Of a DNA stretch of 64,000 bases, positions 1 to 64,000 are shown piece after piece (positions within the stretch are counted from its first letter, which is position 1; the number at the start of each line of letters is the position of its first letter). The stretch is taken from the NCBI GenBank assembly GCA_016928305.1, contig JAFGKY010000152.1:266-64265 (forward strand), given 5' to 3'. The position numbers were made by a program, and so were the translations under genes. The notes beneath the pieces were generated by a model. That model worked only from the letters and a program-made list of their open reading frames with translations. It did not search any database and had not been told where the DNA came from. Source of the stretch: Bacteroidales bacterium (lineage in GTDB: Bacteria; Bacteroidota; Bacteroidia; Bacteroidales; UBA10428).

Positions 1-27
1 TTGCATTACCATTCATCCATGTCGCAT

Positions 28-73
28 GGCTCGCAATGACTCAAGGTTTGATCGAAGCAGTCATTGCGGAGCC
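28..73. repeat. Imperfect inverted repeat / hairpin downstream of the kinase gene
   Basis: GGCTCGCAATGACT (28-41) and AGTCATTGCGGAGCC (59-73) form 14-bp arms with one bulged G. The element lies about 90 nt past the minus-strand stop at 160. Confidence 0.4.
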
Positions 74-159
74 CAGCTGGATAGGTCATTTGATTATTTT
101 TCTTGCCTGCAAGATGGAGACTTACAATGACGAACCGAATAATGATTACTGAATACCAT

Positions 160-2703
160 TCATGGATTCCCCGAATTCTCCTGAGCCGATGATAAATACC
201 GGTTGCATTTGATCAGCAATTCTTCAAGGTTAAGAGGTTTGCTCAGGTAGTCATCACAACCTGCTGCCAGACAGTTTTCGCGTTCACCCGCCATAGCATA
301 AGAAGTCTGGGCAATTACCGGAAGGTTTTTATTATACTGTTTTATTTTCTTTGTTGCCGCATATCCATCCATCCGCGGCATTTGAATGTCCATCAAAACC
401 AGATCAATGGAAGTGGCCTGACATACCTCAATGGCTTCCACCCCATCCTTTGCTCTCCAGACATTTGCTTTTGCACGGCTCAGTATCGATTCCAGCACCT
501 TATAATTGAGATCTTCATCCTCGGCGACCAGGACATTTTTGTTGCTCCAGTCAAATAACTTAGCTTTATCGTACTTTACTTTTTTCTTTTCCGCACTGAA
601 AGGCCGGGGTTGCGACTCTATTTTTTCGGATGGGACAGTAAAATAAAAGGTCGAACCGGTGCCTATTTCGGATTCTACCCATATGGTGCCGCCAAGGAGC
701 TCCACCAGGTTCTTTGTAATAGAAAGCCCAAGGCCAGTTCCCCTGAAAGAATCTTTAACGGTATATTCGATCTGTGAGAACCGCTGGAAAATGTAATCAA
801 ACTTATCCCTGGGGATGCCAATTCCGGTATCCTTGACAAAAAAGGTAACGGTATTTGCCGCGAGTACGTATCCAAATTCAACAAATCCTTCAGTTGTATA
901 TTTAAGAGCATTTTCCAGCAGATTACTCAATACCTGTTTCAAGCGCAACGGATCCGTGAGGATGTAAACATCATCCTTGCGTGAAGCCTCGCTGATCTTG
1001 ATCTCTATATGCGATCGCTGTTTTTTTCCGCGTATCTCATTGAATACCTCCCTCAGTTCAAACAAAAGATCGGTGATGTTACACCTGACACTATTTATGG
1101 TAAGTTGCTTAGACTCAATTTTAGCCGAATCAATTATGTCGTCCACAAGGTGTAGCAGGGTGTCGCCAGCAGTGGTTATATAATTAATATATTCATCACG
1201 TTTTTCTCCCGTGAGGTTAGGATCTTTCAGAAAATTCGAAAAGGCAATTATGGCGTTCATTGGAGTTCGTAACTCGTGTGACATGTTGGCCAGAAAAGCT
1301 GACTTAAGCCTGTCGGATTCCAGGGCATATCGCCGTTCGGTAATACTGGTTTTTAGTTCCTCTGTTTTTTGTTCAATCAGCAATTCAAGATTTTTCTTAT
1401 TTTGCTGTAATTGCTTCTCGGCTTTACTTTTCCGGCTGTATGCAATAATCAGGAAAAGAAGGAAAAGTAGGGAGGTTGTGATACCTATAATCAGCAAATA
1501 TTTGTATACTTTCTGCTGCTTCAGCTCACTATTCTTTCGTGCCAGCTCCTGTTCTCTTACCTCAACGTTATAGGAAGCTTCAAGTTCGGCTATCTTATTT
1601 TTTGATTCCTCGGAATAAATGGAGTCTTTAAGATGATAATACGTGGTTTGGTATTCAAGTGCTTTTTTATAATCGTTGAATTCGGCATATAGACTTGAGA
1701 TAGCTTCATAATTGGTCAGCACCATATCAGTATATTCAACGCTATCAGCCATTTTCAGGCTTTTCTGATAATGGAACAGGGCATGATTGAACTGACCGAG
1801 GTCGGTATAAGCTGTACCAATATTGTGTAAGGTTAAAAGAATTCCCGGAGTATATTTGATCCCGGAGAATAACATATAGGCTTCTTTGAAATATTCCAAA
1901 GCCTTGGTATAGTCTCCCTGCTCCTGAAATATCAGGCCAAGATTACTGAATGAACTGGCAATCCCCTCTTTGTCATCAATTTCCATATAGGTCTTCAGCG
2001 ACTCATTAATATAGGACGATGCCTTCTGGTAATCCTTTTTATGGTAATGAAATAGTCCTATGTTTTGTGTAAGTCCGGCAATATTGATTTTGTTGTTGAG
2101 GATTTTGTTGAGATCAAGTGACTTAAGATAATAGCTAAGCGAAAGATCAAAGTTCTTCAGATCATAATGGACCAGTCCCATGTTCTGGTAAATATTGGCC
2201 ACCTCCTGCCTGTCATTGAACAAGGTGTATTTTCTGAGTGCATCCTGATAATAAATAACAGATTGCTCAAAATGTCCCAGGAAATATTCAGCAAATCCAA
2301 GACCATAATATGCCTGAGCAAGATTCAGGTTAATGTCATCCCGGTTAGGCTCTTTTGCATTTAGTTGACGCAGCAGCTCCAGCCCTTTTTCAAAACTGAT
2401 TTTTGATTCCCTGAATTTGTTGAGGGTAAGGAGGGCATTCCCCGCCTTAACCAGGGAAAAAGCAGTATATACCTGGTTGTTTGATTTCTCAGCCAGCTCT
2501 TTGGCCTTCATTGCAAAATGCAGGGCTATCTCAGCAGAATCCGTTTCCAGTTTTTCCGATAAAGCCAGCAGGATTCTTATCTTCTCGTTCTCATTTGAAA
2601 CGGACTTAAGTTCTTTTTGCAGGCGGGTTACATCCTGCTTGTCAGCTGCAATTCCCTGCAATACACAAACAAACCAGTACAATATAAAAAACAGCCACCT
2701 CAT
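160..2703 (-). CDS. Hybrid sensor histidine kinase/response regulator with N-terminal TPR-repeat region
   Basis: 847-aa ORF with ATG at 2703 and a signal-like N-terminus. It has about 350 aa of TPR-like repeats and one TM helix (YKYLLIIGITTSLLFLLFLIIAY). Kinase motifs are the H-box SHELRTPMN and the HATPase motifs DTGIGI and GTGLGLSI. The C-terminal receiver reads VLVAEDEDLN...LMDIQMPRMDG...SKP. Confidence 0.9.
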   Translation of the reverse strand: MRWLFFILYWFVCVLQGIAADKQDVTRLQKELKSVSNENEKIRILLALSEKLETDSAEIALHFAMKAKELAEKSNNQVYTAFSLVKAGNALLTLNKFRESKISFEKGLELLRQLNAKEPNRDDINLNLAQAYYGLGFAEYFLGHFEQSVIYYQDALRKYTLFNDRQEVANIYQNMGLVHYDLKNFDLSLSYYLKSLDLNKILNNKINIAGLTQNIGLFHYHKKDYQKASSYINESLKTYMEIDDKEGIASSFSNLGLIFQEQGDYTKALEYFKEAYMLFSGIKYTPGILLTLHNIGTAYTDLGQFNHALFHYQKSLKMADSVEYTDMVLTNYEAISSLYAEFNDYKKALEYQTTYYHLKDSIYSEESKNKIAELEASYNVEVREQELARKNSELKQQKVYKYLLIIGITTSLLFLLFLIIAYSRKSKAEKQLQQNKKNLELLIEQKTEELKTSITERRYALESDRLKSAFLANMSHELRTPMNAIIAFSNFLKDPNLTGEKRDEYINYITTAGDTLLHLVDDIIDSAKIESKQLTINSVRCNITDLLFELREVFNEIRGKKQRSHIEIKISEASRKDDVYILTDPLRLKQVLSNLLENALKYTTEGFVEFGYVLAANTVTFFVKDTGIGIPRDKFDYIFQRFSQIEYTVKDSFRGTGLGLSITKNLVELLGGTIWVESEIGTGSTFYFTVPSEKIESQPRPFSAEKKKVKYDKAKLFDWSNKNVLVAEDEDLNYKVLESILSRAKANVWRAKDGVEAIEVCQATSIDLVLMDIQMPRMDGYAATKKIKQYNKNLPVIAQTSYAMAGERENCLAAGCDDYLSKPLNLEELLIKCNRYLSSAQENSGNP

Positions 2704-2842
2704 GAGACGGGAAAAGTAGTAATTATTTATCTTACCGCCATAATTACGGCATTGGTTTTTGTTAACAATAATTGCATGGATTGTATCAATATTAAAAGAT
2801 AAATCATCGGATGATTCCGGGATCGTCTGTTGTGTATACTAT

Positions 2843-2879
2843 CTAATAAAACCGTCAGACGCTTTGAAAAACGTCTGAC
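2843..2879 (-). terminator. Rho-independent terminator candidate for the VIT-vWA gene
   Basis: GTCAGACG (2854-2861) and CGTCTGAC (2872-2879) form an 8-bp stem. On the minus strand it is followed by GGTTTTATT. Confidence 0.55.
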
Positions 2880-2910
2880 AGTTAAATTCTGAAAGCATAC
2901 TTATATAGGA

Positions 2911-5262
2911 CTAGCAAACAATTTCAATCGGCAATACCATCAACACTCTCACGGCTTTCCCCTGTTGTTTGCCGGGCTTCCACCTGGGTGAAAGCTTCAC
3001 AATGCGCAATACTTCCTTGTCGATGGCAGGATGTAATCCTCTGATGATTTTAATATCCATCAGCGATCCATCCGTATCAATTGTAAACTGCACGTATACT
3101 TTACCGTTGATCCCTTGTCGTGTAATATCTTCCGTGAGCTTCAGGTTATCGGTAATGTATTTCCGGAATGCATCGACTCCACCGGGGTACTCCGGACTAT
3201 TTTCAACCACTGTATAGACTGTCTCCGTATCTTTTTTCCCGGTTGTCTCAAAGGATGCATCATCCATAGACGAATTCTCCTCTGCAACCGGATAGGCTGC
3301 AGCTTTTGTTTTATGCACGGCATAAGTATAGGCCATTCTGGATACCGGCTGTCCGACTGCATAATTGCTGACCCCCTCAGGTAATGGCAGGGGCTGTTTT
3401 ATGGTTGTAAGATTACTTCCGGTATTGCGGATTTCTGAATCAACGGCAACAAAACTGGTGTAATCCGTCAGAAGATTGTATTTCAGTCCCAGATCGGTGA
3501 TCGTTTTTACCAGCTCAGCATTGGCATCAACCCTGGTATAATCAGCCAGCAACCTTATTTTTTCGCGTGCCCACAGGTATTTAAGCGCTGCGTTCTGTGC
3601 AGCATGTTCAACTTTGGCCAGACTGAGTGTTTGATTGTATTTCCCCGTTCCGGTAATACCGTTAATAATCACCTGACCCTGTGCTTTTCCCCTGTACTTG
3701 CCTATTATCATTACCGGCCGTTCCGAAAGGACATCGGGCACATACTGCGGTTGAAGATCATACACGTCAAAGCCGGGATAGGATACCTGTATCTTTGTCA
3801 GTACCGGGTTATTGACATATTTCTTAAACTTGTTCGCAATTCCCTGGGCTTCATTTGGTGATATCACAATGAAAGGTTCTCCCTTACCTACGTGAGCCAT
3901 CCCTTCGATGATATACCGGTTAACCGAACTGCCGATGCCAAAGGCAAAGAAGTTGGCCTTCCCGAGATTATTACGGATCAGGTCAAAGGCCTCTTTTTCG
4001 ACCGACACATACCCATCGGTGGCAATGATAAATGAACGTGAATAGTTTTCTGTGCCTTTCATTTCCAATGCCCTTTTAAGTGCCGGCAACAATTCGGTTC
4101 CGCCTCCGCCCTGCTGCTCATCCATCAATCGTAAAGCTTTCAACACATTTTCAGATGTGGCAGGCATGGAGTTCTCGAACAATACGCTGTTGTCGCCTGC
4201 AAAAAGCAACACATTGAATTTGTCCTGTGAACGAAAGCCAGTGATGATATCCTTCAACAACTTTTTGGATATTTCAAGCGGGAAACCATGCATCGATCCT
4301 GAAACATCAACAATAAAAATGTATTCACGCGGTGGTACCGATTCGGGCCTTACCTGTTTCGGAGGCTGTACTATGGCCAAAAAGTAGTTTTCGTCCTTGC
4401 CTTCGAACAACAACATGCCTGATTCGATGGCATTACCTGCTAGACGGTACTGCAGAATAAAATCACGGTTTCCACCCGTGCTTTCATTGTTTTTTAACCT
4501 GACTTCTGCCTTTGAAGGCCCTGTAAAAGAAATATCAACTTCGTGCGTTGCAGATCGCAGATCTTTGATGGCCATGCCGGCTGAAAGATTTACTTTCATG
4601 TCAAACGTATACAAGGGTTTTGCTCCCTCTTCGGTGTATGGATTTGATATCCAGGCATCACCGGGTGCTTCTTCAGCAGTCTGGTTACAATACCGGGGTC
4701 CTACCACAGTTGGAAAAACAAACTCATAAACTGCGTTTTCGGGTACCAGCATTTCTGTATACGACAGGTTAACCTCGATTACATCGCCGGGAAGAATATT
4801 GGCAACGTTCATCTGGAAAACATTGGGACGTTTCTGTTCGAGTAACGATGCCGTTTTTCCCTGTTGTTTGGCATTTTCATAAGTTTGCCTGGCCGCTTGT
4901 TTTTCCATTACCACGGCAACGATTTCGCGCTCACCGATGGTCATTTTCATATCATAAACAGCTGCACGGGAAGAAGCCGGGAATACATAAATAGCTTCCA
5001 GTACATTTTTACCTTCGTTTTTATATACCTGGGTAATTGTTACATCGGCTATCACCCCTGCAATATTTACATGGGCAGAAGTTGACTTAAGTGGCAGACG
5101 ATCGGTCTGGGGATCATCACTCTGAACGAAAAAATAAGGCGACAGTGTTTTATCTGACGCGGTTTCCTGCTGCGAACAGGCCGGGACAACAGGCATAAGG
5201 GAGATCATAAACAGACTACCCTGCATCAACCTGTTAACGATTTTTTTAATTGTGCGTTTCAT
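2911..5262 (-). CDS. Secreted VIT + von Willebrand A domain protein with C-terminal TonB_C-like domain
   Basis: 783-aa ORF with a signal peptide and a VIT-like N-terminal region. The vWA MIDAS motif is DVSGSM. The last ~80 aa are TonB_C-like (YPGGVDAFRKYI...GKVYVQFTIDTDGSL...RWKPGKQQGKAVRV). Confidence 0.85.
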   Translation of the reverse strand: MKRTIKKIVNRLMQGSLFMISLMPVVPACSQQETASDKTLSPYFFVQSDDPQTDRLPLKSTSAHVNIAGVIADVTITQVYKNEGKNVLEAIYVFPASSRAAVYDMKMTIGEREIVAVVMEKQAARQTYENAKQQGKTASLLEQKRPNVFQMNVANILPGDVIEVNLSYTEMLVPENAVYEFVFPTVVGPRYCNQTAEEAPGDAWISNPYTEEGAKPLYTFDMKVNLSAGMAIKDLRSATHEVDISFTGPSKAEVRLKNNESTGGNRDFILQYRLAGNAIESGMLLFEGKDENYFLAIVQPPKQVRPESVPPREYIFIVDVSGSMHGFPLEISKKLLKDIITGFRSQDKFNVLLFAGDNSVLFENSMPATSENVLKALRLMDEQQGGGGTELLPALKRALEMKGTENYSRSFIIATDGYVSVEKEAFDLIRNNLGKANFFAFGIGSSVNRYIIEGMAHVGKGEPFIVISPNEAQGIANKFKKYVNNPVLTKIQVSYPGFDVYDLQPQYVPDVLSERPVMIIGKYRGKAQGQVIINGITGTGKYNQTLSLAKVEHAAQNAALKYLWAREKIRLLADYTRVDANAELVKTITDLGLKYNLLTDYTSFVAVDSEIRNTGSNLTTIKQPLPLPEGVSNYAVGQPVSRMAYTYAVHKTKAAAYPVAEENSSMDDASFETTGKKDTETVYTVVENSPEYPGGVDAFRKYITDNLKLTEDITRQGINGKVYVQFTIDTDGSLMDIKIIRGLHPAIDKEVLRIVKLSPRWKPGKQQGKAVRVLMVLPIEIVC

Positions 5263-5332
5263 TGCTGTAATTGTTATTTGATAAATTGAAAATGAAAAAA
5301 ATCTGCAGTTTTATATTATTGATGCAGGGAAA

Positions 5333-5360
5333 TGAAAAATTCCATAACCGGTATGGAATT
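5333..5360 (-). terminator. Hairpin flanked by A-run and T-run (terminator candidate)
   Basis: AATTCCATA (5338-5346) and TATGGAATT (5352-5360) form a perfect 9-bp stem. A T-run follows on both strands. Confidence 0.45.
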
Positions 5361-5401
5361 TTTTTGCTGATTGGGATGAAAAGAGATTGGTGAGAGAAAG
5401 T

Positions 5402-5429
5402 GAAAAACGAAAAACGAAAAACGAAAAAT
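5402..5429. repeat. Heptanucleotide tandem repeat (GAAAAAC)3 GAAAAAT
   Basis: Four consecutive 7-nt units read directly from the sequence. They lie in the intergenic region between the 5463 stop and the 5262 start. Confidence 0.9.
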
Positions 5430-5452
5430 AAAACTGCCTTCGGCAGGCAGAA
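5424..5452 (-). terminator. Short GC hairpin plus T-run downstream of the DUF3857 gene
   Basis: CTGCC-TTCG-GGCAG lies at 5434-5447. On the minus strand it is followed by TTTTATTTTT. It sits 11 nt past the stop at 5463. Confidence 0.4.
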
Positions 5453-5462
5453 GTAAAAATAA

Positions 5463-7379
5463 TTAACCTTCTTTCTTTTTCAGACTGATTTTGGCGTTAT
5501 CGGCGGCGGCGACTTTTTTGAAAAAGCCAATTAGTTCATCGTAGGAAGACGGTGGATGTCTTCCTTTTTTCATCTCCAGCCTGCGGACACAAATAACCTT
5601 GTCTTCAGCTGTAAACGTTTGCAGGGAATAAGTGCCAAACGGAGAATCTGTTTTTATCTCACCCGGTAAAGATTCAACCATGTATTCTTCGGGAATCACT
5701 ATGGTGACGGTATCACAGGCAACCGTTGCCCTTCCGATCAGAACATCCGATTTTCTTTCATTCACCTTTTTGGGAACATCACGGATACGGTCAAGGGGGA
5801 TCAATGAAATAAGCATCCGCGCACCAGATAGCGTCGCATAACGCGGTAAATCGATCTCAAGGTTTTCAGCGATAGCCGGCACCTCACTTCGTAAATCCTG
5901 ATAATCGAATTTATTCAATACCGCACCCGGGAGCCTGATTTCATCATAGATCATTTTCTTTTTATCTACGGTTCCGGCAAGGTAAAACGGGAGTTTGTCA
6001 TCATACAGCACCCCATTGTGCATGGCTTTTACTGATAAAGAGGCATTTCCCGACGCATCCAGTGTAAGGATTGAATTTCTTTCCATCCGGTTATCGGCAG
6101 CCGTATAGATACGGGTATGGATGATCTTGCCACCGGTTTCGGTAGCTACAAGAGCATCACGGTCATCCGTAAAACGACCAATGTAGCCAAAAGGTAAATG
6201 ATGGCTTGTACATTCGAGCCATAATGTGTCTTTCGCCAGAGGTAAGCAAAGGATAATATGGTTGAAGTGATTGCTGGGAAAAAAAACGTTCGTTTTAGCA
6301 ACATTATTCCCGGCCATGACAAGAGTATAATACGATTTCAGTCCGACAGCCTGTAGAAGCGATTTGGTATAGTTGGAAAGGGCTTTGCAGTCACCGTATC
6401 CAAGCCTGTCTACTGTTTCAGCAGGAATTGGTTGCCAGCCTCCTATGCCAATCGTAATATTCAGATACCGGGTCTTATGCTGCATATATTCATAAATCAA
6501 CCGGGCTTTTTCATAGTCTGTTTTGCAATCCTTTACCTTTTCTATCAAAAGTGCCCTGGTTTCAGTTGACAGTTCATCTCTCCCTTCATTCAAAGTACCG
6601 ATCCATTTTCCAAAATCATTCCAGCTTGACAGATTCCCCTTGTAACCTTCAATCTCAAACTCATTGGGTGCGCTGATAACAGTTGGACTAAAATCACTGA
6701 ATGGTCCGCTGAAAGGTTGTTCTGTAAGAGCAATAATGTTTTGAACCTTCCAGGTATAGGCTGTGACAACATCATTCTTAACAATATCCACCTTTTCAAT
6801 AATATTTTTTTCCAGGTATCGCAATGATAAGTCATTTGGGCAGATCAACGTAAATTTACTCCTTTCAACGGAAACATTATAGTCATACAGGGGTTGCCAA
6901 ACAGGCAGATTAAAAAGCCCGTCGTACTCAACGACAAAACTGTATTCAACGGTAAACGGATATGCCATGGTTTTAGGCTTAAATAATTTGACCCTTCTGT
7001 CTTCGTACAATGAATAACCGGATATGGCACTCTGATCAATTATCTTTTCCAGTGTCATCCCCTCGGTTTTTTCACCTGAAAAATCATAAATGGTCCCTTT
7101 AATGCTGTGGATTTTCTGCAGTTTTTGTGAGTAGGATTGTCTAAATACGGCATAATCAAGTCCGTTCTCGTTGAGGATGGTAATGGCATAGGTTACTGAT
7201 TCAACTCCCTTTCCGATTGATTTGATTTCGAATACCTGTTCCCAGTTGCGGATAACGGCTTTCGTATTTGTTTTCAGGCTGTCAGGGATTTCACTAACAG
7301 GGTATTTTATCTCTTTGTTTCCGAATGTCATCTGCGAATATGCCAGGAACATACAGATGATATAGAAATATTTTGTCAT
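5463..7379 (-). CDS. DUF3857 / transglutaminase-like / DUF3858-type lipoprotein (catalytic Cys and His retained)
   Basis: 638-aa ORF with ATG at 7379 and a signal peptide. The transglutaminase-core motif is GYGDCKALSNY, followed by FNHIILCL...LWLECT. Confidence 0.8.
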   Translation of the reverse strand: MTKYFYIICMFLAYSQMTFGNKEIKYPVSEIPDSLKTNTKAVIRNWEQVFEIKSIGKGVESVTYAITILNENGLDYAVFRQSYSQKLQKIHSIKGTIYDFSGEKTEGMTLEKIIDQSAISGYSLYEDRRVKLFKPKTMAYPFTVEYSFVVEYDGLFNLPVWQPLYDYNVSVERSKFTLICPNDLSLRYLEKNIIEKVDIVKNDVVTAYTWKVQNIIALTEQPFSGPFSDFSPTVISAPNEFEIEGYKGNLSSWNDFGKWIGTLNEGRDELSTETRALLIEKVKDCKTDYEKARLIYEYMQHKTRYLNITIGIGGWQPIPAETVDRLGYGDCKALSNYTKSLLQAVGLKSYYTLVMAGNNVAKTNVFFPSNHFNHIILCLPLAKDTLWLECTSHHLPFGYIGRFTDDRDALVATETGGKIIHTRIYTAADNRMERNSILTLDASGNASLSVKAMHNGVLYDDKLPFYLAGTVDKKKMIYDEIRLPGAVLNKFDYQDLRSEVPAIAENLEIDLPRYATLSGARMLISLIPLDRIRDVPKKVNERKSDVLIGRATVACDTVTIVIPEEYMVESLPGEIKTDSPFGTYSLQTFTAEDKVICVRRLEMKKGRHPPSSYDELIGFFKKVAAADNAKISLKKKEG

Positions 7380-7432
7380 GATACTAAGTATAAATTTATT
7401 CTGTCTGAAAAAATAAAATAATGCCGGTCATT

Positions 7433-9301
7433 TCAGGTTTTCTTTTTGAGCATGATTACCTCGGCTTGTTTGGCTATCGCCTGGTTGTATAATTCTTTTA
7501 AAAATTGATATTCAGATTCTACAAAAACAGTTTTGCTAATCTCAAAGCTGGCATTGACATGAATGGTGTTTTCCATAGGCCAGGCCTGATAAGTGAACCT
7601 GGCCGACTTGTCGGGAAGAGTTATGTTGCATGCTTTCGGCATTTCCGCGACCTCGTATCCTTCGGGAATGTCAAGTTTCAGAATATACCTTATTTTAACA
7701 GGATGGCCATAGTCGATCGGATACTTGCGGGTGTCCAATTTAAAGGGATTGTTTTCCATGCGATCAATCAGCATGGGACTAATACTTATCAGATCACCCA
7801 GGATATCTGCAGATCCGGAAATGGAAACCTCATGTTTTTCTGTTACCGGTTTATCTATACTATCTATATCCTCGAATGTCGATGAACTTATCGCAAGGCC
7901 CGGCATAGTGCTTTCAAGATCACGGATGTATTCATCCTCGCTGTTGAATCCCTTGATTTCTTTACGGAAATAATAAGCACCGTAATCACTATGGCTGTAT
8001 GATACAGTACCCTTTATTTCTCCTGATTCCTCCAGGGTCATATCACAGTATACGATTTCTTTCTGATCAAAATTGGGAGACAGGTCAATCCAGTCAGAAT
8101 ACTTTTCATTGACGATTCTTCCCCTGCCGTTAAGGACACGAAAAGGAAGCATCCCGGCCGGAAGGTAAGGTTCTGTGGCATCGAAGAAGTAATTCTTCCC
8201 GTTATAGATAACACCGGCGATGACATAATTCAGTTTATCGATGGTCGGGAATGAAGGTGAAATGATCCCGTTATTGCGCGTACTAAGGGCTACCGGAAAG
8301 GCTTCAAAATCGAGTTTCTTCAGCATCTGAATCAGGATCATATTGACGTCAGCAGAATTACCCGATCCCTTCCTGTAGGCCACGCCTATGTCGCCTGATG
8401 TATACAGTGATTCTTCCTCGTTCCACTTCACCTTTTGCCTGACCAGGTCACATGCAGCTTTCATTTTTTCAATATCCGAAAGATTTCTTTCATGTATACT
8501 CTTTACGTCGTCAGAAAGGAATAGCCCCATTCCAATGGCCTCCCCGAAATACTGATGATCGAGTAAATAGTTATTAACTGCATTCCATGAGGAAGTATAG
8601 AATTTAGTATATCCCGGTATCATGACGTTGGATAATTCGATCTCAACCTTTGTAAGGTAATTGGTGAGCGAATTCATATAGGGCTCCGTATGCAAAGCGG
8701 GCATGTCTTTACCAACCCATCTTCCCGGTTCATTGGTGTGAAGCGGCTGAAAACCATAGAACACCTTCTGAAAGGAGATATAGGGTGAATCGTTTATACG
8801 AAGTTCACTCCAGCGCACAGGAACGCTATCCTGAAATCTCCATTCATTGGGTAATAGAGGAAAAGTGTACTGTAATTCCACAATGGATCCTGCTCTTACA
8901 TCGGGCATGGTGATGCGATACCGATAACGGCCTTCACGTATAAGTTCCCTGAAAATAGATTCATTTTTTAATTTGCTTTCTATAACCTCACCATCCACGA
9001 GGTTGTATGTGCATCCTTTGATGGCACGGTTATCGGATATATTAAAGACACGGTTCACGATGTTTGTGCCTTCTTTCTTCAAAACTTTTATCCTCAGCAA
9101 CCTGGTGAATTCAAAGGTGTTCGAATTGAATTCACCGTAATCGCATAATATCACAGCTTCTGCTGTTGTATCCAAGGGGTAGACCTTCATTTCAAGATCA
9201 GCCCTGTCAATTTTCCCATACCTGGCCGGCGCAGGCTGGCCAGTTAATATTAATACAGGAAGAACAGCAGTGAAACATGCAAGTATCAGTTGTTTTTTCA
9301 T
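7433..9301 (-). CDS. DUF3857 / transglutaminase-like paralogue with Cys->Ser and His->Tyr at the core positions
   Basis: The ORF-track start at 9364 is GTG. The ATG at 9301 gives the signal peptide MKKQLILACFTAVLPVLIL. The core-equivalent motifs are GSGNSADVN and LNYVIAGV...FFDATE. Confidence 0.8.
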   Translation of the reverse strand: MKKQLILACFTAVLPVLILTGQPAPARYGKIDRADLEMKVYPLDTTAEAVILCDYGEFNSNTFEFTRLLRIKVLKKEGTNIVNRVFNISDNRAIKGCTYNLVDGEVIESKLKNESIFRELIREGRYRYRITMPDVRAGSIVELQYTFPLLPNEWRFQDSVPVRWSELRINDSPYISFQKVFYGFQPLHTNEPGRWVGKDMPALHTEPYMNSLTNYLTKVEIELSNVMIPGYTKFYTSSWNAVNNYLLDHQYFGEAIGMGLFLSDDVKSIHERNLSDIEKMKAACDLVRQKVKWNEEESLYTSGDIGVAYRKGSGNSADVNMILIQMLKKLDFEAFPVALSTRNNGIISPSFPTIDKLNYVIAGVIYNGKNYFFDATEPYLPAGMLPFRVLNGRGRIVNEKYSDWIDLSPNFDQKEIVYCDMTLEESGEIKGTVSYSHSDYGAYYFRKEIKGFNSEDEYIRDLESTMPGLAISSSTFEDIDSIDKPVTEKHEVSISGSADILGDLISISPMLIDRMENNPFKLDTRKYPIDYGHPVKIRYILKLDIPEGYEVAEMPKACNITLPDKSARFTYQAWPMENTIHVNASFEISKTVFVESEYQFLKELYNQAIAKQAEVIMLKKKT

Positions 9302-9419
9302 AGAAGGGTGTTTTTTATTGTTTGATTGCAGATAAATGCTTTGATTGCTTTTTTCAGCTAACACATGTATAGCAACTTGTGATACAATTGAGAATTATTC
9401 AATACAATCCGATAACAAA

Positions 9420-9603
9420 TTAATTCTACTCTAACAAATTGAAAAATCAACCTGTTTTTACCCTTAATCCCTAAAGGGAACAGGTTGATTTTTCAGCTTT
9501 CTCCCTTCTTCGCCTTCGCGAAGCTACGGCGGAGCAAGGTAGGGATCAGGGTAAAAGAAAGCTGAAAAATCATTAAATTTCTAATTTGATAAAGTAGAAT
9601 TAA
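9420..9603. repeat. Nested inverted-repeat element with three 17-nt arms (alternative hairpins)
   Basis: The outer 10-bp inverted repeat is TTAATTCTAC (9420-9429) and GTAGAATTAA (9594-9603). Arm 9440-9456 pairs perfectly with 9479-9495. Arm 9486-9502 pairs perfectly with 9556-9572. The two central arms overlap by 10 nt. Confidence 0.7.
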
Positions 9604-9759
9604 AAATAAATTTTTATTTTGATAATTCACATAGGGTTATTCACCAATCGGATTAAAGTTATCAACTCTAATAATACCTGTAAGGTAATTGTAATGGTGT
9701 CGGAGAACTTTTGAACGGAATGTTTTTTGTTGTAAATTGTATCATCAAAAGGTAATAAC

Positions 9760-10377
9760 TTGTTCCTGAAATTCAAACGAGATCATGCTGTGGCCCTGAC
9801 TGTCAATGAGGACACCGACGAGGCACTGATAGCTCTATACCGCAAAACCAGGGATCCGGGTATTATCGGAACGTTATTCGAGCGGTATACCCATCTGGTG
9901 TATGGTGTTTGTCTGAAGTATTTAAAAGGTGAGGAGCAATGTAAAGATGCGGTAATGGAAATCTTTGAAGACTTATTCGTGAAACTTTCCACACATGAAA
10001 TCCGGAATTTTAAGAACTGGCTTTACAGTGTTTCACGGAATTATTGCTTAATGGAGATTCGAAGGGAAGGGACATATTTCAGGCTAAAAGAACGGTTGCT
10101 TAATGTTTTTCGGGATGATGATATGGAATTTGACTCCGCTCTGCATCTATTGGAAGAGGAGGAGAATACCATCAGCGAGGAACTGTTGCTGAAGGCTCTC
10201 GATTCACTGGTACCCGGACAGGCAGAATGCGTTCGGATGATGTACCTGGAGGATAAAACCTATAAAGATATAGTACGTGAAACAGGATATTCGATGAATG
10301 AGGTCAAAAGTCATATTCAAAACGGGAAAAGGAACCTTAAGAACTATTTACAGGACTTGAATGGAAGAAAACGATAA
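9760..10377 (+). CDS. ECF-type RNA polymerase sigma-70 family factor
   Basis: 205-aa ORF with a TTG start. It has a region-2-like segment (LVYGVCLKYLKGEEQCKDAVMEIFEDLF) and a region-4 HTH (ECVRMMYLEDKTYKDIVRETGYSMNEVKSHIQNGKRNLK). Confidence 0.85.
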   Translation: MFLKFKRDHAVALTVNEDTDEALIALYRKTRDPGIIGTLFERYTHLVYGVCLKYLKGEEQCKDAVMEIFEDLFVKLSTHEIRNFKNWLYSVSRNYCLMEIRREGTYFRLKERLLNVFRDDDMEFDSALHLLEEEENTISEELLLKALDSLVPGQAECVRMMYLEDKTYKDIVRETGYSMNEVKSHIQNGKRNLKNYLQDLNGRKR

Positions 10378-11482
10378 AATACAGGACTTATTTATACCCT
10401 CGGGTTGCCTGTCAAACTATGCATTGATGAGGTATGTTGAGGGGAAGCTTAACCCGCAGGAAAAAAAACTTGCTGATCTGCACCTGAAAGACTGCGAGTT
10501 GTGTTCCGACGCGCTTACTGGATACCGGAATCTTTCCTCACCCTCAGCTGTGATTCCTGGTGTTACCGAACTGAACCGTTGGCTTCATAAACGGTTTATA
10601 AGCATGCAGGACAAAGGTAAAAAAGAACGTATGGTGATATCCTTGTTTTCTGTTGCAGCCATGCTGATCTTGCTGGTTGGTTTGTTTTTCCTGTTCAGGC
10701 AACGCGAAATCTATACTGAAAAGACCCTGGCTGATGCCCGGTACGATACAGCGACAATCCCCGGTGCGAAGACCCTTCAGCCTGTTCCCCGGACAGAAGC
10801 TGAAACTACCCTGCCCCCGGTAAGAAAACTTGTGGCCAGGAAGGAAAAGAAGTTTATGGAAATGGCATCAACGGAAGCTTATGAGCTTGAACAAATAGAA
10901 ATACAGGAAAGTACGGAGCCGGTTATTCTTGATGATATGGCTATGACACCGGATGATGATGCTATCCGGAATCATGAAATGACATTACCTGTAATACTGA
11001 CTGATTGCGTAATCATCAGTGCAACAGTATATGAAGCAGTCACACAGGCTCAAACAACGGCTGGATACACACGGACCAGTAAAAAATCGACACCAGCCAG
11101 GGCTGAAAGAGTATCTGCTGAGCAGGTAGCAATGAAAGCTGAGACCATAATGAAAGAAGAAACCTATGGGACCAAAGATGAAATGCCACAATTCATGGAA
11201 GGGGATATAAACCGGTTCCTGTCTTATATTAAGGATAATCTCACCTATCCGGCAGAAGCTGTTGATGCTGGAATAGAAGGTCAGGTAATGATCCACTTCG
11301 TCATAAATGAATCGGGTGAACTTACGGATGCAAGGATTATCCAATCATGCAATCCGTTACTCGATTCGGTGGCGCTACGGGTTGTAACGGCATCACCTTT
11401 ATGGAAGGCTGGTAAACTGGATGGTAATCCGGTACGTGTAGGCTATACGGTACCAGTCGTCTTTTCTTTAAAGGGGGATTAA
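10361..11482 (+). CDS. Anti-sigma factor (zf-HC2-like) with one TM helix and C-terminal TonB_C-like domain
   Basis: It overlaps the sigma gene by 17 nt. The HxxxCxxC motif is HLKDCELC and the TM helix is MVISLFSVAAMLILLVGLFFLF. The C-terminus reads PQFMEGDINRFLSYI...IEGQVMIHFVINESGEL...LWKAGKLDGNPVRV. Confidence 0.7.
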   Translation: MEENDKIQDLFIPSGCLSNYALMRYVEGKLNPQEKKLADLHLKDCELCSDALTGYRNLSSPSAVIPGVTELNRWLHKRFISMQDKGKKERMVISLFSVAAMLILLVGLFFLFRQREIYTEKTLADARYDTATIPGAKTLQPVPRTEAETTLPPVRKLVARKEKKFMEMASTEAYELEQIEIQESTEPVILDDMAMTPDDDAIRNHEMTLPVILTDCVIISATVYEAVTQAQTTAGYTRTSKKSTPARAERVSAEQVAMKAETIMKEETYGTKDEMPQFMEGDINRFLSYIKDNLTYPAEAVDAGIEGQVMIHFVINESGELTDARIIQSCNPLLDSVALRVVTASPLWKAGKLDGNPVRVGYTVPVVFSLKGD

Positions 11483-11697
11483 AACAGCTTTTTGACCTTT
11501 TTCTTCTTTTTGATCTTGGGTTTATAGGTCTTCTTAGCAGGCTTCTCTTTGTATATGCTGTTCCTGGGTAATTCCGATCGTTTCGGAATCATCAGGTTAC
11601 GCCTTTCGTTCATTGCCTTTTCAGCACTGCATCCGGTGAAATTATACAACAACATCCCAACCAGCATATAAAAGCATATTTTCCGAACGGTAATCAT
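11479..11697 (-). CDS. Small lipoprotein with lysine-rich C-terminus
   Basis: 72-aa ORF with a lipobox-like FTGC after a hydrophobic N-terminus. The tail is KPKIKKKKKVKKLF. Confidence 0.45.
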   Translation of the reverse strand: MITVRKICFYMLVGMLLYNFTGCSAEKAMNERRNLMIPKRSELPRNSIYKEKPAKKTYKPKIKKKKKVKKLF

Positions 11698-11796
11698 GAT
11701 GTTTCTGCTGTTTAATGTTTATAAAAAATTATTGTAACGATTAATGCCTGTTCTGATTATACGTAATTTTTTGAAGGTTGTTTATTTTCAGAATTC

Positions 11797-14775
11797 TTAA
11801 TCTTTCGGTTTATATACAACGGCCCTGTTATTTTTTCCGTCTAATTCAACTTTCAGGGGTTGCCGGAAGACAACATGACGAATAAACTCCGATTCATAGA
11901 AGGCAGATCTTTCCGACAGGAATTCAATATTATAAACGCCATCATTTATGTATGGATTTATCGTAAGGTAACCAACCCCAAAGGTGGTAAGATTATGGAA
12001 AAAGTGCGTTCCCTGAGAAGGATCGATACGGAAATTTTCCAGGCCCGATTCCACAATGATTCTGGCAGCGGAAATCTGAGCCCATTTGATGGGTATACCC
12101 AGCCATGGGTCACTTGATCCCCAGCGTCCCGGACCAATTAATATATAATTCTGCCTCCGGGCTGAGAGCGTATCATTAATTCTTTCCAGTTCCGCTGCTA
12201 TCTCCTTGCTGTGAGCTGGATTAAACGTGTTGGGTTTCACGTATACAACGCTGGTAATGGAATTGTATATTCCGTTTCCCATAGCTTTTTCGGAATAGAG
12301 AATGACATCATCAGGATTGACATTGTTAATTTTAAAATTGATATTCTGTTCGTTTATAACAATGGGCCGGATCTGAAGGAAATTAAATATTTTGGGTTCT
12401 CCTGTTGTTTCCAGGTTAGCTGCAAATTCTATTTCAATGGGATTGTTCATTGCCTGTTGACCTAACTGCAGCATAGTGTCCAGAATTTCAGCCAGGGGGA
12501 AAGTCTTATATTGCAGAATATTGGCAAAGGTTATGATCTTCTTTCCCGGATAATCAAATGTATCACGGATCATGTGGTTATCATAATCATAAATTGAGGA
12601 TACGTAACGCAATGTATTGTGGCTTTCAGCATCACTGATGTTGAGTTTTACCAGGTTGATTTTATCATCGGGTGAAGGTTGAAAACTATCAGGATTGAGA
12701 TCAAGTGCAAAGAAGTATTTCTGTGTTTCACGAAGTGCTGCTTCCGGACTTGAAAGCTGAAGGATCTTGTTCGGGTACCTGGGTGAGAAACGCAGTGCTG
12801 TTCCTCCTTCGGCGATGAACTTACCCAGTCCGAATGCAATGGTGGCTATGCCATCATAAGTTTTTTCGGGACTGATCGGATAAAAATTAATCGATTGTGC
12901 AACACCAGAAATCGTGGGGTAATAATAATTCTCATAGCGATTTCCACAAACCTCCTGCAGGATAATTCCCATTTTTTCTTCGTCAATAATATTGGATGTG
13001 GCTGAAACGTATGCTTTGCTGGTTTTAAAATATACGGATGCGTATACACATTTAATGGCAGTTTCTATTAACCTGATGGACAGGTCTTTATTTTTGACAA
13101 CCGGTACCATATAGGTATTGTAAATGCCGGCAAATGGCTGGTAAAAGGAATCTTCAAGTTTGCTGGAAGATCTCACAGCAATCGGATTCTTAGCATGGGT
13201 AAGTATGGTATCAAGGTCGTCATAAATATAATCGGGTAGCTTGCTTTTAATGAAGTGTGCCAATATCTCCTCGTCCGTCTGCCCCGAAATTCCTATCCGG
13301 TACAGGTCATTGTCATCCATAAATTCTTCAAATACCTCGGTGCTCAGCACAATGGTGCGGGGAATGGAAATGATCACATCCTTGAATTTCTCGTGTATTT
13401 TTTCCTGCTGCAGCACCGTATTGAAGAAGGCAAGTCCCCTTGCTTTTCCCCCCAGTGAGCCTCCTCCGATGCGTGAAAAACGAAGGCATTCATCGTAGGC
13501 ATGTTTATCAAACGAAGCAATGGTGCCAATGGCTTTACTGGTGCGAAAACTTGATATGGCTTTATAAATATACCTGCGCAAATCATCAATGGATGTGAAA
13601 TCTTCGCGCTGAACCGGTTTAAAGATCTGAGCAATGGGGAAAAGTGCCCGTGCATTCAACCATTTTGATATATCATCATGCTTCCCGTGGTACTCGAGTA
13701 CATCATCAGGAATCTTCATGATGATCTGCTGTAATTCTTTTAGGTTCGATGCTACGGCAACCGGTTCAAGTGTTTTCGGATGACGGAAAATAAAATCCCC
13801 AAATCCAAAATTACGGATTATATAGTCTTTTACCTCATTTGAAAGGGTTTTGGAATGTTTGTGCAGAAATCCCACCCCCAATTCATGGGCATATCTTTCA
13901 TTCGAGATATCCGACGACTGCAACAGAAAAGGTATATTCTTATCATCAGCTCTTACGAGCTTGCAGAATTCGAGTCCTCCCTGAACTTTGGTATCTTTAC
14001 GATTGGCTGTTTTTTTAAAACTGACATCAGAAATTATCCCCAGGATATTTTTCTTATACTTTTCATATATCGAAACGGCTTCTTCATAATTCTGGGCCAG
14101 AATTACTTTTGGACGACCTCGCCGTCGCAGGTTTTTCTGGTGTTCATTCAGAGCCTCTTTCATAAATTCCATGGATTGGTGCAGTACAATCTGATAGAGG
14201 TTAGGAAGAAATGAAGAAATAAAGCGTATGGAGTCTTCTACCAGTAAAATTGCCTGCACACCGATCTGCTGAATGTCAAAATCTGCATTTCTTTGATCTT
14301 CAATTAGTTTGATTATAGCAAGTAACAAGTCAGCATTGCCCAACCAGCAAAATACATAATCGATGGCGCTAAGATCCTCGTTTTCAAGCTTTAGTGAGAC
14401 CTCACGTGAAAAATGCGTAAGTATGACAATGGGAATGGAGGCATATTTCTCTTTAAATTGTTTGGCCAGTTCGAAGGTATCTATATCGCCGATACTAAGC
14501 ATCTCAATGATAAGGTCAATACGGTCATTTTCAAGAATGGAAAAGGCTTTTTTCGCTGAATCGGCATGTATAAAAACCGGAGGATAACGAAGGTTAAGAG
14601 ACACGTATTCATTGAAAATATGCTCATCAATACGGCCATCTTCTTCGAGCATAAAAAAGTCATAGCTGCTGCAAACCACAAGGATCCTCCTGATCCTGTT
14701 CTGCATCAGCAGATTAAAAGAAGTATCCGGAAAATAATAGGTGTCAATATTGTTAACATCAACCTGCCTGGCCAT
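11797..14775 (-). CDS. Receiver-domain protein fused to a PEP/pyruvate-binding (PPDK_N-type ATP-grasp) module
   Basis: About 992 aa from the ATG at 14775 (the track uses the GTG at 14781). There are two N-terminal CheY-like domains. The first has E at the acceptor position (LIIEML). The second has LLVEDS...GIISDVSF. A PPDK_N-like motif GGKARGLAF is present. I saw no GGxTSHAA-type phosphohistidine motif by eye. Confidence 0.8.
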   Translation of the reverse strand: MARQVDVNNIDTYYFPDTSFNLLMQNRIRRILVVCSSYDFFMLEEDGRIDEHIFNEYVSLNLRYPPVFIHADSAKKAFSILENDRIDLIIEMLSIGDIDTFELAKQFKEKYASIPIVILTHFSREVSLKLENEDLSAIDYVFCWLGNADLLLAIIKLIEDQRNADFDIQQIGVQAILLVEDSIRFISSFLPNLYQIVLHQSMEFMKEALNEHQKNLRRRGRPKVILAQNYEEAVSIYEKYKKNILGIISDVSFKKTANRKDTKVQGGLEFCKLVRADDKNIPFLLQSSDISNERYAHELGVGFLHKHSKTLSNEVKDYIIRNFGFGDFIFRHPKTLEPVAVASNLKELQQIIMKIPDDVLEYHGKHDDISKWLNARALFPIAQIFKPVQREDFTSIDDLRRYIYKAISSFRTSKAIGTIASFDKHAYDECLRFSRIGGGSLGGKARGLAFFNTVLQQEKIHEKFKDVIISIPRTIVLSTEVFEEFMDDNDLYRIGISGQTDEEILAHFIKSKLPDYIYDDLDTILTHAKNPIAVRSSSKLEDSFYQPFAGIYNTYMVPVVKNKDLSIRLIETAIKCVYASVYFKTSKAYVSATSNIIDEEKMGIILQEVCGNRYENYYYPTISGVAQSINFYPISPEKTYDGIATIAFGLGKFIAEGGTALRFSPRYPNKILQLSSPEAALRETQKYFFALDLNPDSFQPSPDDKINLVKLNISDAESHNTLRYVSSIYDYDNHMIRDTFDYPGKKIITFANILQYKTFPLAEILDTMLQLGQQAMNNPIEIEFAANLETTGEPKIFNFLQIRPIVINEQNINFKINNVNPDDVILYSEKAMGNGIYNSITSVVYVKPNTFNPAHSKEIAAELERINDTLSARRQNYILIGPGRWGSSDPWLGIPIKWAQISAARIIVESGLENFRIDPSQGTHFFHNLTTFGVGYLTINPYINDGVYNIEFLSERSAFYESEFIRHVVFRQPLKVELDGKNNRAVVYKPKD

Positions 14776-14802
14776 AATCACTGCTATGTGTGATTAAAAT
14801 TA

Positions 14803-14810
14803 CAAAATTA
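14803..14810 (-). promoter_or_regulatory. Bacteroidota -7 box TAATTTTG
   Basis: Exact TAnnTTTG match on the minus strand. It lies 28 nt upstream of the ATG at 14775 and directly abuts the heptad tract. Confidence 0.5.
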
Positions 14811-14812
14811 AA

Positions 14813-14910
14813 GTGAACCGTGAACCGTGAACCGTGAACAGTGAACAGTGAACAGTGAACAGTGAACAGTGAACAGTGAACAGTGAACAGTGAACAGTGA
14901 ACAGTGAACT
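14813..14910. repeat. Heptanucleotide tandem repeat (GTGAACC)3 (GTGAACA)10 (GTGAACT)1
   Basis: 14 perfect-register 7-nt units (98 nt) read directly, followed by AACCATT x2. The tract lies between the korB stop (14930) and the start of the receiver-PEP-binding gene. Confidence 0.97.
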
Positions 14911-14929
14911 AACCATTAACCATTATTCT

Positions 14930-15955
14930 TTATCCCATCCTGAAAGTATTACCACTGTTCATCAGATCGTCAACCGTTTTGATAGATGATCTGTGCTGGG
15001 CATGTTCAATCTGATTGTAAAGTGCTTCTTCATAAATTGTGCTTTCCGTGGAACGTATTACACCCATAGCAACCGGGTATTCAGGCAGGATCATTCGGGC
15101 CAGCATATAATGCCGGGTGTCATCGTGTTTAAACGCATTATGTATTAAGATATCCTCTTTTCGCACACCGTTCTCTCCGATTTTTACCACGACGAATTTG
15201 CTCCCGCTTTGAATAATGCCTTTTTCCTTGTTTTTACCAAATAACATGGGCTCTCCGCTCCGAAGGTAGAGTTGATTATCTTCGCGCAAATTCTTGTCGG
15301 CAATTTCCCTGTGGATGTCATCGTTAAAAATAACACAATTCTGAAGTACTTCAACCAGTGATGTTCCTTTATGTTGGGCTGCCTGTGTGAATACATCCGT
15401 CATCATTTCCATGTCGTTGTCGACGACCCTGGCAAAAAAAGTTCCCTGGGCGCCCATGGCCAGTTCACCCGGTAAAAAAGGATTCTCAATGGTACCGTCA
15501 GGAGATGATTTGGTGATGGTACCTTTGGGTGTGGTTGGAGAATACTGTCCTTTGGTCAGTCCGTAAATTTTATTATTGAAAAGCAGGATGTTGATATCCA
15601 GATTCCTGCGGAGGAGGTGGATGAAATGATTGCCTCCTATGGCCATGGAATCTCCGTCACCTGTTACAAGCCATACGCTAAGACGGGGATTGGCGATTTT
15701 TATTCCTGTGGCAATGGCTGCTCCTCTTCCATGAAGGCCGTGAAAACCATACGTATTGATATAGTATGGAAACCTCGATGAACAGCCAATACCGGAAACA
15801 AATACAACATTTTCAATTTTTATACCACAGCCGGGAAGAGCCCGTTGCACGGCTGCCAATACCGCATGTCCACCGCAACCGGCACACCAACGGGCGGGTT
15901 TATCCATTTTATAATCCTGCGCAGTGATTGTACAATGATTGCCTTCAAATGTCAT
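14930..15955 (-). CDS. korB: 2-oxoglutarate/2-oxoacid:ferredoxin oxidoreductase beta (TPP-binding) subunit
   Basis: 341-aa ORF. It has the N-terminal WCAGCG motif and the TPP motif TGDGDSMAIGGNHFIH...LLFNNKIYGLTKGQ. It overlaps the alpha subunit gene by 11 nt. Confidence 0.9.
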   Translation of the reverse strand: MTFEGNHCTITAQDYKMDKPARWCAGCGGHAVLAAVQRALPGCGIKIENVVFVSGIGCSSRFPYYINTYGFHGLHGRGAAIATGIKIANPRLSVWLVTGDGDSMAIGGNHFIHLLRRNLDINILLFNNKIYGLTKGQYSPTTPKGTITKSSPDGTIENPFLPGELAMGAQGTFFARVVDNDMEMMTDVFTQAAQHKGTSLVEVLQNCVIFNDDIHREIADKNLREDNQLYLRSGEPMLFGKNKEKGIIQSGSKFVVVKIGENGVRKEDILIHNAFKHDDTRHYMLARMILPEYPVAMGVIRSTESTIYEEALYNQIEHAQHRSSIKTVDDLMNSGNTFRMG

Positions 15956-17804
15956 GACTTGTTTTCTTAAGAATGTCTTTAAACTTTGTTTTCAATTCGG
16001 ATATTAAGAAGGGCAGACCCTGCACTTTATTGCACTGGAGATAATTGAACTGCGGGAACTGGCTTCGTAAATAGTTAGCAAATTGACCCAGGTTTAGTTC
16101 GCAAACCACAATTTGCCTGAAACCCGAAAATACTTCAACTGTATTCAGGGGCAAAGGTTTGATATAATTGAACTGGGCCAGGCTGATGCTGTGTTTTTCT
16201 TCCTGCATTTCTTTAACAGCTGTATAAAGTGCTCCGTAAGTTCCACCCCAGCCGACCACAAGCAAATCACCTTCTTCTTTGCCCAACACTTTGAGCGAGG
16301 GAATCCGGTTTGCCACACGTTTTATCTTTTCGTCCCTCGTATAGGTCATGAGCTCATGATTAAGCGGATCATAGGAGATTTCACCCGATACATCGGCTTT
16401 TTCCAAACCTCCGATCCGATGACGCAGCCCTTCCTGACCGGGTACAGCCCAATAGCGTACCAGGGTTTTAGGATTACGGCTATAGGGGTTATAGGAATGA
16501 TCATTATCCTCAACCACAGGTGGATTAATGGCTGGTAAATCATCAACCTTTGGTATCTTCCATAATTCAGAGCCATTTGCAAGGTAGCCATCAGACAGCA
16601 AAATAACAGGAGTCATATGCTCCATTGCAAGACGGGCAGCTTCATAGGCATAATCAAAACAATCAGCGGGGGTGGAAGCTGCCAGCACTATGCAAGGGCT
16701 TTCTCCGTGCCTTCCATATAAGGCTTGTAATAAATCAGCTTGCTCCGTTTTTGTTGGGAGGCCGGTTGAAGGACCTCCACGCTGCACGTCAATAACAACA
16801 AGTGGAAGTTCAGTTATAACAGCAAGTCCGATCCCTTCACTTTTTAGTGATAGGCCGGGCCCTGATGTTGACGTGACACCAAGGCAGCCTACAAAGGAGG
16901 CCCCGATTGCAGAACATACGCCAGCTATCTCATCTTCAGCTTGAAATGCAATGGCCCCAAGGTTTTTCATCTTGGTGAGTTCCTGAAGTATCTCCGATGC
17001 CGGTGTTATGGGATAAGATCCAAGGTAAAGTCTTCGCTTTGCTTTCTCAGCAGCTGCCAACAATCCCCAGGCTATGGCAACATTCCCGTGGATATTGCGG
17101 TAAAGCCCGGGTCCTTTTTCAGCAGGCTTGACTTCAAAAACCGTTGCGATAGCTTCCATCGTTTCAGCGTAATTATAACCAGCGCGCAGGACTTCTATAT
17201 TGGCATCAATCAATTCATTATTGTTTTTAAACCTTTCCCGGAGAAATTGTTCACCGATCCTGATATCACGGTGAAAAAGCCAGAAAAGCAATCCGGCTAC
17301 AAATTGATTTCTGGTTTTGACAGCTGTCCGGGTATCCAAACCAAATTGTTTGACCACATCTCTGGTCATATCGGTAATTGGGGCCTTGATAACGTTATAA
17401 CCTTCCAGTGATCCGTCATGAAGCGGATCTTCTATGTATTCAGCCCTTTTATAATGCCTGGCGTCAAAATTGTCCATATCAATAATGATGGTTGCACCGG
17501 GTTTGATCCATTTCATATTGGCTTTCAATGCGGCAGGATTCATTGCTACCAGCACATCCGCCTTATCACCGGGAGTCTGGACTGCTCGATGCCCTATATG
17601 CACCTGAAATCCCGAAACACCTGCTATTGTTCCCTGTGGAGCCCTGATTTCCGCCGGATAATCGGGAAATGTGGCCAGGTCATTGCCGAGAAAAGCTGAA
17701 GTGTCCGAAAACTGTGATCCGGTGAGCTGGATCCCGTCTCCCGAATCTCCTGCAAATTTTATAACTACAGCTTCACGTTCAACGACTTTTATGTTCTTTT
17801 TCAT
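15945..17804 (-). CDS. korA: 2-oxoglutarate/2-oxoacid:ferredoxin oxidoreductase alpha subunit (fused gamma-alpha type)
   Basis: 619-aa ORF with an N-terminal POR gamma-like domain followed by the pyruvate-flavodoxin/ferredoxin oxidoreductase N-domain (GSYPITPASEILQEL). Confidence 0.9.
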   Translation of the reverse strand: MKKNIKVVEREAVVIKFAGDSGDGIQLTGSQFSDTSAFLGNDLATFPDYPAEIRAPQGTIAGVSGFQVHIGHRAVQTPGDKADVLVAMNPAALKANMKWIKPGATIIIDMDNFDARHYKRAEYIEDPLHDGSLEGYNVIKAPITDMTRDVVKQFGLDTRTAVKTRNQFVAGLLFWLFHRDIRIGEQFLRERFKNNNELIDANIEVLRAGYNYAETMEAIATVFEVKPAEKGPGLYRNIHGNVAIAWGLLAAAEKAKRRLYLGSYPITPASEILQELTKMKNLGAIAFQAEDEIAGVCSAIGASFVGCLGVTSTSGPGLSLKSEGIGLAVITELPLVVIDVQRGGPSTGLPTKTEQADLLQALYGRHGESPCIVLAASTPADCFDYAYEAARLAMEHMTPVILLSDGYLANGSELWKIPKVDDLPAINPPVVEDNDHSYNPYSRNPKTLVRYWAVPGQEGLRHRIGGLEKADVSGEISYDPLNHELMTYTRDEKIKRVANRIPSLKVLGKEEGDLLVVGWGGTYGALYTAVKEMQEEKHSISLAQFNYIKPLPLNTVEVFSGFRQIVVCELNLGQFANYLRSQFPQFNYLQCNKVQGLPFLISELKTKFKDILKKTSHDI

Positions 17805-18030
17805 TTCGAAAGAAATGCGTTGTTGGAAAATTTCCGAAACAGTATGTTCAAATATTATTCAAAGATTGCTCTTTGATACATGAATTGGTATGATAAAAAT
17901 CAAGATTATCAAGGACAAAAACTAATCGTTCACCCGGTTTCGCTATGTGTATGTAAAATGAATTCATTCGAACATTTCTTCGTACAACAAAATTACTACA
18001 AAACGTGACACATTTGTCAGAAAAAGGTCT

Positions 18031-18150
18031 TTAATCAGACAGGTGATCGATATCGCCGAAACAGACAAGACTTTCACCCGGTATTAGCTGGTTGATAGCA
18101 TTGGCTATGGTAAACCCTCCTATTCCCGAATAAAAAATACCGCTAGGATT
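18031..18150 (-). pseudogene. murI: Truncated remnant of glutamate racemase (first ~40 codons only)
   Basis: The translation NPSGIFYSGIGGFTIANAINQLIPGESLVCFGDIDHLSD* matches the MurI N-terminal pattern iGvFDSGvGGLTv...lP.e..iYfGD.a..PYG, with D->Y, L->F and Y->C changes and a premature stop. It occupies the position murI normally holds after skp. No continuation is recognisable downstream. Confidence 0.5.
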
Positions 18151-18232
18151 CACTTTGGTACGAATGGATAGTTTTTGGATGCAATTATGCTGCAGATTCA
18201 AAAATACAGAATAATGTGCAAGGAATAAAGAC

Positions 18233-18262
18233 AAAAAAGCCAGTCCTGTAGCAAGAACTGGC
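18233..18262 (-). terminator. Rho-independent terminator candidate after the skp genes
   Basis: GCCAGT (18239-18244) and ACTGGC (18257-18262) form the stem. TTTTTT follows on the minus strand. It lies 22 nt past the stop at 18285. Confidence 0.5.
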
Positions 18263-18284
18263 TTAATAAGGTTATGCAGGACGG

Positions 18285-18809
18285 TTATTCCAAACCGAGT
18301 TTCTTCTTAACAAGCGGTAAAATATCAATCGTATTATCTGCGGCAAAAACGACAGTACCGACTGCCATATCAAAAATATAGGTAAAACCATTCTCCCTGG
18401 CAACATCATTAACTGCTTTCAGCGCTTTATCCTGAACAGGCTTGAACAGTTCCGTCCTTTTTCTTGATATTTCATTCTGTGCTTCCTGCTGGAAACTTTG
18501 TATCCGTTGTTGCAGTGTCCCGAGTTCTTCCTCTTTTGTACGCAGGATTAACTCACCAACGGCAGGATCCTTTGTGAGTTTCGTGAACTCATCGTATTTC
18601 TTATTGAATTCAACCTGAAGTTGTTCCAGTGTTTCTTCAAATTGTTTGGCGATGGCTTCAAGCTTTTTCTGAGCTGAATCACTCTCAGGCATGGCCATGA
18701 ACAGATCCTGGCTGTTTATGTGCCCAAGCTTAATTGTACTCTGTCCACAGGCTGTATATCCAACAGGTAACAAAGAAACTATTAAAATCAATTTAACAAG
18801 TCTTTTCAT
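18285..18809 (-). CDS. skp: OmpH/Skp-family periplasmic chaperone
   Basis: 174-aa ORF with a signal peptide and a coiled-coil-rich, Q/E/K-rich body. It sits directly downstream of bamA. Confidence 0.85.
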   Translation of the reverse strand: MKRLVKLILIVSLLPVGYTACGQSTIKLGHINSQDLFMAMPESDSAQKKLEAIAKQFEETLEQLQVEFNKKYDEFTKLTKDPAVGELILRTKEEELGTLQQRIQSFQQEAQNEISRKRTELFKPVQDKALKAVNDVARENGFTYIFDMAVGTVVFAADNTIDILPLVKKKLGLE

Positions 18810-18841
18810 AGGTGTTATTTTTCTGGCACAAATGTAAACAA

Positions 18842-19357
18842 TTAATTTTTATATCCTAATTTTTGCAATACCTCATCGCTGATATCATACCTTGGATTTG
18901 TGTAAATAAGGGTCGGACCACTGGATGTATCGAAAATTGCCGCGTATCCGCTTTCGGTAGCCATATCCTTAATAGCTTTATAGATTTCATCCTGAATGGG
19001 TTGGATCAGTTCCTGCCGTTTTTTAAAGAGAGCCCCGTCTTGTCCGAAATAGCTTTTCTGTAACTCTTTGACTTCTTTTTCCTTATTGATAATAATTTCT
19101 TCCCTCTTTTTCCGCATATCTTCAGCCAGCAAAACCCTTTCAGCCTGATAATCCTTATACATATTTTCAATTTCGGCATATTTAGCCTCTATTTCTTTCT
19201 GCCAGTCCTGTGACACCTTATCCAGTTGATCCTTAGCCGCTTTATAGGCGGGTATGTTGTTCAAAATGTATTCGGTATCAACAAATGCATATTTCTGTGC
19301 CATCGTCATAAGGGTACCAATACATAAAATGGTGATTATCCATACTGTCTTTTTCAT
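18842..19357 (-). CDS. skp: OmpH/Skp-family periplasmic chaperone (second copy)
   Basis: The ATG at 19357 gives the signal peptide MKKTVWIITILCIGTLMTMAQ. The track start at 19420 adds 21 unlikely residues. Confidence 0.85.
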   Translation of the reverse strand: MKKTVWIITILCIGTLMTMAQKYAFVDTEYILNNIPAYKAAKDQLDKVSQDWQKEIEAKYAEIENMYKDYQAERVLLAEDMRKKREEIIINKEKEVKELQKSYFGQDGALFKKRQELIQPIQDEIYKAIKDMATESGYAAIFDTSSGPTLIYTNPRYDISDEVLQKLGYKN

Positions 19358-19450
19358 AATTCCTGGTTTTTTGAATGTTAATATATGATTTTGTCCGGAT
19401 ACCTTCAAATATAATACCAAAATACACTTTCAGGACGGTTATGCAAAAGA

Positions 19451-22126
19451 TTAAAAACTTTGTCCCATGATAAAATGGAATTCACTGCCATGGTGCAGAT
19501 CGCTTTCACCCGGTTGCTGGTCAAGGCCGTATCCCCAGTCAACACCAAGCATCCCAAACATAGGCAGGAATGCCCGCACTCCGACACCCACGGATCTTTT
19601 CATGACAAACGGATTAAATTCTTTAAAACTCTGCCAGCAGTTACCTCCGTCAAAAAAGACCATGCCGTATATGGTGGCTGATTGGTTCAGGGAAACGGGA
19701 TAGCGTAATTCAAGTGAGAATTTGGTATAGATATTTCCATTATCTATTCTATTGGATGTTTTGGGTGTGAGGGCTCCTTCCTCATAACCTCTCAGGGCAA
19801 TGATGTCGGCACCGTATAAGTTGTAACTGTACATACCGCTGCCACCGAGGCGGAATTTTTCAAACGGTGAAGTACCTATATTTGAATTAAAGAATCCCAG
19901 GTAGCCAAATTCAGCTTTCACGGCGAGTACCAGGTTTCCGATAAGACTTGTAAACCAGGCTCCGTTGAAAGTCCATTTATGGTATTCGATCCAGTTATAT
20001 TTTGCTGATTCTTCCTGTGCACTGATTGCAGCTTCTATGCCTGCGTTTGTGATCGCTGTATCTCCCTCCAGTATCTCCGTGCGAATAACGTTCTTTTCAG
20101 CATCAGAGAGCAACCAGAAATTATCCTGTTTAAAAAGCGAAAAAGGAGGTGTGATCTGAAGGCCCAGGGAAAAAACCGAGCCTTTTCTGGGGTATATCAT
20201 CTGATCCTGTGAACTGCGTGTAATGGTTGCCCTAAAGCTTAAAATATTGGAATAACCTGTACTGATAAAAAAATACGGCCAGTCATTCAGGTGGTAAAGC
20301 TGATAGCTCAGTTCGGTGGAAAGTATAAAATAATCATCAGGCCATTTCAGCCGTTTACCAAGTCCTATCGAGGCTCCGTATATTTTAAAAAAGTCGTCGG
20401 CTGTCTTTGCAGTCTGTGAAGTATAGTAGTTTTTTGTTATGGTATGGTAAAAGGAAACTGAGAAGTTGTTTGGTTTTTTACCTCCAAACCAGGGTTCCAT
20501 GAATGAGACATTGTATGCCTGATAATATTTCCCGTTTGATTGGGCCCGGATGGAAAGGGACTGTCCGTCTCCTGTAGGCACGGGGCGCCATTCGTCAAGA
20601 TTCAATATTTTGCGGATGGAAAAATTGGAAAAACGTATTCCCACCGTTCCGACAAATCCATATCCGCCCCAACCCCCGGATACTTCAAGCTGATCGTTGG
20701 CCCTTTCCTCGAGGTTATATTCAATATCAACAGTTCCGTCAGCCGGATTGGGAATGGGATTAGGACTGATATTTTCGGGATTGAAATGACCGAGCGTAGC
20801 CAGTTCTCTAACAGACCGGATGATGTCCGATTTACTGAATAATTCACCGGGTCGGGTACGAATTTCCCGTCGGACAACATGCTCATTGGTTTTTGTATTG
20901 CCTTTTATGATGACACGGTTAATAGTAGCCGGAGAACCTTCAGAGATCCTCATCTCCAGATTGATAGTTTTTATTTCCTGGGGAATGCTGTCTTTTGTAT
21001 GAAAAATAGAAAGATCGAAAAGGTTTTTAAACCAGTTATCCGATTTTGCAGCCATCATAATGGTATCACTGTCAATTTTAAGTTCTACCGGGTCAACCGA
21101 AAAGAATAAATAACCCTCATCCATATAAAGGGATGTGATGGCATCTTCATCTGAAAAAAGCCTTTCCTGTATCCTGTTCTGGTCATAGACATCGCCTTGT
21201 TTCATGCCCAGAATCCGGTCAAGAAATTCGGCCGGATATTTTGTGTTGCCTACCCATTGAATATTACCGACATAATATTTATCTCCTTCCATAAGTTTAA
21301 GCACCAGCGCTATTCTGTTATGGGAAGTAGGTATCAGCGATTCTTCAAGGATTTTCATATCGCGATATCCGTCTTCATTATAGAAATCAATCAGCTTGAT
21401 CTTATCCTCCTTGTAATCTTTTTCTGTGAATTTTGAGGGTTTGAAAAAATTCAGGTTCACCTGCTTGGTTTTTTTCATGACTCGTCTGAGCCGCTGATCT
21501 TTATATGCCTCATTTCCTTCAAATTCGATTTCGGATATTCTGACCTTATTTTTTTTATCCACATGGATATCCAGAAATACTTTATTGATAGCTCCGGTAT
21601 CGGCTTTCTGTATTACCGTAATGTTGCAATTCAAAAAACCTTTTTCGACATAATGTTTCCGGATGACTATTTTGGTGTTGTTGATAACATTATCGGTAAC
21701 CTGACTACCCGGTTTCAGTTTTATCAATTCTTCCAGGTCGGTGATCTCCGCTTTTTTAACACCATGTATGCGTGCTTTGGTTAGCCTTGCTTGTTCGGTA
21801 AGCTGTATTTCGAGGAATGCATTTTTACCTTCGGTTTTATTCAGCAGAATCTTAACATCGGAGAAAAGGCCGAAAGCCCAGAATTTGTCGATGGCCTTTA
21901 TAATGTCATCTCCCGGAATTAAGATTTCCTGGCCTATTGACAGGCCGGAAATATTCACAAGGTATGCAGGCTGAAGGTACTTAACACCGGAAATGCTTAT
22001 ATCAGCAATGATATATTCACGGGGATTATTGTAGTCAACAAAATCAATATCAGCGGGATCAGTGGTCTGGGAAAAGGATACAAGAAATGGGAAAAATGCA
22101 AATAATAAGGCCGCTTTTTTCATCAT
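19451..22126 (-). CDS. bamA: Outer membrane protein assembly factor BamA (Omp85 family)
   Basis: 891-aa ORF with a signal peptide, POTRA-repeat region and a C-terminal beta-barrel ending in aromatic ...MGQSF. It is in the conserved uppS-bamA-skp context. Confidence 0.92.
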   Translation of the reverse strand: MMKKAALLFAFFPFLVSFSQTTDPADIDFVDYNNPREYIIADISISGVKYLQPAYLVNISGLSIGQEILIPGDDIIKAIDKFWAFGLFSDVKILLNKTEGKNAFLEIQLTEQARLTKARIHGVKKAEITDLEELIKLKPGSQVTDNVINNTKIVIRKHYVEKGFLNCNITVIQKADTGAINKVFLDIHVDKKNKVRISEIEFEGNEAYKDQRLRRVMKKTKQVNLNFFKPSKFTEKDYKEDKIKLIDFYNEDGYRDMKILEESLIPTSHNRIALVLKLMEGDKYYVGNIQWVGNTKYPAEFLDRILGMKQGDVYDQNRIQERLFSDEDAITSLYMDEGYLFFSVDPVELKIDSDTIMMAAKSDNWFKNLFDLSIFHTKDSIPQEIKTINLEMRISEGSPATINRVIIKGNTKTNEHVVRREIRTRPGELFSKSDIIRSVRELATLGHFNPENISPNPIPNPADGTVDIEYNLEERANDQLEVSGGWGGYGFVGTVGIRFSNFSIRKILNLDEWRPVPTGDGQSLSIRAQSNGKYYQAYNVSFMEPWFGGKKPNNFSVSFYHTITKNYYTSQTAKTADDFFKIYGASIGLGKRLKWPDDYFILSTELSYQLYHLNDWPYFFISTGYSNILSFRATITRSSQDQMIYPRKGSVFSLGLQITPPFSLFKQDNFWLLSDAEKNVIRTEILEGDTAITNAGIEAAISAQEESAKYNWIEYHKWTFNGAWFTSLIGNLVLAVKAEFGYLGFFNSNIGTSPFEKFRLGGSGMYSYNLYGADIIALRGYEEGALTPKTSNRIDNGNIYTKFSLELRYPVSLNQSATIYGMVFFDGGNCWQSFKEFNPFVMKRSVGVGVRAFLPMFGMLGVDWGYGLDQQPGESDLHHGSEFHFIMGQSF

Positions 22127-22132
22127 CGGGAA

Positions 22133-22912
22133 TTAACTGTTAATTTTCATTGTTCTGTGCAATTGTCCTGTGGTCTTTCCAAATCTTCTTTCCCTGCGCT
22201 GATAATCAAGCAAGGCTTCATAAAGGTGTTCCCTTCTGAAGTCAGGCCAAAGTGTTTTGGTAAAAAAAAGTTCGGTGTAGGCGATCTGCCATAATAAAAA
22301 ATTACTCAACCGGTATTCTCCGCTGGTCCTGATCAGCAGTTCCGGTTCAGGCATCCCGGCTGTGCCAAGGTATTGTTCAAATATGTGAGCATCGATGTCG
22401 TCCGGGTGAATCTCACGTGCCAGAATGCGCTTTGCAATATCCTGAACGGCTTTGATAATTTCCCAGTGCGAGCTGTAGCTGAGGGCCAGCACAAGGTTAA
22501 GGCCATTATTCTGTCGTGTAATATCAATGGTTTGCAGCAGCTGGTGTTGCACGTTGGGGGGCAGGGCCTGTATATTTCCGATGGAATACAGTCGGACGTT
22601 ATTGTCAACAAGGGTTTTGGTTTCTGCATCAATGGTTGAAACCAGCAAGGACATCAGGGCATCGACTTCTGTCCTTGGCCGTTTCCAGTTTTCGGTAGAA
22701 AACGCATAGAGGGTAAGGTAGTGAATTCCAAGTTCAGCAGCTGCTTCAACAGTATCTCTGACAGCAGCTACAGCGTTGCGGTGCCCGAATATTCTTTTAT
22801 TGCCCCGTCGCATAGCCCACCGGCCGTTGCCATCCATAATTATGGCAACATGTTGTGGTAACCTCTCCCTGTCAATCCGGTCTTTAAGATTGATATGTGT
22901 GTTTCTAATCAT
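22133..22912 (-). CDS. uppS: Isoprenyl transferase (undecaprenyl-diphosphate synthase)
   Basis: 259-aa ORF with signature motifs HVAIIMDGNGRWA and LIRTSGEYRLSNFLLWQ. Confidence 0.92.
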   Translation of the reverse strand: MIRNTHINLKDRIDRERLPQHVAIIMDGNGRWAMRRGNKRIFGHRNAVAAVRDTVEAAAELGIHYLTLYAFSTENWKRPRTEVDALMSLLVSTIDAETKTLVDNNVRLYSIGNIQALPPNVQHQLLQTIDITRQNNGLNLVLALSYSSHWEIIKAVQDIAKRILAREIHPDDIDAHIFEQYLGTAGMPEPELLIRTSGEYRLSNFLLWQIAYTELFFTKTLWPDFRREHLYEALLDYQRRERRFGKTTGQLHRTMKINS

Positions 22913-23564
22913 ATGCGGGACAATCTATGGCAAAATTAATAAACTTATAGGTAATAAAAATCCCCAGGTATGAGTACCAGTCATTATTATGGATCAGCGA
23001 TTGATCACCGGTAGGATTTTCCTGTCCGTCAATGATATCGCTGAAGGCTTTTCTGAAACTCCATTCCAGTCCCGTACTTATTTTCTTTGTAAGATTAAGT
23101 TTAACACCAATGCCAAAGGGAAGCGTAAGATGGTGGGCTGTACCGGCATCGCTTGATAATGCCATGGAGAAACCGAGTCCGCAGCTGACATAAGGCGTAT
23201 AATTGAATTTGCCGACATTGGGAGTAAACGGAAGGAAATTGAACTCTCCCTGAAGATTCAGATCGAGCAGCGAAGTGCTGAATGTCACGGGTTCATATGG
23301 ACGGTCGGGATGCAGCAATTCCGGGAAATCCAAATCACTGCCGCTGACAGTGGTGTAATATGCATTTCCCCTGATGGCATAGCGTGTATTGATGTTGATC
23401 CGGTAAATTAAACCACCGGCAAAAGAAGGATTATAATAATGCATGGAAGGATTAATATCTCCCATATAGTATGAAATGCCACCGATGATGCCGAAATTGG
23501 CATTACGCTGAGCCATAGTGGGGATACTTATAAATACAAAGACCACAAAAAATAATTTACGCAT
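22905..23564 (-). CDS. Outer-membrane beta-barrel protein (DUF6089-like)
   Basis: The ATG at 23564 gives the signal peptide MRKLFFVVFVFISIPTMAQ. It has alternating beta-strand patterns and an aromatic C-terminal region. The position upstream of uppS is conserved. Confidence 0.65.
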   Translation of the reverse strand: MRKLFFVVFVFISIPTMAQRNANFGIIGGISYYMGDINPSMHYYNPSFAGGLIYRININTRYAIRGNAYYTTVSGSDLDFPELLHPDRPYEPVTFSTSLLDLNLQGEFNFLPFTPNVGKFNYTPYVSCGLGFSMALSSDAGTAHHLTLPFGIGVKLNLTKKISTGLEWSFRKAFSDIIDGQENPTGDQSLIHNNDWYSYLGIFITYKFINFAIDCPAYD

Positions 23565-23674
23565 TATTCTGTCTGTTATTGATGGTGACATTTAAACGCA
23601 AAATAACAGAATTTTAGCGCGCAAAATTAAAAAAAAAGATAAAAAATGTTAAAAGGGTGATGAGGATTATGCAT

Positions 23675-24454
23675 TTAAAATCGTGCCCTGCGCCATTGAC
23701 GGTCAAGGAACGTGGGAATGCCTCTTCTTGAAGTGGGTATGCGGTAGCTCAGATTCAGGGAGCTTATCCAGTAAACGTCCGAATTGTTGGACCAGGGTGT
23801 TTTAATGCCATCGAGGTAATCCGACAGGGTATGACGGTAGCCTAACTCCCATCCCAGCATCCAATGATCGCTGATGACGTATTTAATACCAAGACCTATT
23901 GGGAAGGAGGCAATGACTTTGGTTTCTGGTTTGTATACGTCGGAGCTCCTCGGTTCCAGCTCCAGATCCGCCCAGGCAATTGTAGCTCCTACACCGGCAA
24001 AAACATAAGCCCCGATGGCGGAATAGTTGTTGACCATCCCCCTGCGGTTAAACATAGCAGCTGATCTCATCTTTCGCTCTTCCTGCAGGAAATAAAACTC
24101 ATATTGTCCCGATACTTCAAATAAATTAACAACCGATACAAATTCCCTTTCCTCGAGCCGGGAACCGGTATAATCTTCATGCCTGCTGAAACCATAAATC
24201 AGGTTAAGTTTCAGCGCCATTTTCGGATCGATTTTGTAACGTAACGCAGCGTATATAGAAGGCCGGGTATTCCTGAAAGTAAAATCTCTGATAAAAAGAA
24301 GACTCGACGCGTTAGGTGCCCCGCCCAGATCGCCGTATACATTGGTTGTGCCTATACCCAGTGCCCCCTCATACCGCAAAAGTTTCCAGGGTTGAGAATA
24401 CGATGACAATCCCAGCGATAACACGATAACCGGCAGTAGTAAACGCTTAAGCAT
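23675..24454 (-). CDS. Outer-membrane beta-barrel protein (DUF6089-like paralogue)
   Basis: The ATG at 24454 gives MLKRLLLPVIVLSLGLSSYSQ. The longer track start at 24541 would overlap the upstream gene. Confidence 0.6.
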   Translation of the reverse strand: MLKRLLLPVIVLSLGLSSYSQPWKLLRYEGALGIGTTNVYGDLGGAPNASSLLFIRDFTFRNTRPSIYAALRYKIDPKMALKLNLIYGFSRHEDYTGSRLEEREFVSVVNLFEVSGQYEFYFLQEERKMRSAAMFNRRGMVNNYSAIGAYVFAGVGATIAWADLELEPRSSDVYKPETKVIASFPIGLGIKYVISDHWMLGWELGYRHTLSDYLDGIKTPWSNNSDVYWISSLNLSYRIPTSRRGIPTFLDRQWRRARF

Positions 24455-24521
24455 CAGATTTATTTCTATCTTAACAAAGATAGGAAAATATGTAATTATT
24501 TCTAATGGCTTTCGCAGAAAA

Positions 24522-25292
24522 TTACTTTTCTTCTTCAACAATGTCCTTGTCCACTAATATCCTGCCACAATATTCGCAAACGATGATCTTCTTGCGTGAA
24601 CGAATATCCAGCTGTCGCTGGGGTGGGATCTGGTTAAAGCAACCTCCGCACGCATCACGCTCAACCGATACAACGGCAAGCCCGTTCCGCGCATTTTTCC
24701 GTATTTTTTTATAGGCGGTAAGTAACCTTTCTTCGATCATCTTTTCGTATTCAATCCGTTCTGCTATCAGGACTTCCTCTTCCTTCTGTGTGTCGGATGT
24801 GATTTCTTCCAGTTCTCCTTTCTTTGATTCCAGGTCATTTGTACGTTCTTCCAGCGTTTTCTTTGATTCTTCAATTAATTCATTCTTTTCTTTTATCTGG
24901 GCAGCAAACTCTTTGATTCGCTTTTCGCAAAGTTCAATTTCAAGTGTTTGATATTCAATTTCTTTCGACAAAGAATCAAATTCCCTGTTGTTGCGGACAT
25001 TATTTTGTTGTTCTTTGTACTTTTTAATATGATCTTTGGCTGTTCCTATCTCGGTTTTCTTACTGGCTGCGGAGGTTTCAAGGCTCTTTACTTCCTCCTG
25101 AAGCTTCTCAATACGGGTTTGCAATCCGGCAATCTCGTCTTCCAGATCCTGAACTTCAAGAGGAAGTTCGCCCCTGAGGGTTCTTATTTTATCGATCTCG
25201 GAATTGATTTTTTGAAGTTTATATAAAGTCCTGAGCTTTTCTTCAACAGAAAGCTCCACTACCTCAATAGCTGTTTTTTTTGCTGCTGCCAT
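24522..25292 (-). CDS. Coiled-coil protein with C-terminal C4 zinc ribbon (COG1579-type)
   Basis: 256-aa ORF with a long E/K-rich coiled coil and a C-terminal CGGC...CEYCGRIL motif. Pairing with Nif3 is typical. Confidence 0.75.
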   Translation of the reverse strand: MAAAKKTAIEVVELSVEEKLRTLYKLQKINSEIDKIRTLRGELPLEVQDLEDEIAGLQTRIEKLQEEVKSLETSAASKKTEIGTAKDHIKKYKEQQNNVRNNREFDSLSKEIEYQTLEIELCEKRIKEFAAQIKEKNELIEESKKTLEERTNDLESKKGELEEITSDTQKEEEVLIAERIEYEKMIEERLLTAYKKIRKNARNGLAVVSVERDACGGCFNQIPPQRQLDIRSRKKIIVCEYCGRILVDKDIVEEEK

Positions 25293-25293
25293 G

Positions 25294-26388
25294 TTAAAAG
25301 TACTTTATCGGATTTGTGATTGTTTTTGAAAACCGGATGGCAAAGGTAGGGAATTTTTTTATAAGTAGTTCATAAAATATTTCTTTCGTGTATTGTTCGG
25401 TCTCAAAATGGCCGGCATCAATTAACAGGATTCTGGATGCTGAATCCAGAAACTGATGGTATTTAATATCACCGGTTATAAAAGCATCTGCACCTGCTGC
25501 GATGGCCTTCGGGATCAGGAAGGACCCGCTTCCCCCGCAACAGGCTATGGTTTTTACGTTACCTGCAGCGATTCCGGAATACCGGATGACGGAACACGCA
25601 AGATTCTTTTTAATATGGCCAAGGAAATCTGGTATTTTCATTGGTGAATCCAGGTCCCCGATCATTCCTGCTCCCAGCATTGGAAATTCATTTTCAAGTC
25701 TGTATATGTCATAGGCAGCCTCTTCGTATGGGTGTGATGCCAGCAATGAAGCAATAACAGATGATTGGATGGCCTTCGGGAAGATTGTTTCAATACGTAC
25801 TTCTTTTTCAAAATGCAGGTTGCCTGTTTCACCGACAAATGGAGTGGTTTCTTCTGAACCCCTGAAACTGCCCATGCCTTCGAGATTATAACTGCACTGA
25901 TCATAATTTCCGATATGACCTGCTCCGGCATTGAAAAGGGCTGTTCTAACCCTGTCGGCATGATCCAGTGGTACAAAGGTCACCAGTTTTCGCAATTCAC
26001 CCGAAACCGGGGCAAGGATATGTGGATTCAGGATACCCAGCTTTTCAGCCAGCTTCCGGTTTACACCGGCATATACGTTATCCAGGTTGGTATGAGCACA
26101 ATAGAGTGCAATATTGTGACGGATGGCTTTGATGAGAACCATTTCTGCATTGGTTTTTCCGGTAATACTTTTTAAGGGTGTAAAAATTAATGGATGATGG
26201 GAAATGATCAGGTCGGCTTTTTCGGCAATGGCTTCATGAAGCACTTCATCGGTTATGTCCAGTGTAAGTATAGCCGACCGGATCTCATCATCCGGATTTC
26301 CCGAAACCAATCCGGTATTATCATATTGCTCCTGATAAGCAGGTGGCGCAAATTCCTCAATGGCTGACACGATAACCGATAGTTTCAT
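25294..26388 (-). CDS. Nif3-like dinuclear metal centre protein
   Basis: 364-aa ORF with motifs ISHHPLIF, AHTNLD and FITGDIKYH. It carries an inserted PII-like domain (long form). Confidence 0.85.
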   Translation of the reverse strand: MKLSVIVSAIEEFAPPAYQEQYDNTGLVSGNPDDEIRSAILTLDITDEVLHEAIAEKADLIISHHPLIFTPLKSITGKTNAEMVLIKAIRHNIALYCAHTNLDNVYAGVNRKLAEKLGILNPHILAPVSGELRKLVTFVPLDHADRVRTALFNAGAGHIGNYDQCSYNLEGMGSFRGSEETTPFVGETGNLHFEKEVRIETIFPKAIQSSVIASLLASHPYEEAAYDIYRLENEFPMLGAGMIGDLDSPMKIPDFLGHIKKNLACSVIRYSGIAAGNVKTIACCGGSGSFLIPKAIAAGADAFITGDIKYHQFLDSASRILLIDAGHFETEQYTKEIFYELLIKKFPTFAIRFSKTITNPIKYF

Positions 26389-26451
26389 GCAATGAATGAT
26401 TTTATTGCCGGAGAGAAATGGGTTAACGACTTGCCAACGCCATTCAAACCA

Positions 26452-26787
26452 TTAAAGTGATTCTTTTATTTCCAACAGCACATTTTTAATCTCGGTCAAA
26501 GTCTTGATCACTTCAAAATTATTTGTGGTATCGTCACGGTTTTCCCTGAGTTTTTTCTTGGTCCCGGCCAATGTCAACCCTTTTTCTTTAACAAGGTGGA
26601 AAATGAGGTTAAAATTCTCAATGTCCTGTTTTGTGAAAAACCGGTTACCTTTTTTATTCTTCTTGGGTTTAATGATATCGAATTCTTTTTCCCAGAAGCG
26701 GATCAATGAAGTATTGACATTGAACATTCTGGCAACTTCGCCGATGGAATAATAAAGCTTTTCCACCTTTTTTTCTTTGTAGGGCAT
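26452..26787 (-). CDS. MerR-family transcriptional regulator
   Basis: 111-aa ORF with N-terminal HTH YYSIGEVARMFNVNTSLIRFWEKEF. Confidence 0.8.
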   Translation of the reverse strand: MPYKEKKVEKLYYSIGEVARMFNVNTSLIRFWEKEFDIIKPKKNKKGNRFFTKQDIENFNLIFHLVKEKGLTLAGTKKKLRENRDDTTNNFEVIKTLTEIKNVLLEIKESL

Positions 26788-26999
26788 GTGTGAAAGATCT
26801 TAATTAAAAATCTAATTTAATAAATAAATTATAATATACCAATAATTTATGGTTATTTACCTAAACAATAAAAATAAGCATTGCTGGCGGATTAAACAAT
26901 TTCCTTCCCCGAATAATCAGGGAAACGAAAACATGATGTTTAAGAAAGGAACAGGGAATATTAAACCTTCAGATTCCAGTATAGGTTTCGGTTGTTATG

Positions 27000-27971
27000 T
27001 CAATCGAATGTCTGACCCATGCTCATGGATATCTCTATCATCCGGTCAAATTCTTCTGCTGTGAGGTCGTTGAAGAAATAATTGATAGGATTAACCTTAT
27101 TTCCGTTCCGGATCACTTCATAATGCAAATGCGGGGAAGTAGACATACCCGTATTGCCCACAAAAGCAATAACATCTCCGCGTTTTACTTTTTGACCCTG
27201 TTTGGCAGCAAATCCGTTCAGATGTGCATAAAGGGTTTTCATACCGTATCCGTGGTCGATAATCACACAGTTACCATACCCTCGTTGCGACGATTCGATT
27301 TTTTCGATGGTGCCGTCGCCGGTGGCATAAACTTCAGTTCCTGTGGGAGCTGTAAAATCAATACCATAATGGAATTTTCTGATCTTGTATATAGGGTGAA
27401 TTCTGAATCCCCAGCCCGAAGCTGTACGTTTCAGGTCTTTGTTGGCAATGGGTTGAATGGCAGGTACAGACGCCAGCATTTTCTCTTTATTCATCGCCAT
27501 TTTGATCAGTTCATCGTAGGATTTTGACTGAATGACGATCTTGCGTGTAATCTTATCCAGTCTTTTGGCAGTTTGCAGCACAAGTGTCGGATCAGCCATT
27601 TTTTGCAGTTCATCATACCGGTCAGTACCACCTGTTCCGGCTTCACGGATTGATGCATTAAGTGGTTCTGCTTCAAAAATTGTACGGTATAAATTGTCAT
27701 CACGTTGCTGCATATCCTGCAACGTCATTGAGATCTTATCAAGTTGCTTGTTGAAAAGCTCAAGGTTCACCATGAGTTCGCTGTTCTGTCTTTTTAATCC
27801 CTTAACTTCAGGTGAATCAAATAATAAGGAATAAACCACAACGCCAATGACACTGATTGCAATAAATACAAGGGAATATCCAATTACTTTAAGAATCTTT
27901 TGCCGGAAGGTTGTCTCAATCCTCGAATAAATCAGGGATTCAGGATTGAATTTGTATTTTGCCTTTGCCAT
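27000..27971 (-). CDS. Membrane-anchored M23 family metallopeptidase
   Basis: 323-aa ORF with an N-terminal TM helix and a coiled coil. M23 motifs are HYGIDFTAPTGT and GNTGMSTSPHLHYEV. Confidence 0.85.
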   Translation of the reverse strand: MAKAKYKFNPESLIYSRIETTFRQKILKVIGYSLVFIAISVIGVVVYSLLFDSPEVKGLKRQNSELMVNLELFNKQLDKISMTLQDMQQRDDNLYRTIFEAEPLNASIREAGTGGTDRYDELQKMADPTLVLQTAKRLDKITRKIVIQSKSYDELIKMAMNKEKMLASVPAIQPIANKDLKRTASGWGFRIHPIYKIRKFHYGIDFTAPTGTEVYATGDGTIEKIESSQRGYGNCVIIDHGYGMKTLYAHLNGFAAKQGQKVKRGDVIAFVGNTGMSTSPHLHYEVIRNGNKVNPINYFFNDLTAEEFDRMIEISMSMGQTFD

Positions 27972-28003
27972 AGCTGAGAGATTTTAATTAACAATCGGTT
28001 TAA

Positions 28004-28954
28004 TCAGTTGGTTTTGTTTGTCAACAAATGAAATTCGTTATCAGTTAGATCATTGGAATAATAAAAAGCCGGATTTACCGGTTTTCCTTCATACCGTACT
28101 TCGTAATGCAGATGAGGTCCCGTTGACCTGCCGGAATTGCCTACCAAACCAATCAACTGACCTCTTTTGACGGAATCATTTTCAGAAACAAAGAACTTTT
28201 CCAAATGTGCATATCGGGTACTATACCCAAATGAATGATTGATAACTAACTCATTCCCATATCCTGTACGTGAATATTTTAATAAAGTTACAATTCCGTC
28301 ACCGGTTGCGTATATTTTTGTCCCGACAGGGGCCGTAAAATCCAGCCCGTAATGATCAGCTTCATCCTGGATGAATGGATCAATACGTTTTCCAAAATAC
28401 GAACTGATCAGGATGAGGTCTTTTTGTGCAATGGGTTGAATGGCAGGGATTGCTGTGTGTCTTTTCTCTGTTTTAATTGCTGTCTCTTCAAGGATATCAA
28501 ATGAATTCATCTGAATATCGATTTGACCATTTAACTGACTGATCTTTCTTTTCAGATTGAGGGTTATGGTTTTACCCGGTAAAAATGCTTCAACCTGTCC
28601 TGATCCGCCCGAACCTGCCGTACGCATTGTTACAGGAAGTGTATCAATTTCCAGGATGGTCCGATATAAATTGTCACGTGAGAAATAATAACCTGCCAAT
28701 ATTGAACCAACACTGTCACATGCTTTGGCAAGTCGGTTCATTTCTGATTCAAGAAAGGTGATTTTCTTCACCAAAACATATTTTTCCGGAGCAAAGGCAT
28801 AATGATAAAGAATATATCCGGTTGTGCCGCAAAGAAAAACACCAAGTATGCAAAACAATATGAAACGCCTTGCACTTTTCTTCCCGGTTAACTTAATTTC
28901 CTCAAATACCAGTGTGTGTTCGTTATAGTGATATTTTTTCTGCCTCGTAATCAA
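28004..28954 (-). CDS. Membrane-anchored M23 family metallopeptidase (tandem paralogue)
   Basis: 316-aa ORF with a TTG start. M23 motifs are HYGLDFTAPVGT and GNSGRSTGPHLHYEV. Confidence 0.85.
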   Translation of the reverse strand: MITRQKKYHYNEHTLVFEEIKLTGKKSARRFILFCILGVFLCGTTGYILYHYAFAPEKYVLVKKITFLESEMNRLAKACDSVGSILAGYYFSRDNLYRTILEIDTLPVTMRTAGSGGSGQVEAFLPGKTITLNLKRKISQLNGQIDIQMNSFDILEETAIKTEKRHTAIPAIQPIAQKDLILISSYFGKRIDPFIQDEADHYGLDFTAPVGTKIYATGDGIVTLLKYSRTGYGNELVINHSFGYSTRYAHLEKFFVSENDSVKRGQLIGLVGNSGRSTGPHLHYEVRYEGKPVNPAFYYSNDLTDNEFHLLTNKTN

Positions 28955-29016
28955 TGAATAGCAAAAGGTTAATAATTAAAAACTTAGGTGAATCAACAAA
29001 TCTATAAGAAAAAATT

Positions 29017-29024
29017 TAATTTTG
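29017..29024 (+). promoter_or_regulatory. Bacteroidota -7 box TAATTTTG upstream of alaS
   Basis: Exact TAnnTTTG match, 68 nt upstream of the ATG at 29092. Confidence 0.4.
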
Positions 29025-29091
29025 CAAAGCTTTTATGACCAGATATTATCCGACAGAGCAATTATTTAATAAATTTTCCAACAATACATAC

Positions 29092-31728
29092 ATGAATTCC
29101 ACATCCATACGTAAAAAGTATCTTGATTTCTTCCGCTCAAAGGGGCATGAAATAGTTTCATCGGCACCAATGGTTATTAAGGACGATCCGACATTAATGT
29201 TTACCAATGCAGGTATGAATCAGTTTAAAGATATATTTCTCGGAACAAATCCGGTGAAATTCCCTCGAATAGCTAATTCTCAAAAATGCCTCAGGGTTTC
29301 GGGAAAACATAATGATCTGGAAGAAGTCGGGCATGACGGATACCACCATACCATGTTTGAAATGTTAGGAAACTGGTCTTTTGGTGATTACTTTAAGAAA
29401 GAAGCTATCGACTGGGCATGGGAACTGTTGGTTAAGGAATTCGGCATTCCCCGTGAAAGGCTTTATGCAACTGTGTTTGAGGGCTCCGTTGACGAGTCCA
29501 TTGAAAAAGACGAAGAGGCCTGTAAATATTGGAAGCAATACCTGGATGAAGATCACATCCTTATGGGGTCAAGAAAAGATAATTTCTGGGAGATGGGTGA
29601 TTCGGGTCCATGCGGACCTTGCTCTGAGATACATATCGATATGCGGCAGGATAGCGAACGCAAAAAGTTAAACGGTCGTGAACTGGTAAATAAAGGTAAT
29701 CATCTCGTTATTGAAATCTGGAACCTTGTTTTTATCCAGTATAACCGCAGGGTAACCGGCGAACTTGAACTGTTACCGAAAAAACATGTTGATACCGGCA
29801 TGGGCTTTGAACGTTTATGCATGGTTCTTCAACAGAAGACCTCGAATTATGATACCGACATATTTCAACCGGTCATCCGGCAGATTTCGACACTATGTGG
29901 CAGTGAATACGGTTCGGATCAAAAACCTGACATCGCCATGCGTGTTATATCCGATCACCTGAGGGCTATTGCATTTGCCATTGCTGATGGTCAACTACCT
30001 TCCAATACCAGAGCAGGATACGTTATACGCAGGATACTTCGCAGGGCTGTGCGGTATTATTTTACGTACCTTAATCAAAGGCGGCCATTCATGTTTAAGC
30101 TTATTCCGGCCCTGGTATCCGCCATGGGAGATTCATTTCCCGAACTTCAGGGACAGCAACAACTGATTGAGAAAGTGATCCGCGAGGAAGAACTGTCTTT
30201 TCTCCGCACCATTGAAAGTGGTATTAAAAAGCTTGATCAGGTGATTGGTGAGACAAAAGCCGGTAATAAACAAACAATCAGCGGCAAACTGGCTTTTGAA
30301 CTGTATGATACCTATGGATTTCCACTGGACCTTACGGAACTTATCCTGAAAGAACAAAACATGATGGTGAACCAACGTGAGTTCAATGACGAGATGAATA
30401 AACAGCGTGAGCGGTCGAAATCAGCTGCTGCTGTTGATACAGAAGACTGGATCGTCCTGAAGGAAGGAGTGGAAGAACAGCAATTTGTCGGGTATGAGCA
30501 AACTACCGCCAACGTTACCATTACACGATACCGTAAAGTAAAATCCAGAGATGGAATAGTTTATCACCTGGTATTTGACAAAACTCCATTTTACGCAGAA
30601 AGCGGTGGACAAGTGGGTGATCGGGGATATATTACCGACGGCCAAACTCGCATTCCTGTGATGAATACGCTGAAAGAACATAATCTTAACATCCACCTGG
30701 TCAAAAAGCTTCCGCCGGATATAACTGCTTCAATACAGGCTTGTGTGGATGCGGATGCCCGGAATGATACAGCTAAAAACCATTCAGCCACACACCTGTT
30801 GCATTATGCCCTCCGGAAGGTACTGGGAAATCATGTTGAACAAAAGGGATCACTGGTACACCCGGATTATTTAAGATTTGATTTTTCCCATTTTCAGAAA
30901 GTCACACGCGAAGAAATTATAAAGACGGAGTTATTGGTAAATGATATGATACAAAACAACCACGTTGCACGTATTCAGGAGGAAACTTATGAAGATGCAA
31001 GGAAAGCAGGAGCCATGGCCCTTTTTGGAGAGAAATACGGTGATCGTGTAAGGGTGGTCAGGTTTGGAAATTCTGCGGAGCTGTGTGGCGGAACTCACGT
31101 TGAGAACACCTGTAAGATCGGTCACTTTAAAATTGTGTCCGAAAGTTCAATTGCAGCAGGTATCAGACGTATTGAAGCTATAACCGGACGAAAATATGGA
31201 CAATTTGCAGAAAAACAGGAATCGACTATCCGTGAACTGAATGAATTGCTGGGGAATCCACCTGACCTTGTAAAGGCGGTTAAAATCCTGCTGGAGGAGA
31301 AGGCTGCAATTCAGAAAAAGATGGAATTATTTAACCAGCAGCAAGTCAATACCACTAAAACCATGCTCTTAAGTCAATCCAGGAAAATGGATGAGGTCCA
31401 TCTTGTTTTCGGAGAGACAACCTTGCTCGATTCGGCTGAAGCGGTTAAGGACACTGCTTTTCAGCTGAGAGCACAAGTTGATAACCTTTTTCTGGTTTTG
31501 GGTTCGGTGATTGACGGAAAGCCATTGCTAACCGTAATGATAGCTGATAAACTGGTCAAGGAGAAAAATCTGAATGCTGCTGAAATTGTTAAGCAGGCGG
31601 CTAAAGAGATACAGGGTGGAGGAGGAGGACAGCCTTTTTATGCTACTGCAGGTGGTAAAAATCCGGAAGGATTGTCAAGGGCCATTGAAAAGGCAGTCGG
31701 ATTTGTTTTGAATGTTACGAACCGATAG
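29092..31728 (+). CDS. alaS: Alanine--tRNA ligase
   Basis: The ATG at 29092 gives MNSTSIRKKYLDFFRSKGHEIVSSAPMVIKDDPTLMFTNAGMNQFKD, the canonical AlaRS N-terminus. The editing-domain HxxxH motif (HSATHLLH) and the C-terminal GGGG motif are present. Confidence 0.95.
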   Translation: MNSTSIRKKYLDFFRSKGHEIVSSAPMVIKDDPTLMFTNAGMNQFKDIFLGTNPVKFPRIANSQKCLRVSGKHNDLEEVGHDGYHHTMFEMLGNWSFGDYFKKEAIDWAWELLVKEFGIPRERLYATVFEGSVDESIEKDEEACKYWKQYLDEDHILMGSRKDNFWEMGDSGPCGPCSEIHIDMRQDSERKKLNGRELVNKGNHLVIEIWNLVFIQYNRRVTGELELLPKKHVDTGMGFERLCMVLQQKTSNYDTDIFQPVIRQISTLCGSEYGSDQKPDIAMRVISDHLRAIAFAIADGQLPSNTRAGYVIRRILRRAVRYYFTYLNQRRPFMFKLIPALVSAMGDSFPELQGQQQLIEKVIREEELSFLRTIESGIKKLDQVIGETKAGNKQTISGKLAFELYDTYGFPLDLTELILKEQNMMVNQREFNDEMNKQRERSKSAAAVDTEDWIVLKEGVEEQQFVGYEQTTANVTITRYRKVKSRDGIVYHLVFDKTPFYAESGGQVGDRGYITDGQTRIPVMNTLKEHNLNIHLVKKLPPDITASIQACVDADARNDTAKNHSATHLLHYALRKVLGNHVEQKGSLVHPDYLRFDFSHFQKVTREEIIKTELLVNDMIQNNHVARIQEETYEDARKAGAMALFGEKYGDRVRVVRFGNSAELCGGTHVENTCKIGHFKIVSESSIAAGIRRIEAITGRKYGQFAEKQESTIRELNELLGNPPDLVKAVKILLEEKAAIQKKMELFNQQQVNTTKTMLLSQSRKMDEVHLVFGETTLLDSAEAVKDTAFQLRAQVDNLFLVLGSVIDGKPLLTVMIADKLVKEKNLNAAEIVKQAAKEIQGGGGGQPFYATAGGKNPEGLSRAIEKAVGFVLNVTNR

Positions 31729-31867
31729 TACAACATGAAAAAACAGCTCCCGCAAAATAAACAGCCTATCAGGTGATCATTAAAAGTATGTCTTTATATG
31801 GCTCAGGATCAGGCGTGAAGATTTTTGATTCCCTGTATCCCAGTTCCATTTTCCTCACAGATACTTT

Positions 31868-32713
31868 CTAAGCAGGCTTAATTGACCGATGTTGCCAGAA
31901 AGCCTCGATGCCCGTTGACGTAATCAGGCTTTTCACTACCTGTATATCAATAGCAATGCCGATACCGTTACCCGAAGATTTATATATTTCGTTAGAAAGC
32001 TGCTTGATCTGTTTTTGCCAGGCGATTAATACCTGAATGGGATCAACACCCTTTATGTCTATCTCGCCCTGTGCTTTTTCCAGCATTTTAATATTCGATT
32101 TAATGATCTCAACCATCTGTTCATAAGCCTTGTTCTTGACGTCAAGTTTATATCCAATAATTCCTATAACTTCTTGTGTTTCAAGATCAATTAATGGACT
32201 GCCGGAATTACCCCACATGACCGATCCGTCAAATTGCAGATACCGGACCTCATTATGAAAAACAAAAGTCGAGAGAATTCCTGATTTGATGGTCAGGTTG
32301 GGATTATCATATTGAAATCCCATTACTGCAACCGGTTGTCCGATTGCAATGGATTCGTTGTTTGCCAAAGGTAACGAGGGTATCGCTTCAAAATCCATGT
32401 CCGTTGTACTGATTATTGTAAAACCTGTGATTTCTTCATCGTAGGAGGTTATCAGTACATCGTCAAAATCATGTTGCGTAAGCCGTGCTGTTGCCGAAGG
32501 AGTAAATCCGTCATCCGCAACAAAAGTAATTTCTGCAATCTCATAGGAATGAGGCTTATTAACCAGATCGCTGGTGAAAATATAATTACCGGCTTTGAAT
32601 CCGGTAACGGAAAGAATTTCAATACCGTTGCTGTTAATGAAACGAATAGAACATACTGATTTACAGCTTTTTCGCCAGATGCTTTTGTAGAGTTTCAACA
32701 TAAATCCGATCAC
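31868..32713 (-). CDS. Orphan cytoplasmic trypsin-fold (Trypsin_2-like) protein, possibly catalytically degenerate
   Basis: 281-aa ORF with a GTG at 32713 or an ATG at 32701, and no signal peptide. The Ser motif GNSGSPL is present. The canonical TNxHV His motif reads TSDLV. Confidence 0.6.
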   Translation of the reverse strand: MIGFMLKLYKSIWRKSCKSVCSIRFINSNGIEILSVTGFKAGNYIFTSDLVNKPHSYEIAEITFVADDGFTPSATARLTQHDFDDVLITSYDEEITGFTIISTTDMDFEAIPSLPLANNESIAIGQPVAVMGFQYDNPNLTIKSGILSTFVFHNEVRYLQFDGSVMWGNSGSPLIDLETQEVIGIIGYKLDVKNKAYEQMVEIIKSNIKMLEKAQGEIDIKGVDPIQVLIAWQKQIKQLSNEIYKSSGNGIGIAIDIQVVKSLITSTGIEAFWQHRSIKPA

Positions 32714-32780
32714 AGTGGGTTTCTGTGCAAAAAAACAAAAAATTTCCGTTTATTTGGTTATTATTCGGCAGGATTTTGCA

Positions 32781-32788
32781 CAAATATA
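32781..32788 (-). promoter_or_regulatory. Bacteroidota -7 box TATATTTG
   Basis: Exact TAnnTTTG match on the minus strand, about 70-80 nt upstream of the trypsin-fold gene. Confidence 0.4.
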
Positions 32789-32846
32789 GCACATTTCAAT
32801 TCGTGTCAGTCTAATTAGAATGTATTCAGCTTATTAGAAAAAGGAG

Positions 32847-32878
32847 TAAAAAAAACCAGGAATCGTGAGATTCCTGGT
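32847..32878 (-). terminator. Strong rho-independent terminator (minus strand)
   Basis: ACCAGGAATC (32855-32864) and GATTCCTGGT (32869-32878) form a perfect 10-bp stem with a GTGA tetraloop. A run of eight T follows on the minus strand. Confidence 0.6.
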
Positions 32879-33122
32879 ACCAAAAACCCTAAAAATTAGA
32901 AAACCCTGATAATTAATTATTAACCCTAACTAAACCTAAAATCTATGAAACTAACCTGATTAATAAACGAAAAAAAATAGTGTTTGTTACAACTCAATGC
33001 TATTTTTATTAAAAATGACAAAATATATGCCAAAAGGCTGCTCAGAACGAAAAGAATTTTCGTTGTGAATGAAAAACCATTTTAAGCCGTTAACTACATT
33101 TCTGCCAATTACCGGATGCCGA

Positions 33123-33497
33123 TTACCGGTTAATGATCGCCTTATCCACCTTGAACACATCTTTAAAAGCCTGCTCAAACGCATCCTTCGGCAAAGCGCC
33201 CATCGCCATTTGAGGCTGACCATCAAGAGGAACGAACAAAATGGAAGGAATACTCTGGATGCCAAACATGGATGAAAGTTCCCCTTCTTCTTCAGTATTC
33301 ACTTTATATATATCGACTTTATCTTTATACTCTTTCGAAAGATCTTCCAATATGGGCGCTACCATTTTGCAGGGGCCACACCAGTCTGCATAAAAATCGA
33401 TCACACAGGGCTTACTCCCTTCAAACTTCCATTCCTTGTTTTTTTCGAAATTAAATACCTTGGTTTTGAATGTTTCTTTGGTCAAATGTTCTAACAT
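33123..33497 (-). CDS. trxA: Thioredoxin
   Basis: 124-aa ORF with the WCGPC active site and thioredoxin-fold pattern. Confidence 0.9.
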   Translation of the reverse strand: MLEHLTKETFKTKVFNFEKNKEWKFEGSKPCVIDFYADWCGPCKMVAPILEDLSKEYKDKVDIYKVNTEEEGELSSMFGIQSIPSILFVPLDGQPQMAMGALPKDAFEQAFKDVFKVDKAIINR

Positions 33498-33599
33498 AGC
33501 TTTACTCTTTTTTAAAATGAAAATTCCGGAATAAAATTAACAAATAATATACCATCATATAAATTAAACCTATCCGCATACGAAAAGTTTAAATAATAG

Positions 33600-33607
33600 T
33601 AATTTTG
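33600..33607 (+). promoter_or_regulatory. Bacteroidota -7 box TAATTTTG
   Basis: Exact TAnnTTTG match, 33 nt upstream of the ATG at 33640. Confidence 0.4.
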
Positions 33608-33639
33608 TCAGAGAAAATAACATATTGTCATATATAAAT

Positions 33640-35058
33640 ATGAATATATGTCTTAAAAATAAAATGTTTTCTATTATTTCGGATATTGTATCGGGCAAGA
33701 ATTTGCCGTGTTTTGTTATCGGTGGTTATGTGCGTGACATACTACTGAAAAGGGATTCGAAAGATATTGATATCGTTGTTCTTGGTAGTGGCATCGAACT
33801 GGCGAAGGAAGTTGCCCGACGGATAGGTCGCGGTACGAATGTTAACATTTTCAGGAATTTCGGGACAGCCATGTTGCGATATAAAAATCTTGAAATTGAA
33901 TTTGTCGGAGCGCGAAAGGAATCCTATCGCAGGGATTCACGAAAGCCGGTTGTTGAAAACGGAACCCTTGAAGATGACCAGAAAAGGCGTGATTTTACCA
34001 TCAATACACTGGCTGTATCACTGAACAAGGCAACATATGGCGAACTTGTTGATCCGTTTAACGGCCTTAACGACCTTAAGCATAAAATTATCCGCACACC
34101 CCTTGATCCGGATCTGACCTATTCGGACGATCCCCTGCGGATGATGAGGGCTATCCGGTTCGCCAGCCAGTTGAATTTTAACATTGAAGAGCAGTCTCTT
34201 GAATCAATTACCCGTAACCGTGAACGGATAACCATTATTTCATGGGAAAGGATTACAGACGAGCTTAACAAAATTATGGAAGTCCGAACTCCGTCACGAG
34301 GATTCAGATTGCTTGACAAAACCGGATTATTGCCCTTGTTGTTGCCCGAGCTGTCCGCTATGAAAGGCGTTGAGGAAAAGGACGGGAAAGGACACAAAGA
34401 CAATTTTCACCACAGCCTGAAAGTGCTTGATAATCTTGCTGCCAAAAGTGATAATCTATGGTTGCGCTGGGCCGCTTTGTTGCACGACATCGGAAAACCA
34501 GCCACAAAAAAATATTCAGATGAACAGGGATGGACTTTTTACGGACATGATTTTATTGGTTCAAAAATGATCCCGGTTCTTTTCAACCGGCTCAGATTGC
34601 CCATGGGTCTGCCGATGAAATATGTACGGAAACTTGTTATGCTGCACCTCAGACCCATTGCACTGGCTCAGGAGGAAGTCACCGATTCGGCTGTGCGCAG
34701 GCTTCTTTTTGAGGCAGGAGATGATATCGATGACCTGATGAACCTTTGCGAATCTGATATTACTTCCAAAAACGATGTGAAAGTCAAACGATACCTGAAT
34801 AATTTTAAACTGGTGAGGCAAAAACTCATCGAAATTGAAGAGAAAGACAAGATACGTAATTTCCAACCTCCTATAGATGGAGAACTCATCATGAAAACAT
34901 TTAACCTGAAACCATGCAGGGAAGTCGGAATGATAAAAAAAACCATAAAAGATGCTATTCTTGACGGGGTTATCGGGAACAACTATCAGGAAGCTTATAA
35001 ACTTATGCTTGATAAGGCTGCTGAGATGGGACTGAAAATCAAAAAAACAAGAGTATAG
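33640..35058 (+). CDS. tRNA nucleotidyltransferase (CCA-adding/polyA polymerase family) with HD domain
   Basis: Motifs are GGYVRD, RRDFTIN and the HD motif HHSLKVLD...LHDIGKP. The start is ambiguous among TTG 33625, ATG 33640 and ATG 33664. Confidence 0.85.
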   Translation: MNICLKNKMFSIISDIVSGKNLPCFVIGGYVRDILLKRDSKDIDIVVLGSGIELAKEVARRIGRGTNVNIFRNFGTAMLRYKNLEIEFVGARKESYRRDSRKPVVENGTLEDDQKRRDFTINTLAVSLNKATYGELVDPFNGLNDLKHKIIRTPLDPDLTYSDDPLRMMRAIRFASQLNFNIEEQSLESITRNRERITIISWERITDELNKIMEVRTPSRGFRLLDKTGLLPLLLPELSAMKGVEEKDGKGHKDNFHHSLKVLDNLAAKSDNLWLRWAALLHDIGKPATKKYSDEQGWTFYGHDFIGSKMIPVLFNRLRLPMGLPMKYVRKLVMLHLRPIALAQEEVTDSAVRRLLFEAGDDIDDLMNLCESDITSKNDVKVKRYLNNFKLVRQKLIEIEEKDKIRNFQPPIDGELIMKTFNLKPCREVGMIKKTIKDAILDGVIGNNYQEAYKLMLDKAAEMGLKIKKTRV

Positions 35059-35122
35059 TTTTATTGTTGGTAACAGGCTGATAAAAATGTGCATTACATT
35101 AACAAAGACAACAAAGAAATAC

Positions 35123-38110
35123 TCAGCTCAGTAATTCCAATATCTGCTCTGTGGTGATATCTTTCAGCGAACTGTTGCTGCCGGTAAAAACCTCGGCCAG
35201 TTGCGATTTTTTTTCCTGCAGTTTCAGGATCTTTTCTTCGATGGTATCCCTGGAAATGAAACGGTAAATGAACACATTTTTCTCCTGGCCGATTCGATGG
35301 GCACGGCTTAGGGCCTGTTCCTCCACGGCAGGATTCCACCACGGATCAAGCAGGAACACATAGTCGGCAGCGGTTAGGTTAAGTCCGAACCCGCCTGCCT
35401 TAATGGAAATAAAGAACAAACGCATGTCCTCATCTTGCTGAAAAGCCTCTATGATATCCTGCCGTTTTCTGGTTTCACCGGTGAGCAGTTTGTAAGGTAT
35501 TCCGTTCGCATCACAATGGTCGGTGAAGAGCTTAAGATGCTTTACAAACGATGAAAATACCAGCGCTTTGTGTCCTTCTGCCAGCACATTTTCCAGGTTA
35601 TCCAGTATGATGTCGTATTTTCCCGATCCGGCTACGTAAGTTTCATCTACCAGCAGCGGATGACTGGCGATCTGCCTCAGCCGGGTGAGTGATTGCAGAA
35701 TTAAAATGGCTGATTTTTCGAATCCCAGGTTTTTAATATTATCAAGGATAAGGTTACGTACTTTCGATTTTTCCGACTCGTAAAAATTGTTCTGATCTTC
35801 CGACATGTCACACCAGATCATTTGTTCCATTATTTCAGGAAGCTCGGGGGCCACTTCTTTTTTTGTCCTGCGTAGAATAAAAGGTTTAATTATGGTTTGC
35901 AAGGTAAGTTTCTGATGCTGGTCTTCTTCCTTTTCAATGGGTGTTACAAATTCATTCCGGAAGAATTCAAATGTTCCCAAAAGACCGGGATTCAGGAAGT
36001 TCATTTGAGCCCACAGATCGGTCAGTGAATTTTCAATGGGAGTGCCGGTAAGCACAATGCGGTGTGAAGCCTGCAGCCGGCTCACTGCTTTGTATGTTTT
36101 TGAATGAGGATTTTTAATAACCTGACTTTCGTCCAGAGCAACATATAAAAATGAGTATTGTTCCAGTTCTTCACAGTCGTTGCGGACAATGCCGTAGGAA
36201 GCAATAATCAGGTCATAGGTATCGAAGCAATGTTTAAAATTCTTCCGGTTCAGTCCTCCGTAGAAGCCTGATCGTATTTCGGGCGCAAACCTGCTGATTT
36301 CGTTAAGCCAGTTGTGCACCAGTGATGTTGGTACGATTACCAGAGAAGGTTTTGTTTTAACTGAGCAGACAGGCAAAGCGTCAAATATGGTCATTTGCCG
36401 CTCATACTTTGAGGATACCGGGCCAAAAGATTTATCCTGCTCTTTTTTTATTACCTGCTGTAAAAGGGTTAAGGTCTGCAGGGTTTTACCCAGTCCCATA
36501 TCATCGGCAAGACATCCTCCGAAACCATGACGATACAGATGAAACATCCACTGATATCCTTTTTTCTGATAGTCTCTCAGCGAGGCCATTATGCCTTCGG
36601 GCAGGTCATAATTGCTATCAATATCCGGATCATACATTTTCCGGAGTTTTCCTGCGTATGCCATAGCAAAATCCTTCAGGCTGTTTTCGAGAAGTGAAAA
36701 GTGTTGTTTGCCAAGCCTCAGGCAGTTTTCTTCAGGTGTTGAGAAGGAGATAAGGTCTTTGAACCGTGCAAACCATTCTTCAGGCAATACGATGATACAG
36801 CCATCCGGCAGGGTATATTCGCGTCGCCCTTCAAGAATATTCTGGCGGAAGTTGGTAAACGGTATCTCATATCCATCCAGTGTGACCACGGCCATAAGGT
36901 CGAACCAGTCGGCCTGCTGCTGATTAAGGTCTATCCGGAGGTCGATGGTCTTCAAGTAATATTGGTTCGTGGTTCCCTCCTGCCGGATTTCAAATCCCTG
37001 TTGCTGCAATTCCCCGCTATTGAGATTCATCCAGTTGATCAGGTCATGCATAATTGAGTAGGGTTCACATTGTTGAAGTTCAATGGGTATGAACCACGAA
37101 TCCGTATGGTTTATTAAGCCCAGTTTCAGCAGTGTTGAAATGAATCGATTTTCAAGACTATAATTTCTTACCAGCCGGTGAAAAACTACCACTCCGTTAG
37201 TCTCGGTGTAAGTTACTTTTTGATCCGTTTTTATATTAGCCGGATAGGTGGTTTTTTCATCGTACATGAAGCTGAGATTGTAGGCGGGCTTGCCATCAAG
37301 GGTCTTTTCCAGTGAAAGAACAGGCCGGGGATTCGGGATTATATCGCGGATTTCAAAGCCCTGGGCGTGTACCGTGTAATGCCGGATGCTCTTTTTAACA
37401 AAACTCTCGAAATATTTGCGCTCAGAGTCTTTTTGAATAAGTATGGATGGTTTCTCAAAGAAAGGACCCAGTTTTTTACCGTCGATATCATCAAACCGGT
37501 ATATCTTGTTTTCAAGGAAAATGGTGCAGGGTTCGTTGGTAAGCACATAGGCTCCCTTCCGGTTCAACTTTATCTCATCTTCTCCGTAACGGATGGTCAG
37601 AAAATACTTCAATCCTTCCTGAATTTTATGAAAATTAAAGATCACTGAAGCTTTTTCGTCTGTAATAGTTATACGATCGGACTCATAGACATTATGCAAT
37701 TGCTTCTTCTGATAAACCGGTATATCATTTCCAGTCAGGATCTCGATACAGCGGAGTATCCTTTTTTCCACATAGGGACGCAGCTGATGTGCATAAAAAT
37801 CCGTACTGACAGAGGCAAAAAAATCCTGAATGCCAACCTTCTTTTTTGAGAATGTTTTCAGCAGCTGATAATCGCAGTATTCTTCAACGATGCGGATAAT
37901 ATCAATGCGGTCCTTATCCAGCATCGGTTTGTACTGATCCTGGTTGGCGCTGGAAATCCGGTCAGAAACTGTAAAGAACTCCTTGCCTTGAACCCGGGTC
38001 AATAGTATGGGTTGGAATACATATCCCATAACCCGGTGATGTGTCAGCGCAATGGCAAATCTTCCGTTCATCCTGCAAATATGCAGAAAATTATTGAAGA
38101 GACGTTGCAT
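35123..38110 (-). CDS. SNF2-family helicase (RapA/HepA-like) with long N-terminal domain
   Basis: Motifs are LADDMGLGKT, DESQVIKN and the helicase-C motif LLDPWWNPAVEEQALSRAHRIGQ. The ATG at 38110 lies in the centre of a 24-nt palindrome. An alternative ATG at 38071 begins MNGRFAIAL. Confidence 0.85.
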   Translation of the reverse strand: MQRLFNNFLHICRMNGRFAIALTHHRVMGYVFQPILLTRVQGKEFFTVSDRISSANQDQYKPMLDKDRIDIIRIVEEYCDYQLLKTFSKKKVGIQDFFASVSTDFYAHQLRPYVEKRILRCIEILTGNDIPVYQKKQLHNVYESDRITITDEKASVIFNFHKIQEGLKYFLTIRYGEDEIKLNRKGAYVLTNEPCTIFLENKIYRFDDIDGKKLGPFFEKPSILIQKDSERKYFESFVKKSIRHYTVHAQGFEIRDIIPNPRPVLSLEKTLDGKPAYNLSFMYDEKTTYPANIKTDQKVTYTETNGVVVFHRLVRNYSLENRFISTLLKLGLINHTDSWFIPIELQQCEPYSIMHDLINWMNLNSGELQQQGFEIRQEGTTNQYYLKTIDLRIDLNQQQADWFDLMAVVTLDGYEIPFTNFRQNILEGRREYTLPDGCIIVLPEEWFARFKDLISFSTPEENCLRLGKQHFSLLENSLKDFAMAYAGKLRKMYDPDIDSNYDLPEGIMASLRDYQKKGYQWMFHLYRHGFGGCLADDMGLGKTLQTLTLLQQVIKKEQDKSFGPVSSKYERQMTIFDALPVCSVKTKPSLVIVPTSLVHNWLNEISRFAPEIRSGFYGGLNRKNFKHCFDTYDLIIASYGIVRNDCEELEQYSFLYVALDESQVIKNPHSKTYKAVSRLQASHRIVLTGTPIENSLTDLWAQMNFLNPGLLGTFEFFRNEFVTPIEKEEDQHQKLTLQTIIKPFILRRTKKEVAPELPEIMEQMIWCDMSEDQNNFYESEKSKVRNLILDNIKNLGFEKSAILILQSLTRLRQIASHPLLVDETYVAGSGKYDIILDNLENVLAEGHKALVFSSFVKHLKLFTDHCDANGIPYKLLTGETRKRQDIIEAFQQDEDMRLFFISIKAGGFGLNLTAADYVFLLDPWWNPAVEEQALSRAHRIGQEKNVFIYRFISRDTIEEKILKLQEKKSQLAEVFTGSNSSLKDITTEQILELLS

Positions 38111-38121
38111 GCAACGTCTCT
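38098..38121. repeat. Perfect 24-nt palindrome AGAGACGTTGCATGCAACGTCTCT
   Basis: Read directly. It lies between the EEP stop (38132) and the SNF2 start. A 21/22 identical copy lies at 43807-43828. Confidence 0.95.
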
Positions 38122-38131
38122 ACAACGGTTT

Positions 38132-39229
38132 TTAATACAAGTCAACCATTACTGGTAAATGATCGCTGTATCCTCCCTTGTATATCGGGCCTTTATAGGT
38201 TCTGAAGGGTTCGGATCCCAAATAAATGGCATCCTCTGTCAGAAGAAATGAAGGCGCAAAGACCGAAAAGCATTCTTTGCTGGTTTTCATGCCCTTCCCG
38301 GCAATCAGCATTTCTCCCGATACTATGATCTGGTCGAGCATATTCCACTGACCCTTGTATTTATGTGTTCCCAGTTTATGGCTCTTTTCATAATCGGTTG
38401 CAAGATTATATAAAATACCCGGCAAGGGACTCTCTATAACGGGTTTTGCCTGTAATCCATCGATAAGGCTTTTATCATAAGGCCCGTCGTTGAAATCTCC
38501 CATAACCAGAACTCTTTGATGCGGATCAGTCCGGAAAACTGAATCGATCTTCAGTCGCAGTATTTTTGCTGCATATAGCCTGGCAGGTTCTGTTTCAAGT
38601 AATCCGCTGCTCCTTGATGGCCAGTGATTTACAAAAATGTGCACGGTGTCGCGTTGCCGGATAATCATTTTACCATAGAGTATATCCCGTGTGGTTTTTC
38701 CAGCATTCACGACAAACCGAACCGGAATGAAGATGTTTTCAATGACCCTGACGGTACGCGGGTTATATAACAATGCAACATCTATACCCCTGGCATCGGG
38801 AGAGTCCTTGTGAATATACCGGTATTCACATTTTACAAGGGGGGTATTATCCGTGAGATCCTGCAGAACACGGCTGTTTTCGATTTCTCCTAATCCTACC
38901 ACATCAGGAGGATTCCATCCTCCTGTGGCGATGATCACCTTGCAGACCTTTTCAAGCTTTGCCTTGTATCTGCTGTAAGTCCAGTGTAAAGCACTTCCCG
39001 GAAGAAATTCCTCATCGCTCGTCAGGGAATCGTCAACCGTATCAAACAGGTTTTCGGTGTTATAAAAAACGATTCTGATCCTGTTGATGGTTTTATCCGG
39101 TCCGTTTATGCATTCAACGATTTGGCTTTTCGCTGCAATACCTGTGATGTGAAAGGGAAGCAGGCAAGATACGATGAAAGAAATGATTGTCACAGCTTGA
39201 AATGGAACAGGCTTCCATGGTTTTAGCAA
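38132..39229 (-). CDS. Endonuclease/exonuclease/phosphatase (EEP) family protein, secreted or membrane-anchored
   Basis: 365-aa ORF with an N-terminal hydrophobic segment. The EEP-like motifs are FYNTENLFD, GDFND and SDHLPV. Confidence 0.8.
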   Translation of the reverse strand: MLKPWKPVPFQAVTIISFIVSCLLPFHITGIAAKSQIVECINGPDKTINRIRIVFYNTENLFDTVDDSLTSDEEFLPGSALHWTYSRYKAKLEKVCKVIIATGGWNPPDVVGLGEIENSRVLQDLTDNTPLVKCEYRYIHKDSPDARGIDVALLYNPRTVRVIENIFIPVRFVVNAGKTTRDILYGKMIIRQRDTVHIFVNHWPSRSSGLLETEPARLYAAKILRLKIDSVFRTDPHQRVLVMGDFNDGPYDKSLIDGLQAKPVIESPLPGILYNLATDYEKSHKLGTHKYKGQWNMLDQIIVSGEMLIAGKGMKTSKECFSVFAPSFLLTEDAIYLGSEPFRTYKGPIYKGGYSDHLPVMVDLY

Positions 39230-39232
39230 CGA

Positions 39233-40708
39233 TCAGTCCTCCTTTCTTTCAAATGCTCCAAGATCGGGTGCGGAATCGAGCAGACGGGAAGTTCCGTCAT
39301 AATCGAATTCGAGGATGGGATAAACACTGATGATTACGGCACTTCCGCTATCCTTGGCAGGTGAGAGCGTGTCAAGCCGGAAATCCAATTCAAACCGGTC
39401 GGTATCATTCACGAATTCCGGATCTTTATTAAGGACTATGGATTTGAAATGCGAAGTATCATGGATCTCAATTGAGTCAGGATTCTCTTTGATAAGACAG
39501 TGATCAAAATAATAATTAAAAAGATTTTCTTTATTTTCGACCAGTATCAACTCATTTTCCAGCGTACCATGGATAATGGTATTATAGAATGATGCCTCTT
39601 CCATTTCTCCGGTTTTTTCAACTTCAACATATTTACCTTTTGTTTCGTCATATTCGGCATATCTTATGAAGTTGGTGAGTACGATTGCCGGATTGGTCCG
39701 GTTGCCAGCAATCTGGCCACCGTAAGGTGATACGCCGTAATTGGCAAAGGTACAATGGCTAAACCTGTATTTTCCTCCCTTCAGTAAAGCGATGAGGTAA
39801 TCACCTCCGTTCACCACAATAGTATTATAACAATTGATTTCGGCATCAAAGGCATAAATTCCTGCAAATGAAATGTTTTGAATGAGGGTATTCTTAAGTT
39901 CGAGGGTGGGCCGGAGATCGGATGCATAGTAGCCAATCTGAATACCGGCAATAGAATTTCGGATGACAGCATAGTTAATGATGTTGCCGGTACTGATTGG
40001 ATCAATATAAACCGTTCCCCACTGACCGGCTATGATCCGGTAATCTTCTTCAAGCCTGTCTCCCTGAAACATGACCGGCGCTTCTTTTGTGCCGTTAATA
40101 ATGATTCTGCCCCATACCACCAGGCTGGACTGATCATGCAGAAATACCTGAACACCCGGTTCAATAGTCAGGGTATGGCCGGTATCAACCGCCATGGAAT
40201 TATATATAAGGTAAGGCTTGTCAGCGATCCAGGTTTCAGTTTCAATTATTTTTCCCCTGATCAGGTGCACATCCTGGCCATAAGCGATTAATTTAATATC
40301 CTGATAAGTGCCATTGGTAATGAATATTACCGAGTCTTTAACAATCAGCGGATTGTTGACACCGAAGGGATCGATCGTTACTTCAATAAATACAAAAAGG
40401 CTATCCTTAGGTGGAATTTCAACATTGGAAATTTCGCGTACCGGTTCACCGTCAAAATTCATCCGGTAGAACGAACTTTCGCCTCCTCCAAGGTAGACAG
40501 AAGAAATTTTTACGGGCTTGCTGTGCCGGTTGTATACCTTAAATCCCAGTGTGGCTGAACCGATGGTTGTGAATACGGTATCAAAAGAAACGGTATCCGT
40601 TGAGAATCCGAGGACTGCCCCAGGTTCGGTATAAAAACTTTCTTCCCTGCATCTCCAGCATGTGAGAATAAAAAAAAGAACAGTAATCCCGAATAAAAAC
40701 TTTTTCAT
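39233..40708 (-). CDS. Lipoprotein of unknown function (probable beta-helix/beta-rich fold)
   Basis: The ATG at 40708 gives MKKFLFGITVLFFILTCWRC. It is 4 nt from the downstream EEP gene. I recognised no catalytic motif. Confidence 0.55.
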   Translation of the reverse strand: MKKFLFGITVLFFILTCWRCREESFYTEPGAVLGFSTDTVSFDTVFTTIGSATLGFKVYNRHSKPVKISSVYLGGGESSFYRMNFDGEPVREISNVEIPPKDSLFVFIEVTIDPFGVNNPLIVKDSVIFITNGTYQDIKLIAYGQDVHLIRGKIIETETWIADKPYLIYNSMAVDTGHTLTIEPGVQVFLHDQSSLVVWGRIIINGTKEAPVMFQGDRLEEDYRIIAGQWGTVYIDPISTGNIINYAVIRNSIAGIQIGYYASDLRPTLELKNTLIQNISFAGIYAFDAEINCYNTIVVNGGDYLIALLKGGKYRFSHCTFANYGVSPYGGQIAGNRTNPAIVLTNFIRYAEYDETKGKYVEVEKTGEMEEASFYNTIIHGTLENELILVENKENLFNYYFDHCLIKENPDSIEIHDTSHFKSIVLNKDPEFVNDTDRFELDFRLDTLSPAKDSGSAVIISVYPILEFDYDGTSRLLDSAPDLGAFERKED

Positions 40709-40871
40709 CTCAATTTTGTAAACAACCATCAATATTAACGAACGATTTTAATTATTCGTGCGTAAGTTAAGGTACACGCAGAAAATAAATTTAAATTTTC
40801 GCGGACAAAGGTAAAAATAACAGAAATATGAAAGAGATACATCATCCGTTATTTTAATTTTATATTTTTAT

Positions 40872-40879
40872 TATATTTG
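40872..40879 (+). promoter_or_regulatory. Bacteroidota -7 box TATATTTG
   Basis: Exact TAnnTTTG match, 64 nt upstream of the GNAT ATG. Confidence 0.4.
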
Positions 40880-40942
40880 ATTAAGACTAATTGAAGTACA
40901 TGATATCTATACAGTAACCTACTTCCGACAAAGCAGTACCAC

Positions 40943-41446
40943 ATGGAAATAATGCAGGCAAGAGAGGCGGATTTAATCGAAATTCTTTATTTGTTGAGGA
41001 TTTGTATTCTGGATATGAATGAGAACGGACTGAAGCACTGGAACAGTGTATATCCCGGCCCGGATATAATTTGCGACGACCTGACAAAAAGATCCATCTT
41101 CCTGGTCAAGGAAAAGGGAGTATGTAAAGGGATGGTTACACTCGACAGTGTTGAACCTGAAGAGTATAAGAATATCGAATGGACTACACCGGCAAGGAAA
41201 CCGTTATTTCTGCATCGGCTTGCCGTTCATCCCAATTGGCAGGGACAGGGTATTGCCCGGATGCTGTTAAATTTTGCGGAAGAATATGCACAGAAGAATG
41301 GATATGATGCACTCAGGATTGATGTATACAGCACCAGCACGCATGCAAAGAATTTATGCAAAAAGCAGATGTTTAATGAAGCCGGAAATTACTTCAGCGT
41401 TTTTCAGCAACAACCCTTTGTTTGTTATGATAAAAAAGTAGGGTAA
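40943..41446 (+). CDS. GNAT family N-acetyltransferase
   Basis: 167-aa ORF with acetyl-CoA motif A (LAVHPNWQGQGIARMLL). Confidence 0.85.
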   Translation: MEIMQAREADLIEILYLLRICILDMNENGLKHWNSVYPGPDIICDDLTKRSIFLVKEKGVCKGMVTLDSVEPEEYKNIEWTTPARKPLFLHRLAVHPNWQGQGIARMLLNFAEEYAQKNGYDALRIDVYSTSTHAKNLCKKQMFNEAGNYFSVFQQQPFVCYDKKVG

Positions 41447-41616
41447 AACATTTCAACAGGAATATAAGGGATGATCTTATTCTGATCATGTAGAGAAATG
41501 ATATAGAGCATATTGCGTTTTAAGGTAAAATTCTGCATGAAAATTTTTTAAACAATACTTAGCCTACCTTTATTTTATATTGAAATAGTCATTAATCTTG
41601 CAGAAATTTAATGAGG

Positions 41617-41812
41617 CTCAGTTTTTCAGGAGCGTACCCGCGAACCTGCCTGCAGCAGGCAGGCTGAAAACTAAAAGCCGAACTTTCTCACGAACGAAGT
41701 GAGTAATTATCCCGATAGCGAAGCGTATGGGGATCTGGTAAATTCCCCGCCGCTTGTGGCGAAGAGCATGACAAATTGTTTATAAAAATACCCCGTCCGC
41801 TTGCGGCAGGGA
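41617..41812. repeat. Cluster of short GC-rich hairpins in an otherwise AT-rich spacer
   Basis: The cluster contains CCTGCCTG-CAG-CAGGCAGG (41645-41663) nested in CAGTTTTTCAG/CTGAAAACT. It also contains CTCAC-GAACGAA-GTGAG and ATCCCGATA-GCGAAGCG-TATGGGGAT, the latter holding GCGAAGC at 41718-41724. Two related units follow: CCCCGCCGCTTGTGGCG (41745) and CCCCGTCCGCTTGCGGCAGGG (41791). Confidence 0.6.
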
Positions 41813-41850
41813 GATTCATAATATCTTATATACTGTAATGTTTTTCTAAG

Positions 41851-43845
41851 ATGAAACAGAATGGTAATCAGGCCGGTAAATCACGTAAAAACGGCCATTC
41901 CCTGACACCGAAATTCGGCCCCGTCGACAATCTTGAAAGTTATTTACAGCCCGACTGGTGGAGAAGGATATTTAACTCAATGTATTTAAAAACTGACGCC
42001 GACGTGGTTGAAGATAAACAAATCACCAACCGTGAAATTGACCTCTTCACAGGATTTCTTAATCTGGATAAAACAATGGTAATCCTTGATCTGGCCTGCG
42101 GCCAGGGACGTCATACCCTGGAGCTGGCCCGTCGGGGATTCCGGTTTGTCAATGGCCTTGACCGTTCGCATTATCTCATCCGTAAGGCTAAAAATATATG
42201 TGCATCCGAGGGTCTTTCAGCAAGTTTTAAAGAAGGTGATGCCAGGAAACTTCCATACCAGCCTGACACATTTGATGTGGTCATGATATTGGGTAATAGC
42301 TTTGGGTATTTTGAAAGTCTTGATGACGACATTAAAATCCTGAAGGAGGTCTTTAGGGTTTTGAAACCCAATGGCCGGTTTTTAATTGATGTTGCCGATG
42401 GAAATTATCTCCGGAACAATTTCAGCCCGCGCAGCTGGGAATGGATAGATAACAAGCATTTCGTATGCCGTGAACGTTCCCTGGCTTCCGACAATCAACG
42501 GCTGATTTCACGTGAAGTGATTTCCAATATCAACAAGGGAGTGATTGTAGACCAGTTTTATGCAGAGCGTTTGTATTCCCGGGAATCGCTGGAGGAAATA
42601 CTCTCCAAAAGCGGTTATAAGGAGATCAGTTTTCTGGGCAGTTATTCCACTGAATCCAGGCGCAACCAGGATCTGGGTATGATGGAAAGAAGGATAATTG
42701 CCACGGCAACGGCACGCAAGGAATGGACACCTGTCAGGGCTAAAAAAGCGGGACTTAAAACGGTAGCCGTTGTTATGGGCGATCCTGAAAGACCGGATAT
42801 CATTAAGCCAAGCAACGTATTTGACAAAGACGATATAGAAACCGTCATGAATTTGAAGATTGCACTGGGAGAACTTAAGGAATATCGTTTCATTTACCAG
42901 TCGAACCATACTACTTTGTTTAATGACCTGCAAAAGCTGAGGGGCAAAGTTGACTTTGTATTTAATTTATGCGACGAAGGCTTCAATAACGATCCGAGAA
43001 AGGAACTTCATGTTCCGGCTATGCTGGAAGTCCTGAATATTCCTTACACAGGTTCCAATCCGCAATGCCTGACCTATTGCTATGACAAATCACTTATCCG
43101 TGGTATAGCAAAAGAAATGGGAGCCCCTGTAGCAGATGGGCTTTATATTAAGCCTGAAGATAATGTCTTCGAGATGAATATTGACTTTCCGGTTATCATC
43201 AAACCCAATTTTGGTGACAGCAGTTTTGCCATAACAAGGGAAAGTGTTGCCTATAACCTCGAAGGGCTTAATGATGCCATTATCAGGATTCGTGAAAAAG
43301 TTGGTTATGAAAAACCCATTTTGCTCGAAGAGTTTCTTACCGGAAAAGACCTGACGGTTGGCATAATTGGTAATCCTCCGGATCCATACACATTCCTGCC
43401 GATTGTGGAAGAGGATTATTCTGATCTGCCCCCTGATTTGCCCAGGATTTGCGGATATGAAGCCAAATGGATCGTTGATTCACCGTATTTCAGATTGCTG
43501 AAATCCGTGCCGGCTAACCTTCCCGAAGAAACCGAGAAGGTAATCATGGAGCATTGTCTAAGGTTGTTTGAAAGACTGGATTGCAAAGATTATGTTCGGT
43601 TTGACTGGCGCCTCGATCAAAATGGTGCACCTAAATTGCTCGAGGTGAATCCCAATCCCGGATGGTGCTGGGATGGTCATTTGGCCAAGATGGCTGCCAT
43701 TAAAGGCATATCGTATCCGGAGATGCTGCTGAACATATTGCAGACAGCAGAACAACGGATCAACAACGAAATGCAGGGGGTGAAAACCGATGAAAAAAAA
43801 ATAGTAGAGACATTGCATGCAACGTCTCCATATAATGTTATTTAG
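41851..43845 (+). CDS. Fusion protein: class I SAM-dependent methyltransferase (N) + D-Ala-D-Ala-ligase-like ATP-grasp (C)
   Basis: 664-aa ORF. The methyltransferase motif I is ILDLACGQGRHT and post-I is VNGLDRS. The C-terminal half has Ddl-like ATP-grasp motifs (PVIIKPNFGDSS, LLEEFLTGKDLTV, LLEVNPNPGW). Confidence 0.8.
   Translation: MKQNGNQAGKSRKNGHSLTPKFGPVDNLESYLQPDWWRRIFNSMYLKTDADVVEDKQITNREIDLFTGFLNLDKTMVILDLACGQGRHTLELARRGFRFVNGLDRSHYLIRKAKNICASEGLSASFKEGDARKLPYQPDTFDVVMILGNSFGYFESLDDDIKILKEVFRVLKPNGRFLIDVADGNYLRNNFSPRSWEWIDNKHFVCRERSLASDNQRLISREVISNINKGVIVDQFYAERLYSRESLEEILSKSGYKEISFLGSYSTESRRNQDLGMMERRIIATATARKEWTPVRAKKAGLKTVAVVMGDPERPDIIKPSNVFDKDDIETVMNLKIALGELKEYRFIYQSNHTTLFNDLQKLRGKVDFVFNLCDEGFNNDPRKELHVPAMLEVLNIPYTGSNPQCLTYCYDKSLIRGIAKEMGAPVADGLYIKPEDNVFEMNIDFPVIIKPNFGDSSFAITRESVAYNLEGLNDAIIRIREKVGYEKPILLEEFLTGKDLTVGIIGNPPDPYTFLPIVEEDYSDLPPDLPRICGYEAKWIVDSPYFRLLKSVPANLPEETEKVIMEHCLRLFERLDCKDYVRFDWRLDQNGAPKLLEVNPNPGWCWDGHLAKMAAIKGISYPEMLLNILQTAEQRINNEMQGVKTDEKKIVETLHATSPYNVI
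43807..43828. repeat. Second copy of the GCATGC-centred palindrome (GAGACATTGCATGCAACGTCTC)
   Basis: One mismatch from perfect symmetry and 21/22 identical to 38099-38120. It lies in the last 13 codons of the MT-ATP-grasp ORF and 10 nt from the convergent DHS-like stop. Confidence 0.9.
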
Positions 43846-44860
43846 AAAATAATTTATTCCATTCGCGTCCGGTCCGCTTTTCCCATACCCGGCTGTGATA
43901 TGCATAACCGGCTATGAGTGGCAATACCGTGGTTGCTTCAGCATATACCATCTGTTCATACTTGGTGTCCACTTTACCCCATGATGATGCTTCCTGTAAG
44001 GTGGATGATGAACAGGCTCCATCCCTGACATCGGCAACGGTTATTTGTACGGCATATTTGTGAACCGGAACAGGTTTCCCGAGTATTTCAGCGCAAACAA
44101 CTACATCCTGGGCGAAATTCTTCGGAACGCCACCCCCGATCATAAATAATCCTGTAGTGTTGGCAGCAATCTTAATCATGGTAAGTTCCCTGAAATCTCT
44201 TACAGAATCAATGGTGACATGCCTGTCCGGACTTTCCCACTGGTGTTTAACGAGACCGAATCCGGCACTGCTGTCTGAAAAGGCGGGACAAAAAATCGGT
44301 ACATTATTCTCATAGGCAGCCTGCACGAGTGAATCCTTTTTTATCGAGTTTTTTATGAGATACTTTCCGAGTTCCTGGATGAATTCACGTGAGCTGTATG
44401 GACGTGGTTTCAGCGAATCAGCCACCAGTTTTATTGTGCCATCACATACCTGTAGGTCATCCTCATCTATGTATGTGTCGTAAATACGATCAATATAAAA
44501 TTCTCTCAGTTTTTTGTCGGGTATTTCCAGGTTGCCTCTGTAATGTCTGAAGCCAAGGGCTTCAAAGAAATCCATGTCAATAATGGAAGCGCCGGTGGCG
44601 ACAATTGCATCGATCATACGGTTTTTTACCATGTCAACATATACCTGCATACATCCTCCTGCGCTTGTGCTGCCAGCCAGGGTGAGAATAATGGTACATT
44701 CCTTGTCATTTAACATCCTCAGGTAAATGTCAGCAGCATTGGCCGTATCACGCGATGAAAATGACATCTTTCGCATGGAGTCAATAACCGTGGTTGGATC
44801 GAACGCTTTAATATCAATGTGTTCAATCGGCTCTTTCAATAATTCACGTTTTGCAGTCAT
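43838..44860 (-). CDS. Deoxyhypusine synthase-like (DHS/homospermidine-synthase family) protein
   Basis: 340-aa ORF with motifs LAGSTSAGG and ATGASIIDMDFFEALG. The catalytic-Lys context EASSWGKV is present. Its 3' end overlaps the convergent gene by 8 nt. Confidence 0.88.
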   Translation of the reverse strand: MTAKRELLKEPIEHIDIKAFDPTTVIDSMRKMSFSSRDTANAADIYLRMLNDKECTIILTLAGSTSAGGCMQVYVDMVKNRMIDAIVATGASIIDMDFFEALGFRHYRGNLEIPDKKLREFYIDRIYDTYIDEDDLQVCDGTIKLVADSLKPRPYSSREFIQELGKYLIKNSIKKDSLVQAAYENNVPIFCPAFSDSSAGFGLVKHQWESPDRHVTIDSVRDFRELTMIKIAANTTGLFMIGGGVPKNFAQDVVVCAEILGKPVPVHKYAVQITVADVRDGACSSSTLQEASSWGKVDTKYEQMVYAEATTVLPLIAGYAYHSRVWEKRTGREWNKLFSK

Positions 44861-44877
44861 CCCTTTTTAAGTTTATG

Positions 44878-44885
44878 CAAACTTA
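44878..44885 (-). promoter_or_regulatory. Bacteroidota -7 box TAAGTTTG
   Basis: Exact TAnnTTTG match on the minus strand, 18 nt upstream of the ATG at 44860. Confidence 0.4.
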
Positions 44886-44949
44886 TAATTTAACCCGAAT
44901 AATTCACAACGCGTGTAAAAAAATGTTTGATATTGTTTTTTATACTTAT

Positions 44950-44957
44950 TAAATTTG
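44950..44957 (+). promoter_or_regulatory. Bacteroidota -7 box TAAATTTG
   Basis: Exact TAnnTTTG match, 49 nt upstream of the ATG at 45006. Confidence 0.35.
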
Positions 44958-45005
44958 CAGCTCAACATGTAGTTCTTTTAATACCTCACTCCAAAACTGA
45001 TCCTT

Positions 45006-45194
45006 ATGGACAAATGCAAGTGTATTAAGCAGTTCGATGATACTGAAGTGTCATTTTCCGAGAATTACTTTTATGATTACGATTATATTCCTACAGTAGC
45101 CGATTATCCGGCTACATACCGTGTTTACCATGACATGAAATCTTTCAGGAGGTTTTCGTTAATAGAATTTAAGCAATATTTTAAAAGATATTAG
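45006..45194 (+). CDS. Hypothetical 62-aa protein (Tyr/Asp-rich)
   Basis: An ORF with a plausible promoter box, but I recognised no domain. It ends at a TAG that is in frame with the following MCP-like remnant. Confidence 0.3.
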   Translation: MDKCKCIKQFDDTEVSFSENYFYDYDYIPTVADYPATYRVYHDMKSFRRFSLIEFKQYFKRY

Positions 45195-45392
45195 ATAGTT
45201 TATCTTTCTTTCGGAACAGGTCTGATAAAACATTCATCGGAAGAACTGGCATCGAATGCTGAAGAGCTTACCGGTCAGGTAATTGATGGAATTGATGTTT
45301 TTTTTCTTACCGAAAGCTCGGCGAACTTTCAGGAAGAACAGAAAAAACAATTGCTGCGGTTTCCAAGGATTTCCGGGATGCCACAGTATTAA
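45195..45392 (+). pseudogene. Possible C-terminal remnant of a methyl-accepting-chemotaxis-type signalling protein
   Basis: This open frame has no start codon. It translates to ...GLIKHSSEELASNAEELTGQVIDGIDVFFL..., which resembles the MCP C-terminal SSEEL(S/A)xxAEEL...FF(k)L tail. Confidence 0.3.
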
Positions 45393-45534
45393 CCTTACCG
45401 CAAAAAAGTAATCCGGTAAAAGGACGGTATAAAAATGACAGGGATTTTAAAGGATGGATTTTTCGCATATATGATCTTCATTTCTTAAGAATAACTGGTA
45501 TTGTCGCCGGGGGAAATATACTCAAATAATAAAG

Positions 45535-45602
45535 ATGTGTGAATTATGTAACTATTTCCAATAGTTATGTAATACTGTAGTTAATATATTGCCATACATT
45601 CG
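45535..45602 (+). promoter_or_regulatory. Operator-promoter module A (direct repeats 9-12-9 + 21 nt + -7-like box) upstream of GH130-GT4
   Basis: ATGTGTGAATTATGTAAC-tatttccaatag-TTATGTAAT lies at 45535-45573. After 21 nt comes TACATTCG at 45595-45602. This is one of four copies in the window. Confidence 0.75.
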
Positions 45603-45759
45603 CAAAAATTGTTTACATACTTATTAATCGGCCTTCAGGTTTTTAACCGTTTTATGAAAATGTAAAACAGCATTAAGACAGAGCAGTCTATCATTTTTCT
45701 AAAGGGCCATAATGCTTCTCACTGTATATATCTTTTTACAATTATAAAGAAATTAAAAA

Positions 45760-46803
45760 ATGATAGAGGTTAAGAAAGAAGGTATAATATTAAAGAAAAC
45801 CCATTTTGAATTTGAAAACGAAGGTGTACTAAATCCCGCAGTAATGCGCGAAGGCGACAGCGTTCATCTTTTCTACCGGGCTGTGCGAAAAGGAAATCAT
45901 TCCAGTATTGGTTATTGCAGATTGGATGGGCCATTGACGGTTGCTGAACGGTGGAGTAAACCTTTCATGGTTCCTGAATTCGATTATGAATCACATGGTG
46001 TTGAAGATGCACGTATTGTAAAGATTGATGATCAGTTTTATATGACTTATACCGCTTATGATGGAACAAATGCCCGCGGAGCTTTAGCGACATCAAAAGA
46101 TTTAAAGCATTTTAAAAAGCAGGGGATGGTTGTTCCTCTCATCACGTATGCAGAATTTGTATTCCTTGCTGAATCTGCCGGTAGAGTAAATGAAAATTAT
46201 TACCGCAATCATAAGTTTTATTACCAGAAAGCAGATCCTGAAAAAAAAATAATGTTATGGGACAAAAATGTAGTTTTTTTCCCCCGAAAAATCAGTGGGA
46301 ATCTGGTATTCCTTCACCGGATCAGACCTGGCATTCAAATTGTTTCTGTAAACAGCATGCAGGAACTCACCAAAGAATATTGGGAAAAATATTTCCTCAA
46401 CCTGCAGGAACATATCGCCCTCGACCCTGTTTATCCGCACGAGTCATGCTACATTGGCAGTGGCTGTCCTCCAATTGAAACAGAACATGGATGGTTATTG
46501 ATTTATCACGGAGTGGAAGAAACCCACCATGGTATTGTTTATTCCGCCTGTGCTGCTTTACTTGACCTGGATGATCCTTCCAAAGAGCTGGCACGGCTTC
46601 CCCATGTATTGTTTTCACCGGAATATGAATGGGAATTGCATGGCGAGGTGAATAATGTAGTTTTTCCTACCGGTACCGCCCTGTTTGGGAATTCCTTATT
46701 TATTTATTATGGTGCGGCTGATACACATATTGCCTGCGCTTCGCTGAAATTATCGGAGCTGGTGGCCGAACTGTTAACTTATACTGCGAAAGATGAAAGA
46801 TGA
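45760..46803 (+). CDS. GH130-like glycosidase/phosphorylase family protein
   Basis: 347-aa ORF. The N-terminal pattern is FENEGVLNPAVMREGDSVHLFYRAV...IGYCRLDGPL and later motifs are EDARIVKIDDQFYMTYTAYDG and IYYGAADT, typical of the beta-propeller GH130-related family. Confidence 0.8.
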   Translation: MIEVKKEGIILKKTHFEFENEGVLNPAVMREGDSVHLFYRAVRKGNHSSIGYCRLDGPLTVAERWSKPFMVPEFDYESHGVEDARIVKIDDQFYMTYTAYDGTNARGALATSKDLKHFKKQGMVVPLITYAEFVFLAESAGRVNENYYRNHKFYYQKADPEKKIMLWDKNVVFFPRKISGNLVFLHRIRPGIQIVSVNSMQELTKEYWEKYFLNLQEHIALDPVYPHESCYIGSGCPPIETEHGWLLIYHGVEETHHGIVYSACAALLDLDDPSKELARLPHVLFSPEYEWELHGEVNNVVFPTGTALFGNSLFIYYGAADTHIACASLKLSELVAELLTYTAKDER

Positions 46804-49141
46804 AATCGTTTTAAATGAATTTGATTATAATATCGTGAATCAAATAGAATTGTCTGATATAAAAAGTTTAATTCATACAGGGATCATCCCTGAAATTAAA
46901 GGACAAAAACCGGACCGTGATAACACGAATGATCTTGCTGAAATTTTGTTTATTACTTCATATCCACCGCGGGAATGTGGCATAGCAACCTATTCTCATG
47001 ATTTGATTAAGGCGCTTAATAATAAATTCAGTAATTCATTATCCATAAAGGTTTGTGCATTGGAATCAGGAAATGCAAATTATGTCTATCCGAATGAAGT
47101 AAAATACATTCTCAATACCTCATTGGCTGCGGAATATGAAAAACTGGCATTAACTATAAATAAAGACAATCACATTAAAATCGTTTTAATCCAGCATGAA
47201 TTTGGCTTTTTCAACGCACAGGAACAGGCATTTATGCAATTTATATATATACTTTCAAAGCCGGTTGTTGTTGTTTTTCACACGGTACTGCCTCATCCTG
47301 ATGAAAAGTTGAAATCCAAAATAAAGAGTATTGCGGCTGTTTGCGGGTCAATCATCGTAATGACCCACAATTCGGCTAATATTTTAACGAATGAATATGA
47401 TTTGCCGCAACAAAAAATCTCAGTAATAGCCCACGGTACTCATTTGGTTCCCCATGTCAGTAAAAAATATTTGAAGATGAAATACGGACTAAAGGGCCGG
47501 AAAGTTCTTACTACATTTGGTCTGCTTAGTTCCGGAAAGAGCATAGAAACTACCCTTGAAGCATTACCTGCCATTGTTAAACTGATACCGGAAGTAATAT
47601 TTCTGATTATTGGCAAAACGCATCCCGAAATAAAAAAAGTAGAAGGAGAAGTGTACAGGGAAAGGTTGGAGCAAAAAGTTAAACACTTCACTCTTCAGGA
47701 TCATGTCATTTTTATTAATAACTATCTGCCATTACCGGATTTACTCGAATATTTGCAGCTTACCGATATTTACCTGTTTACCACCAACGATCCTAACCAG
47801 GCCGTAAGCGGCACTTTTGCTTATGCCATGAGTTGCGCCTGTCCTATCATTTCAACTCCCATTCCTCATGCAAGGGAAATACTGACTGAGGACACAGGAA
47901 TTATTTTTGATTTTCGAAACTCACAGCAATTATCGGATAGTGTTATCCGGTTACTCAACAATGAACCATTACGAAGGAATATTAGTTCAAATACGTTGCA
48001 GAAAATAGTTTCCACAGCCTGGGAAAATTCTGCCGCTGCACACGCCCTATTGTTCGAAAAAATGAGTGGAGGCAAAATTACAATACGCTATAATCTTCCA
48101 GCCATCAATCTGAACCATCTGAAACAAATGACGACCGGTACCGGGATCATTCAGTTTTCAAAAATCAATCAACCTGATATCGGTTCCGGTTATACCCTGG
48201 ATGATAATGCCAGGGCACTGATAGCCATGTGTATGTATTTTAAATTGACAGGTGATGAAAAGTGCGTTCATTACATCCGAAAATATCTCAGTTTTATAAA
48301 ACGATGCTTGCAGCCTGCCGGCGACTTTTTAAATTATGTAGATAAGGATAACAAATTTACCGGTCAAAACAAAGCCGTTAATTTGGATGACGCAAATGGA
48401 AGAGCTGTCTGGGCTTTAGGATATGCAGTATCATTAATGGGTCTGTTACCCTATGAAATTGTATCAGAGGCCATGACAAGCATTGAAAAATCCCTGCTTC
48501 GTATAGGTACAGTGCATTCTACAAGGGCTATGGCTTTCGCTATTAAAGGGATTTATTACTACTATAGCGCCATCAAGTCTCCTAAAAGTCTCATCCTTAT
48601 AAAAACATTCGCCGATCGTTTAGTTCAGATGTACAGGCATGAATCGAACAAAAAGTGGGAATGGTTTGAGAGTTATCTTACCTATGCCAACAGCATATTG
48701 CCTGAGGCCATGTTATATGCCTGGTTGATAACCGGAGATACCATTTATAAAGATATCGCCGGATCCTCGTTTAATTTTCTATTGTCTCAGACTTTTAATG
48801 AAAACGGGATTGAAGTAATTTCAAACAAAAACTGGCTGTTAAAGGGAAAAGAAGCAGAGCATTTTGGCGAACAACCCATAGATGTTGCATACACCATATT
48901 GGCATTAGGCACATTTTACGATGTATTTCAGATTGAAGATTATCGTGATAAGATGGAAATGGCGTTCAACTGGTTTTTAGGGAACAATCACTTGCATCAG
49001 ATTATTTATAACCCTTGTACTGGCGGATGTTACGACGGACTGGAGGAAACTCAGGTAAACCTCAATCAGGGAGCAGAGTCAACGGTAAGTTACCTGATGG
49101 CAAGATTAACCCTTGAACAGTATAAAGAGAGGTATCTTTAA
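46793..49141 (+). CDS. GT4-family glycosyltransferase fused to a ~380-aa C-terminal alpha/alpha-toroid-like domain
   Basis: 782-aa ORF that overlaps GH130 by 11 nt. The GT4 core covers roughly residues 50-420 (LLSSGKSIE..., ...SGTFAYAMSCACPIISTP). The C-terminal half has six-hairpin-like motifs (YTLDDNARAL, GRAVWALGY, NQGAESTVSYLMA). Confidence 0.8.
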   Translation: MKDEIVLNEFDYNIVNQIELSDIKSLIHTGIIPEIKGQKPDRDNTNDLAEILFITSYPPRECGIATYSHDLIKALNNKFSNSLSIKVCALESGNANYVYPNEVKYILNTSLAAEYEKLALTINKDNHIKIVLIQHEFGFFNAQEQAFMQFIYILSKPVVVVFHTVLPHPDEKLKSKIKSIAAVCGSIIVMTHNSANILTNEYDLPQQKISVIAHGTHLVPHVSKKYLKMKYGLKGRKVLTTFGLLSSGKSIETTLEALPAIVKLIPEVIFLIIGKTHPEIKKVEGEVYRERLEQKVKHFTLQDHVIFINNYLPLPDLLEYLQLTDIYLFTTNDPNQAVSGTFAYAMSCACPIISTPIPHAREILTEDTGIIFDFRNSQQLSDSVIRLLNNEPLRRNISSNTLQKIVSTAWENSAAAHALLFEKMSGGKITIRYNLPAINLNHLKQMTTGTGIIQFSKINQPDIGSGYTLDDNARALIAMCMYFKLTGDEKCVHYIRKYLSFIKRCLQPAGDFLNYVDKDNKFTGQNKAVNLDDANGRAVWALGYAVSLMGLLPYEIVSEAMTSIEKSLLRIGTVHSTRAMAFAIKGIYYYYSAIKSPKSLILIKTFADRLVQMYRHESNKKWEWFESYLTYANSILPEAMLYAWLITGDTIYKDIAGSSFNFLLSQTFNENGIEVISNKNWLLKGKEAEHFGEQPIDVAYTILALGTFYDVFQIEDYRDKMEMAFNWFLGNNHLHQIIYNPCTGGCYDGLEETQVNLNQGAESTVSYLMARLTLEQYKERYL

Positions 49142-49209
49142 TCCAGAAATTGATACCAAAAGGTTAATAAATCAATCATTATATAAAACTCGCATAAAAA
49201 TCAATTAAT

Positions 49210-49395
49210 ATGGAAATTAAATTTGATATCATTTATTGGAATGAACTTAAAAGCAAACTCAATGAGAAATACCCCGTATTAACAAATTCCGATTTGCTGT
49301 GGAGAAATGGTACAGAAGAAGATTTGTTAAGGATGATAGCGCTTAAGCTGAGAAAAACAAAGAAAGAACTGCAGGCAATAATTGAAAGTTTTTAA
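49210..49395 (+). CDS. Small CsbD-like stress protein (weak similarity)
   Basis: 61-aa ORF. The pattern W.ELK.KL.EKYP.LT.SDL....GTEEDLL..IA.KL.KTKKEL resembles the CsbD family layout. Confidence 0.4.
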   Translation: MEIKFDIIYWNELKSKLNEKYPVLTNSDLLWRNGTEEDLLRMIALKLRKTKKELQAIIESF

Positions 49396-49488
49396 CCGTC
49401 AATGAAGATTGTAGTCTTAGAAATAACCAATAATTTAATAAGTATTCAGTATATCGGATATTAAAGCTGATGTCTCAGTTTTAATATG

Positions 49489-49496
49489 TATCTTTG
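49489..49496 (+). promoter_or_regulatory. Bacteroidota -7 box TATCTTTG upstream of csp
   Basis: Exact TAnnTTTG match, 23 nt upstream of the ATG at 49519. It argues against the track start at 49486. Confidence 0.45.
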
Positions 49497-49518
49497 TAAA
49501 ATAATTAAATATCATATT

Positions 49519-49710
49519 ATGAATAACGGAACAGTAAAATTTTTTAATGACTCGAAAGGATTCGGATTTATTAAGGACGCAAATTCAGCGAAAGAGTATT
49601 TTGTACATTCCTCCGGATTACAGGAAAGTATCACGGAGAATGATGAAGTAACGTTCGATCTCGAACAAGGAAAAAAAGGTTTAAATGCAGTAAATGTTAA
49701 ACTAGCTTAG
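49519..49710 (+). CDS. Cold-shock domain protein (CspA family)
   Basis: 63 aa from the ATG at 49519, beginning MNNGTVKFFNDSKGFGFI (RNP1) with FVHSS (RNP2). Confidence 0.9.
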   Translation: MNNGTVKFFNDSKGFGFIKDANSAKEYFVHSSGLQESITENDEVTFDLEQGKKGLNAVNVKLA

Positions 49711-49740
49711 TTTATATATTATAAAACATTTAAAATTTCA

Positions 49741-49767
49741 AGCCTCATGTTAAGTGAGGCTTTTTTT
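49741..49767 (+). terminator. Rho-independent terminator after csp
   Basis: AGCCTCA...TGAGGCT stem (49741-49761) followed by a T7 run. Confidence 0.75.
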
Positions 49768-49819
49768 ATTAAAATCTATGACTGATTTGAAAATTAGGAT
49801 AACACCCAGGTATCAGAAA

Positions 49820-49887
49820 ATGTGTGAATGATGTAATTTTTTCCCAATCTTATGTAACAAACAGGCCGAATTAAGATAGTACATTTA
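49820..49887 (+). promoter_or_regulatory. Operator-promoter module B upstream of the DUF302 gene
   Basis: ATGTGTGAATGATGTAAT-tttttcccaatc-TTATGTAAC lies at 49820-49858. After 21 nt comes TACATTTA at 49880-49887. Confidence 0.75.
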
Positions 49888-50048
49888 TGTAGTTTATTCT
49901 CACGGTACAAATTAAATAATGTGCATTAATTTGACTTTTATCGGGGTGATGAATTTTTTTGATGAAAATTATATCCGGACAAAGATCCCGATCACTTTAT
50001 CCGGAATACCTTTAAGGAACAATTTTGGAAACGAAAAATAAGGGTGAA

Positions 50049-50474
50049 ATGATTTATTATATTAATACAAAACTCCATGCCAGTTTTGAACAAACCGTTC
50101 ATTTTGTCACGGAAGCATTGAAAGTTGAAGGCTTTGGGATTCTGACCGAGATAGATATGCACGAAAAACTGAAGGAAAAACTTGGTGTTGATTTCCGGAA
50201 ATACAAGATTCTGGGTGTGTGCAGCCCGCTTCATGCCTATAAAGCCCTTCAGAAAGATGATAAAATCGGGACCCTGTTACCCTGTAATATTATTATCCAG
50301 GAACTCGCCAGCAACGAGGTTGAAGTTGCCACAGCCGATCCGGTTGCATCCCTGTTGGCTGTCGAAGATTCAGCACTGGCTAACATGGCAAAAGAAATCC
50401 GGGAAAAATTAACCCGGATCATCAGGTCTCTAAAGGATAAAGGTCGTATTCGTTATAACACCTTGAACGGATAA
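50049..50474 (+). CDS. DUF302 domain protein
   Basis: 141 aa from the ATG at 50049 (the track uses the TTG at 50025). The DUF302-like pattern is FEQTVHFVTEALKVEGFGILTEIDMHEKLKEKLGVDFRKYKILGVCSP. Confidence 0.8.
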   Translation: MIYYINTKLHASFEQTVHFVTEALKVEGFGILTEIDMHEKLKEKLGVDFRKYKILGVCSPLHAYKALQKDDKIGTLLPCNIIIQELASNEVEVATADPVASLLAVEDSALANMAKEIREKLTRIIRSLKDKGRIRYNTLNG

Positions 50475-50639
50475 TCTCATGGATAGTAAATAAGATAATA
50501 ATTTCTTCGACTTCTTTAGACAAATCTGTAACTACCGTCATAAATTATACCAATATAATACTATTTTCAAAAAAAGAAAAATCCTTCTTTGATAGTCAAA
50601 ATAAAAATCAAGACACCAAAACTAAGTCGTCCTATATTT

Positions 50640-50750
50640 CTATCGGTTTTTTTCAGCCCGTTTGGCTGCTTTTGCTGCTCTTTTTTCTTTCAGGCTCTTT
50701 GTCGGAGCTTTTTTGTTCTTTTTTTCCCTTGCTTCTTTTTCTTTTACCAT
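50640..50750 (-). CDS. 36-aa highly basic micro-protein (not in ORF track)
   Basis: My own translation is MVKEKEAREKKNKKAPTKSLKEKRAAKAAKRAEKNR*. An exact TACTTTTG box lies 47 nt upstream. It competes with track ORFs 50653-50871(-) and 50589-50771(+), which look like frame artefacts of the same Lys-rich stretch. Confidence 0.35.
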   Translation of the reverse strand: MVKEKEAREKKNKKAPTKSLKEKRAAKAAKRAEKNR

Positions 50751-50797
50751 TTTTTAAATTTTTATGATTAATGAAATAAAGCTTTAAGTTTACCGGA

Positions 50798-50805
50798 CAA
50801 AAGTA
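50798..50805 (-). promoter_or_regulatory. Bacteroidota -7 box TACTTTTG
   Basis: Exact TAnnTTTG match on the minus strand upstream of the 36-aa ORF. Confidence 0.35.
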
Positions 50806-50945
50806 CACCATAACCCTTTTCATTAATCGTGTATAATTCTTCAAGTTATTAACAATATTGGATAGCTGCATTTTAACTTTAACTGTGGCATAATATGGGT
50901 ACAGGAATATGGATATTCTGTGTTCATATTGTTGCTAATGTTATT

Positions 50946-50971
50946 AAACAAAAACGCAGCCGTATGCTGCG
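50946..50971 (-). terminator. Rho-independent terminator candidate after the cupin gene
   Basis: CGCAGC (50955-50960) and GCTGCG (50966-50971) form the stem. TTTTTG follows on the minus strand. Confidence 0.5.
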
Positions 50972-51026
50972 CTTAAAATGCAAGTTTAAATCCTGTAATT
51001 TTCTAACAGGTGTTTTATTGCATTAA

Positions 51027-51377
51027 TTATATTATGCTTCCTTCATAACCACTTTTAATAATGGTTGAAATCATTTTAAACCGTTCATTGGCCTTAACAA
51101 TATTTGATGTATGAGCCGGTATTATTATTGCCTGTCCTGTTTGAAGCATATTCGATTTTTCATCAATCACGACTTCGGCTTTACCCTCAATAATTTGAAG
51201 ATAGGTGTCAAAAGGAGAAATCTTCTCTGCCAACGTTTCACCTGTATCAATGGCCACAATACAAATATTCCCGGTGGTTTTACGGATTATAGTTTTGGTT
51301 ACAACCGAATTAGCGACATACTCGATAATTTCAACCAGGGCATGCGTTTTAGATTTTTCAAATTCGTTAGTTTGCAT
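51027..51377 (-). CDS. Cupin domain protein
   Basis: 116-aa ORF with a small beta-barrel pattern (...DTYLQIIEGKAEVVIDEKSNMLQTGQAIIIPAHTSNIV). Confidence 0.75.
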   Translation of the reverse strand: MQTNEFEKSKTHALVEIIEYVANSVVTKTIIRKTTGNICIVAIDTGETLAEKISPFDTYLQIIEGKAEVVIDEKSNMLQTGQAIIIPAHTSNIVKANERFKMISTIIKSGYEGSII

Positions 51378-51402
51378 GTGTTTACTCTATGAGTATTTAC
51401 AT

Positions 51403-51470
51403 TAAAAGTACGTCAACGGATTTACGAAAGTGTTATACAATTGATAGTTTAATTTACATCATTCACACAT
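51403..51470 (-). promoter_or_regulatory. Operator-promoter module C upstream of the cupin gene
   Basis: On the minus strand ATGTGTGAATGATGTAAA-ttaaactatcaa-TTGTATAAC lies at 51470-51432. After 21 nt comes TACTTTTA at 51410-51403. The module starts 10 nt after the radical-SAM stop. Confidence 0.75.
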
Positions 51471-51479
51471 TTCACAACG

Positions 51480-52976
51480 CTAAGCGGTTTTTTTATTTCG
51501 CAAACCATAAACCATTTGATAATGGTAGCCATAAACTGTATAGGTTATAGCATCAACAATGGATCCGGGCCGGTTGAAAAGGGTCCATAGCAATAATTTC
51601 CAGTATTCACTTCTTCCTCTGTTCAGGAAGCCTATAATATAAACCGATTTAAAGAAAGCCCCCAGAAGTGAAAAGTTAATTTTGGTCTGCCTGTACTTAA
51701 ACCGGTTATAATTCAATAACAACTGGCGTATCCTTTTATAATAAGGCTTGGTTGCATAGATATTATGAATAATTTCTTTATACCCTTTTATAAGTTCACT
51801 TTGATTCATTTTGGGTATGAAATTCATGGAATAATCGGTGTTGTTTCCGGTGGCTTCGGTTGTCAGCCTGTTTTCTACTTCCAACCGTTTGTACAGCCTT
51901 GTATTTTTGGGCGCATTTAACAGTCCGACCATAGCCGATACAATTCCACTTTTTTGTATAAAATCAATTTGTCTTTGAAAAACACTTGGCGTATCACTAT
52001 CAAAACCCACAATAAAACCGCCTGACACATGCATTCCAGCCTTTTGTATTTTAATTACACTTTGTAACAGATCGCGGTTTACATTCTGGTTCTTATTGCA
52101 CTCATGAAGTGAATTTTCATCCGGTGTTTCTATGCCAACAAAGGTGGAGTTAAAACCGGCTTGCACCATCAGTGACATTAATTCCTCGTCGTCAGCCAGA
52201 TTAATGGAAGTTTCGGTATTAAAAACAAACGGGTACTGATGTGCCTGCATCCAATCTTTAATTACCGGGAGTAAACTATTCTTTATCACGTTTTTGTTTC
52301 CAATAAAATTATCGTCAACAATTAATACCGATCCACGCCAATTGAGCTTATACAGCTTTTCAAGCTCGTTTATTATTTGTTCCTTTTTCTTCATTCTGAC
52401 CTTATGCCCCAGCAGTGTTGTTATTTCACAAAAATCACAGGCATAAGGACATCCCCGCGAAACCTGGATATTCATAAAGGCATAGTCTTTCCTTGACAAC
52501 AAATGGTAATCCGGTATCGGGGTATGTGTAATATCAGCATATTCTGCAGTCTTATAAAGTTTTTGCGGATGACCTGCATGCAGATCATTTAAAAACTGAG
52601 GTAAGGTAATTTCAGCTTCATTCAGGACAAAATGATCAATTTGGGGATAGCTTTTATAGTCCTGGGTAAAAAGAGGCCCGCCGGCAACAATTTTCGTATT
52701 GTGTGTTTTACATTCATCAATGATTAAATTAACCGATTCTTTTTGTATGTACATGGCACTTATAAAGACATAATCGGCCCATTGGATGTCACTTGTACGA
52801 AGGGTTGCAACATTCAGATCCACCAGCTTTTTCTGCCACGTCGACGGGAGCATTGCCGATACAGTTATCAATCCTAAGGGTGGTACAGCTGCTTTTTTCG
52901 ATATAAACTTTAACACATGGCTATAACTCCAAAACGAATTTGGATAACGCGGATAAATTAACAGTATTTTCATCAT
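51480..52976 (-). CDS. B12-binding-domain radical SAM protein (DUF4070-type C-terminus)
   Basis: The ATG-ATG at 52976/52973 gives MMKILLIYPRYP. It has an N-terminal B12-binding-like Rossmann domain, the CxxxCxxC motif (CPYACDFC) and a C-terminal extension. The track TTG at 53012 is less likely. Confidence 0.85.
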   Translation of the reverse strand: MMKILLIYPRYPNSFWSYSHVLKFISKKAAVPPLGLITVSAMLPSTWQKKLVDLNVATLRTSDIQWADYVFISAMYIQKESVNLIIDECKTHNTKIVAGGPLFTQDYKSYPQIDHFVLNEAEITLPQFLNDLHAGHPQKLYKTAEYADITHTPIPDYHLLSRKDYAFMNIQVSRGCPYACDFCEITTLLGHKVRMKKKEQIINELEKLYKLNWRGSVLIVDDNFIGNKNVIKNSLLPVIKDWMQAHQYPFVFNTETSINLADDEELMSLMVQAGFNSTFVGIETPDENSLHECNKNQNVNRDLLQSVIKIQKAGMHVSGGFIVGFDSDTPSVFQRQIDFIQKSGIVSAMVGLLNAPKNTRLYKRLEVENRLTTEATGNNTDYSMNFIPKMNQSELIKGYKEIIHNIYATKPYYKRIRQLLLNYNRFKYRQTKINFSLLGAFFKSVYIIGFLNRGRSEYWKLLLWTLFNRPGSIVDAITYTVYGYHYQMVYGLRNKKTA

Positions 52977-53068
52977 TACTTTTATAATTGGCGATCCGCT
53001 TATATATGGCAAGTAAGGTCAGCAGATGAATAACAATGCCGGTTATTAATTTTATAATAGTTGGAATA

Positions 53069-53136
53069 CAAAAATAATGAGACAAAGCAACCGGATTATT
53101 ACATAATTTCAGGAAAAGCTTACATAATTCACACAT
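53069..53136 (-). promoter_or_regulatory. Operator-promoter module D upstream of the radical SAM gene, overlapping the AraC stop codon
   Basis: On the minus strand ATGTGTGAATTATGTAAG-cttttcctgaaa-TTATGTAAT lies at 53136-53098. After 21 nt comes the exact TATTTTTG box at 53076-53069. The regulator's TGA stop is the TGA inside ATGTGTGAA. Confidence 0.8.
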
Positions 53137-53668
53137 TTTCCAGTGTACCCCGCCGCTTATTTTTGAGTTTTTTAAAGTATGAAGGGGTTAACCCGGTAAA
53201 TTTTTTAAATTGATTTGACAAATGGGCTACACTGCTATAATGCAATTTATATGCTATTTCGGTGAGATTAAGTTCATCGTATACCAGCAGCTCTTTTACT
53301 TTTTCTATTTTATGTGTAAGATAAAATTTTTCGATTGTAATCCCTTTAACCTCCGAAAAAAGATTGGCCAGATAAGTATAATCGTAGTTGAGTTTTTCAC
53401 TCAGGTAGTCCGAAAGGTTCACCCTGATTTGCTCTTCTGTATAGTGTACCAGTTCGATAATAGCACTTTTAATTTTCTCAACCAGAATACTTCTTTTATT
53501 ATCCATCAGAAGAAGTCCTGATGTTTTTAAAGCGATATCCAACTGCTTCACTTGTTCCGGTGAGATATCTTCAATGATATCCGCCTCTCCGATTTTTACA
53601 TCAACATAACGGATACCAAGTTTTTCCAGCTCGGATTTTACTACCATCTGGCAACGGATACAGACCAT
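53129..53668 (-). CDS. AraC-family transcriptional regulator with N-terminal HMA-like (CxxC) domain
   Basis: The ATG at 53668 gives MVCIRCQMVVKSELEKLGI..., a ferredoxin-like HMA pattern with CIRC. The C-terminal AraC HTH reads LTEIAYKLHYSSVAHLSNQFKKFTGLTPSYF. The track start at 53752 adds 28 unlikely residues. Confidence 0.8.
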   Translation of the reverse strand: MVCIRCQMVVKSELEKLGIRYVDVKIGEADIIEDISPEQVKQLDIALKTSGLLLMDNKRSILVEKIKSAIIELVHYTEEQIRVNLSDYLSEKLNYDYTYLANLFSEVKGITIEKFYLTHKIEKVKELLVYDELNLTEIAYKLHYSSVAHLSNQFKKFTGLTPSYFKKLKNKRRGTLENV

Positions 53669-53722
53669 ATTTTGGATGTAGAGTTTCACGAGATATAAAT
53701 AGCAAATTAGATTTGAAATACT

Positions 53723-53787
53723 GTCAAAGACAAAGTTATGAAAATTATGCAAGGAGTTGATTTATAATCGTTGGCTTTGTCTTTGAC
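53723..53787. repeat. 13-bp perfect inverted repeat flanking TTATG-type boxes upstream of the AraC gene
   Basis: The arms are GTCAAAGACAAAG (53723-53735) and CTTTGTCTTTGAC (53775-53787). The 39-nt interior starts TTATGAAAATTATGCAAG. Confidence 0.7.
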
Positions 53788-53834
53788 CGGACTCAACTGC
53801 AAGTGTTGCCTTATTGCTTTGACCTCACAGGGAT

Positions 53835-55370
53835 TTATTGCCTGTCGAAAACCATCGTAATATTGTGTTTCCTCCAGAATGAAGAAGAATATTGCTGAAT
53901 GGAAAGAATGCTGTTCTTTTCCTGAAGTGTCCAACGTTCCTCAGTGAAGATCTCATATTGTCGATCACCCCATAATACGTTTACTTTTGATTGAATGACA
54001 AGGGTATCCCTGCTTTGATTGAACTGAGCGGTTGTTATTCGCGGAAAATTCATAAAGGCCGATCTGTTTTCTTTTCCGTCAAGGGTCAGTTTTTCCTCCG
54101 TTGTTCGGTCATCCGCATATTCTAAAATGACAGTACGTTTAATGGCAAGTTCATTTTCGTTTTGTACAATTTCAATTTTAAAAGGCAGGTTGCTGGCTCC
54201 AAAATTGTCCAGCATACTCTTTTCTTCATTGAAAATCCATTTACCTGTAAAATCCACAGGCATAATAACCGGTTCGGGTATTGGAGGTAAACCACAGGAT
54301 GCCCGGTATTGTATCATAATATTCCTGTACACAACATCTTCCAGGCTTAGTACACGGGGATCATTGACCAGTACATGGTATTGTTTCTTCAGCGTATTTC
54401 TGACCATCCCGGCCCATGTAACATATAATCCCCATTTTGGCTGGCTGTCGAGTATTTCGAGTGAAGGCGGGTTACCTACTTCAGCAAGTATGAGTGGTTT
54501 ACCGGTTGACAAAGCCAGCAGACTGTCATAATATACCTGGTTGAAATCATTTCTGTAAACGTCGAGTGCTAATACATCGAGATACGTATTGCCCGGATGA
54601 AAGTAAGAAAACTGCATTTCGGGCTTATTTGGCCTGTCAACGCTCCATACCCAGATAAGGTTGGTAAGTTTGTGATGGTTGACAAATCGTAAAAACAATT
54701 GCCGGTAAAGCATAGTTGTACTATACTCACCGGTGTGTCCTCCCCACCAGAACCAGTCACCATTCATCTCATGGTATGGTCGCCAGAGGACAGGGACACG
54801 GGCCTCCTGAAGTTTATTAAGGTATTTGGCGATACTGTCAACCTGGGCACACCAGCGCTTGTACAGTGAAGTGCCCGGTGTAAGCACATCCCTGAATTGC
54901 CCGTCCGGCAACCTGCCCTGTATGCTGGCAAGGGAATCGGGCCGGTCCGAAGATTTTGGCCTGAACGTTACAGGTTCATCAGCGGTTGGAGGCACTGCAT
55001 GCCAGCATATAGTGATAATTGAGCCCAGATGGTGTTGCCGTATACATTCTTTAACGATATCCGGTCGGGCAAGGTAGGAATCCGTATCTCCGTCCCTGGC
55101 AAATCCCCAGTCAGTGCTGAAAACAGCAGGGGTTTTCCCAATAAAGCCGGCAGCAAAACGTGTGTTCCTGTCCCTGATGTTGGGATAGTTATGCTGACCG
55201 GTAAGGGTATAATGACCCGATACGGAATATAAAAGATGCAACAGCGCTCTTGCTTCGGGTGAAGCATTGGGAGTAACCGGTTCAGGAGCAACAGGCTGGC
55301 CAGGCAGTATTGAACAATACAACCATGAACTTGCTGACAGCAATATGAATATCTTTTGTCGGAATATCAT
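53835..55370 (-). CDS. GH26-family beta-mannanase-like glycoside hydrolase with C-terminal lipocalin-like domain
   Basis: 511-aa ORF with a signal peptide and the GH26 signature LWRPYHEMNGDWFWWG. Confidence 0.8.
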   Translation of the reverse strand: MIFRQKIFILLSASSWLYCSILPGQPVAPEPVTPNASPEARALLHLLYSVSGHYTLTGQHNYPNIRDRNTRFAAGFIGKTPAVFSTDWGFARDGDTDSYLARPDIVKECIRQHHLGSIITICWHAVPPTADEPVTFRPKSSDRPDSLASIQGRLPDGQFRDVLTPGTSLYKRWCAQVDSIAKYLNKLQEARVPVLWRPYHEMNGDWFWWGGHTGEYSTTMLYRQLFLRFVNHHKLTNLIWVWSVDRPNKPEMQFSYFHPGNTYLDVLALDVYRNDFNQVYYDSLLALSTGKPLILAEVGNPPSLEILDSQPKWGLYVTWAGMVRNTLKKQYHVLVNDPRVLSLEDVVYRNIMIQYRASCGLPPIPEPVIMPVDFTGKWIFNEEKSMLDNFGASNLPFKIEIVQNENELAIKRTVILEYADDRTTEEKLTLDGKENRSAFMNFPRITTAQFNQSRDTLVIQSKVNVLWGDRQYEIFTEERWTLQEKNSILSIQQYSSSFWRKHNITMVFDRQ

Positions 55371-55390
55371 GATAAGGCCTGTATTGAATG

Positions 55391-57373
55391 TTAACTTTCC
55401 TTTCCCGACATACGCTCAACTGCATCGGCAATCTGGTCTGGTTTTCCCATGATATAAATAATATCACCCGCATAAAAAATGACGCCCGGATCGGGATGTT
55501 CCAGTAATATTCCATTGCGGAGGATTGCAATGAGAGTTACCCGGTACTTTTTCCGGAATTGCATCTCAATCAGGTTTTTCCCAACCAATGGAGAACTTTC
55601 AACTACCTTAAAGGCAGTGATCTCAATGTTCGGTAATTCATTTAGAACAGAAATTCCTTTCTTGTCTTTTTCTTCACGGAATATTCCGTAATTTTCTTCC
55701 CGTATCTTTGCAAGTGCAATATTAATATCGCGTTGTGGAACCAGCATTTTTTTGAGTATACGTTCGAAAATTTCGATTGCCGTTTCAAATTCTTCGGGAA
55801 TCACCTGGTCTGCTCCTATTCGGTATAGCTCTTCAATGTCATCAACATATTTGGTCCGTACAAAAATATAACCGTGTTTGTTCAGGTTCCTGATCTTTTC
55901 GACAATAGACATAGCTGTTATCAGATTACCTACCGAAACGACAATAATTTCTGCAGTATCGGTATGTGCTTTCAGCAGAATTGGCTCGTTCACGGCATCA
56001 CCGTATATGATCGTATCACCTTTACGTTGCCGCTGCCGCGCAGTTGCAGGATCAAAGGCAATGGCTATATAAGGAAGATTCATGAATCTCGCCATCTTTG
56101 ACAGATTCAGTGAACGGGAATCCTTACCGATGAACACAATATGATTTTTTAGTTCGGGCAAATCAATTTGCTGCAAAGGAAATATTCCTTCCACAATACG
56201 TTTCGGCACCGGCAATTTCAGCAGAACATTGGCCAGTGGCCTGGAAACGTGAATCAGGATCGGAGAAACGGATACCGTAATCACTGCCACTGCAAGAAAC
56301 AGATGAAAATAATAGTCTGACATAATATGATAATCCAGCCCCTTTTTTGCCAGCAGGAATGAGAATTCCCCTACCTGGCTTAAGGCAATACCTACCATTA
56401 CGGTGCCCCGGAAAGTGTGCCCAAGTACAAAAGCAGTACCCCCTGCAATAATTGTTTTCATCATAATGACCATTGCCACAGTTCCTAAAACCAACAGGGG
56501 ATTCTGAAGTACAAATTGCAGGTCGAGCATCATTCCGATGGATACAAAGAAAAAGCTGGTAAATGTATCCTTAAAGGGGACAAGATGACCGAAAGCATTA
56601 TGACTGTATCCTGATTCAGAAATCATCAGTCCGGCAAGAAATGCCCCGAAAGCAAGTGACAACCCAAGCTCTGATGTAAGCATTGCCACCGAAAGACAGA
56701 TCAGCAGGATGCACATGAGAAACAATTCCTGGTTCTTAGTCAGGGCTATAAGGTGCAGAAACCATGGCATCAGCCAACGGTTCCCTGCATAAACGATAAC
56801 GATGATGATGATGGCCTTTACCAGTAAAAGGGCCAATTGAGATCCCTGCCCCGATAACTCACCTCCCAGCATAGGCGTGAGAAGCAAAAGAGGTGCAAGG
56901 AGGATATCCTGAAAGATAAGGATACCCAGGACGGTACGGCCATAGTTGGATGACAGCTCGGATCGCTCCTGCAGAAGTTTCAGCACAACAGCAGTACTGC
57001 TCAGGGCAGTGAGGAAACCGATAAATAATGCTTCGGTTTCATTTGCTCCGAACAAACGGGCAGCAAACATTGCGGCTACTGTGGTCAGGATGAACTGCAT
57101 GAACCCCCCCAGAAAGACTATCTTTCTGATTTTGAGCAAATGATTAAGGGAAAATTCCATCCCGATGGTAAACAATAGCAATATCACTCCAATCTCAGCC
57201 ATCAGCTCAATCTCATGCGGTTGTTTTATTACGGCCAAAAGATGAGGCCCGGCAACAATGCCGGTTAACATATATCCGATAATAGTGGGGATCTTGATCC
57301 GTGTAAAAAGGAAGTTCACTGCCGTGGAAAGGGCGAAAATAATGATGATATCTTTCAGTATATTGATTTCCAT
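55391..57373 (-). CDS. CPA2-family monovalent cation:proton antiporter (Kef-type) with TrkA-N/TrkA-C regulatory domains
   Basis: The ATG at 57373 gives MEINILKD (the track uses the TTG at 57385). It has a ~400-aa polytopic Na_H_exchanger-like region and a C-terminal TrkA_C pattern (VVESSPLVGKNLIEMQFRKKYRVTLIAILRNG). Confidence 0.88.
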   Translation of the reverse strand: MEINILKDIIIIFALSTAVNFLFTRIKIPTIIGYMLTGIVAGPHLLAVIKQPHEIELMAEIGVILLLFTIGMEFSLNHLLKIRKIVFLGGFMQFILTTVAAMFAARLFGANETEALFIGFLTALSSTAVVLKLLQERSELSSNYGRTVLGILIFQDILLAPLLLLTPMLGGELSGQGSQLALLLVKAIIIIVIVYAGNRWLMPWFLHLIALTKNQELFLMCILLICLSVAMLTSELGLSLAFGAFLAGLMISESGYSHNAFGHLVPFKDTFTSFFFVSIGMMLDLQFVLQNPLLVLGTVAMVIMMKTIIAGGTAFVLGHTFRGTVMVGIALSQVGEFSFLLAKKGLDYHIMSDYYFHLFLAVAVITVSVSPILIHVSRPLANVLLKLPVPKRIVEGIFPLQQIDLPELKNHIVFIGKDSRSLNLSKMARFMNLPYIAIAFDPATARQRQRKGDTIIYGDAVNEPILLKAHTDTAEIIVVSVGNLITAMSIVEKIRNLNKHGYIFVRTKYVDDIEELYRIGADQVIPEEFETAIEIFERILKKMLVPQRDINIALAKIREENYGIFREEKDKKGISVLNELPNIEITAFKVVESSPLVGKNLIEMQFRKKYRVTLIAILRNGILLEHPDPGVIFYAGDIIYIMGKPDQIADAVERMSGKES

Positions 57374-57578
57374 ACCGGATGGCAACGAATGAAATAAAGG
57401 TAGCTATAATTCTTTTATTACAGTCACCCGGTAAAATACGATCTTATATTTTTTTTAAACACCAGATTTATAATTTTAACCTTAATCTTATTTTTGATAC
57501 CGTTGCATTTTCTTCCTGAACAGAATATTTTTATTGAATCTGTTTTTATTGTAGGTTTGAATTTAAAAATCAGCAACT

Positions 57579-57812
57579 ATGAAAAAGATTATTTCCCTGG
57601 CTGTTCTGTTAATTCCCGTTTTACTATCGGCTTCGTGTATATTTAACAGGGATAAATGCATATCCTGTGAAATATATGATGATTATGGCTATTACCAGGA
57701 GTATTATGGCAGTGAATGCGGTTCTTTCAGCAGACTTGAAGACTTTGAGGAAGAAGCCGATGATTACGCCTGGAATTATTATAACGGTTATGCTGTTTGT
57801 TATGATGATTAA
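57579..57812 (+). CDS. Small acidic Cys/Tyr-rich lipoprotein
   Basis: 77-aa ORF with the lipoprotein signal MKKIISLAVLLIPVLLSASC. The mature part has 6 Cys, including the lipobox Cys, and many Y/D/E. Confidence 0.5.
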   Translation: MKKIISLAVLLIPVLLSASCIFNRDKCISCEIYDDYGYYQEYYGSECGSFSRLEDFEEEADDYAWNYYNGYAVCYDD

Positions 57813-57921
57813 CGGGTTGATTTTTCAATCTGTCAATGCAGAATTAATAAGGAGTATCATTTAAGACCAGGCGAATATCGAAATACTATGCATTGCATAG
57901 AAAAACGCGTTGCGGGCTATA

Positions 57922-58944
57922 CTACAAACCGGGTTTATGTTTTATGGTACCGGGATTCACACCTCCGGTATTTTTCATACTGCTCCTGGAAACAATTATG
58001 GCATATGCCCACCAGTTAATTACGGCATTGTTGAGATCTTCACTCCGGTAATACCTGTCGAGTCCTTTCAATGTGTCATTTAAATATTTTTTTCCAAAAC
58101 TATAGGGATCATAGGATTCATAAAAAATCTCACCATCAACTACTTTATAGCCTTTTATCACTATGAAATGTCCCCAGCCTTCTTCTTCTGCCGAATAGAA
58201 TTTGTCGACATGCCATCGGACATTTTGCTCCTTTCTTATATAGAACATATCAAGACACAGGATTGCAATATGACCGGAATGAATTTCGTATTGCAGTGAA
58301 TCAACATGGGGAAGGCTTATGGTCTTATTATTTATTGCATACATATTAAGGTAGTTTATAATATCATTCGTGTACCACCATCCTCCGTCTGAACGATAGG
58401 TGTTTCTCGCATCTTCGGCCGTTTTGTCAAAACTTTCGTTCACCCATTTAATGGCCATTGTTACAGATGCCGGGCCACAATTGTTATAGGCATGCAATCC
58501 GGTATTCATCTGGTCAATATACCAGTAATAACCGGTGTTGTTGCTTTCCCCGTCTGTATATTCTCTCCCCAGCCCATACAACCTCTCAACCGTTGTTTTT
58601 GGAATGGTTATACCTTTTGAAATAATATCCGATAGATCTCCGTCACTCACGGTTAATTCGATGTTAGCCTGTCTTGGTTCCGCAAGTTCAAAAAGGTAAA
58701 ACACCGGATTCTCTGCATATGGATCATCAAAAACCACAGCATCCCAATCTGAATTCCACCGGTAGATCAGGGCATCCCCGTCCGGGTCACTGGAGCCGTT
58801 GTGAAATTCAATCCGGTCAATTTCATCAGTATAAGTATAATCAGCTATGGGTTCATGATTGTGCTTTTCTTTATCCTCTGTGCAGGAAAAAACAAGCGGG
58901 AACACTATTGTTATCAAAACCGTAAGCTTGTAAAAAAGTTTCAT
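57922..58944 (-). CDS. C39-like (papain-fold) peptidase with N-terminal PKD-like domain
   Basis: The ATG at 58944 gives the signal/lipoprotein sequence MKLFYKLTVLITIVFPLVFSC. It has a PKD-like segment (FHNGSSDPDGDALIYRW), the Cys motif NNCGPASVTMA and the His motif GHFIVIKGY. Confidence 0.75.
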   Translation of the reverse strand: MKLFYKLTVLITIVFPLVFSCTEDKEKHNHEPIADYTYTDEIDRIEFHNGSSDPDGDALIYRWNSDWDAVVFDDPYAENPVFYLFELAEPRQANIELTVSDGDLSDIISKGITIPKTTVERLYGLGREYTDGESNNTGYYWYIDQMNTGLHAYNNCGPASVTMAIKWVNESFDKTAEDARNTYRSDGGWWYTNDIINYLNMYAINNKTISLPHVDSLQYEIHSGHIAILCLDMFYIRKEQNVRWHVDKFYSAEEEGWGHFIVIKGYKVVDGEIFYESYDPYSFGKKYLNDTLKGLDRYYRSEDLNNAVINWWAYAIIVSRSSMKNTGGVNPGTIKHKPGL

Positions 58945-59308
58945 TATCTTACTGCTTTTTAAATGCATATTATTTGCCGTCAGTTTACATCTTTCATGTA
59001 CGATGAAGCGTTGTCATAAGATTTCCTGGTTAAATTAATCCAAATTTTACAGCGGTGCAATCGACTGATCAAATCCATCTTTTTTTACATGTGTGGTATG
59101 AATAAAATCCTCCTGAATAAAGCTGCCGTTAATTAGTTGATTCGGAGCGTATGAGGATCGGTATACTTCCCCGCTGGTTGCGGCGGGTTTGTTCATTAAA
59201 AAAGAACGATGGATTCAATGTGTTGTTGATGTGTTTTCATCCTGTTTCCCGTTCGGATTATTTTTATTAATTTCAAAGATGCTTTTTCATTTCTTAAATA
59301 CTTATAAT

Positions 59309-61933
59309 ATGTATACCAGATTTTTAGCAACGGTTATATTCTTCGTTCTTACGATGGAATGTTTCACTCCCTATGCCAATGCTCAGTTTCAAACGGCCAG
59401 GATATTCACAAGCGGTATGGTGTTGCAGCGCGACCTCGAGATTCCGGTTTGGGGAACCGCGGGTGTAGGGGATACGGTGATTGTAATCCTGAATGCGGTT
59501 TCTGATTCCGCATTTGCCGATAGTGAAGGAAAGTGGGAAGCAAGACTTCCGGTGATGACTGCAGGTGGACCGTATACCATGACACTTGTATGCAAAGGTA
59601 ATACACTGACCCGCACAAATGTATATATCGGGGATGTATGGCTTGCAGCTGGGCAGTCGAATATGGAATTCAAATTAAGCCAGAGCGATGGAGCCGCAGC
59701 GGAAATAGCCGGTGCCTCTAATGATTCCTTGCGTCAGTTTCTGATACAAAATACACTGGGCAATGAACCGGCTGAAGATGTGCCTGCAGGCAGTGCATGG
59801 ACGGCTGCTGTTTCGGCCACTGTCGGTAATTTCACTGCCGTGGGGTACTATTTTGCCCGCGATCTTCAGCAGGTGATTGGTGTTCCCATTGGTATTATCA
59901 ATGCATCAAAAGGTGGCGCACGCATCGAAACCTTTATGAGCGAAGAAATGCTGGGATATGATGAACAGGATGTTACCCTTGCTTCGGGAGAAAATGAAAG
60001 ACAACCAACGGTGGCTTTTAATACCCTGATAAATCCCTTGCTTCGTGTGCCGATGAAAGGTATTATCTGGTACCAGGCCGAGTCAAACGGTGATAATATG
60101 GAGGATGCACTATCCTATGGCTATCTGTTTAAAAAATTGATTGTTGCATATCGTAATTTATGGGGATTGGGAGATATCCCTTTTCTTTGGGTACAGCTTC
60201 CTTCGCAGGGGGCTGCTGCGGTGGAAAGTTCTCCCAATGCCTGGGATGCCTGGCCCAGGCTAAGGGCTGCACAGAGCAGGGCATTGGCGTTGCCCAACAC
60301 GGGTGAAGCCACGACCATTGATGTTGGTGATGTGGATATACACCCTACTCATAAGGAACCGGTGGGGCACCGGTTGTCACTGGTTGCACGCAAGGTTGCC
60401 TATGGCGAAGATATCGTATATTCCGGTCCCCGGTATAACGGTCATACCCTTTCCATAGACGGTCGTGTTAAAATAGGATTTGATCATACAGGAGGAGGTC
60501 TTGTCGCAAAGAACTCGGTCAATGATTCCATTCACTGGTTCTCTGTGGCCACAGCTGACGGAACATTATATCCTGCCAAAGCCGTTCTTGAAGGTGACTC
60601 CGTTGTCGTATGGAATGAAGAAGTTACTGAACCTGCAATAATACGCTATGCATGGGAATATAATCCTGAGAATGTGAATTTCTATAATGCAGAAGATCTG
60701 CCTGCAGTGCCCTTTCTGATAAACACCGTCAATCCCGGCTTTGGAATAAAGTCGTTCACAACTACGGACTCAACTATTGAAAGATGGAAGAGCGCTGTTC
60801 TGTCATGGGAAGTGTACGGTACATCATCCGTGACCTTGAACGGCGAACCGGTCGATTCCATCGACGGGATCAGGATATTCCCGACGGATACCACTGAATA
60901 TATACTTATTGCAGTTAACAGGAATAATGCAAGTAACAACATAGCCGATACCATAACCATAAACGTAATTGAACCCTTGCCCACCATTACGCTGAAATCC
61001 GATCAGGGGGACATTGTTGATCCGGGAACCGAAATCACCTTCACAGCAGACCTGACCATTCCTGCAGGCTTAACCATTGTGAAGGTCGAATTTTTTGTTG
61101 ATGATGTTTTACTGTTTTCCGATACTGAAGCCCCTTATGAAACAAAATGGACCACTCCCGATGCGGGTGAGTACAACATCAAAGCGGCCGTTACGGATGC
61201 CAACAGCGCTGTTGTTGAATCAAACACCATAAACTTGCTGGTGACAAACGTCTCGGTGTTAACATTCGAGGCTGAAAATGCTGCCCGTACCGGGAGCGGA
61301 ACAGTGAAAAGCAGTTCCCTGGCCAGCGGTGGGAAATATGTAGATATGACTGACGCCTGGACCCTTACCTTCAGCGGGATAAATGTTCCGGAAACAAAGG
61401 AATATCAATTGAGCATCCGGTATCTTCTGAATTATGAATCACCCAAAACCCAGAATTTAAAGATCAACGGCACACTTTTTTCAAGCATTGAATTTACGGC
61501 TCCCAATACCACAACCTGGATGACATACAGGCTAAATATTCCATTGGCTGCGGGCGAAAATGTAATTGTCATTGAAGGCGTGTGGAACTGGATGAGTTTT
61601 GATTATATTGCCATAGCCGGGGAGGGACTGACAGGCATAGAAGATGTTGAAGCGGATCAGCCTGCTGATCATGTGCTGATTCATAACATCCCGAATCCGT
61701 TTTCAAAGTCAACCCGTATCGTATATTCGCTGGCTGAGCCGGGACATGTGTTGCTGGAAGTGTATGATATGGCCGGAAAGGAAGTAACACAATTGGTTAA
61801 CGGGATCAAGATGGCAGGAACACACACCTGTTGGTTCACTACCGGGGGAGACCTGCCCGACGGAGTTTACCTGGCAAGGCTAAACTTCAACAACAGGGTG
61901 ATGGCAAGACGAATGCTGTTGATCAGGGAATAA
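59309..61933 (+). CDS. Sialate O-acetylesterase-family (SASA/GDSL-like) esterase with Ig-like, CBM-like and T9SS C-terminal sorting domains
   Basis: The ATG at 59309 gives the signal sequence MYTRFLATVIFFVLTM. It has GDVWLAAGQSNME and WYQAESN motifs. It also has Ig-like repeats and a CBM6/35-like module (LTFEAENAARTGSG...). The T9SS CTD reads IPNPFSKSTRIVYSL...GVYLARLNFNN. Confidence 0.85.
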   Translation: MYTRFLATVIFFVLTMECFTPYANAQFQTARIFTSGMVLQRDLEIPVWGTAGVGDTVIVILNAVSDSAFADSEGKWEARLPVMTAGGPYTMTLVCKGNTLTRTNVYIGDVWLAAGQSNMEFKLSQSDGAAAEIAGASNDSLRQFLIQNTLGNEPAEDVPAGSAWTAAVSATVGNFTAVGYYFARDLQQVIGVPIGIINASKGGARIETFMSEEMLGYDEQDVTLASGENERQPTVAFNTLINPLLRVPMKGIIWYQAESNGDNMEDALSYGYLFKKLIVAYRNLWGLGDIPFLWVQLPSQGAAAVESSPNAWDAWPRLRAAQSRALALPNTGEATTIDVGDVDIHPTHKEPVGHRLSLVARKVAYGEDIVYSGPRYNGHTLSIDGRVKIGFDHTGGGLVAKNSVNDSIHWFSVATADGTLYPAKAVLEGDSVVVWNEEVTEPAIIRYAWEYNPENVNFYNAEDLPAVPFLINTVNPGFGIKSFTTTDSTIERWKSAVLSWEVYGTSSVTLNGEPVDSIDGIRIFPTDTTEYILIAVNRNNASNNIADTITINVIEPLPTITLKSDQGDIVDPGTEITFTADLTIPAGLTIVKVEFFVDDVLLFSDTEAPYETKWTTPDAGEYNIKAAVTDANSAVVESNTINLLVTNVSVLTFEAENAARTGSGTVKSSSLASGGKYVDMTDAWTLTFSGINVPETKEYQLSIRYLLNYESPKTQNLKINGTLFSSIEFTAPNTTTWMTYRLNIPLAAGENVIVIEGVWNWMSFDYIAIAGEGLTGIEDVEADQPADHVLIHNIPNPFSKSTRIVYSLAEPGHVLLEVYDMAGKEVTQLVNGIKMAGTHTCWFTTGGDLPDGVYLARLNFNNRVMARRMLLIRE

Positions 61934-61976
61934 AAGGAGAACAAGCTGAAAGCCCAGTAATGCCTTTCCTTTTACA

Positions 61977-64000
61977 TTAAGGTTTTATGATTTTACCGAT
62001 CTTTATGGATGTAGTATTATTTAACCGTAATATGTAAATCCCATGATCAAACGGCGACATATCGATTTCAACCGGTTCGTTCGCCCGAAGTTCATTTAAC
62101 GATCCCGAGAGTAACAAATGACCCGAATTATCGCACAGGGATATTAAGATTTCATGGCTGATATCGGAGTCTGACATTATGTATATTTTATCGGAAGCGG
62201 GATTTGGATAAAGGGTTATGGTCGTGTTTTCAAAGACATCAATAATGGTATTTGGAATAACACCTTCCTGAATGAGCATAATGATAACAGAGTCTGCATG
62301 CTGACCTGATACAAATATTTCTGCCTGGCGGTTTTCAGCATTACTATTCTCCTCATATGTGACGGACAATGTGGTATCATTGGATATTGCACATGACAGC
62401 CAGTCATAATTTTCGCTGTATATCCAGTTTATGTTTGAAATAACCGTAAAGGTCGTTATACCGGAGTCTGAACTGACTGTTCTTGATAATGGCTCTGCGC
62501 TCAATACCGCAGGTGTTTTTTCCTGATATACCGTTACCGTTTGTGAATTGACATCTGTGCCTGTAACGGTGACGATTGCATAGCGGCAGCTGTCGGTTGA
62601 CGGATTGGCACTGTCTGCCGTCATAATTATTGTGCTGTCATTCGAACCATTTGCGGGTGATGCCGTCAGCCAGCTTGCATCACAGATCACAGTCCAGTCT
62701 GTGTTTGAAAATATCCTGAAACTGTCTGAACATCCTGAATTATATCCCAAGGATATAGTGGTCGGTAAAACTGTCAGGGTTGGGCAGGGGGCCTGGGTTA
62801 TGGTTATGGTTTGCTGAGAGACATCGGTACCCGAAACAGTAATGATGGCTGAACGCGAACTGTCGGTTGATGGATTCGCACTATCTGCAGTGACGATTAT
62901 CGTGCTGTCATTTGAACCGTCGGCTGGCGAAACCGTCAGCCAGTCTGCATCACAGGTAACAGTCCAGCTTGTATTTGAAAATATTCTGAGACTATCTGAA
63001 CTTCCTGAATTATAACCGATGGACAAAATAGCTGGTGAGACTGTCATCGTGGGTAATGGCATCTGTATAACAATTACATCGGTTAGAGTTAATTGAGGGC
63101 CTGAAATTCTTACAGTTGTATACCTCGAGGTGTCGGTTGACATGTTTGCGCTGTTTGTCGTGAAGGTAACCCATCCGTCATCCGTACCGTTTGTCGGAGT
63201 GACATCCAGCCAGGTTGTAAAATTGTCAACCTTCCAGTTGGTATTTGACCAGACCCTCACGCTTCTTGAACTTCCTGAATCATATTTCAGGCATATAGTT
63301 TCCGGTATAACATTAAAGTTAGTGGGTTCCTGAATTACAGTTACAGTCTTTGAGCTAACACCATCAGCAGAGACCGAAACGATTGCCGTCCGGGTAGCAA
63401 GGGTTGAGAGATTATCATCTTCTGCCGTAACAGTTACCCATCCGTTACCCAGGCCACCTGCGGTTGTTGACAGCCAGGCTGCATTATCGGATACAGTCCA
63501 GCTGGTGTTTGAAATAACATTAAATCCTCCTGAGCCTCCCTTCCCCGGTCTGATGAATACCGTATCCGGTGAAACGGTTAATGCAGGAGTCGGTGACTGC
63601 CTTACGGTGACAGTCTGCTGACTGACGCCGGTGCCTGAAATCGTTATGGTTGCAATACGTGTGTTGGCGGACCCATTTAAATTGTTTGTGTAGACGGATA
63701 TTGTTCCATGTTCTGAACCTTTTGCAGGATATAAATCCAGCCAGGTAGCATTTTTGGTCACTGTCCAGCTTGTGTTTGAACTTATCCTTATTCTTTTCGC
63801 ACTGCTGCTATTATATTCAAATGAAACAGTTGTGGGGGAGACATTTAAAGTTAAGGGTCTGTATCTGCTGACAACAGATTTGGTTTCTCTGATGGTCCTT
63901 GCATTATCACCATCGTTTATATCTCCTGTTGCCGTCCCTTGATATTTTATTGAAGGATTTGAAAAATGAGGTACTCGGTTATGATAATAATCATCGGCAA
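61977..64000 (-). CDS. BACON-repeat protein with T9SS C-terminal sorting domain (5' end outside window)
   Basis: The frame stays open from the track's GTG at 63761 to the window edge (my translation is ...SSNTSWTVTKNATWLD...). There are at least 6 BACON-like modules (SNTSWTV...W(L)...). The CTD reads LYPNPASDKIYI...GIYILRLNN. Confidence 0.8.
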   Translation of the reverse strand, partial: ADDYYHNRVPHFSNPSIKYQGTATGDINDGDNARTIRETKSVVSRYRPLTLNVSPTTVSFEYNSSSAKRIRISSNTSWTVTKNATWLDLYPAKGSEHGTISVYTNNLNGSANTRIATITISGTGVSQQTVTVRQSPTPALTVSPDTVFIRPGKGGSGGFNVISNTSWTVSDNAAWLSTTAGGLGNGWVTVTAEDDNLSTLATRTAIVSVSADGVSSKTVTVIQEPTNFNVIPETICLKYDSGSSRSVRVWSNTNWKVDNFTTWLDVTPTNGTDDGWVTFTTNSANMSTDTSRYTTVRISGPQLTLTDVIVIQMPLPTMTVSPAILSIGYNSGSSDSLRIFSNTSWTVTCDADWLTVSPADGSNDSTIIVTADSANPSTDSSRSAIITVSGTDVSQQTITITQAPCPTLTVLPTTISLGYNSGCSDSFRIFSNTDWTVICDASWLTASPANGSNDSTIIMTADSANPSTDSCRYAIVTVTGTDVNSQTVTVYQEKTPAVLSAEPLSRTVSSDSGITTFTVISNINWIYSENYDWLSCAISNDTTLSVTYEENSNAENRQAEIFVSGQHADSVIIMLIQEGVIPNTIIDVFENTTITLYPNPASDKIYIMSDSDISHEILISLCDNSGHLLLSGSLNELRANEPVEIDMSPFDHGIYILRLNNTTSIKIGKIIKP
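62520..63059. repeat. Intragenic tandem duplication of a 270-nt (90-aa) BACON module
   Basis: Residues 235-324 and 325-414 of the track ORF are about 70% identical by hand alignment, with long identical nucleotide runs. Confidence 0.8.

Follow-up and report, generated by a model that had tools for sequence, protein, structure and literature searches.

Four copies of a 36-bp direct-repeat pattern in a 64-kb stretch of Bacteroidales DNA (the whole stretch analysed, hereafter the window) are probably binding sites of an HMA-AraC regulator, lying at activator-type promoters that form part of a Bacteroidota-wide stress-protection regulon. We regard this as the best explanation of the four sites taken as a whole. 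The first-pass annotation, made from the sequence by eye, had described them as a compact local regulon, which proved too narrow because the same pattern occurred in at least 120 loci from five orders (Bacteroidales, Chitinophagales, Cytophagales, Saprospirales and Flavobacteriales). The pair of operator and regulator is conserved phylum-wide, before dozens of unlinked gene families, and the window holds just one cluster of a far more extensive predicted regulon.

Table 1. Predicted operators, promoters, target genes and candidate regulator in the window. Coordinates are those of the whole stretch.
Feature	Coordinates	Strand	Details
Operator A	45534..45574	+	AGATG-TGTGAAT-t-ATGTAAC-N11-..AG-TTATGTAAT; PWM 56.3; predicted ~-73 to -33 of promoter A
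-7 box promoter A	45595..45602	+	TACATTCG; predicted TSS about 45607
Target operon A	45760..49141	+	GH130 45760-46803; 782-aa GT4 glycosyltransferase 46793-49141
Operator B	49819..49859	+	PWM 51.1
-7 box promoter B	49880..49887	+	TACATTTA; predicted TSS about 49892
Target B: DUF302 protein	50025..50474	+	Start TTG 50025 or ATG 50049
Target C: 116-aa cupin	51027..51377	-	Most common target of the operator across genomes
-7 box promoter C	51403..51410	-	TACTTTTA; predicted TSS about 51398
Operator C	51431..51471	-	In the 102-nt radical-SAM/cupin intergenic gap; PWM 55.3
Target D: B12-binding radical-SAM protein with DUF4070	51480..53012	-	Likely ATG start 52976, 498 aa
-7 box promoter D	53069..53076	-	TATTTTTG; predicted TSS about 53064
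Operator D	53097..53137	-	PWM 53.4; regulator TGA stop (53131-53129) inside distal TGTGAAT
Candidate regulator, 186 aa	53129..53689	-	GTG start 53689; N-terminal HMA-like domain (NMVCIRC), C-terminal AraC double-HTH

Operator architecture and promoter geometry

Exactly four sites were found within the 64 kb, with the coordinates and strands that had been read by eye (Table 1). The sequence ATGTGTGAATKATGTAA occurred exactly four times in the window at zero mismatches, and none of 100 dinucleotide shuffles reached five matches when up to three mismatches were allowed. A scan of the window with a PWM built from 150 sites taken from other genomes recovered no missed copies: besides the four sites no position scored 12 or more, and shuffled sequences all scored below 0. 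The same scan placed no site in front of the window's own AraC-family gene, and no Rfam RNA family matched the window region or six related loci. Recent duplication was considered as the source of the 17-mers shared by sites A and D and by sites B and C, and was dropped because just one of the 17 positions (K) varies in the phylum, the other 16 being near-invariant.

The sites had been described as two 9-nt repeats with 21-nt phasing; the phasing held, whereas the repeat was better described by a tandem 15-bp unit (TGTGAAT-n-ATGTAAC), the distal half of which is degenerate in the promoter-proximal copy (TGTGAATnATGTAAC versus ....AAT-TRTGTAAC). At all four sites a -7-like box lies exactly 21 nt past the proximal repeat, as the eye had also caught. 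This spacing was rigid well beyond the window. Across 150 sites from 120 listed loci, the box (A58, T61, T62) kept a single fixed offset, T61 being present at 146 of the 150 sites and T62 at 145, and information content was approximately zero outside the motif and the -7 box, the flanks being unconserved. A second, independent sample was taken protein-first from 80 loci (631 kb) encoding homologues of the candidate regulator with 62-89% identity, and contained 161 sites. In both samples the box consensus was tAcyTTTG at a fixed offset of 57-64.

The Bacteroidetes sigma-A TAnnTTTG box occupies -12 to -5 (PMC9723704), and the operator therefore lies at approximately -73 to -33. A -33 TTTG, expected about 19-21 nt before the -7 box, was not found in either the 150 or the 161 sites, so that the protein-first sample repeated both the fixed -7 offset and the absence of this element; offsets 33-40 instead read AAC-A-n-T-T-n, with G at offset 40 in 16 of the 161 sites. 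Because the -33 TTTG is absent, these promoters are suggested to depend on an activator.

The HMA-AraC protein as candidate regulator

The gene ending inside operator D encodes the candidate regulator, for which the ATG at 53668 chosen in the first-pass annotation is an alternative start that would yield 179 aa. Its C-terminal domain of approximately 100 aa carries two helix-turn-helix motifs and belongs to the AraC/XylS family, matching HTH_18 (3e-16) and HTH_AraC (6e-11). Foldseek matches of the predicted model, an AlphaFold model of moderate confidence (pLDDT 71), were the DNA-binding domains of YesN, AraT, MarA, SoxS, Rob and AraC. Several positions in both helix-turn-helix regions were invariant or near-invariant across 36 diverse members, matching the near-invariance of the operator. 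The family comprised 488 clusters (50% identity) below E = 1e-30, among which cluster look-ups gave no leads to characterised homologues, and we found no description of the regulator or its operator in the open-access literature.

The N-terminal domain was not recognised by Pfam (including its own HMA model) or NCBIfam, and a family profile compared with the PDB was needed to place it. This profile matched ATP7B (1e-6) and CopZ (3e-4). The alignment extended through the entire beta-alpha-beta-beta-alpha-beta domain, paired NMVCxRC with GMTCxxC and put the CxxC on the metal-binding loop. The modelled domain matched the CopA metal-binding domain 3fry with an rmsd of 1.9 A over 52 columns, and it has the ferredoxin-like HMA fold, in which an MxCxxC loop joins beta1 to alpha1. 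An HMA-like domain with CxxC on this loop is shared with CopZ, the ATP7B domains and MerP, but in the window protein it is fused to a DNA-binding domain, and many HMA-AraC members have Ser, Gly, Asn or Glu instead of the first Cys (position 10). Invariance across the family is confined to Met8 and Cys13, and in a second subfamily SxRC replaces CxxC. As the first Cys is lost there, the classical metal site cannot be universal to the family, although the window protein has both cysteines.

Sites and regulator genes were associated in both directions. HMA-AraC headed the ranking of ORF families in motif-selected loci (22 of 120 8-kb loci, among the matches listed) and was the sole transcription-factor family near its top, again among the matches listed. 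Reciprocally, at least one site was present in 72 of the 80 loci picked only for encoding a homologue, while the same loci contained no sites once shuffled. Site density across these 80 loci was highest within 1 kb of the regulator gene, and in 39 of them the operator overlapped the regulator's TGA stop, as it does in the window, an arrangement seen in several orders. The two-way association supports the earlier nomination of the 53129-53668 protein as the best candidate binder. Sixteen sites precede a member of the HMA-AraC family, suggesting autoregulation.

Those 16 sites make the family certainly a target, and co-localisation only partly distinguishes a regulator from another factor's best-conserved target. 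The operator might thus be bound by a different factor, such as a response regulator of the LytTR type or a master regulator encoded elsewhere, with the HMA-AraC gene simply a highly conserved target, which we judge unlikely. The 116-aa cupin gene is about as tightly linked to the sites as the AraC gene, and a LytTR gene lies near a radical-SAM gene in Maribellus comscasis. Two 9-bp direct repeats with a 12-bp separation are the textbook LytTR layout, known from AgrA and ComE, and the earlier reading had left both AraC/XylS-type and LytTR-type activators in play. Our operators share with those of AgrA, ComE and AlgR the 9-bp repeats, the 12-bp spacer and a position just upstream of the promoter, but the true repeat unit has 15 bp; its two sub-elements are separated by about one helical turn, which suits a double-HTH AraC protein better than LytTR. 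LytTR homologues were encoded in just 3 of 204 loci (tblastn with a LytTR protein query), so a LytTR regulator was rejected and the AraC/XylS half of the proposal favoured. No other DNA-binding family was enriched among the ORFs of motif loci, among the matches listed, and the overlap with the stop codon links the operator physically to the HMA-AraC gene in several orders.

Predicted mode of activation

With HMA-AraC as the preferred binder, we propose that two protomers would bind head-to-tail, one per 15-bp unit, at the 21-bp phasing. Within each unit one helix-turn-helix would read TGTGAAT (..AAT proximally) and the other ATGTAAC, so that the proximal TGTAAC would sit at about -39 to -34, in place of the usual sigma-A -33 TTTG. 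Since the -33 element is gone and the spacing to the -7 box is rigid, the regulator, once bound, would most likely recruit RNA polymerase, as activators overlapping the -35 region do. Transcription would start near the four positions in Table 1 and serve four units: GH130-GT4, DUF302, the cupin and the B12-radical-SAM gene. The signal is probably received by the HMA-like domain, through its invariant Met and Cys (CxxC in the window subfamily), and may be a metal or the thiol/redox state.

Judged from sequence, the operator is positioned like araI, where AraC activates from a site that overlaps the -35 region. At more than 300 sites direct repeats lie next to the -35-equivalent with the proximal unit ending 21 nt before the -7 box, as expected of AraC/XylS sites, and this rigid offset supports the activator-dependent, AraC-type promoter layout put forward at first reading. 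AraC at araI1-araI2 of Escherichia coli araBAD likewise has a double-HTH domain, two direct-repeat half-sites with 21-bp phasing (approximately -70 to -35), a weaker proximal half-site overlapping the -35-equivalent, and target promoters lacking a good upstream promoter element. However, AraC carries a cupin domain for sugar binding and dimerisation where the window regulator has a ~65-aa HMA-like ferredoxin fold, and it serves one catabolic operon rather than dozens of stress-type genes conserved phylum-wide. The window promoters differ from araBAD in being of the Bacteroidetes -33/-7 type, and no counterpart of the looping site O2 was seen here. MarA, SoxS and Rob are also small AraC-family activators with dispersed stress regulons; their DNA-binding fold matches, and their asymmetric 20-bp boxes share a fixed promoter position with our operators. 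Their operator sequence is unrelated to ours, and MarA and SoxS bind a single box as monomers and have no sensor domain, in contrast to the two tandem units and HMA-like sensor predicted here.

Some AraC-family proteins are repressors, and site D lies at the 3' end of the regulator gene, where a bound protein could stop read-through. HMA-AraC might accordingly bind these sites but repress or roadblock, with promoters that are constitutive without the protein; we find this improbable. Sites of repressors mostly cover the -7 box or +1 and tolerate changes in spacing, whereas here the whole operator lies 5' of the -7 box, takes the place of the absent -33 element and keeps its spacing in more than 300 promoters, which is the signature of an activator. 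Less probable still is that these are promoters of an ECF-type alternative sigma factor, with the proximal TGTAAC serving as its -35 element. TGTAAC resembles ECF -35 elements, such as that of Bacillus subtilis SigX, and one site precedes an ECF sigma gene, but the expected combination of an AAC -35 with a CGT -10 was not found: offsets 50-56, 16-17 nt downstream, held no conserved CGT-type -10. The conserved downstream element is instead a sigma-A-type TAnnTTTG, 21 nt away, and an ECF promoter would leave the second TGTAAC and the TGTGAAT further upstream unexplained, so it was rejected. Near-identical 17-mers, four of them within 7.6 kb, could also suggest REP/MITE copies with no regulatory role, a reading to which we give almost no credence given the unconserved flanks, only four copies in 64 kb, sequence kept across orders before homologous genes, and a strong orientation bias, with a co-directional ORF start 72-330 nt downstream at 319 of 364 sites compared with 123 of 364 in the mirrored direction. 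This bias runs against the first-pass annotation's own caveat that the motif might be placed regardless of gene orientation, and agrees with its description of the four sites as operator-like and gene-facing, for which the gene assignments also stood.

Target genes and a putative role in stress

Predicted targets of the operator across genomes included CsbD, YtxH, BON, Dps, OmpA/glycine-zipper, ice-binding, cupin and B12-radical-SAM proteins, together with small membrane proteins. The 116-aa cupin was preceded by 37 sites, 14 of them directly after the regulator stop codon. The likeness of this cupin to AraC ligand-binding domains is weak (4 of 14 members, E = 4.5e-4) and amounts to generic cupin similarity, which we do not count in favour of a split sensor.

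By its predicted gene content the regulon resembles a general stress regulon. CsbD, YtxH, BON/OsmY-like proteins, Dps, OmpA/glycine-zipper lipoproteins and small membrane proteins are shared with the regulons of RpoS (E. coli), SigB (Bacillus) and EcfG-PhyR (Alphaproteobacteria). The likeness is one of gene content alone, as those systems use alternative sigma factors whereas control here would be by a sigma-A-dependent AraC-type activator. Little is understood of how Bacteroidota induce their general protection genes; they are not known to have RpoS or SigB, and we know of no counterpart general-stress regulator. The site-plus-regulator pair is thus a candidate stress-response switch. More speculatively, HMA-AraC and its 36-bp operator might be the master switch of general stress, dormancy or cold-osmotic protection in most free-living Bacteroidota, a sigma-A-dependent counterpart of RpoS, SigB and EcfG in which the HMA-like Met/Cys senses metal or thiol redox and the 116-aa cupin may act as a partner; we offer this tentatively.

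The operator model is precise, and together with the predicted regulon it can be scanned for in any Bacteroidota genome, giving many proteins of unknown function a shared regulatory context. It also provides a small promoter module, probably inducible, with which environmental Bacteroidota could be engineered.

The target families of the window recurred elsewhere. Among the matches listed, the operon A families reappeared in motif-selected loci (GT4 in seven and GH130 in six), and the B12-radical-SAM/DUF4070 family was also found 3' of a site in loci L013, L077, L088 and L092. Conservation of the motif at orthologous loci, a check that had been suggested from the start, was seen across orders and in a relative (L121, 92% identical), where sites preceded the radical-SAM and cupin genes as well as a 151-aa gene that lies immediately 5' of DUF302 in the same orientation.

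Candidate operators and their promoters

Direct reading of the four stretches returned the sequences and strands of operators A to D as the first-pass annotation had them, with a TAnnTTTG-like box exactly 21 nt past the second repeat at all four sites and the same downstream genes (see the table of coordinates). The 17-mer ATGTGTGAATKATGTAA occurred four times without mismatch in the 64-kb window, and one further match, at three mismatches, was unrelated; five matches were reached in 0 of 100 dinucleotide-preserving shuffles. A position weight matrix (PWM) trained on 150 sites from other genomes scored 51-56 at the four sites, found no other position at or above 12 across the 64 kb and stayed below 0 in shuffled sequence, showing that the first pass had missed no copy.

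Coordinates of features in the window and in related loci
Feature	Position	Strand	Associated gene or detail
Site A	45534..45574	+	GH130 and 782-aa GT4 glycosyltransferase
Site B	49819..49859	+	DUF302
Site C	51431..51471	-	116-aa cupin
Site D	53097..53137	-	B12-binding radical-SAM with DUF4070
AraC-family regulator gene	53129..53689	-	
Added N-terminal stretch of regulator	53669-53689	-	strand beta1 of the HMA-like domain
Cupin	51027-51377	-	
GT4 protein	46793-49141	+	
664-aa fusion and deoxyhypusine-synthase-like gene	41851-44860		fusion of SAM-methyltransferase and D-Ala-D-Ala-ligase-like ATP-grasp
Palindrome, locus L034	304-319		
GT4-bearing locus L123	13279-15525 and 19220-20392		

The exact pattern TGTGAAT-N-ATGTAA-N13-TTRTRTAA, scanned in one genome per prokaryotic species, matched at least 120 loci, with about one chance match estimated for that collection assuming uniform base composition. 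Nearly all matches listed came from Bacteroidota, including Prolixibacteraceae, Marinilabiliaceae, Lentimicrobiaceae and Paludibacter among the Bacteroidales, as well as Chitinophagales, Saprospirales, Cytophagales and a few Flavobacteriales. A motif-bearing 3.7-kb contig (L118, JBAZOY010000146.1) was binned in a MAG labelled Syntrophales, probably wrongly, since every other taxonomically labelled match listed was Bacteroidota or FCB group. The four promoters, clustered in 7.6 kb beside the regulator gene, are one segment of a predicted regulon that, like its operator, is conserved across the phylum, and not the compact local regulon first proposed.

We aligned 150 sites and judged conservation outside the positions fixed by the search pattern. 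Conserved were AAtG 5' of TGTGAAT, C directly 3' of ATGTAA, a T-rich spacer with AA ahead of the second repeat, C-A 3' of the second repeat, and a tAcyTTTG box at a single rigid offset of 57-64 nt, counted from the first base of TGTGAAT (T61 in 146/150 sites, T62 in 145/150); outside motif and box, conservation was absent from these sites. From this alignment the repeat unit is best described as 15 bp, a distal TGTGAAT-n-ATGTAAC followed 21 bp on by ....AAT-T-RTGTAAC, the second copy having a degenerate distal half; the 21-bp phasing noted earlier was kept and the 9-nt repeats were replaced by this longer unit. Identity of the first 17 nt between A and D, and between B and C, had been singled out as special, and carries no extra meaning because 16 of these 17 positions are near-invariant across the phylum.

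The flavobacterial sigma-A TAnnTTTG box occupies -12 to -5 (PMC9723704), and the predicted +1 therefore lies at offset 69 from the start of the distal TGTGAAT, placing the operator at about -73 to -33 and the proximal TGTAAC at -39 to -34. The canonical -33 TTTG was absent from the 150 motif-first sites and the protein-first sample, as the operator takes up that position. The ATG most often lay some 100-105 nt past the first base of TGTGAAT, giving an implied 5' UTR length of roughly 30-35 nt. Among 364 sites with sequence available on both flanks, 319 were followed 72-330 nt downstream by the start of an ORF in the same direction, compared to 123 when the same test was applied in the mirrored direction, bearing out in related loci the gene-ward orientation reported for the window. 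Back-to-back operators on opposite strands, 40-180 nt apart, were frequent (loci L023, L034, L127, L151, L153, L188, L192), forming divergent promoter pairs predicted to be activator-dependent. TGTAAC does not hold up as an ECF-sigma element, since what is conserved downstream is a sigma-A box at 21 nt, not CGT at 16-17 nt, and a REP/MITE-type repeat is excluded by gene-ward orientation, unconserved flanks and low copy number.

Candidate regulator

Sampling in two independent directions led to the AraC-family protein encoded next to the sites as candidate binder. When every ORF of 90 aa or longer was clustered across 120 motif-selected 8-kb loci, the family of this protein was the most frequent (22/120 by clustering, 23 by tblastn; 47-89% identity), and no other DNA-binding family ranked near the top in these loci. 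Conversely, a metagenome scan with the family alignment gave 80 loci picked solely for a homologue (62-89% identity), and 72 of them carried at least one site scoring at least 25, a threshold that still tolerates several mismatches, although both PWM-based samples favour the pattern on which the matrix was trained. These protein-first loci held 161 sites in 631 kb, densest within 1 kb of the regulator gene; shuffled, they held none, even at score 10. The other candidate of the first-pass annotation was a LytTR protein, for which 9-bp repeats with a 12-bp spacer are the textbook layout; LytTR genes were present in only 3 of 204 loci, leaving such a binder unsupported.

At site D the regulator gene terminates with GAA AAT GTG TGA, so that its stop codon falls within the operator's TGTGAAT; the same overlap was found in 39 of the 80 protein-first loci, in both Bacteroidales and Chitinophagales. 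A family member lay directly downstream of 16 sites, which suggests autoregulation, above all in a second subfamily (MVSNRC...PIEEIGN); the PWM scan placed no site upstream of the AraC gene of the window. Several positions in both HTH regions were invariant or nearly so among 36 diverse members, a degree of conservation that matches that of the operator.

The regulator probably starts at GTG 53689 (186 aa, beginning MKLYIQNMVCIRC), since the length of most homologues is 186-190 aa and their alignment begins at their own residue 8; the ATG at 53668 (179 aa) assigned earlier is less likely. The C-terminal 100 aa form a standard AraC double-HTH domain, and the N-terminal 65 aa had no Pfam match. 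A profile of 31 diverse members searched against the PDB hit HMA domains (ATP7B, 1e-6; CopZ, 3e-4), aligning NMVCxRC onto the GMTCxxC metal loop. The N-terminal region of the AlphaFold model (pLDDT 71) runs helix-strand-strand-helix, in agreement with an HMA-like fold, and the model matches the metal-binding domain of CopA. Only Met8 and Cys13 were invariant in this domain family-wide, the first Cys frequently being Ser, Gly, Asn or Glu; judged from these alignments, the domain is HMA-like, with a classical two-Cys metal site confined to one subfamily that includes the window protein. The family comprises 488 clusters at 50% identity (E < 1e-30), whose members are named only generically, e.g. 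"AraC family transcriptional regulator".

We propose that two protomers would bind in tandem, one per 15-bp unit, with the proximal protomer standing in for the missing -33 contact, and that sigma-A polymerase would be activated the way AraC acts at araI2, the HMA-like domain being the putative signal sensor. AraC uses a strong araI1 and a weak araI2, an order mirrored here by the intact distal and degenerate proximal units. A member of AraC/XylS by its DNA-binding domain, the regulator may work like both AraC at araI and the MarA/SoxS/Rob stress regulons. The system differs from these in the HMA-like domain, in the phylum-wide conservation of operator and regulon, and in an operator embedded in the regulator's own stop codon. 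A full-text literature search of open-access papers found no description of it.

Predicted regulon content and associated elements

First downstream genes were counted, by mechanical first-ORF calls, for 279 sites from both samples pooled. The 116-aa cupin followed 37 sites (14 of them directly past the regulator stop), CsbD (E = 5e-14) 19, the regulator itself 16, ice-binding-like proteins with a T9SS sorting tail 13, OmpA with glycine-zipper lipoproteins 11, B12-radical-SAM 6, and DUF6600 and YtxH 5 each; small secreted or membrane proteins comprised a family without Pfam match (12), DUF5670 (10) and a 61-aa membrane protein (7). Single or few cases were a triple-BON protein, a Dps-like ferritin, an ECF sigma factor, an M48 lipoprotein peptidase and a bestrophin-like channel, and sequence or neighbour annotation placed a fatty-acid desaturase, Band_7, response-regulator receivers and a cold-shock protein at or near sites. 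In one relative, whose regulator is 92% identical, sites stood ahead of the radical-SAM, cupin and small membrane protein genes, and ahead of a 151-aa gene closely followed by DUF302 in the same orientation. In Maribellus comscasis, sites preceded a Band_7 pair, an 88-aa protein gene, and a small protein gene with a cold-shock gene downstream in the same orientation. By gene content alone, this set is reminiscent of the RpoS/SigB general stress regulons and leans towards cold and osmotic stress.

The cupin was also the commonest gene immediately past the regulator and may partner the regulator rather than being just a target of it. No function is known for the nearest solved structures (3rns, 1yhf, 2ozj), and the cupin and its homologues lack the HxH of cupin motif 1. 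Seven of the motif-selected loci encoded the GT4 protein (750-780 aa), whose C-terminal 360 aa had no Pfam match. Its neighbours in Maribellus comscasis include GH100 (neutral invertase-like), cold-shock, Band_7 and Na+/H+ exchanger genes, a setting suggestive of the synthesis of a compatible solute, possibly a sucrose-like one. Just upstream of site A, the 664-aa fusion and a deoxyhypusine-synthase-like gene, on opposite strands with an 8-nt overlap, form an unusual pair without an operator.

A 16-nt palindrome, GTGAAAAT-nn-ATTCAC, was present in 21 of 154 motif-bearing promoters (about 1.3 expected; e.g. L034, L074, L115, L120) and in none of those in the window. It begins exactly at the predicted +1, its half-site is similar to the distal TGTGAAT element and its outer pair is G-C, A-T or G-T; it could bind a second factor as an operator, or fold as a hairpin at the RNA 5' end. 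Genes downstream, where noted, encoded CsbD, ice-binding or small secreted proteins. Just past the palindrome, 5' UTRs of loci L004, L048, L071, L085 and L095 carried a short conserved hairpin (..ACTGTgCCGCCAGAnGCGGaAAA..) without a match in Rfam, and regulon genes bearing it include His-rich small proteins and CsbD.

Follow-up and report, generated by a model that had tools for sequence, protein, structure and literature searches.

The window studied here, a stretch of 64,000 nucleotides of Bacteroidales DNA analysed as a whole, contains four copies of a long, spaced sequence motif, one of which begins inside the last codons of a gene for a small AraC-type regulator. The question raised by this locus is which protein acts at the motif, whether it switches the adjoining genes on or off, and what set of genes it controls. 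Taken as a whole, the best explanation is in our judgment a rather probable one: the regulator, in which an N-terminal domain resembling heavy-metal-associated (HMA) domains precedes an AraC-type DNA-binding domain (HMA-AraC), would be an AraC/XylS activator of a motif-bearing regulon of stress type.

Bacteroidota dominate guts, sediments, soils and polar habitats. To our knowledge, RpoS, sigma-B and EcfG are not known from this phylum, and there is no settled account of how its members coordinate general stress and dormancy. Our literature search found no general stress regulator for Bacteroidota, no work on HMA+AraC proteins or on the family of this regulator, and nothing on the 45-base motif. 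The locus yields a candidate regulator from an uncharacterised family, together with a promoter architecture that is directly testable.

The regulator and its gene island

Sequence and domain matches agree with the gene order that the earlier note had described for the minus strand. The HMA-AraC gene (53129..53689), preceded by a promoter -7 box of its own (TAACTTTG, 53731..53738, read from the sequence), runs into site D (AATGTGTGAATTATGTAA-N16-TGTAA, 53099..53137, 48.7 bits). As noted before, its stop codon TGA (53131-53129) lies within the core of the site (53137-53120); read directly from the sequence, the first 9 nt of site D are the last two sense codons and the stop of the regulator (AAT GTG TGA). 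Further along the same strand are the -7 box of the radical SAM promoter (TATTTTTG, 53069..53076, 61 nt from the start of site D), the gene for a 498-aa enzyme with Pfam matches to B12-binding, radical SAM and DUF4070 domains (51480..52976), site C (AATGTGTGAATGATGTAA-N16-TATAA, 51433..51471), which at 56.9 bits is the top site in the window, the -7 box of the cupin promoter (TACTTTTA, 51403..51410), a small cupin of 116 aa with cupin matches in the PDB (51027..51377) and, as claimed, a terminator-like hairpin with a 9-bp stem and a T run (50974-50952). Site C starts 8 nt past the final base of the SAM stop codon, not 10 nt as previously given.

On the plus strand, site A (45534..45572, 50.6 bits) and its -7 box (TACATTCG, 45595-45602) lie upstream of a probable operon (45760..49710) that encodes GH130 (45760-46803), a 782-aa GT4 (46793-49141), a 61-aa protein with no Pfam match (49210-49395) and a cold-shock-domain protein (49486-49710), and that ends at a terminator-like hairpin (49740-49762). 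The matrix scan described below found no further motif sites inside this operon and no weaker copies before its 61-aa and cold-shock genes. Site B (49819..49857, plus strand, 44.7 bits), with the -7 box TACATTTA at 49880-49887, precedes a DUF302 protein assigned by Pfam (50025..50474, plus strand), a rare island member present in only 2 of 83 related loci. The cupin shows barrel homology to PDB entries 3rns ("Cupin 2 conserved barrel", 5e-13) and 1yhf (1e-10), and its Pfam Cupin_2 score is 20.4, under the cut-off of 27.2. In NCBIfam, neither the regulator nor the cupin, DUF302, GH130 and GT4 proteins reach a curated family.

The start of the regulator, previously set at 53668, is most likely GTG 53689, giving 186 rather than 179 aa, because the seven codons upstream of the ATG (VKLYIQN) are conserved as [LVM]K[IL][YF]IKN in 79 orthologues, which begin with TTG, GTG or ATG, and because in the structure model this segment forms strand beta-1 of the N-terminal fold. 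At its C-terminus the protein scores above the cut-offs of both PF12833 (60.4 bits against 33.6, 2e-16) and PF00165 (43.1 bits against 26.6), in line with the AraC HTH pair proposed earlier. A full-length AF2 model (pLDDT 91.9) consists of an HMA-like fold, a long linker helix and an AraC DNA-binding domain with seven helices, for which Foldseek matches include AraT, YesN, GadX, MarA and SoxS. By its DNA-binding domain, the regulator belongs to the AraC/XylS family and is a predicted transcription factor. The linker helix appears rigid in the model and would not easily allow two HMA domains to pair symmetrically over directly repeated boxes.

The HMA-like character of the N-terminus, likewise proposed earlier, is borne out by the predicted fold, the family profile and Foldseek alike. 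The domain models as beta-alpha-beta-beta-alpha-beta (pLDDT 84.8 for the domain by itself), nearly all of its top 12 Foldseek matches are HMA domains (TM 0.60-0.71), and the profile of the regulator family matches the HMA domains of CopA, ATP7B and CopZ at E-values of 1e-4 to 2e-3; the Pfam HMA model gave no match at E <= 0.01 to the 179-aa version starting at the ATG. Like CopZ, Atx1 and the HMA domains of CopA, the orthologue group has this fold with M-x-C-x-x-C in the beta-1/alpha-1 loop, but it differs from them in the fusion to a DNA-binding domain, in the non-significant Pfam HMA score, in having no metal-handling context and in the replacement of the first cysteine by serine in about a third of family representatives. 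The motif is invariant as MVCIRC in orthologues of 74-92% identity and reads MKSERC in a distant orthologue that keeps the same motif and island. Among 61 family representatives, cysteine occupies the first position in 35, serine in 21 and some other residue in the remaining 5; the second, the sole family-wide cysteine, is C in 60.

Homologues of the regulator number more than 8000, with 74-92% identity across Marinilabiliales/Bacteroidales, and the family comprises at least 488 clusters (50% identity) at E <= 1e-30. The regulator has a median identity of 82%, compared with 72% for the SAM enzyme and 77% for the cupin in the same loci. Family members with 44-63% identity occur on large secondary replicons of Cytophagia. 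The window looks chromosomal, BamA, UppS, AlaRS and OmpH being encoded in it; a mobile element was considered as the cause of the high conservation and set aside.

A spaced motif in fixed register with the -7 box

The same bipartite site, AATGTGTGAATnATGTAA-N16-TGTAA, a rigid 45-base motif with a 21-bp direct repeat, is part of the promoters of all four units of the island. Its 18-nt core AATGTGTGAATKATGTAA occurs four times in 64 kb (45534+, 49819+, 51471- and 53137-) against 0.27 copies expected, and a 48-nt weight matrix trained solely on other genomes and run across the window gives the four sites 45-57 bits, with the next-best position at 7 bits. Upstream of the regulator's own promoter, neither the core search nor the matrix scan found the motif within the window; a box similar to its -7 box, TAACTTTA, is visible upstream of many regulator orthologues. 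Across 81 related loci (1.41 Mb), with sites counted at up to 2 mismatches, we found 173 sites, roughly 0.2 being expected by our own estimate. A second T[GA]TAA is present at +34 in 151 of the 173, and TAnnTTT at +61 in 100 and at +60 in 8 more (62% together), with a background of 0.3% per position.

The site sits at a fixed distance upstream of the Bacteroidota sigma-A -7 box TAnnTTTG and covers -33, with a distance of precisely 27 nt between the promoter-proximal box and the -7 box. The site consensus contains no TTTG or TTG element at the expected spacing from the -7 box, and the conserved element reaches about -60, beyond the stretch that a sigma factor would recognise. Judged from the sequence, this geometry is that of AraC/XylS-type class II activation, and the sites, formerly called operators, read as activator-type sites phased to the -7 box rather than operators in the repressor sense. 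A site over -33 could serve a repressor too. An alternative-sigma -35/-10 pair was considered for the regulon promoters and rejected, TAnnTTTG standing at the fixed offset, and a scan for E. coli-type sigma-70 promoters was uninformative in this DNA (29 found, 33.8 expected). Its position ahead of the -7 box probably places the motif outside the transcript of its own promoter; Rfam gave zero matches in the whole window at gathering thresholds, ARAGORN found zero tRNA or tmRNA genes, and an RNA element is an unlikely explanation of the motif.

With the class II activators XylS, AraC and RhaS, the regulator has in common the C-terminal double HTH and, apparently, a site made of two direct repeats with a 21-bp period, the proximal one over -35/-33; at XylS Pm and araI, the proximal of the direct repeats overlaps -35. 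It differs from them in its 62-residue HMA-like N-terminus, which takes the place of a cupin or other effector domain, in its length of only 186 aa, in the type of promoter (Bacteroidota sigma-A, -7 TAnnTTTG) and in its putative targets, which are of stress type rather than a catabolic operon. Moreover, the cupin here is a stand-alone protein encoded beside the regulator, not fused to it. MarA, SoxS and Rob, which bind asymmetric sites of about 20 bp, are likewise small AraC-family proteins with a dispersed stress regulon and a fixed site position relative to the promoter, and the modelled DNA-binding domain of the regulator superposes on the MarA and SoxS structures with TMt of 0.73-0.75. However, MarA and SoxS lack a sensor domain, their control being exerted through their synthesis, whereas the regulator has a sensor-like domain and a tandem site, and its promoter appears to be constitutive.

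Linkage of the motif to the regulator

The motif begins inside the last codons of the regulator gene in 68 of 80 loci. The same stop-codon overlap is kept in an orthologue of 48% identity, whose locus has sites before the orthologue itself, before a cupin and before a radical SAM gene of DUF4070 type. Only 4 of the 112 sites in 47 full loci do not lie downstream of the point where the regulator gene starts. No regulator other than HMA-AraC is conserved in the islands of the 81 loci; a LytTR-like protein occurs in about 6 of them. Paralogous HMA-AraC genes are motif targets themselves and precede PAS sensor genes; a covariation test found no variant motifs past the stop codons of these paralogous genes. 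The overlap, the downstream position of the sites, the conservation of a single regulator and the retention of the arrangement at 48% protein identity all favour the AraC protein as the most parsimonious candidate for the protein acting at the four sites, as the earlier note had argued. It is from this co-localisation that we infer binding of the motif by HMA-AraC.

Another global regulator encoded elsewhere, Crp/Fnr-like or of LytTR type, could bind the motif instead, HMA-AraC being merely a frequent member or neighbour of its regulon, which we consider rather unlikely. The core does hold TGTGA, a CRP-type half-site, the 21-bp direct-repeat period fits LytTR regulators too, the LytTR-like protein of the roughly 6 islands is a membrane protein, and the sites in our metagenome sample are mostly not beside an AraC gene (5 of 137 abut one, and 19 of 120 contigs, which are short, contain a homologue). 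But the motif lacks the palindromic form of a CRP-type site, the window ORFs that were scanned yielded neither a LytTR nor a Crp domain, the islands conserve no second regulator, and the stop-codon overlap and one-sided sites tie the motif to HMA-AraC over 48-92% identity. The rarity of LytTR-like proteins in the islands speaks against the LytTR alternative raised earlier.

In the mechanism that we propose for HMA-AraC, transcription of the regulator gene would begin at a near-consensus sigma-A promoter of its own, and translation mostly at a weak TTG or GTG codon. In the active state, two copies would lie head to tail on AATGTGTGAATnATGTAA and on the TGTAA box one 21-bp period downstream, and the promoter-proximal box, 27 nt upstream of TAnnTTTG, would take the place of the missing -33 element. 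Because this box occupies the -33 position, we propose that the bound regulator recruits RNA polymerase in the manner of XylS, RhaS or MarA/SoxS at promoters of class II. Four units in the window would be switched on in this manner, namely the B12-radical SAM gene, the cupin, GH130-GT4 and DUF302, and the 61-aa and cold-shock genes would probably join the GH130-GT4 unit.

The same protein might also work in the opposite direction, as a repressor that occludes -33 of otherwise active promoters until a stress signal releases it. Such a role would suit a site that covers -33, -7 boxes that are near consensus (TATTTTTG at site D; TAnnTTT in 62% of sites) and a regulator that, having a consensus promoter of its own, is probably always present. 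It nevertheless seems fairly improbable to us, since activators in contact with polymerase (AraC/XylS, MarA, SoxS) typically show such strict single-base phasing relative to the -7 box, the consensus offers no TTTG/TTG at the proper spacing and AraC-family members are mostly activators. HMA-AraC would then be an activator rather than a repressor.

The regulon beyond the window

The metagenome sample was scanned with the motif only, the AAT prefix and the -7 box not being part of the search pattern; the prefix was present at 81 of 136 sites and the -7 box at +61 or +60 in 40 of 136. The genes behind these sites show a dispersed regulon (CsbD, MlaE, ice-binding, OmpA, DUF5670, BON, Mn-catalase and YceI), and further motif-preceded genes across Bacteroidota encode a hibernation factor, Usp, Band-7, OmpA-like and paralogous HMA-AraC proteins. 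From the names of these genes, we infer that the regulon answers to stress. Because the same site precedes them across Bacteroidota, the island in the window would be the regulator-proximal part of a general-stress-type regulon. In gene content this regulon resembles those of sigma-B in Firmicutes, EcfG/PhyR in Alphaproteobacteria and RpoS in Gammaproteobacteria, with which it shares CsbD, BON/OsmY, Mn-catalase, YceI, hibernation factor, Usp and small membrane proteins. Those systems, however, use alternative sigma factors, whereas here a housekeeping -7 box is combined with an upstream activator-type site. Since the motif precedes classic stress genes across the phylum, HMA-AraC is a testable candidate for the general stress regulator of Bacteroidota.

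A more far-reaching version, which we put forward tentatively, is that HMA-AraC is the master activator of general stress in Bacteroidota, with the HMA-like domain sensing the trigger (thiol oxidation or a ligand at the invariant cysteine), the cupin, as the strongest and most constant target, serving as a feedback partner, and the SAM enzyme acting as a stress-induced modifier, possibly of membrane lipids. The signal presumably enters via the HMA-like domain, possibly via the family-wide cysteine, or via a partner such as the cupin. The cupin gene is the most constant neighbour and target: in 65 of 83 loci it lies downstream of the regulator, either next to it or with the SAM gene in between, and it is the first ORF after 61 of the 173 motif sites.

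A survey of gene neighbourhoods, which the earlier note had called for, finds that the SAM gene, cupin, GT4 and GH130 co-localise with the regulator; GT4, GH130, the cold-shock-domain protein and the 61-aa protein recur in islands. The proposal that SAM, cupin, DUF302 and GH130/GT4 form a single module is nonetheless unlikely, because the SAM gene (about 35 of 83 loci) and DUF302 are optional and the motif serves a broad, dispersed gene set. Metal sensing by the regulator is weakened too, because the first cysteine is often serine and the regulon is not dominated by metal-handling genes, metal efflux or uptake genes being at most rare among motif targets (one DUF326 gene, which we take to be of the four-helix-bundle copper-binding type). 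A metal-sensing regulator of one biosynthetic module for a single unknown compound is therefore very unlikely, even if the same motif precedes these genes in the window, synteny extends to many loci and MxCxxC is intact in all close orthologues: over half of the islands lack the SAM gene and almost all lack DUF302, whereas the cupin and GT4 stay, one lineage has deleted the SAM gene and kept the rest of the island, the first cysteine is not conserved in the family, and unrelated stress proteins dominate the regulon.

The 45-bp signature can be searched for in any genome to give a regulon list. It ties ice-binding proteins to a defined control element and provides regulatory context for the DUF4070 radical SAM enzyme, the small cupin, DUF5670, DUF302 and the 780-aa GT4, and the rigid promoter could become an inducible part for Bacteroidota genetics.

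The radical SAM ORF (52976-51480) matches DUF4070 (2e-34), Radical_SAM (PF04055, 2e-13, 51.2 bits against a cut-off of 29.5) and the B12-binding domain PF02310, the latter with 32.1 bits at exactly the cut-off of 32.1 and marked weak in homologues; the radical SAM core is recognisable by its CxxxCxxC cluster motif, CPYACDFC. No NCBIfam cut-off was reached, the best model being the PhpK family (92.6 against 600), and HpnR (41.5 bits against 650) and HpnJ (60.9 against 577.6) were rejected as identities. A PDB sequence search gave only weak matches (AprD4, 1.4e-7) with no clue to the substrate, and homologues of 74-88% identity bear just generic names. The combination of B12-binding, radical SAM and DUF4070 domains is that of HpnP and HpnP-like proteins (PMC10697835), and in the literature we found DUF4070 discussed just for HpnP-like enzymes. 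The present enzyme apparently shares the three-domain architecture with these cobalamin-dependent (class B) radical SAM enzymes, but it does not reach the curated models and hopanoid genes are not nearby. In several genomes its gene adjoins a membrane desaturase, so that the enzyme may be a lipid modifier.

Motif sites and promoter architecture

The window contains four copies of a rigid motif (the stress motif; sites A to D), whose 18-nt core AATGTGTGAATKATGTAA is expected 0.27 times in 64 kb. Each core copy precedes a gene encoded on the same strand, namely site A (45534, plus strand) upstream of GH130-GT4, site B (49819, plus) upstream of DUF302, site C (51471, minus) upstream of the cupin gene and site D (53137, minus) upstream of the radical SAM gene. 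Scored with a 48-nt weight matrix trained on other genomes only, the four sites reach 45–57 bits, the cupin's site C being the best, compared to 7 bits for the next best position in the window. The consensus, built from the four window copies and then from 173 copies in 81 related loci, is gAAAATGTGTGAATgATGTAA-N11-AATTgTGTAAcA followed by TAccTTTa. Of the 173 sites, 151 have the second box, T[GA]TAA, exactly 21 bp downstream of the first, and an exact TAnnTTT occurs at +61 in 100 sites and at +60 in another 8 (background frequency 0.3% per position).

The sequence TAnnTTTG is the -7 element of the Bacteroidota housekeeping promoter; consequently, the conserved block spans approximately -70 to -30. 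The -7 consensus is cited in PMC7641319. The proximal box occupies the expected place of the -33 element, and no TTTG or TTG is found at the usual distance from the -7 box in the consensus. Such a layout is that of class II activator-dependent promoters. Direct repeats with this 21-bp period are also how the AraC sites at araI and the XylS sites at Pm are arranged.

We consider it fairly probable that HMA-AraC, the AraC-type protein with an HMA-like N-terminal domain whose gene ends at 53129, binds the bipartite site and activates sigma-A promoters lacking a -33 element in response to a signal. Two copies of the protein would bind head-to-tail, and the signal would enter via the HMA-like domain or a partner protein. 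The DNA-binding domain places HMA-AraC in the AraC/XylS family; its site geometry resembles that of XylS, AraC and RhaS, and its proposed role that of the small stress activators MarA and SoxS. The earlier note referred to the sites as operators; given the phased class II-like layout, activator sites would be a better description, and the alternative that HMA-AraC binds these sites but represses is unlikely.

The HMA-AraC regulator

On the minus strand, from 53.7 to 50.9 kb, the regulator gene is followed by the B12-binding/radical SAM/DUF4070 gene (SAM gene; 52976–51480), the gene of a cupin-like protein of 116 aa (51377–51027) and a terminator-like hairpin (50974–50952). A start of the regulator gene at ATG 53668, as previously assumed, is unlikely because the seven codons that precede it, from GTG 53689 onward, show the conserved pattern [LVM]K[IL][YF]IKN in 79 orthologues and code for beta-1 of the N-terminal domain in an AlphaFold2 model. 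The gene therefore most likely occupies 53689–53129 and encodes 186 aa. The start codon of the orthologues at this position is TTG (61), GTG (12), ATG (5) or CTG (1), and since it is other than ATG in about 74 of the 79 (L004–L083), gene callers often annotate a 179-aa version starting at ATG, in which beta-1 of the HMA-like domain is missing. In front of the regulator gene lies a consensus -7 box of its own (TAACTTTG, 53738–53731, minus strand), and no stress motif is found upstream of the gene in the window. The protein is probably made constitutively, in which case control would act on the protein.

Pfam detects only the AraC DNA-binding domain in the regulator. A family profile of 69 members matches the HMA domains of CopA, ATP7B and CopZ (E between 1e-4 and 2e-3), and the AlphaFold2 model (pLDDT 91.9, pTM 0.84) consists of a beta-alpha-beta-beta-alpha-beta unit (residues 2–62), a long helix (65–83) and a seven-helix AraC domain. 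When the N-terminal 69 residues are modeled alone (pLDDT 84.8), the top twelve PDB matches are mostly HMA domains (TTHA1718, CopZ, CopA, HMA7, Atx1, PacS and HAH1; TM 0.60–0.71), with ACT and other ferredoxin-like folds ranking below them. In structure prediction, the domain does fold as HMA, as proposed in the earlier note. In all close orthologues, the sequence of the loop that joins beta-1 to alpha-1 is M-V-C-I-R-C. Among 61 diverse family representatives, the first cysteine position holds Cys in 35, Ser in 21 and a different residue in 5, so a CxxC metal clamp is no family requirement; the second is Cys in 60, and a single reactive cysteine may be what the family requires. The family comprises more than 8000 word-sharing homologues, with 488 clusters (50% identity) at E ≤ 1e-30; it carries only generic names in Bacteroidota, and multiple copies per genome are common. 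In the literature searched, we found no HMA-like sensor domain fused to an AraC-type protein.

Association of the motif with the regulator gene

Site D opens with nine bases that are the last two sense codons and the TGA stop codon (53131–53129) of the regulator gene, as had been observed before; the offset of site C from the SAM stop codon is 8 nt and not the 10 nt reported then. We fetched 80 loci from named Marinilabiliales/Bacteroidales genomes and MAGs, with regulators 74–92% identical. In 68 of these 80, the motif (up to 3 mismatches allowed) begins inside the regulator gene, within its final three codons, and one additional overlap is masked by a frameshift. For 47 loci the sequence extends a full 10 kb to either side; only 4 of their 112 sites do not lie downstream of the regulator gene's start, and the gene forms one edge of a motif-rich island.

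Clustering of all ORFs revealed no other conserved regulator in the related loci: the regulator is present in 81 loci, compared to 6 for a LytTR-like membrane protein and 11 for a histidine kinase. That another global factor binds the sites is about as unlikely as repression. In a distant Bacteroidota MAG, where the regulator is 48% identical and its loop reads MKSERC, the overlap of the motif with the stop codon persists. The motif is also present there in front of the regulator gene itself, of a gene for a cupin and of one for a DUF4070 radical SAM enzyme; this island, which has a second HMA-AraC gene, also holds GH130, GT4, DUF5670 and Usp. On such comparative sequence evidence, assigning the motif to HMA-AraC would be a strong case of the standard comparative-genomics kind. 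Median identity in the 24 loci with all three genes is 82% for the regulator, 77% for the cupin and 72% for the SAM enzyme. HMA-AraC paralogues of the MVSxRC type (55–62% identical) have the motif in front of their genes and PAS sensor genes behind them, an arrangement suggestive of a regulatory cascade. Paralogue genes are found in L063 (3068–3604), L076 (10709–11245), L067 (14739–15324) and L071 (14905–15490), with the motif in front of those in L063 and L076.

Gene content of the island and the dispersed regulon

Across 83 loci, the cupin gene follows the regulator gene in 65, either immediately or with the SAM gene in between, and it is the regulator's most constant neighbor. A GT4 of ~740 aa occurs in 49 loci, the radical SAM gene in about 35 (mostly between regulator and cupin), a cold-shock protein in 31, GH130 in 28, a 61-aa protein in 15 and DUF302 in 2. 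The cupin resembles structural-genomics cupins of unknown function; it could conceivably act with the regulator as a partner or as a feedback element. A deletion has removed the SAM gene in one lineage, leaving a 3'-end remnant between sites D and C. The deletion is seen in a Prolixibacteraceae genome (L006 10532–10800, the same place as L003), where the order is regulator stop codon, degraded site D, then directly the remnant (codons for ...EYWKLVIWTLFNRPDA...), an intact site C and the cupin gene.

The SAM enzyme contains a CxxxCxxC motif, DUF4070 and a borderline B12-binding match, an architecture described for HpnP and HpnP-like proteins (PMC10697835); it scores below the cut-off of every curated model searched, and the solved structures include no close relative. 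A copy 65–67% identical adjoins a membrane fatty-acid desaturase in five to seven genomes, and a desaturase is a motif target in one locus. That the enzyme acts on a lipid is a low-confidence guess. A second SAM-DUF4070 copy (65–67% identical) is present in genomes of Maribellus and of the Draconibacterium type; it is located upstream of the regulator, between a 281-aa LytTR-like membrane protein and a membrane fatty-acid desaturase (L001 3967–7735; L014, L016, L036 and L080, ~6100–9900); no motif copy precedes it in L001.

The first ORF after the 173 sites is the cupin in 61 cases, SAM in 27 and DUF5670 in 21, and more rarely window-like 61-aa proteins, Band-7, a cold-shock protein, a ribosome hibernation factor, KaiC-like proteins, OMP beta-barrels, a membrane desaturase or HMA-AraC paralogues. 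A metagenome scan with the motif only, which avoids the bias of starting from the regulator, yielded 137 sites on 120 contigs; only 5 of the sites abut an AraC gene. The AAT prefix (81 of 136) and the phased -7 box (40 of 136) are strongly enriched; as neither was part of the search pattern, we take the sites to be genuine. The genes most often downstream of these sites are CsbD (18), MlaE permease (10), ice-binding-like proteins (9) and OmpA-family lipoproteins (9), followed by DUF5670 (5), cupin (4) and PAS kinases (4); others include BON, Mn-catalase, YceI, DUF326, a sigma-70-type factor of 287 aa and HMA-AraC paralogues. This is the kind of gene set found in general stress regulons of other phyla, and with these stress-type targets the window island is the regulator-proximal part of a dispersed regulon and does not amount to a self-contained pathway. 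The earlier note's version, a metal-sensing regulator of a single chemical module, is quite improbable. If HMA-AraC is the controlling factor, whether Bacteroidota have a general stress regulator could be put to a direct test; neither the phylum-wide motif nor the stress-type regulon turned up in the literature searched.

Several other observations concern the window. Its GT4 (46793–49141, 782 aa) has ~350 C-terminal residues with no Pfam match and is only 33% identical to the ~740-aa GT4 of most islands; the window type, together with its GH130, is found in L054 and L063. The island is flanked by a GH26 enzyme (53835–55370) and a SASA/CBM35 esterase (59189–61933), neither of whose genes carries the stress motif; with GH130, they hint at a mannan-related neighborhood. 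At 41851–44860, a 664-aa fusion of a SAM-methyltransferase and a D-Ala-D-Ala-ligase-type ATP-grasp domain adjoins a deoxyhypusine-synthase homologue on the opposite strand (PF01916, 1.8e-93), an unusual pairing in bacteria, and in a 994-aa protein (11797–14781), a receiver domain is joined to a PPDK_N (PEP-utilising, ATP-binding) domain.

Genes of the ice-binding family (PF11999) often lie behind the motif (L093, L095, L117, L168, L180, L182 and L206) and may link the regulon to freezing or cold. On a Runella rosea plasmid (NZ_CP030852.1; L206 7025–9561), an HMA-AraC gene is divergent from the adjacent ice-binding gene, with two degenerate motif copies between them.
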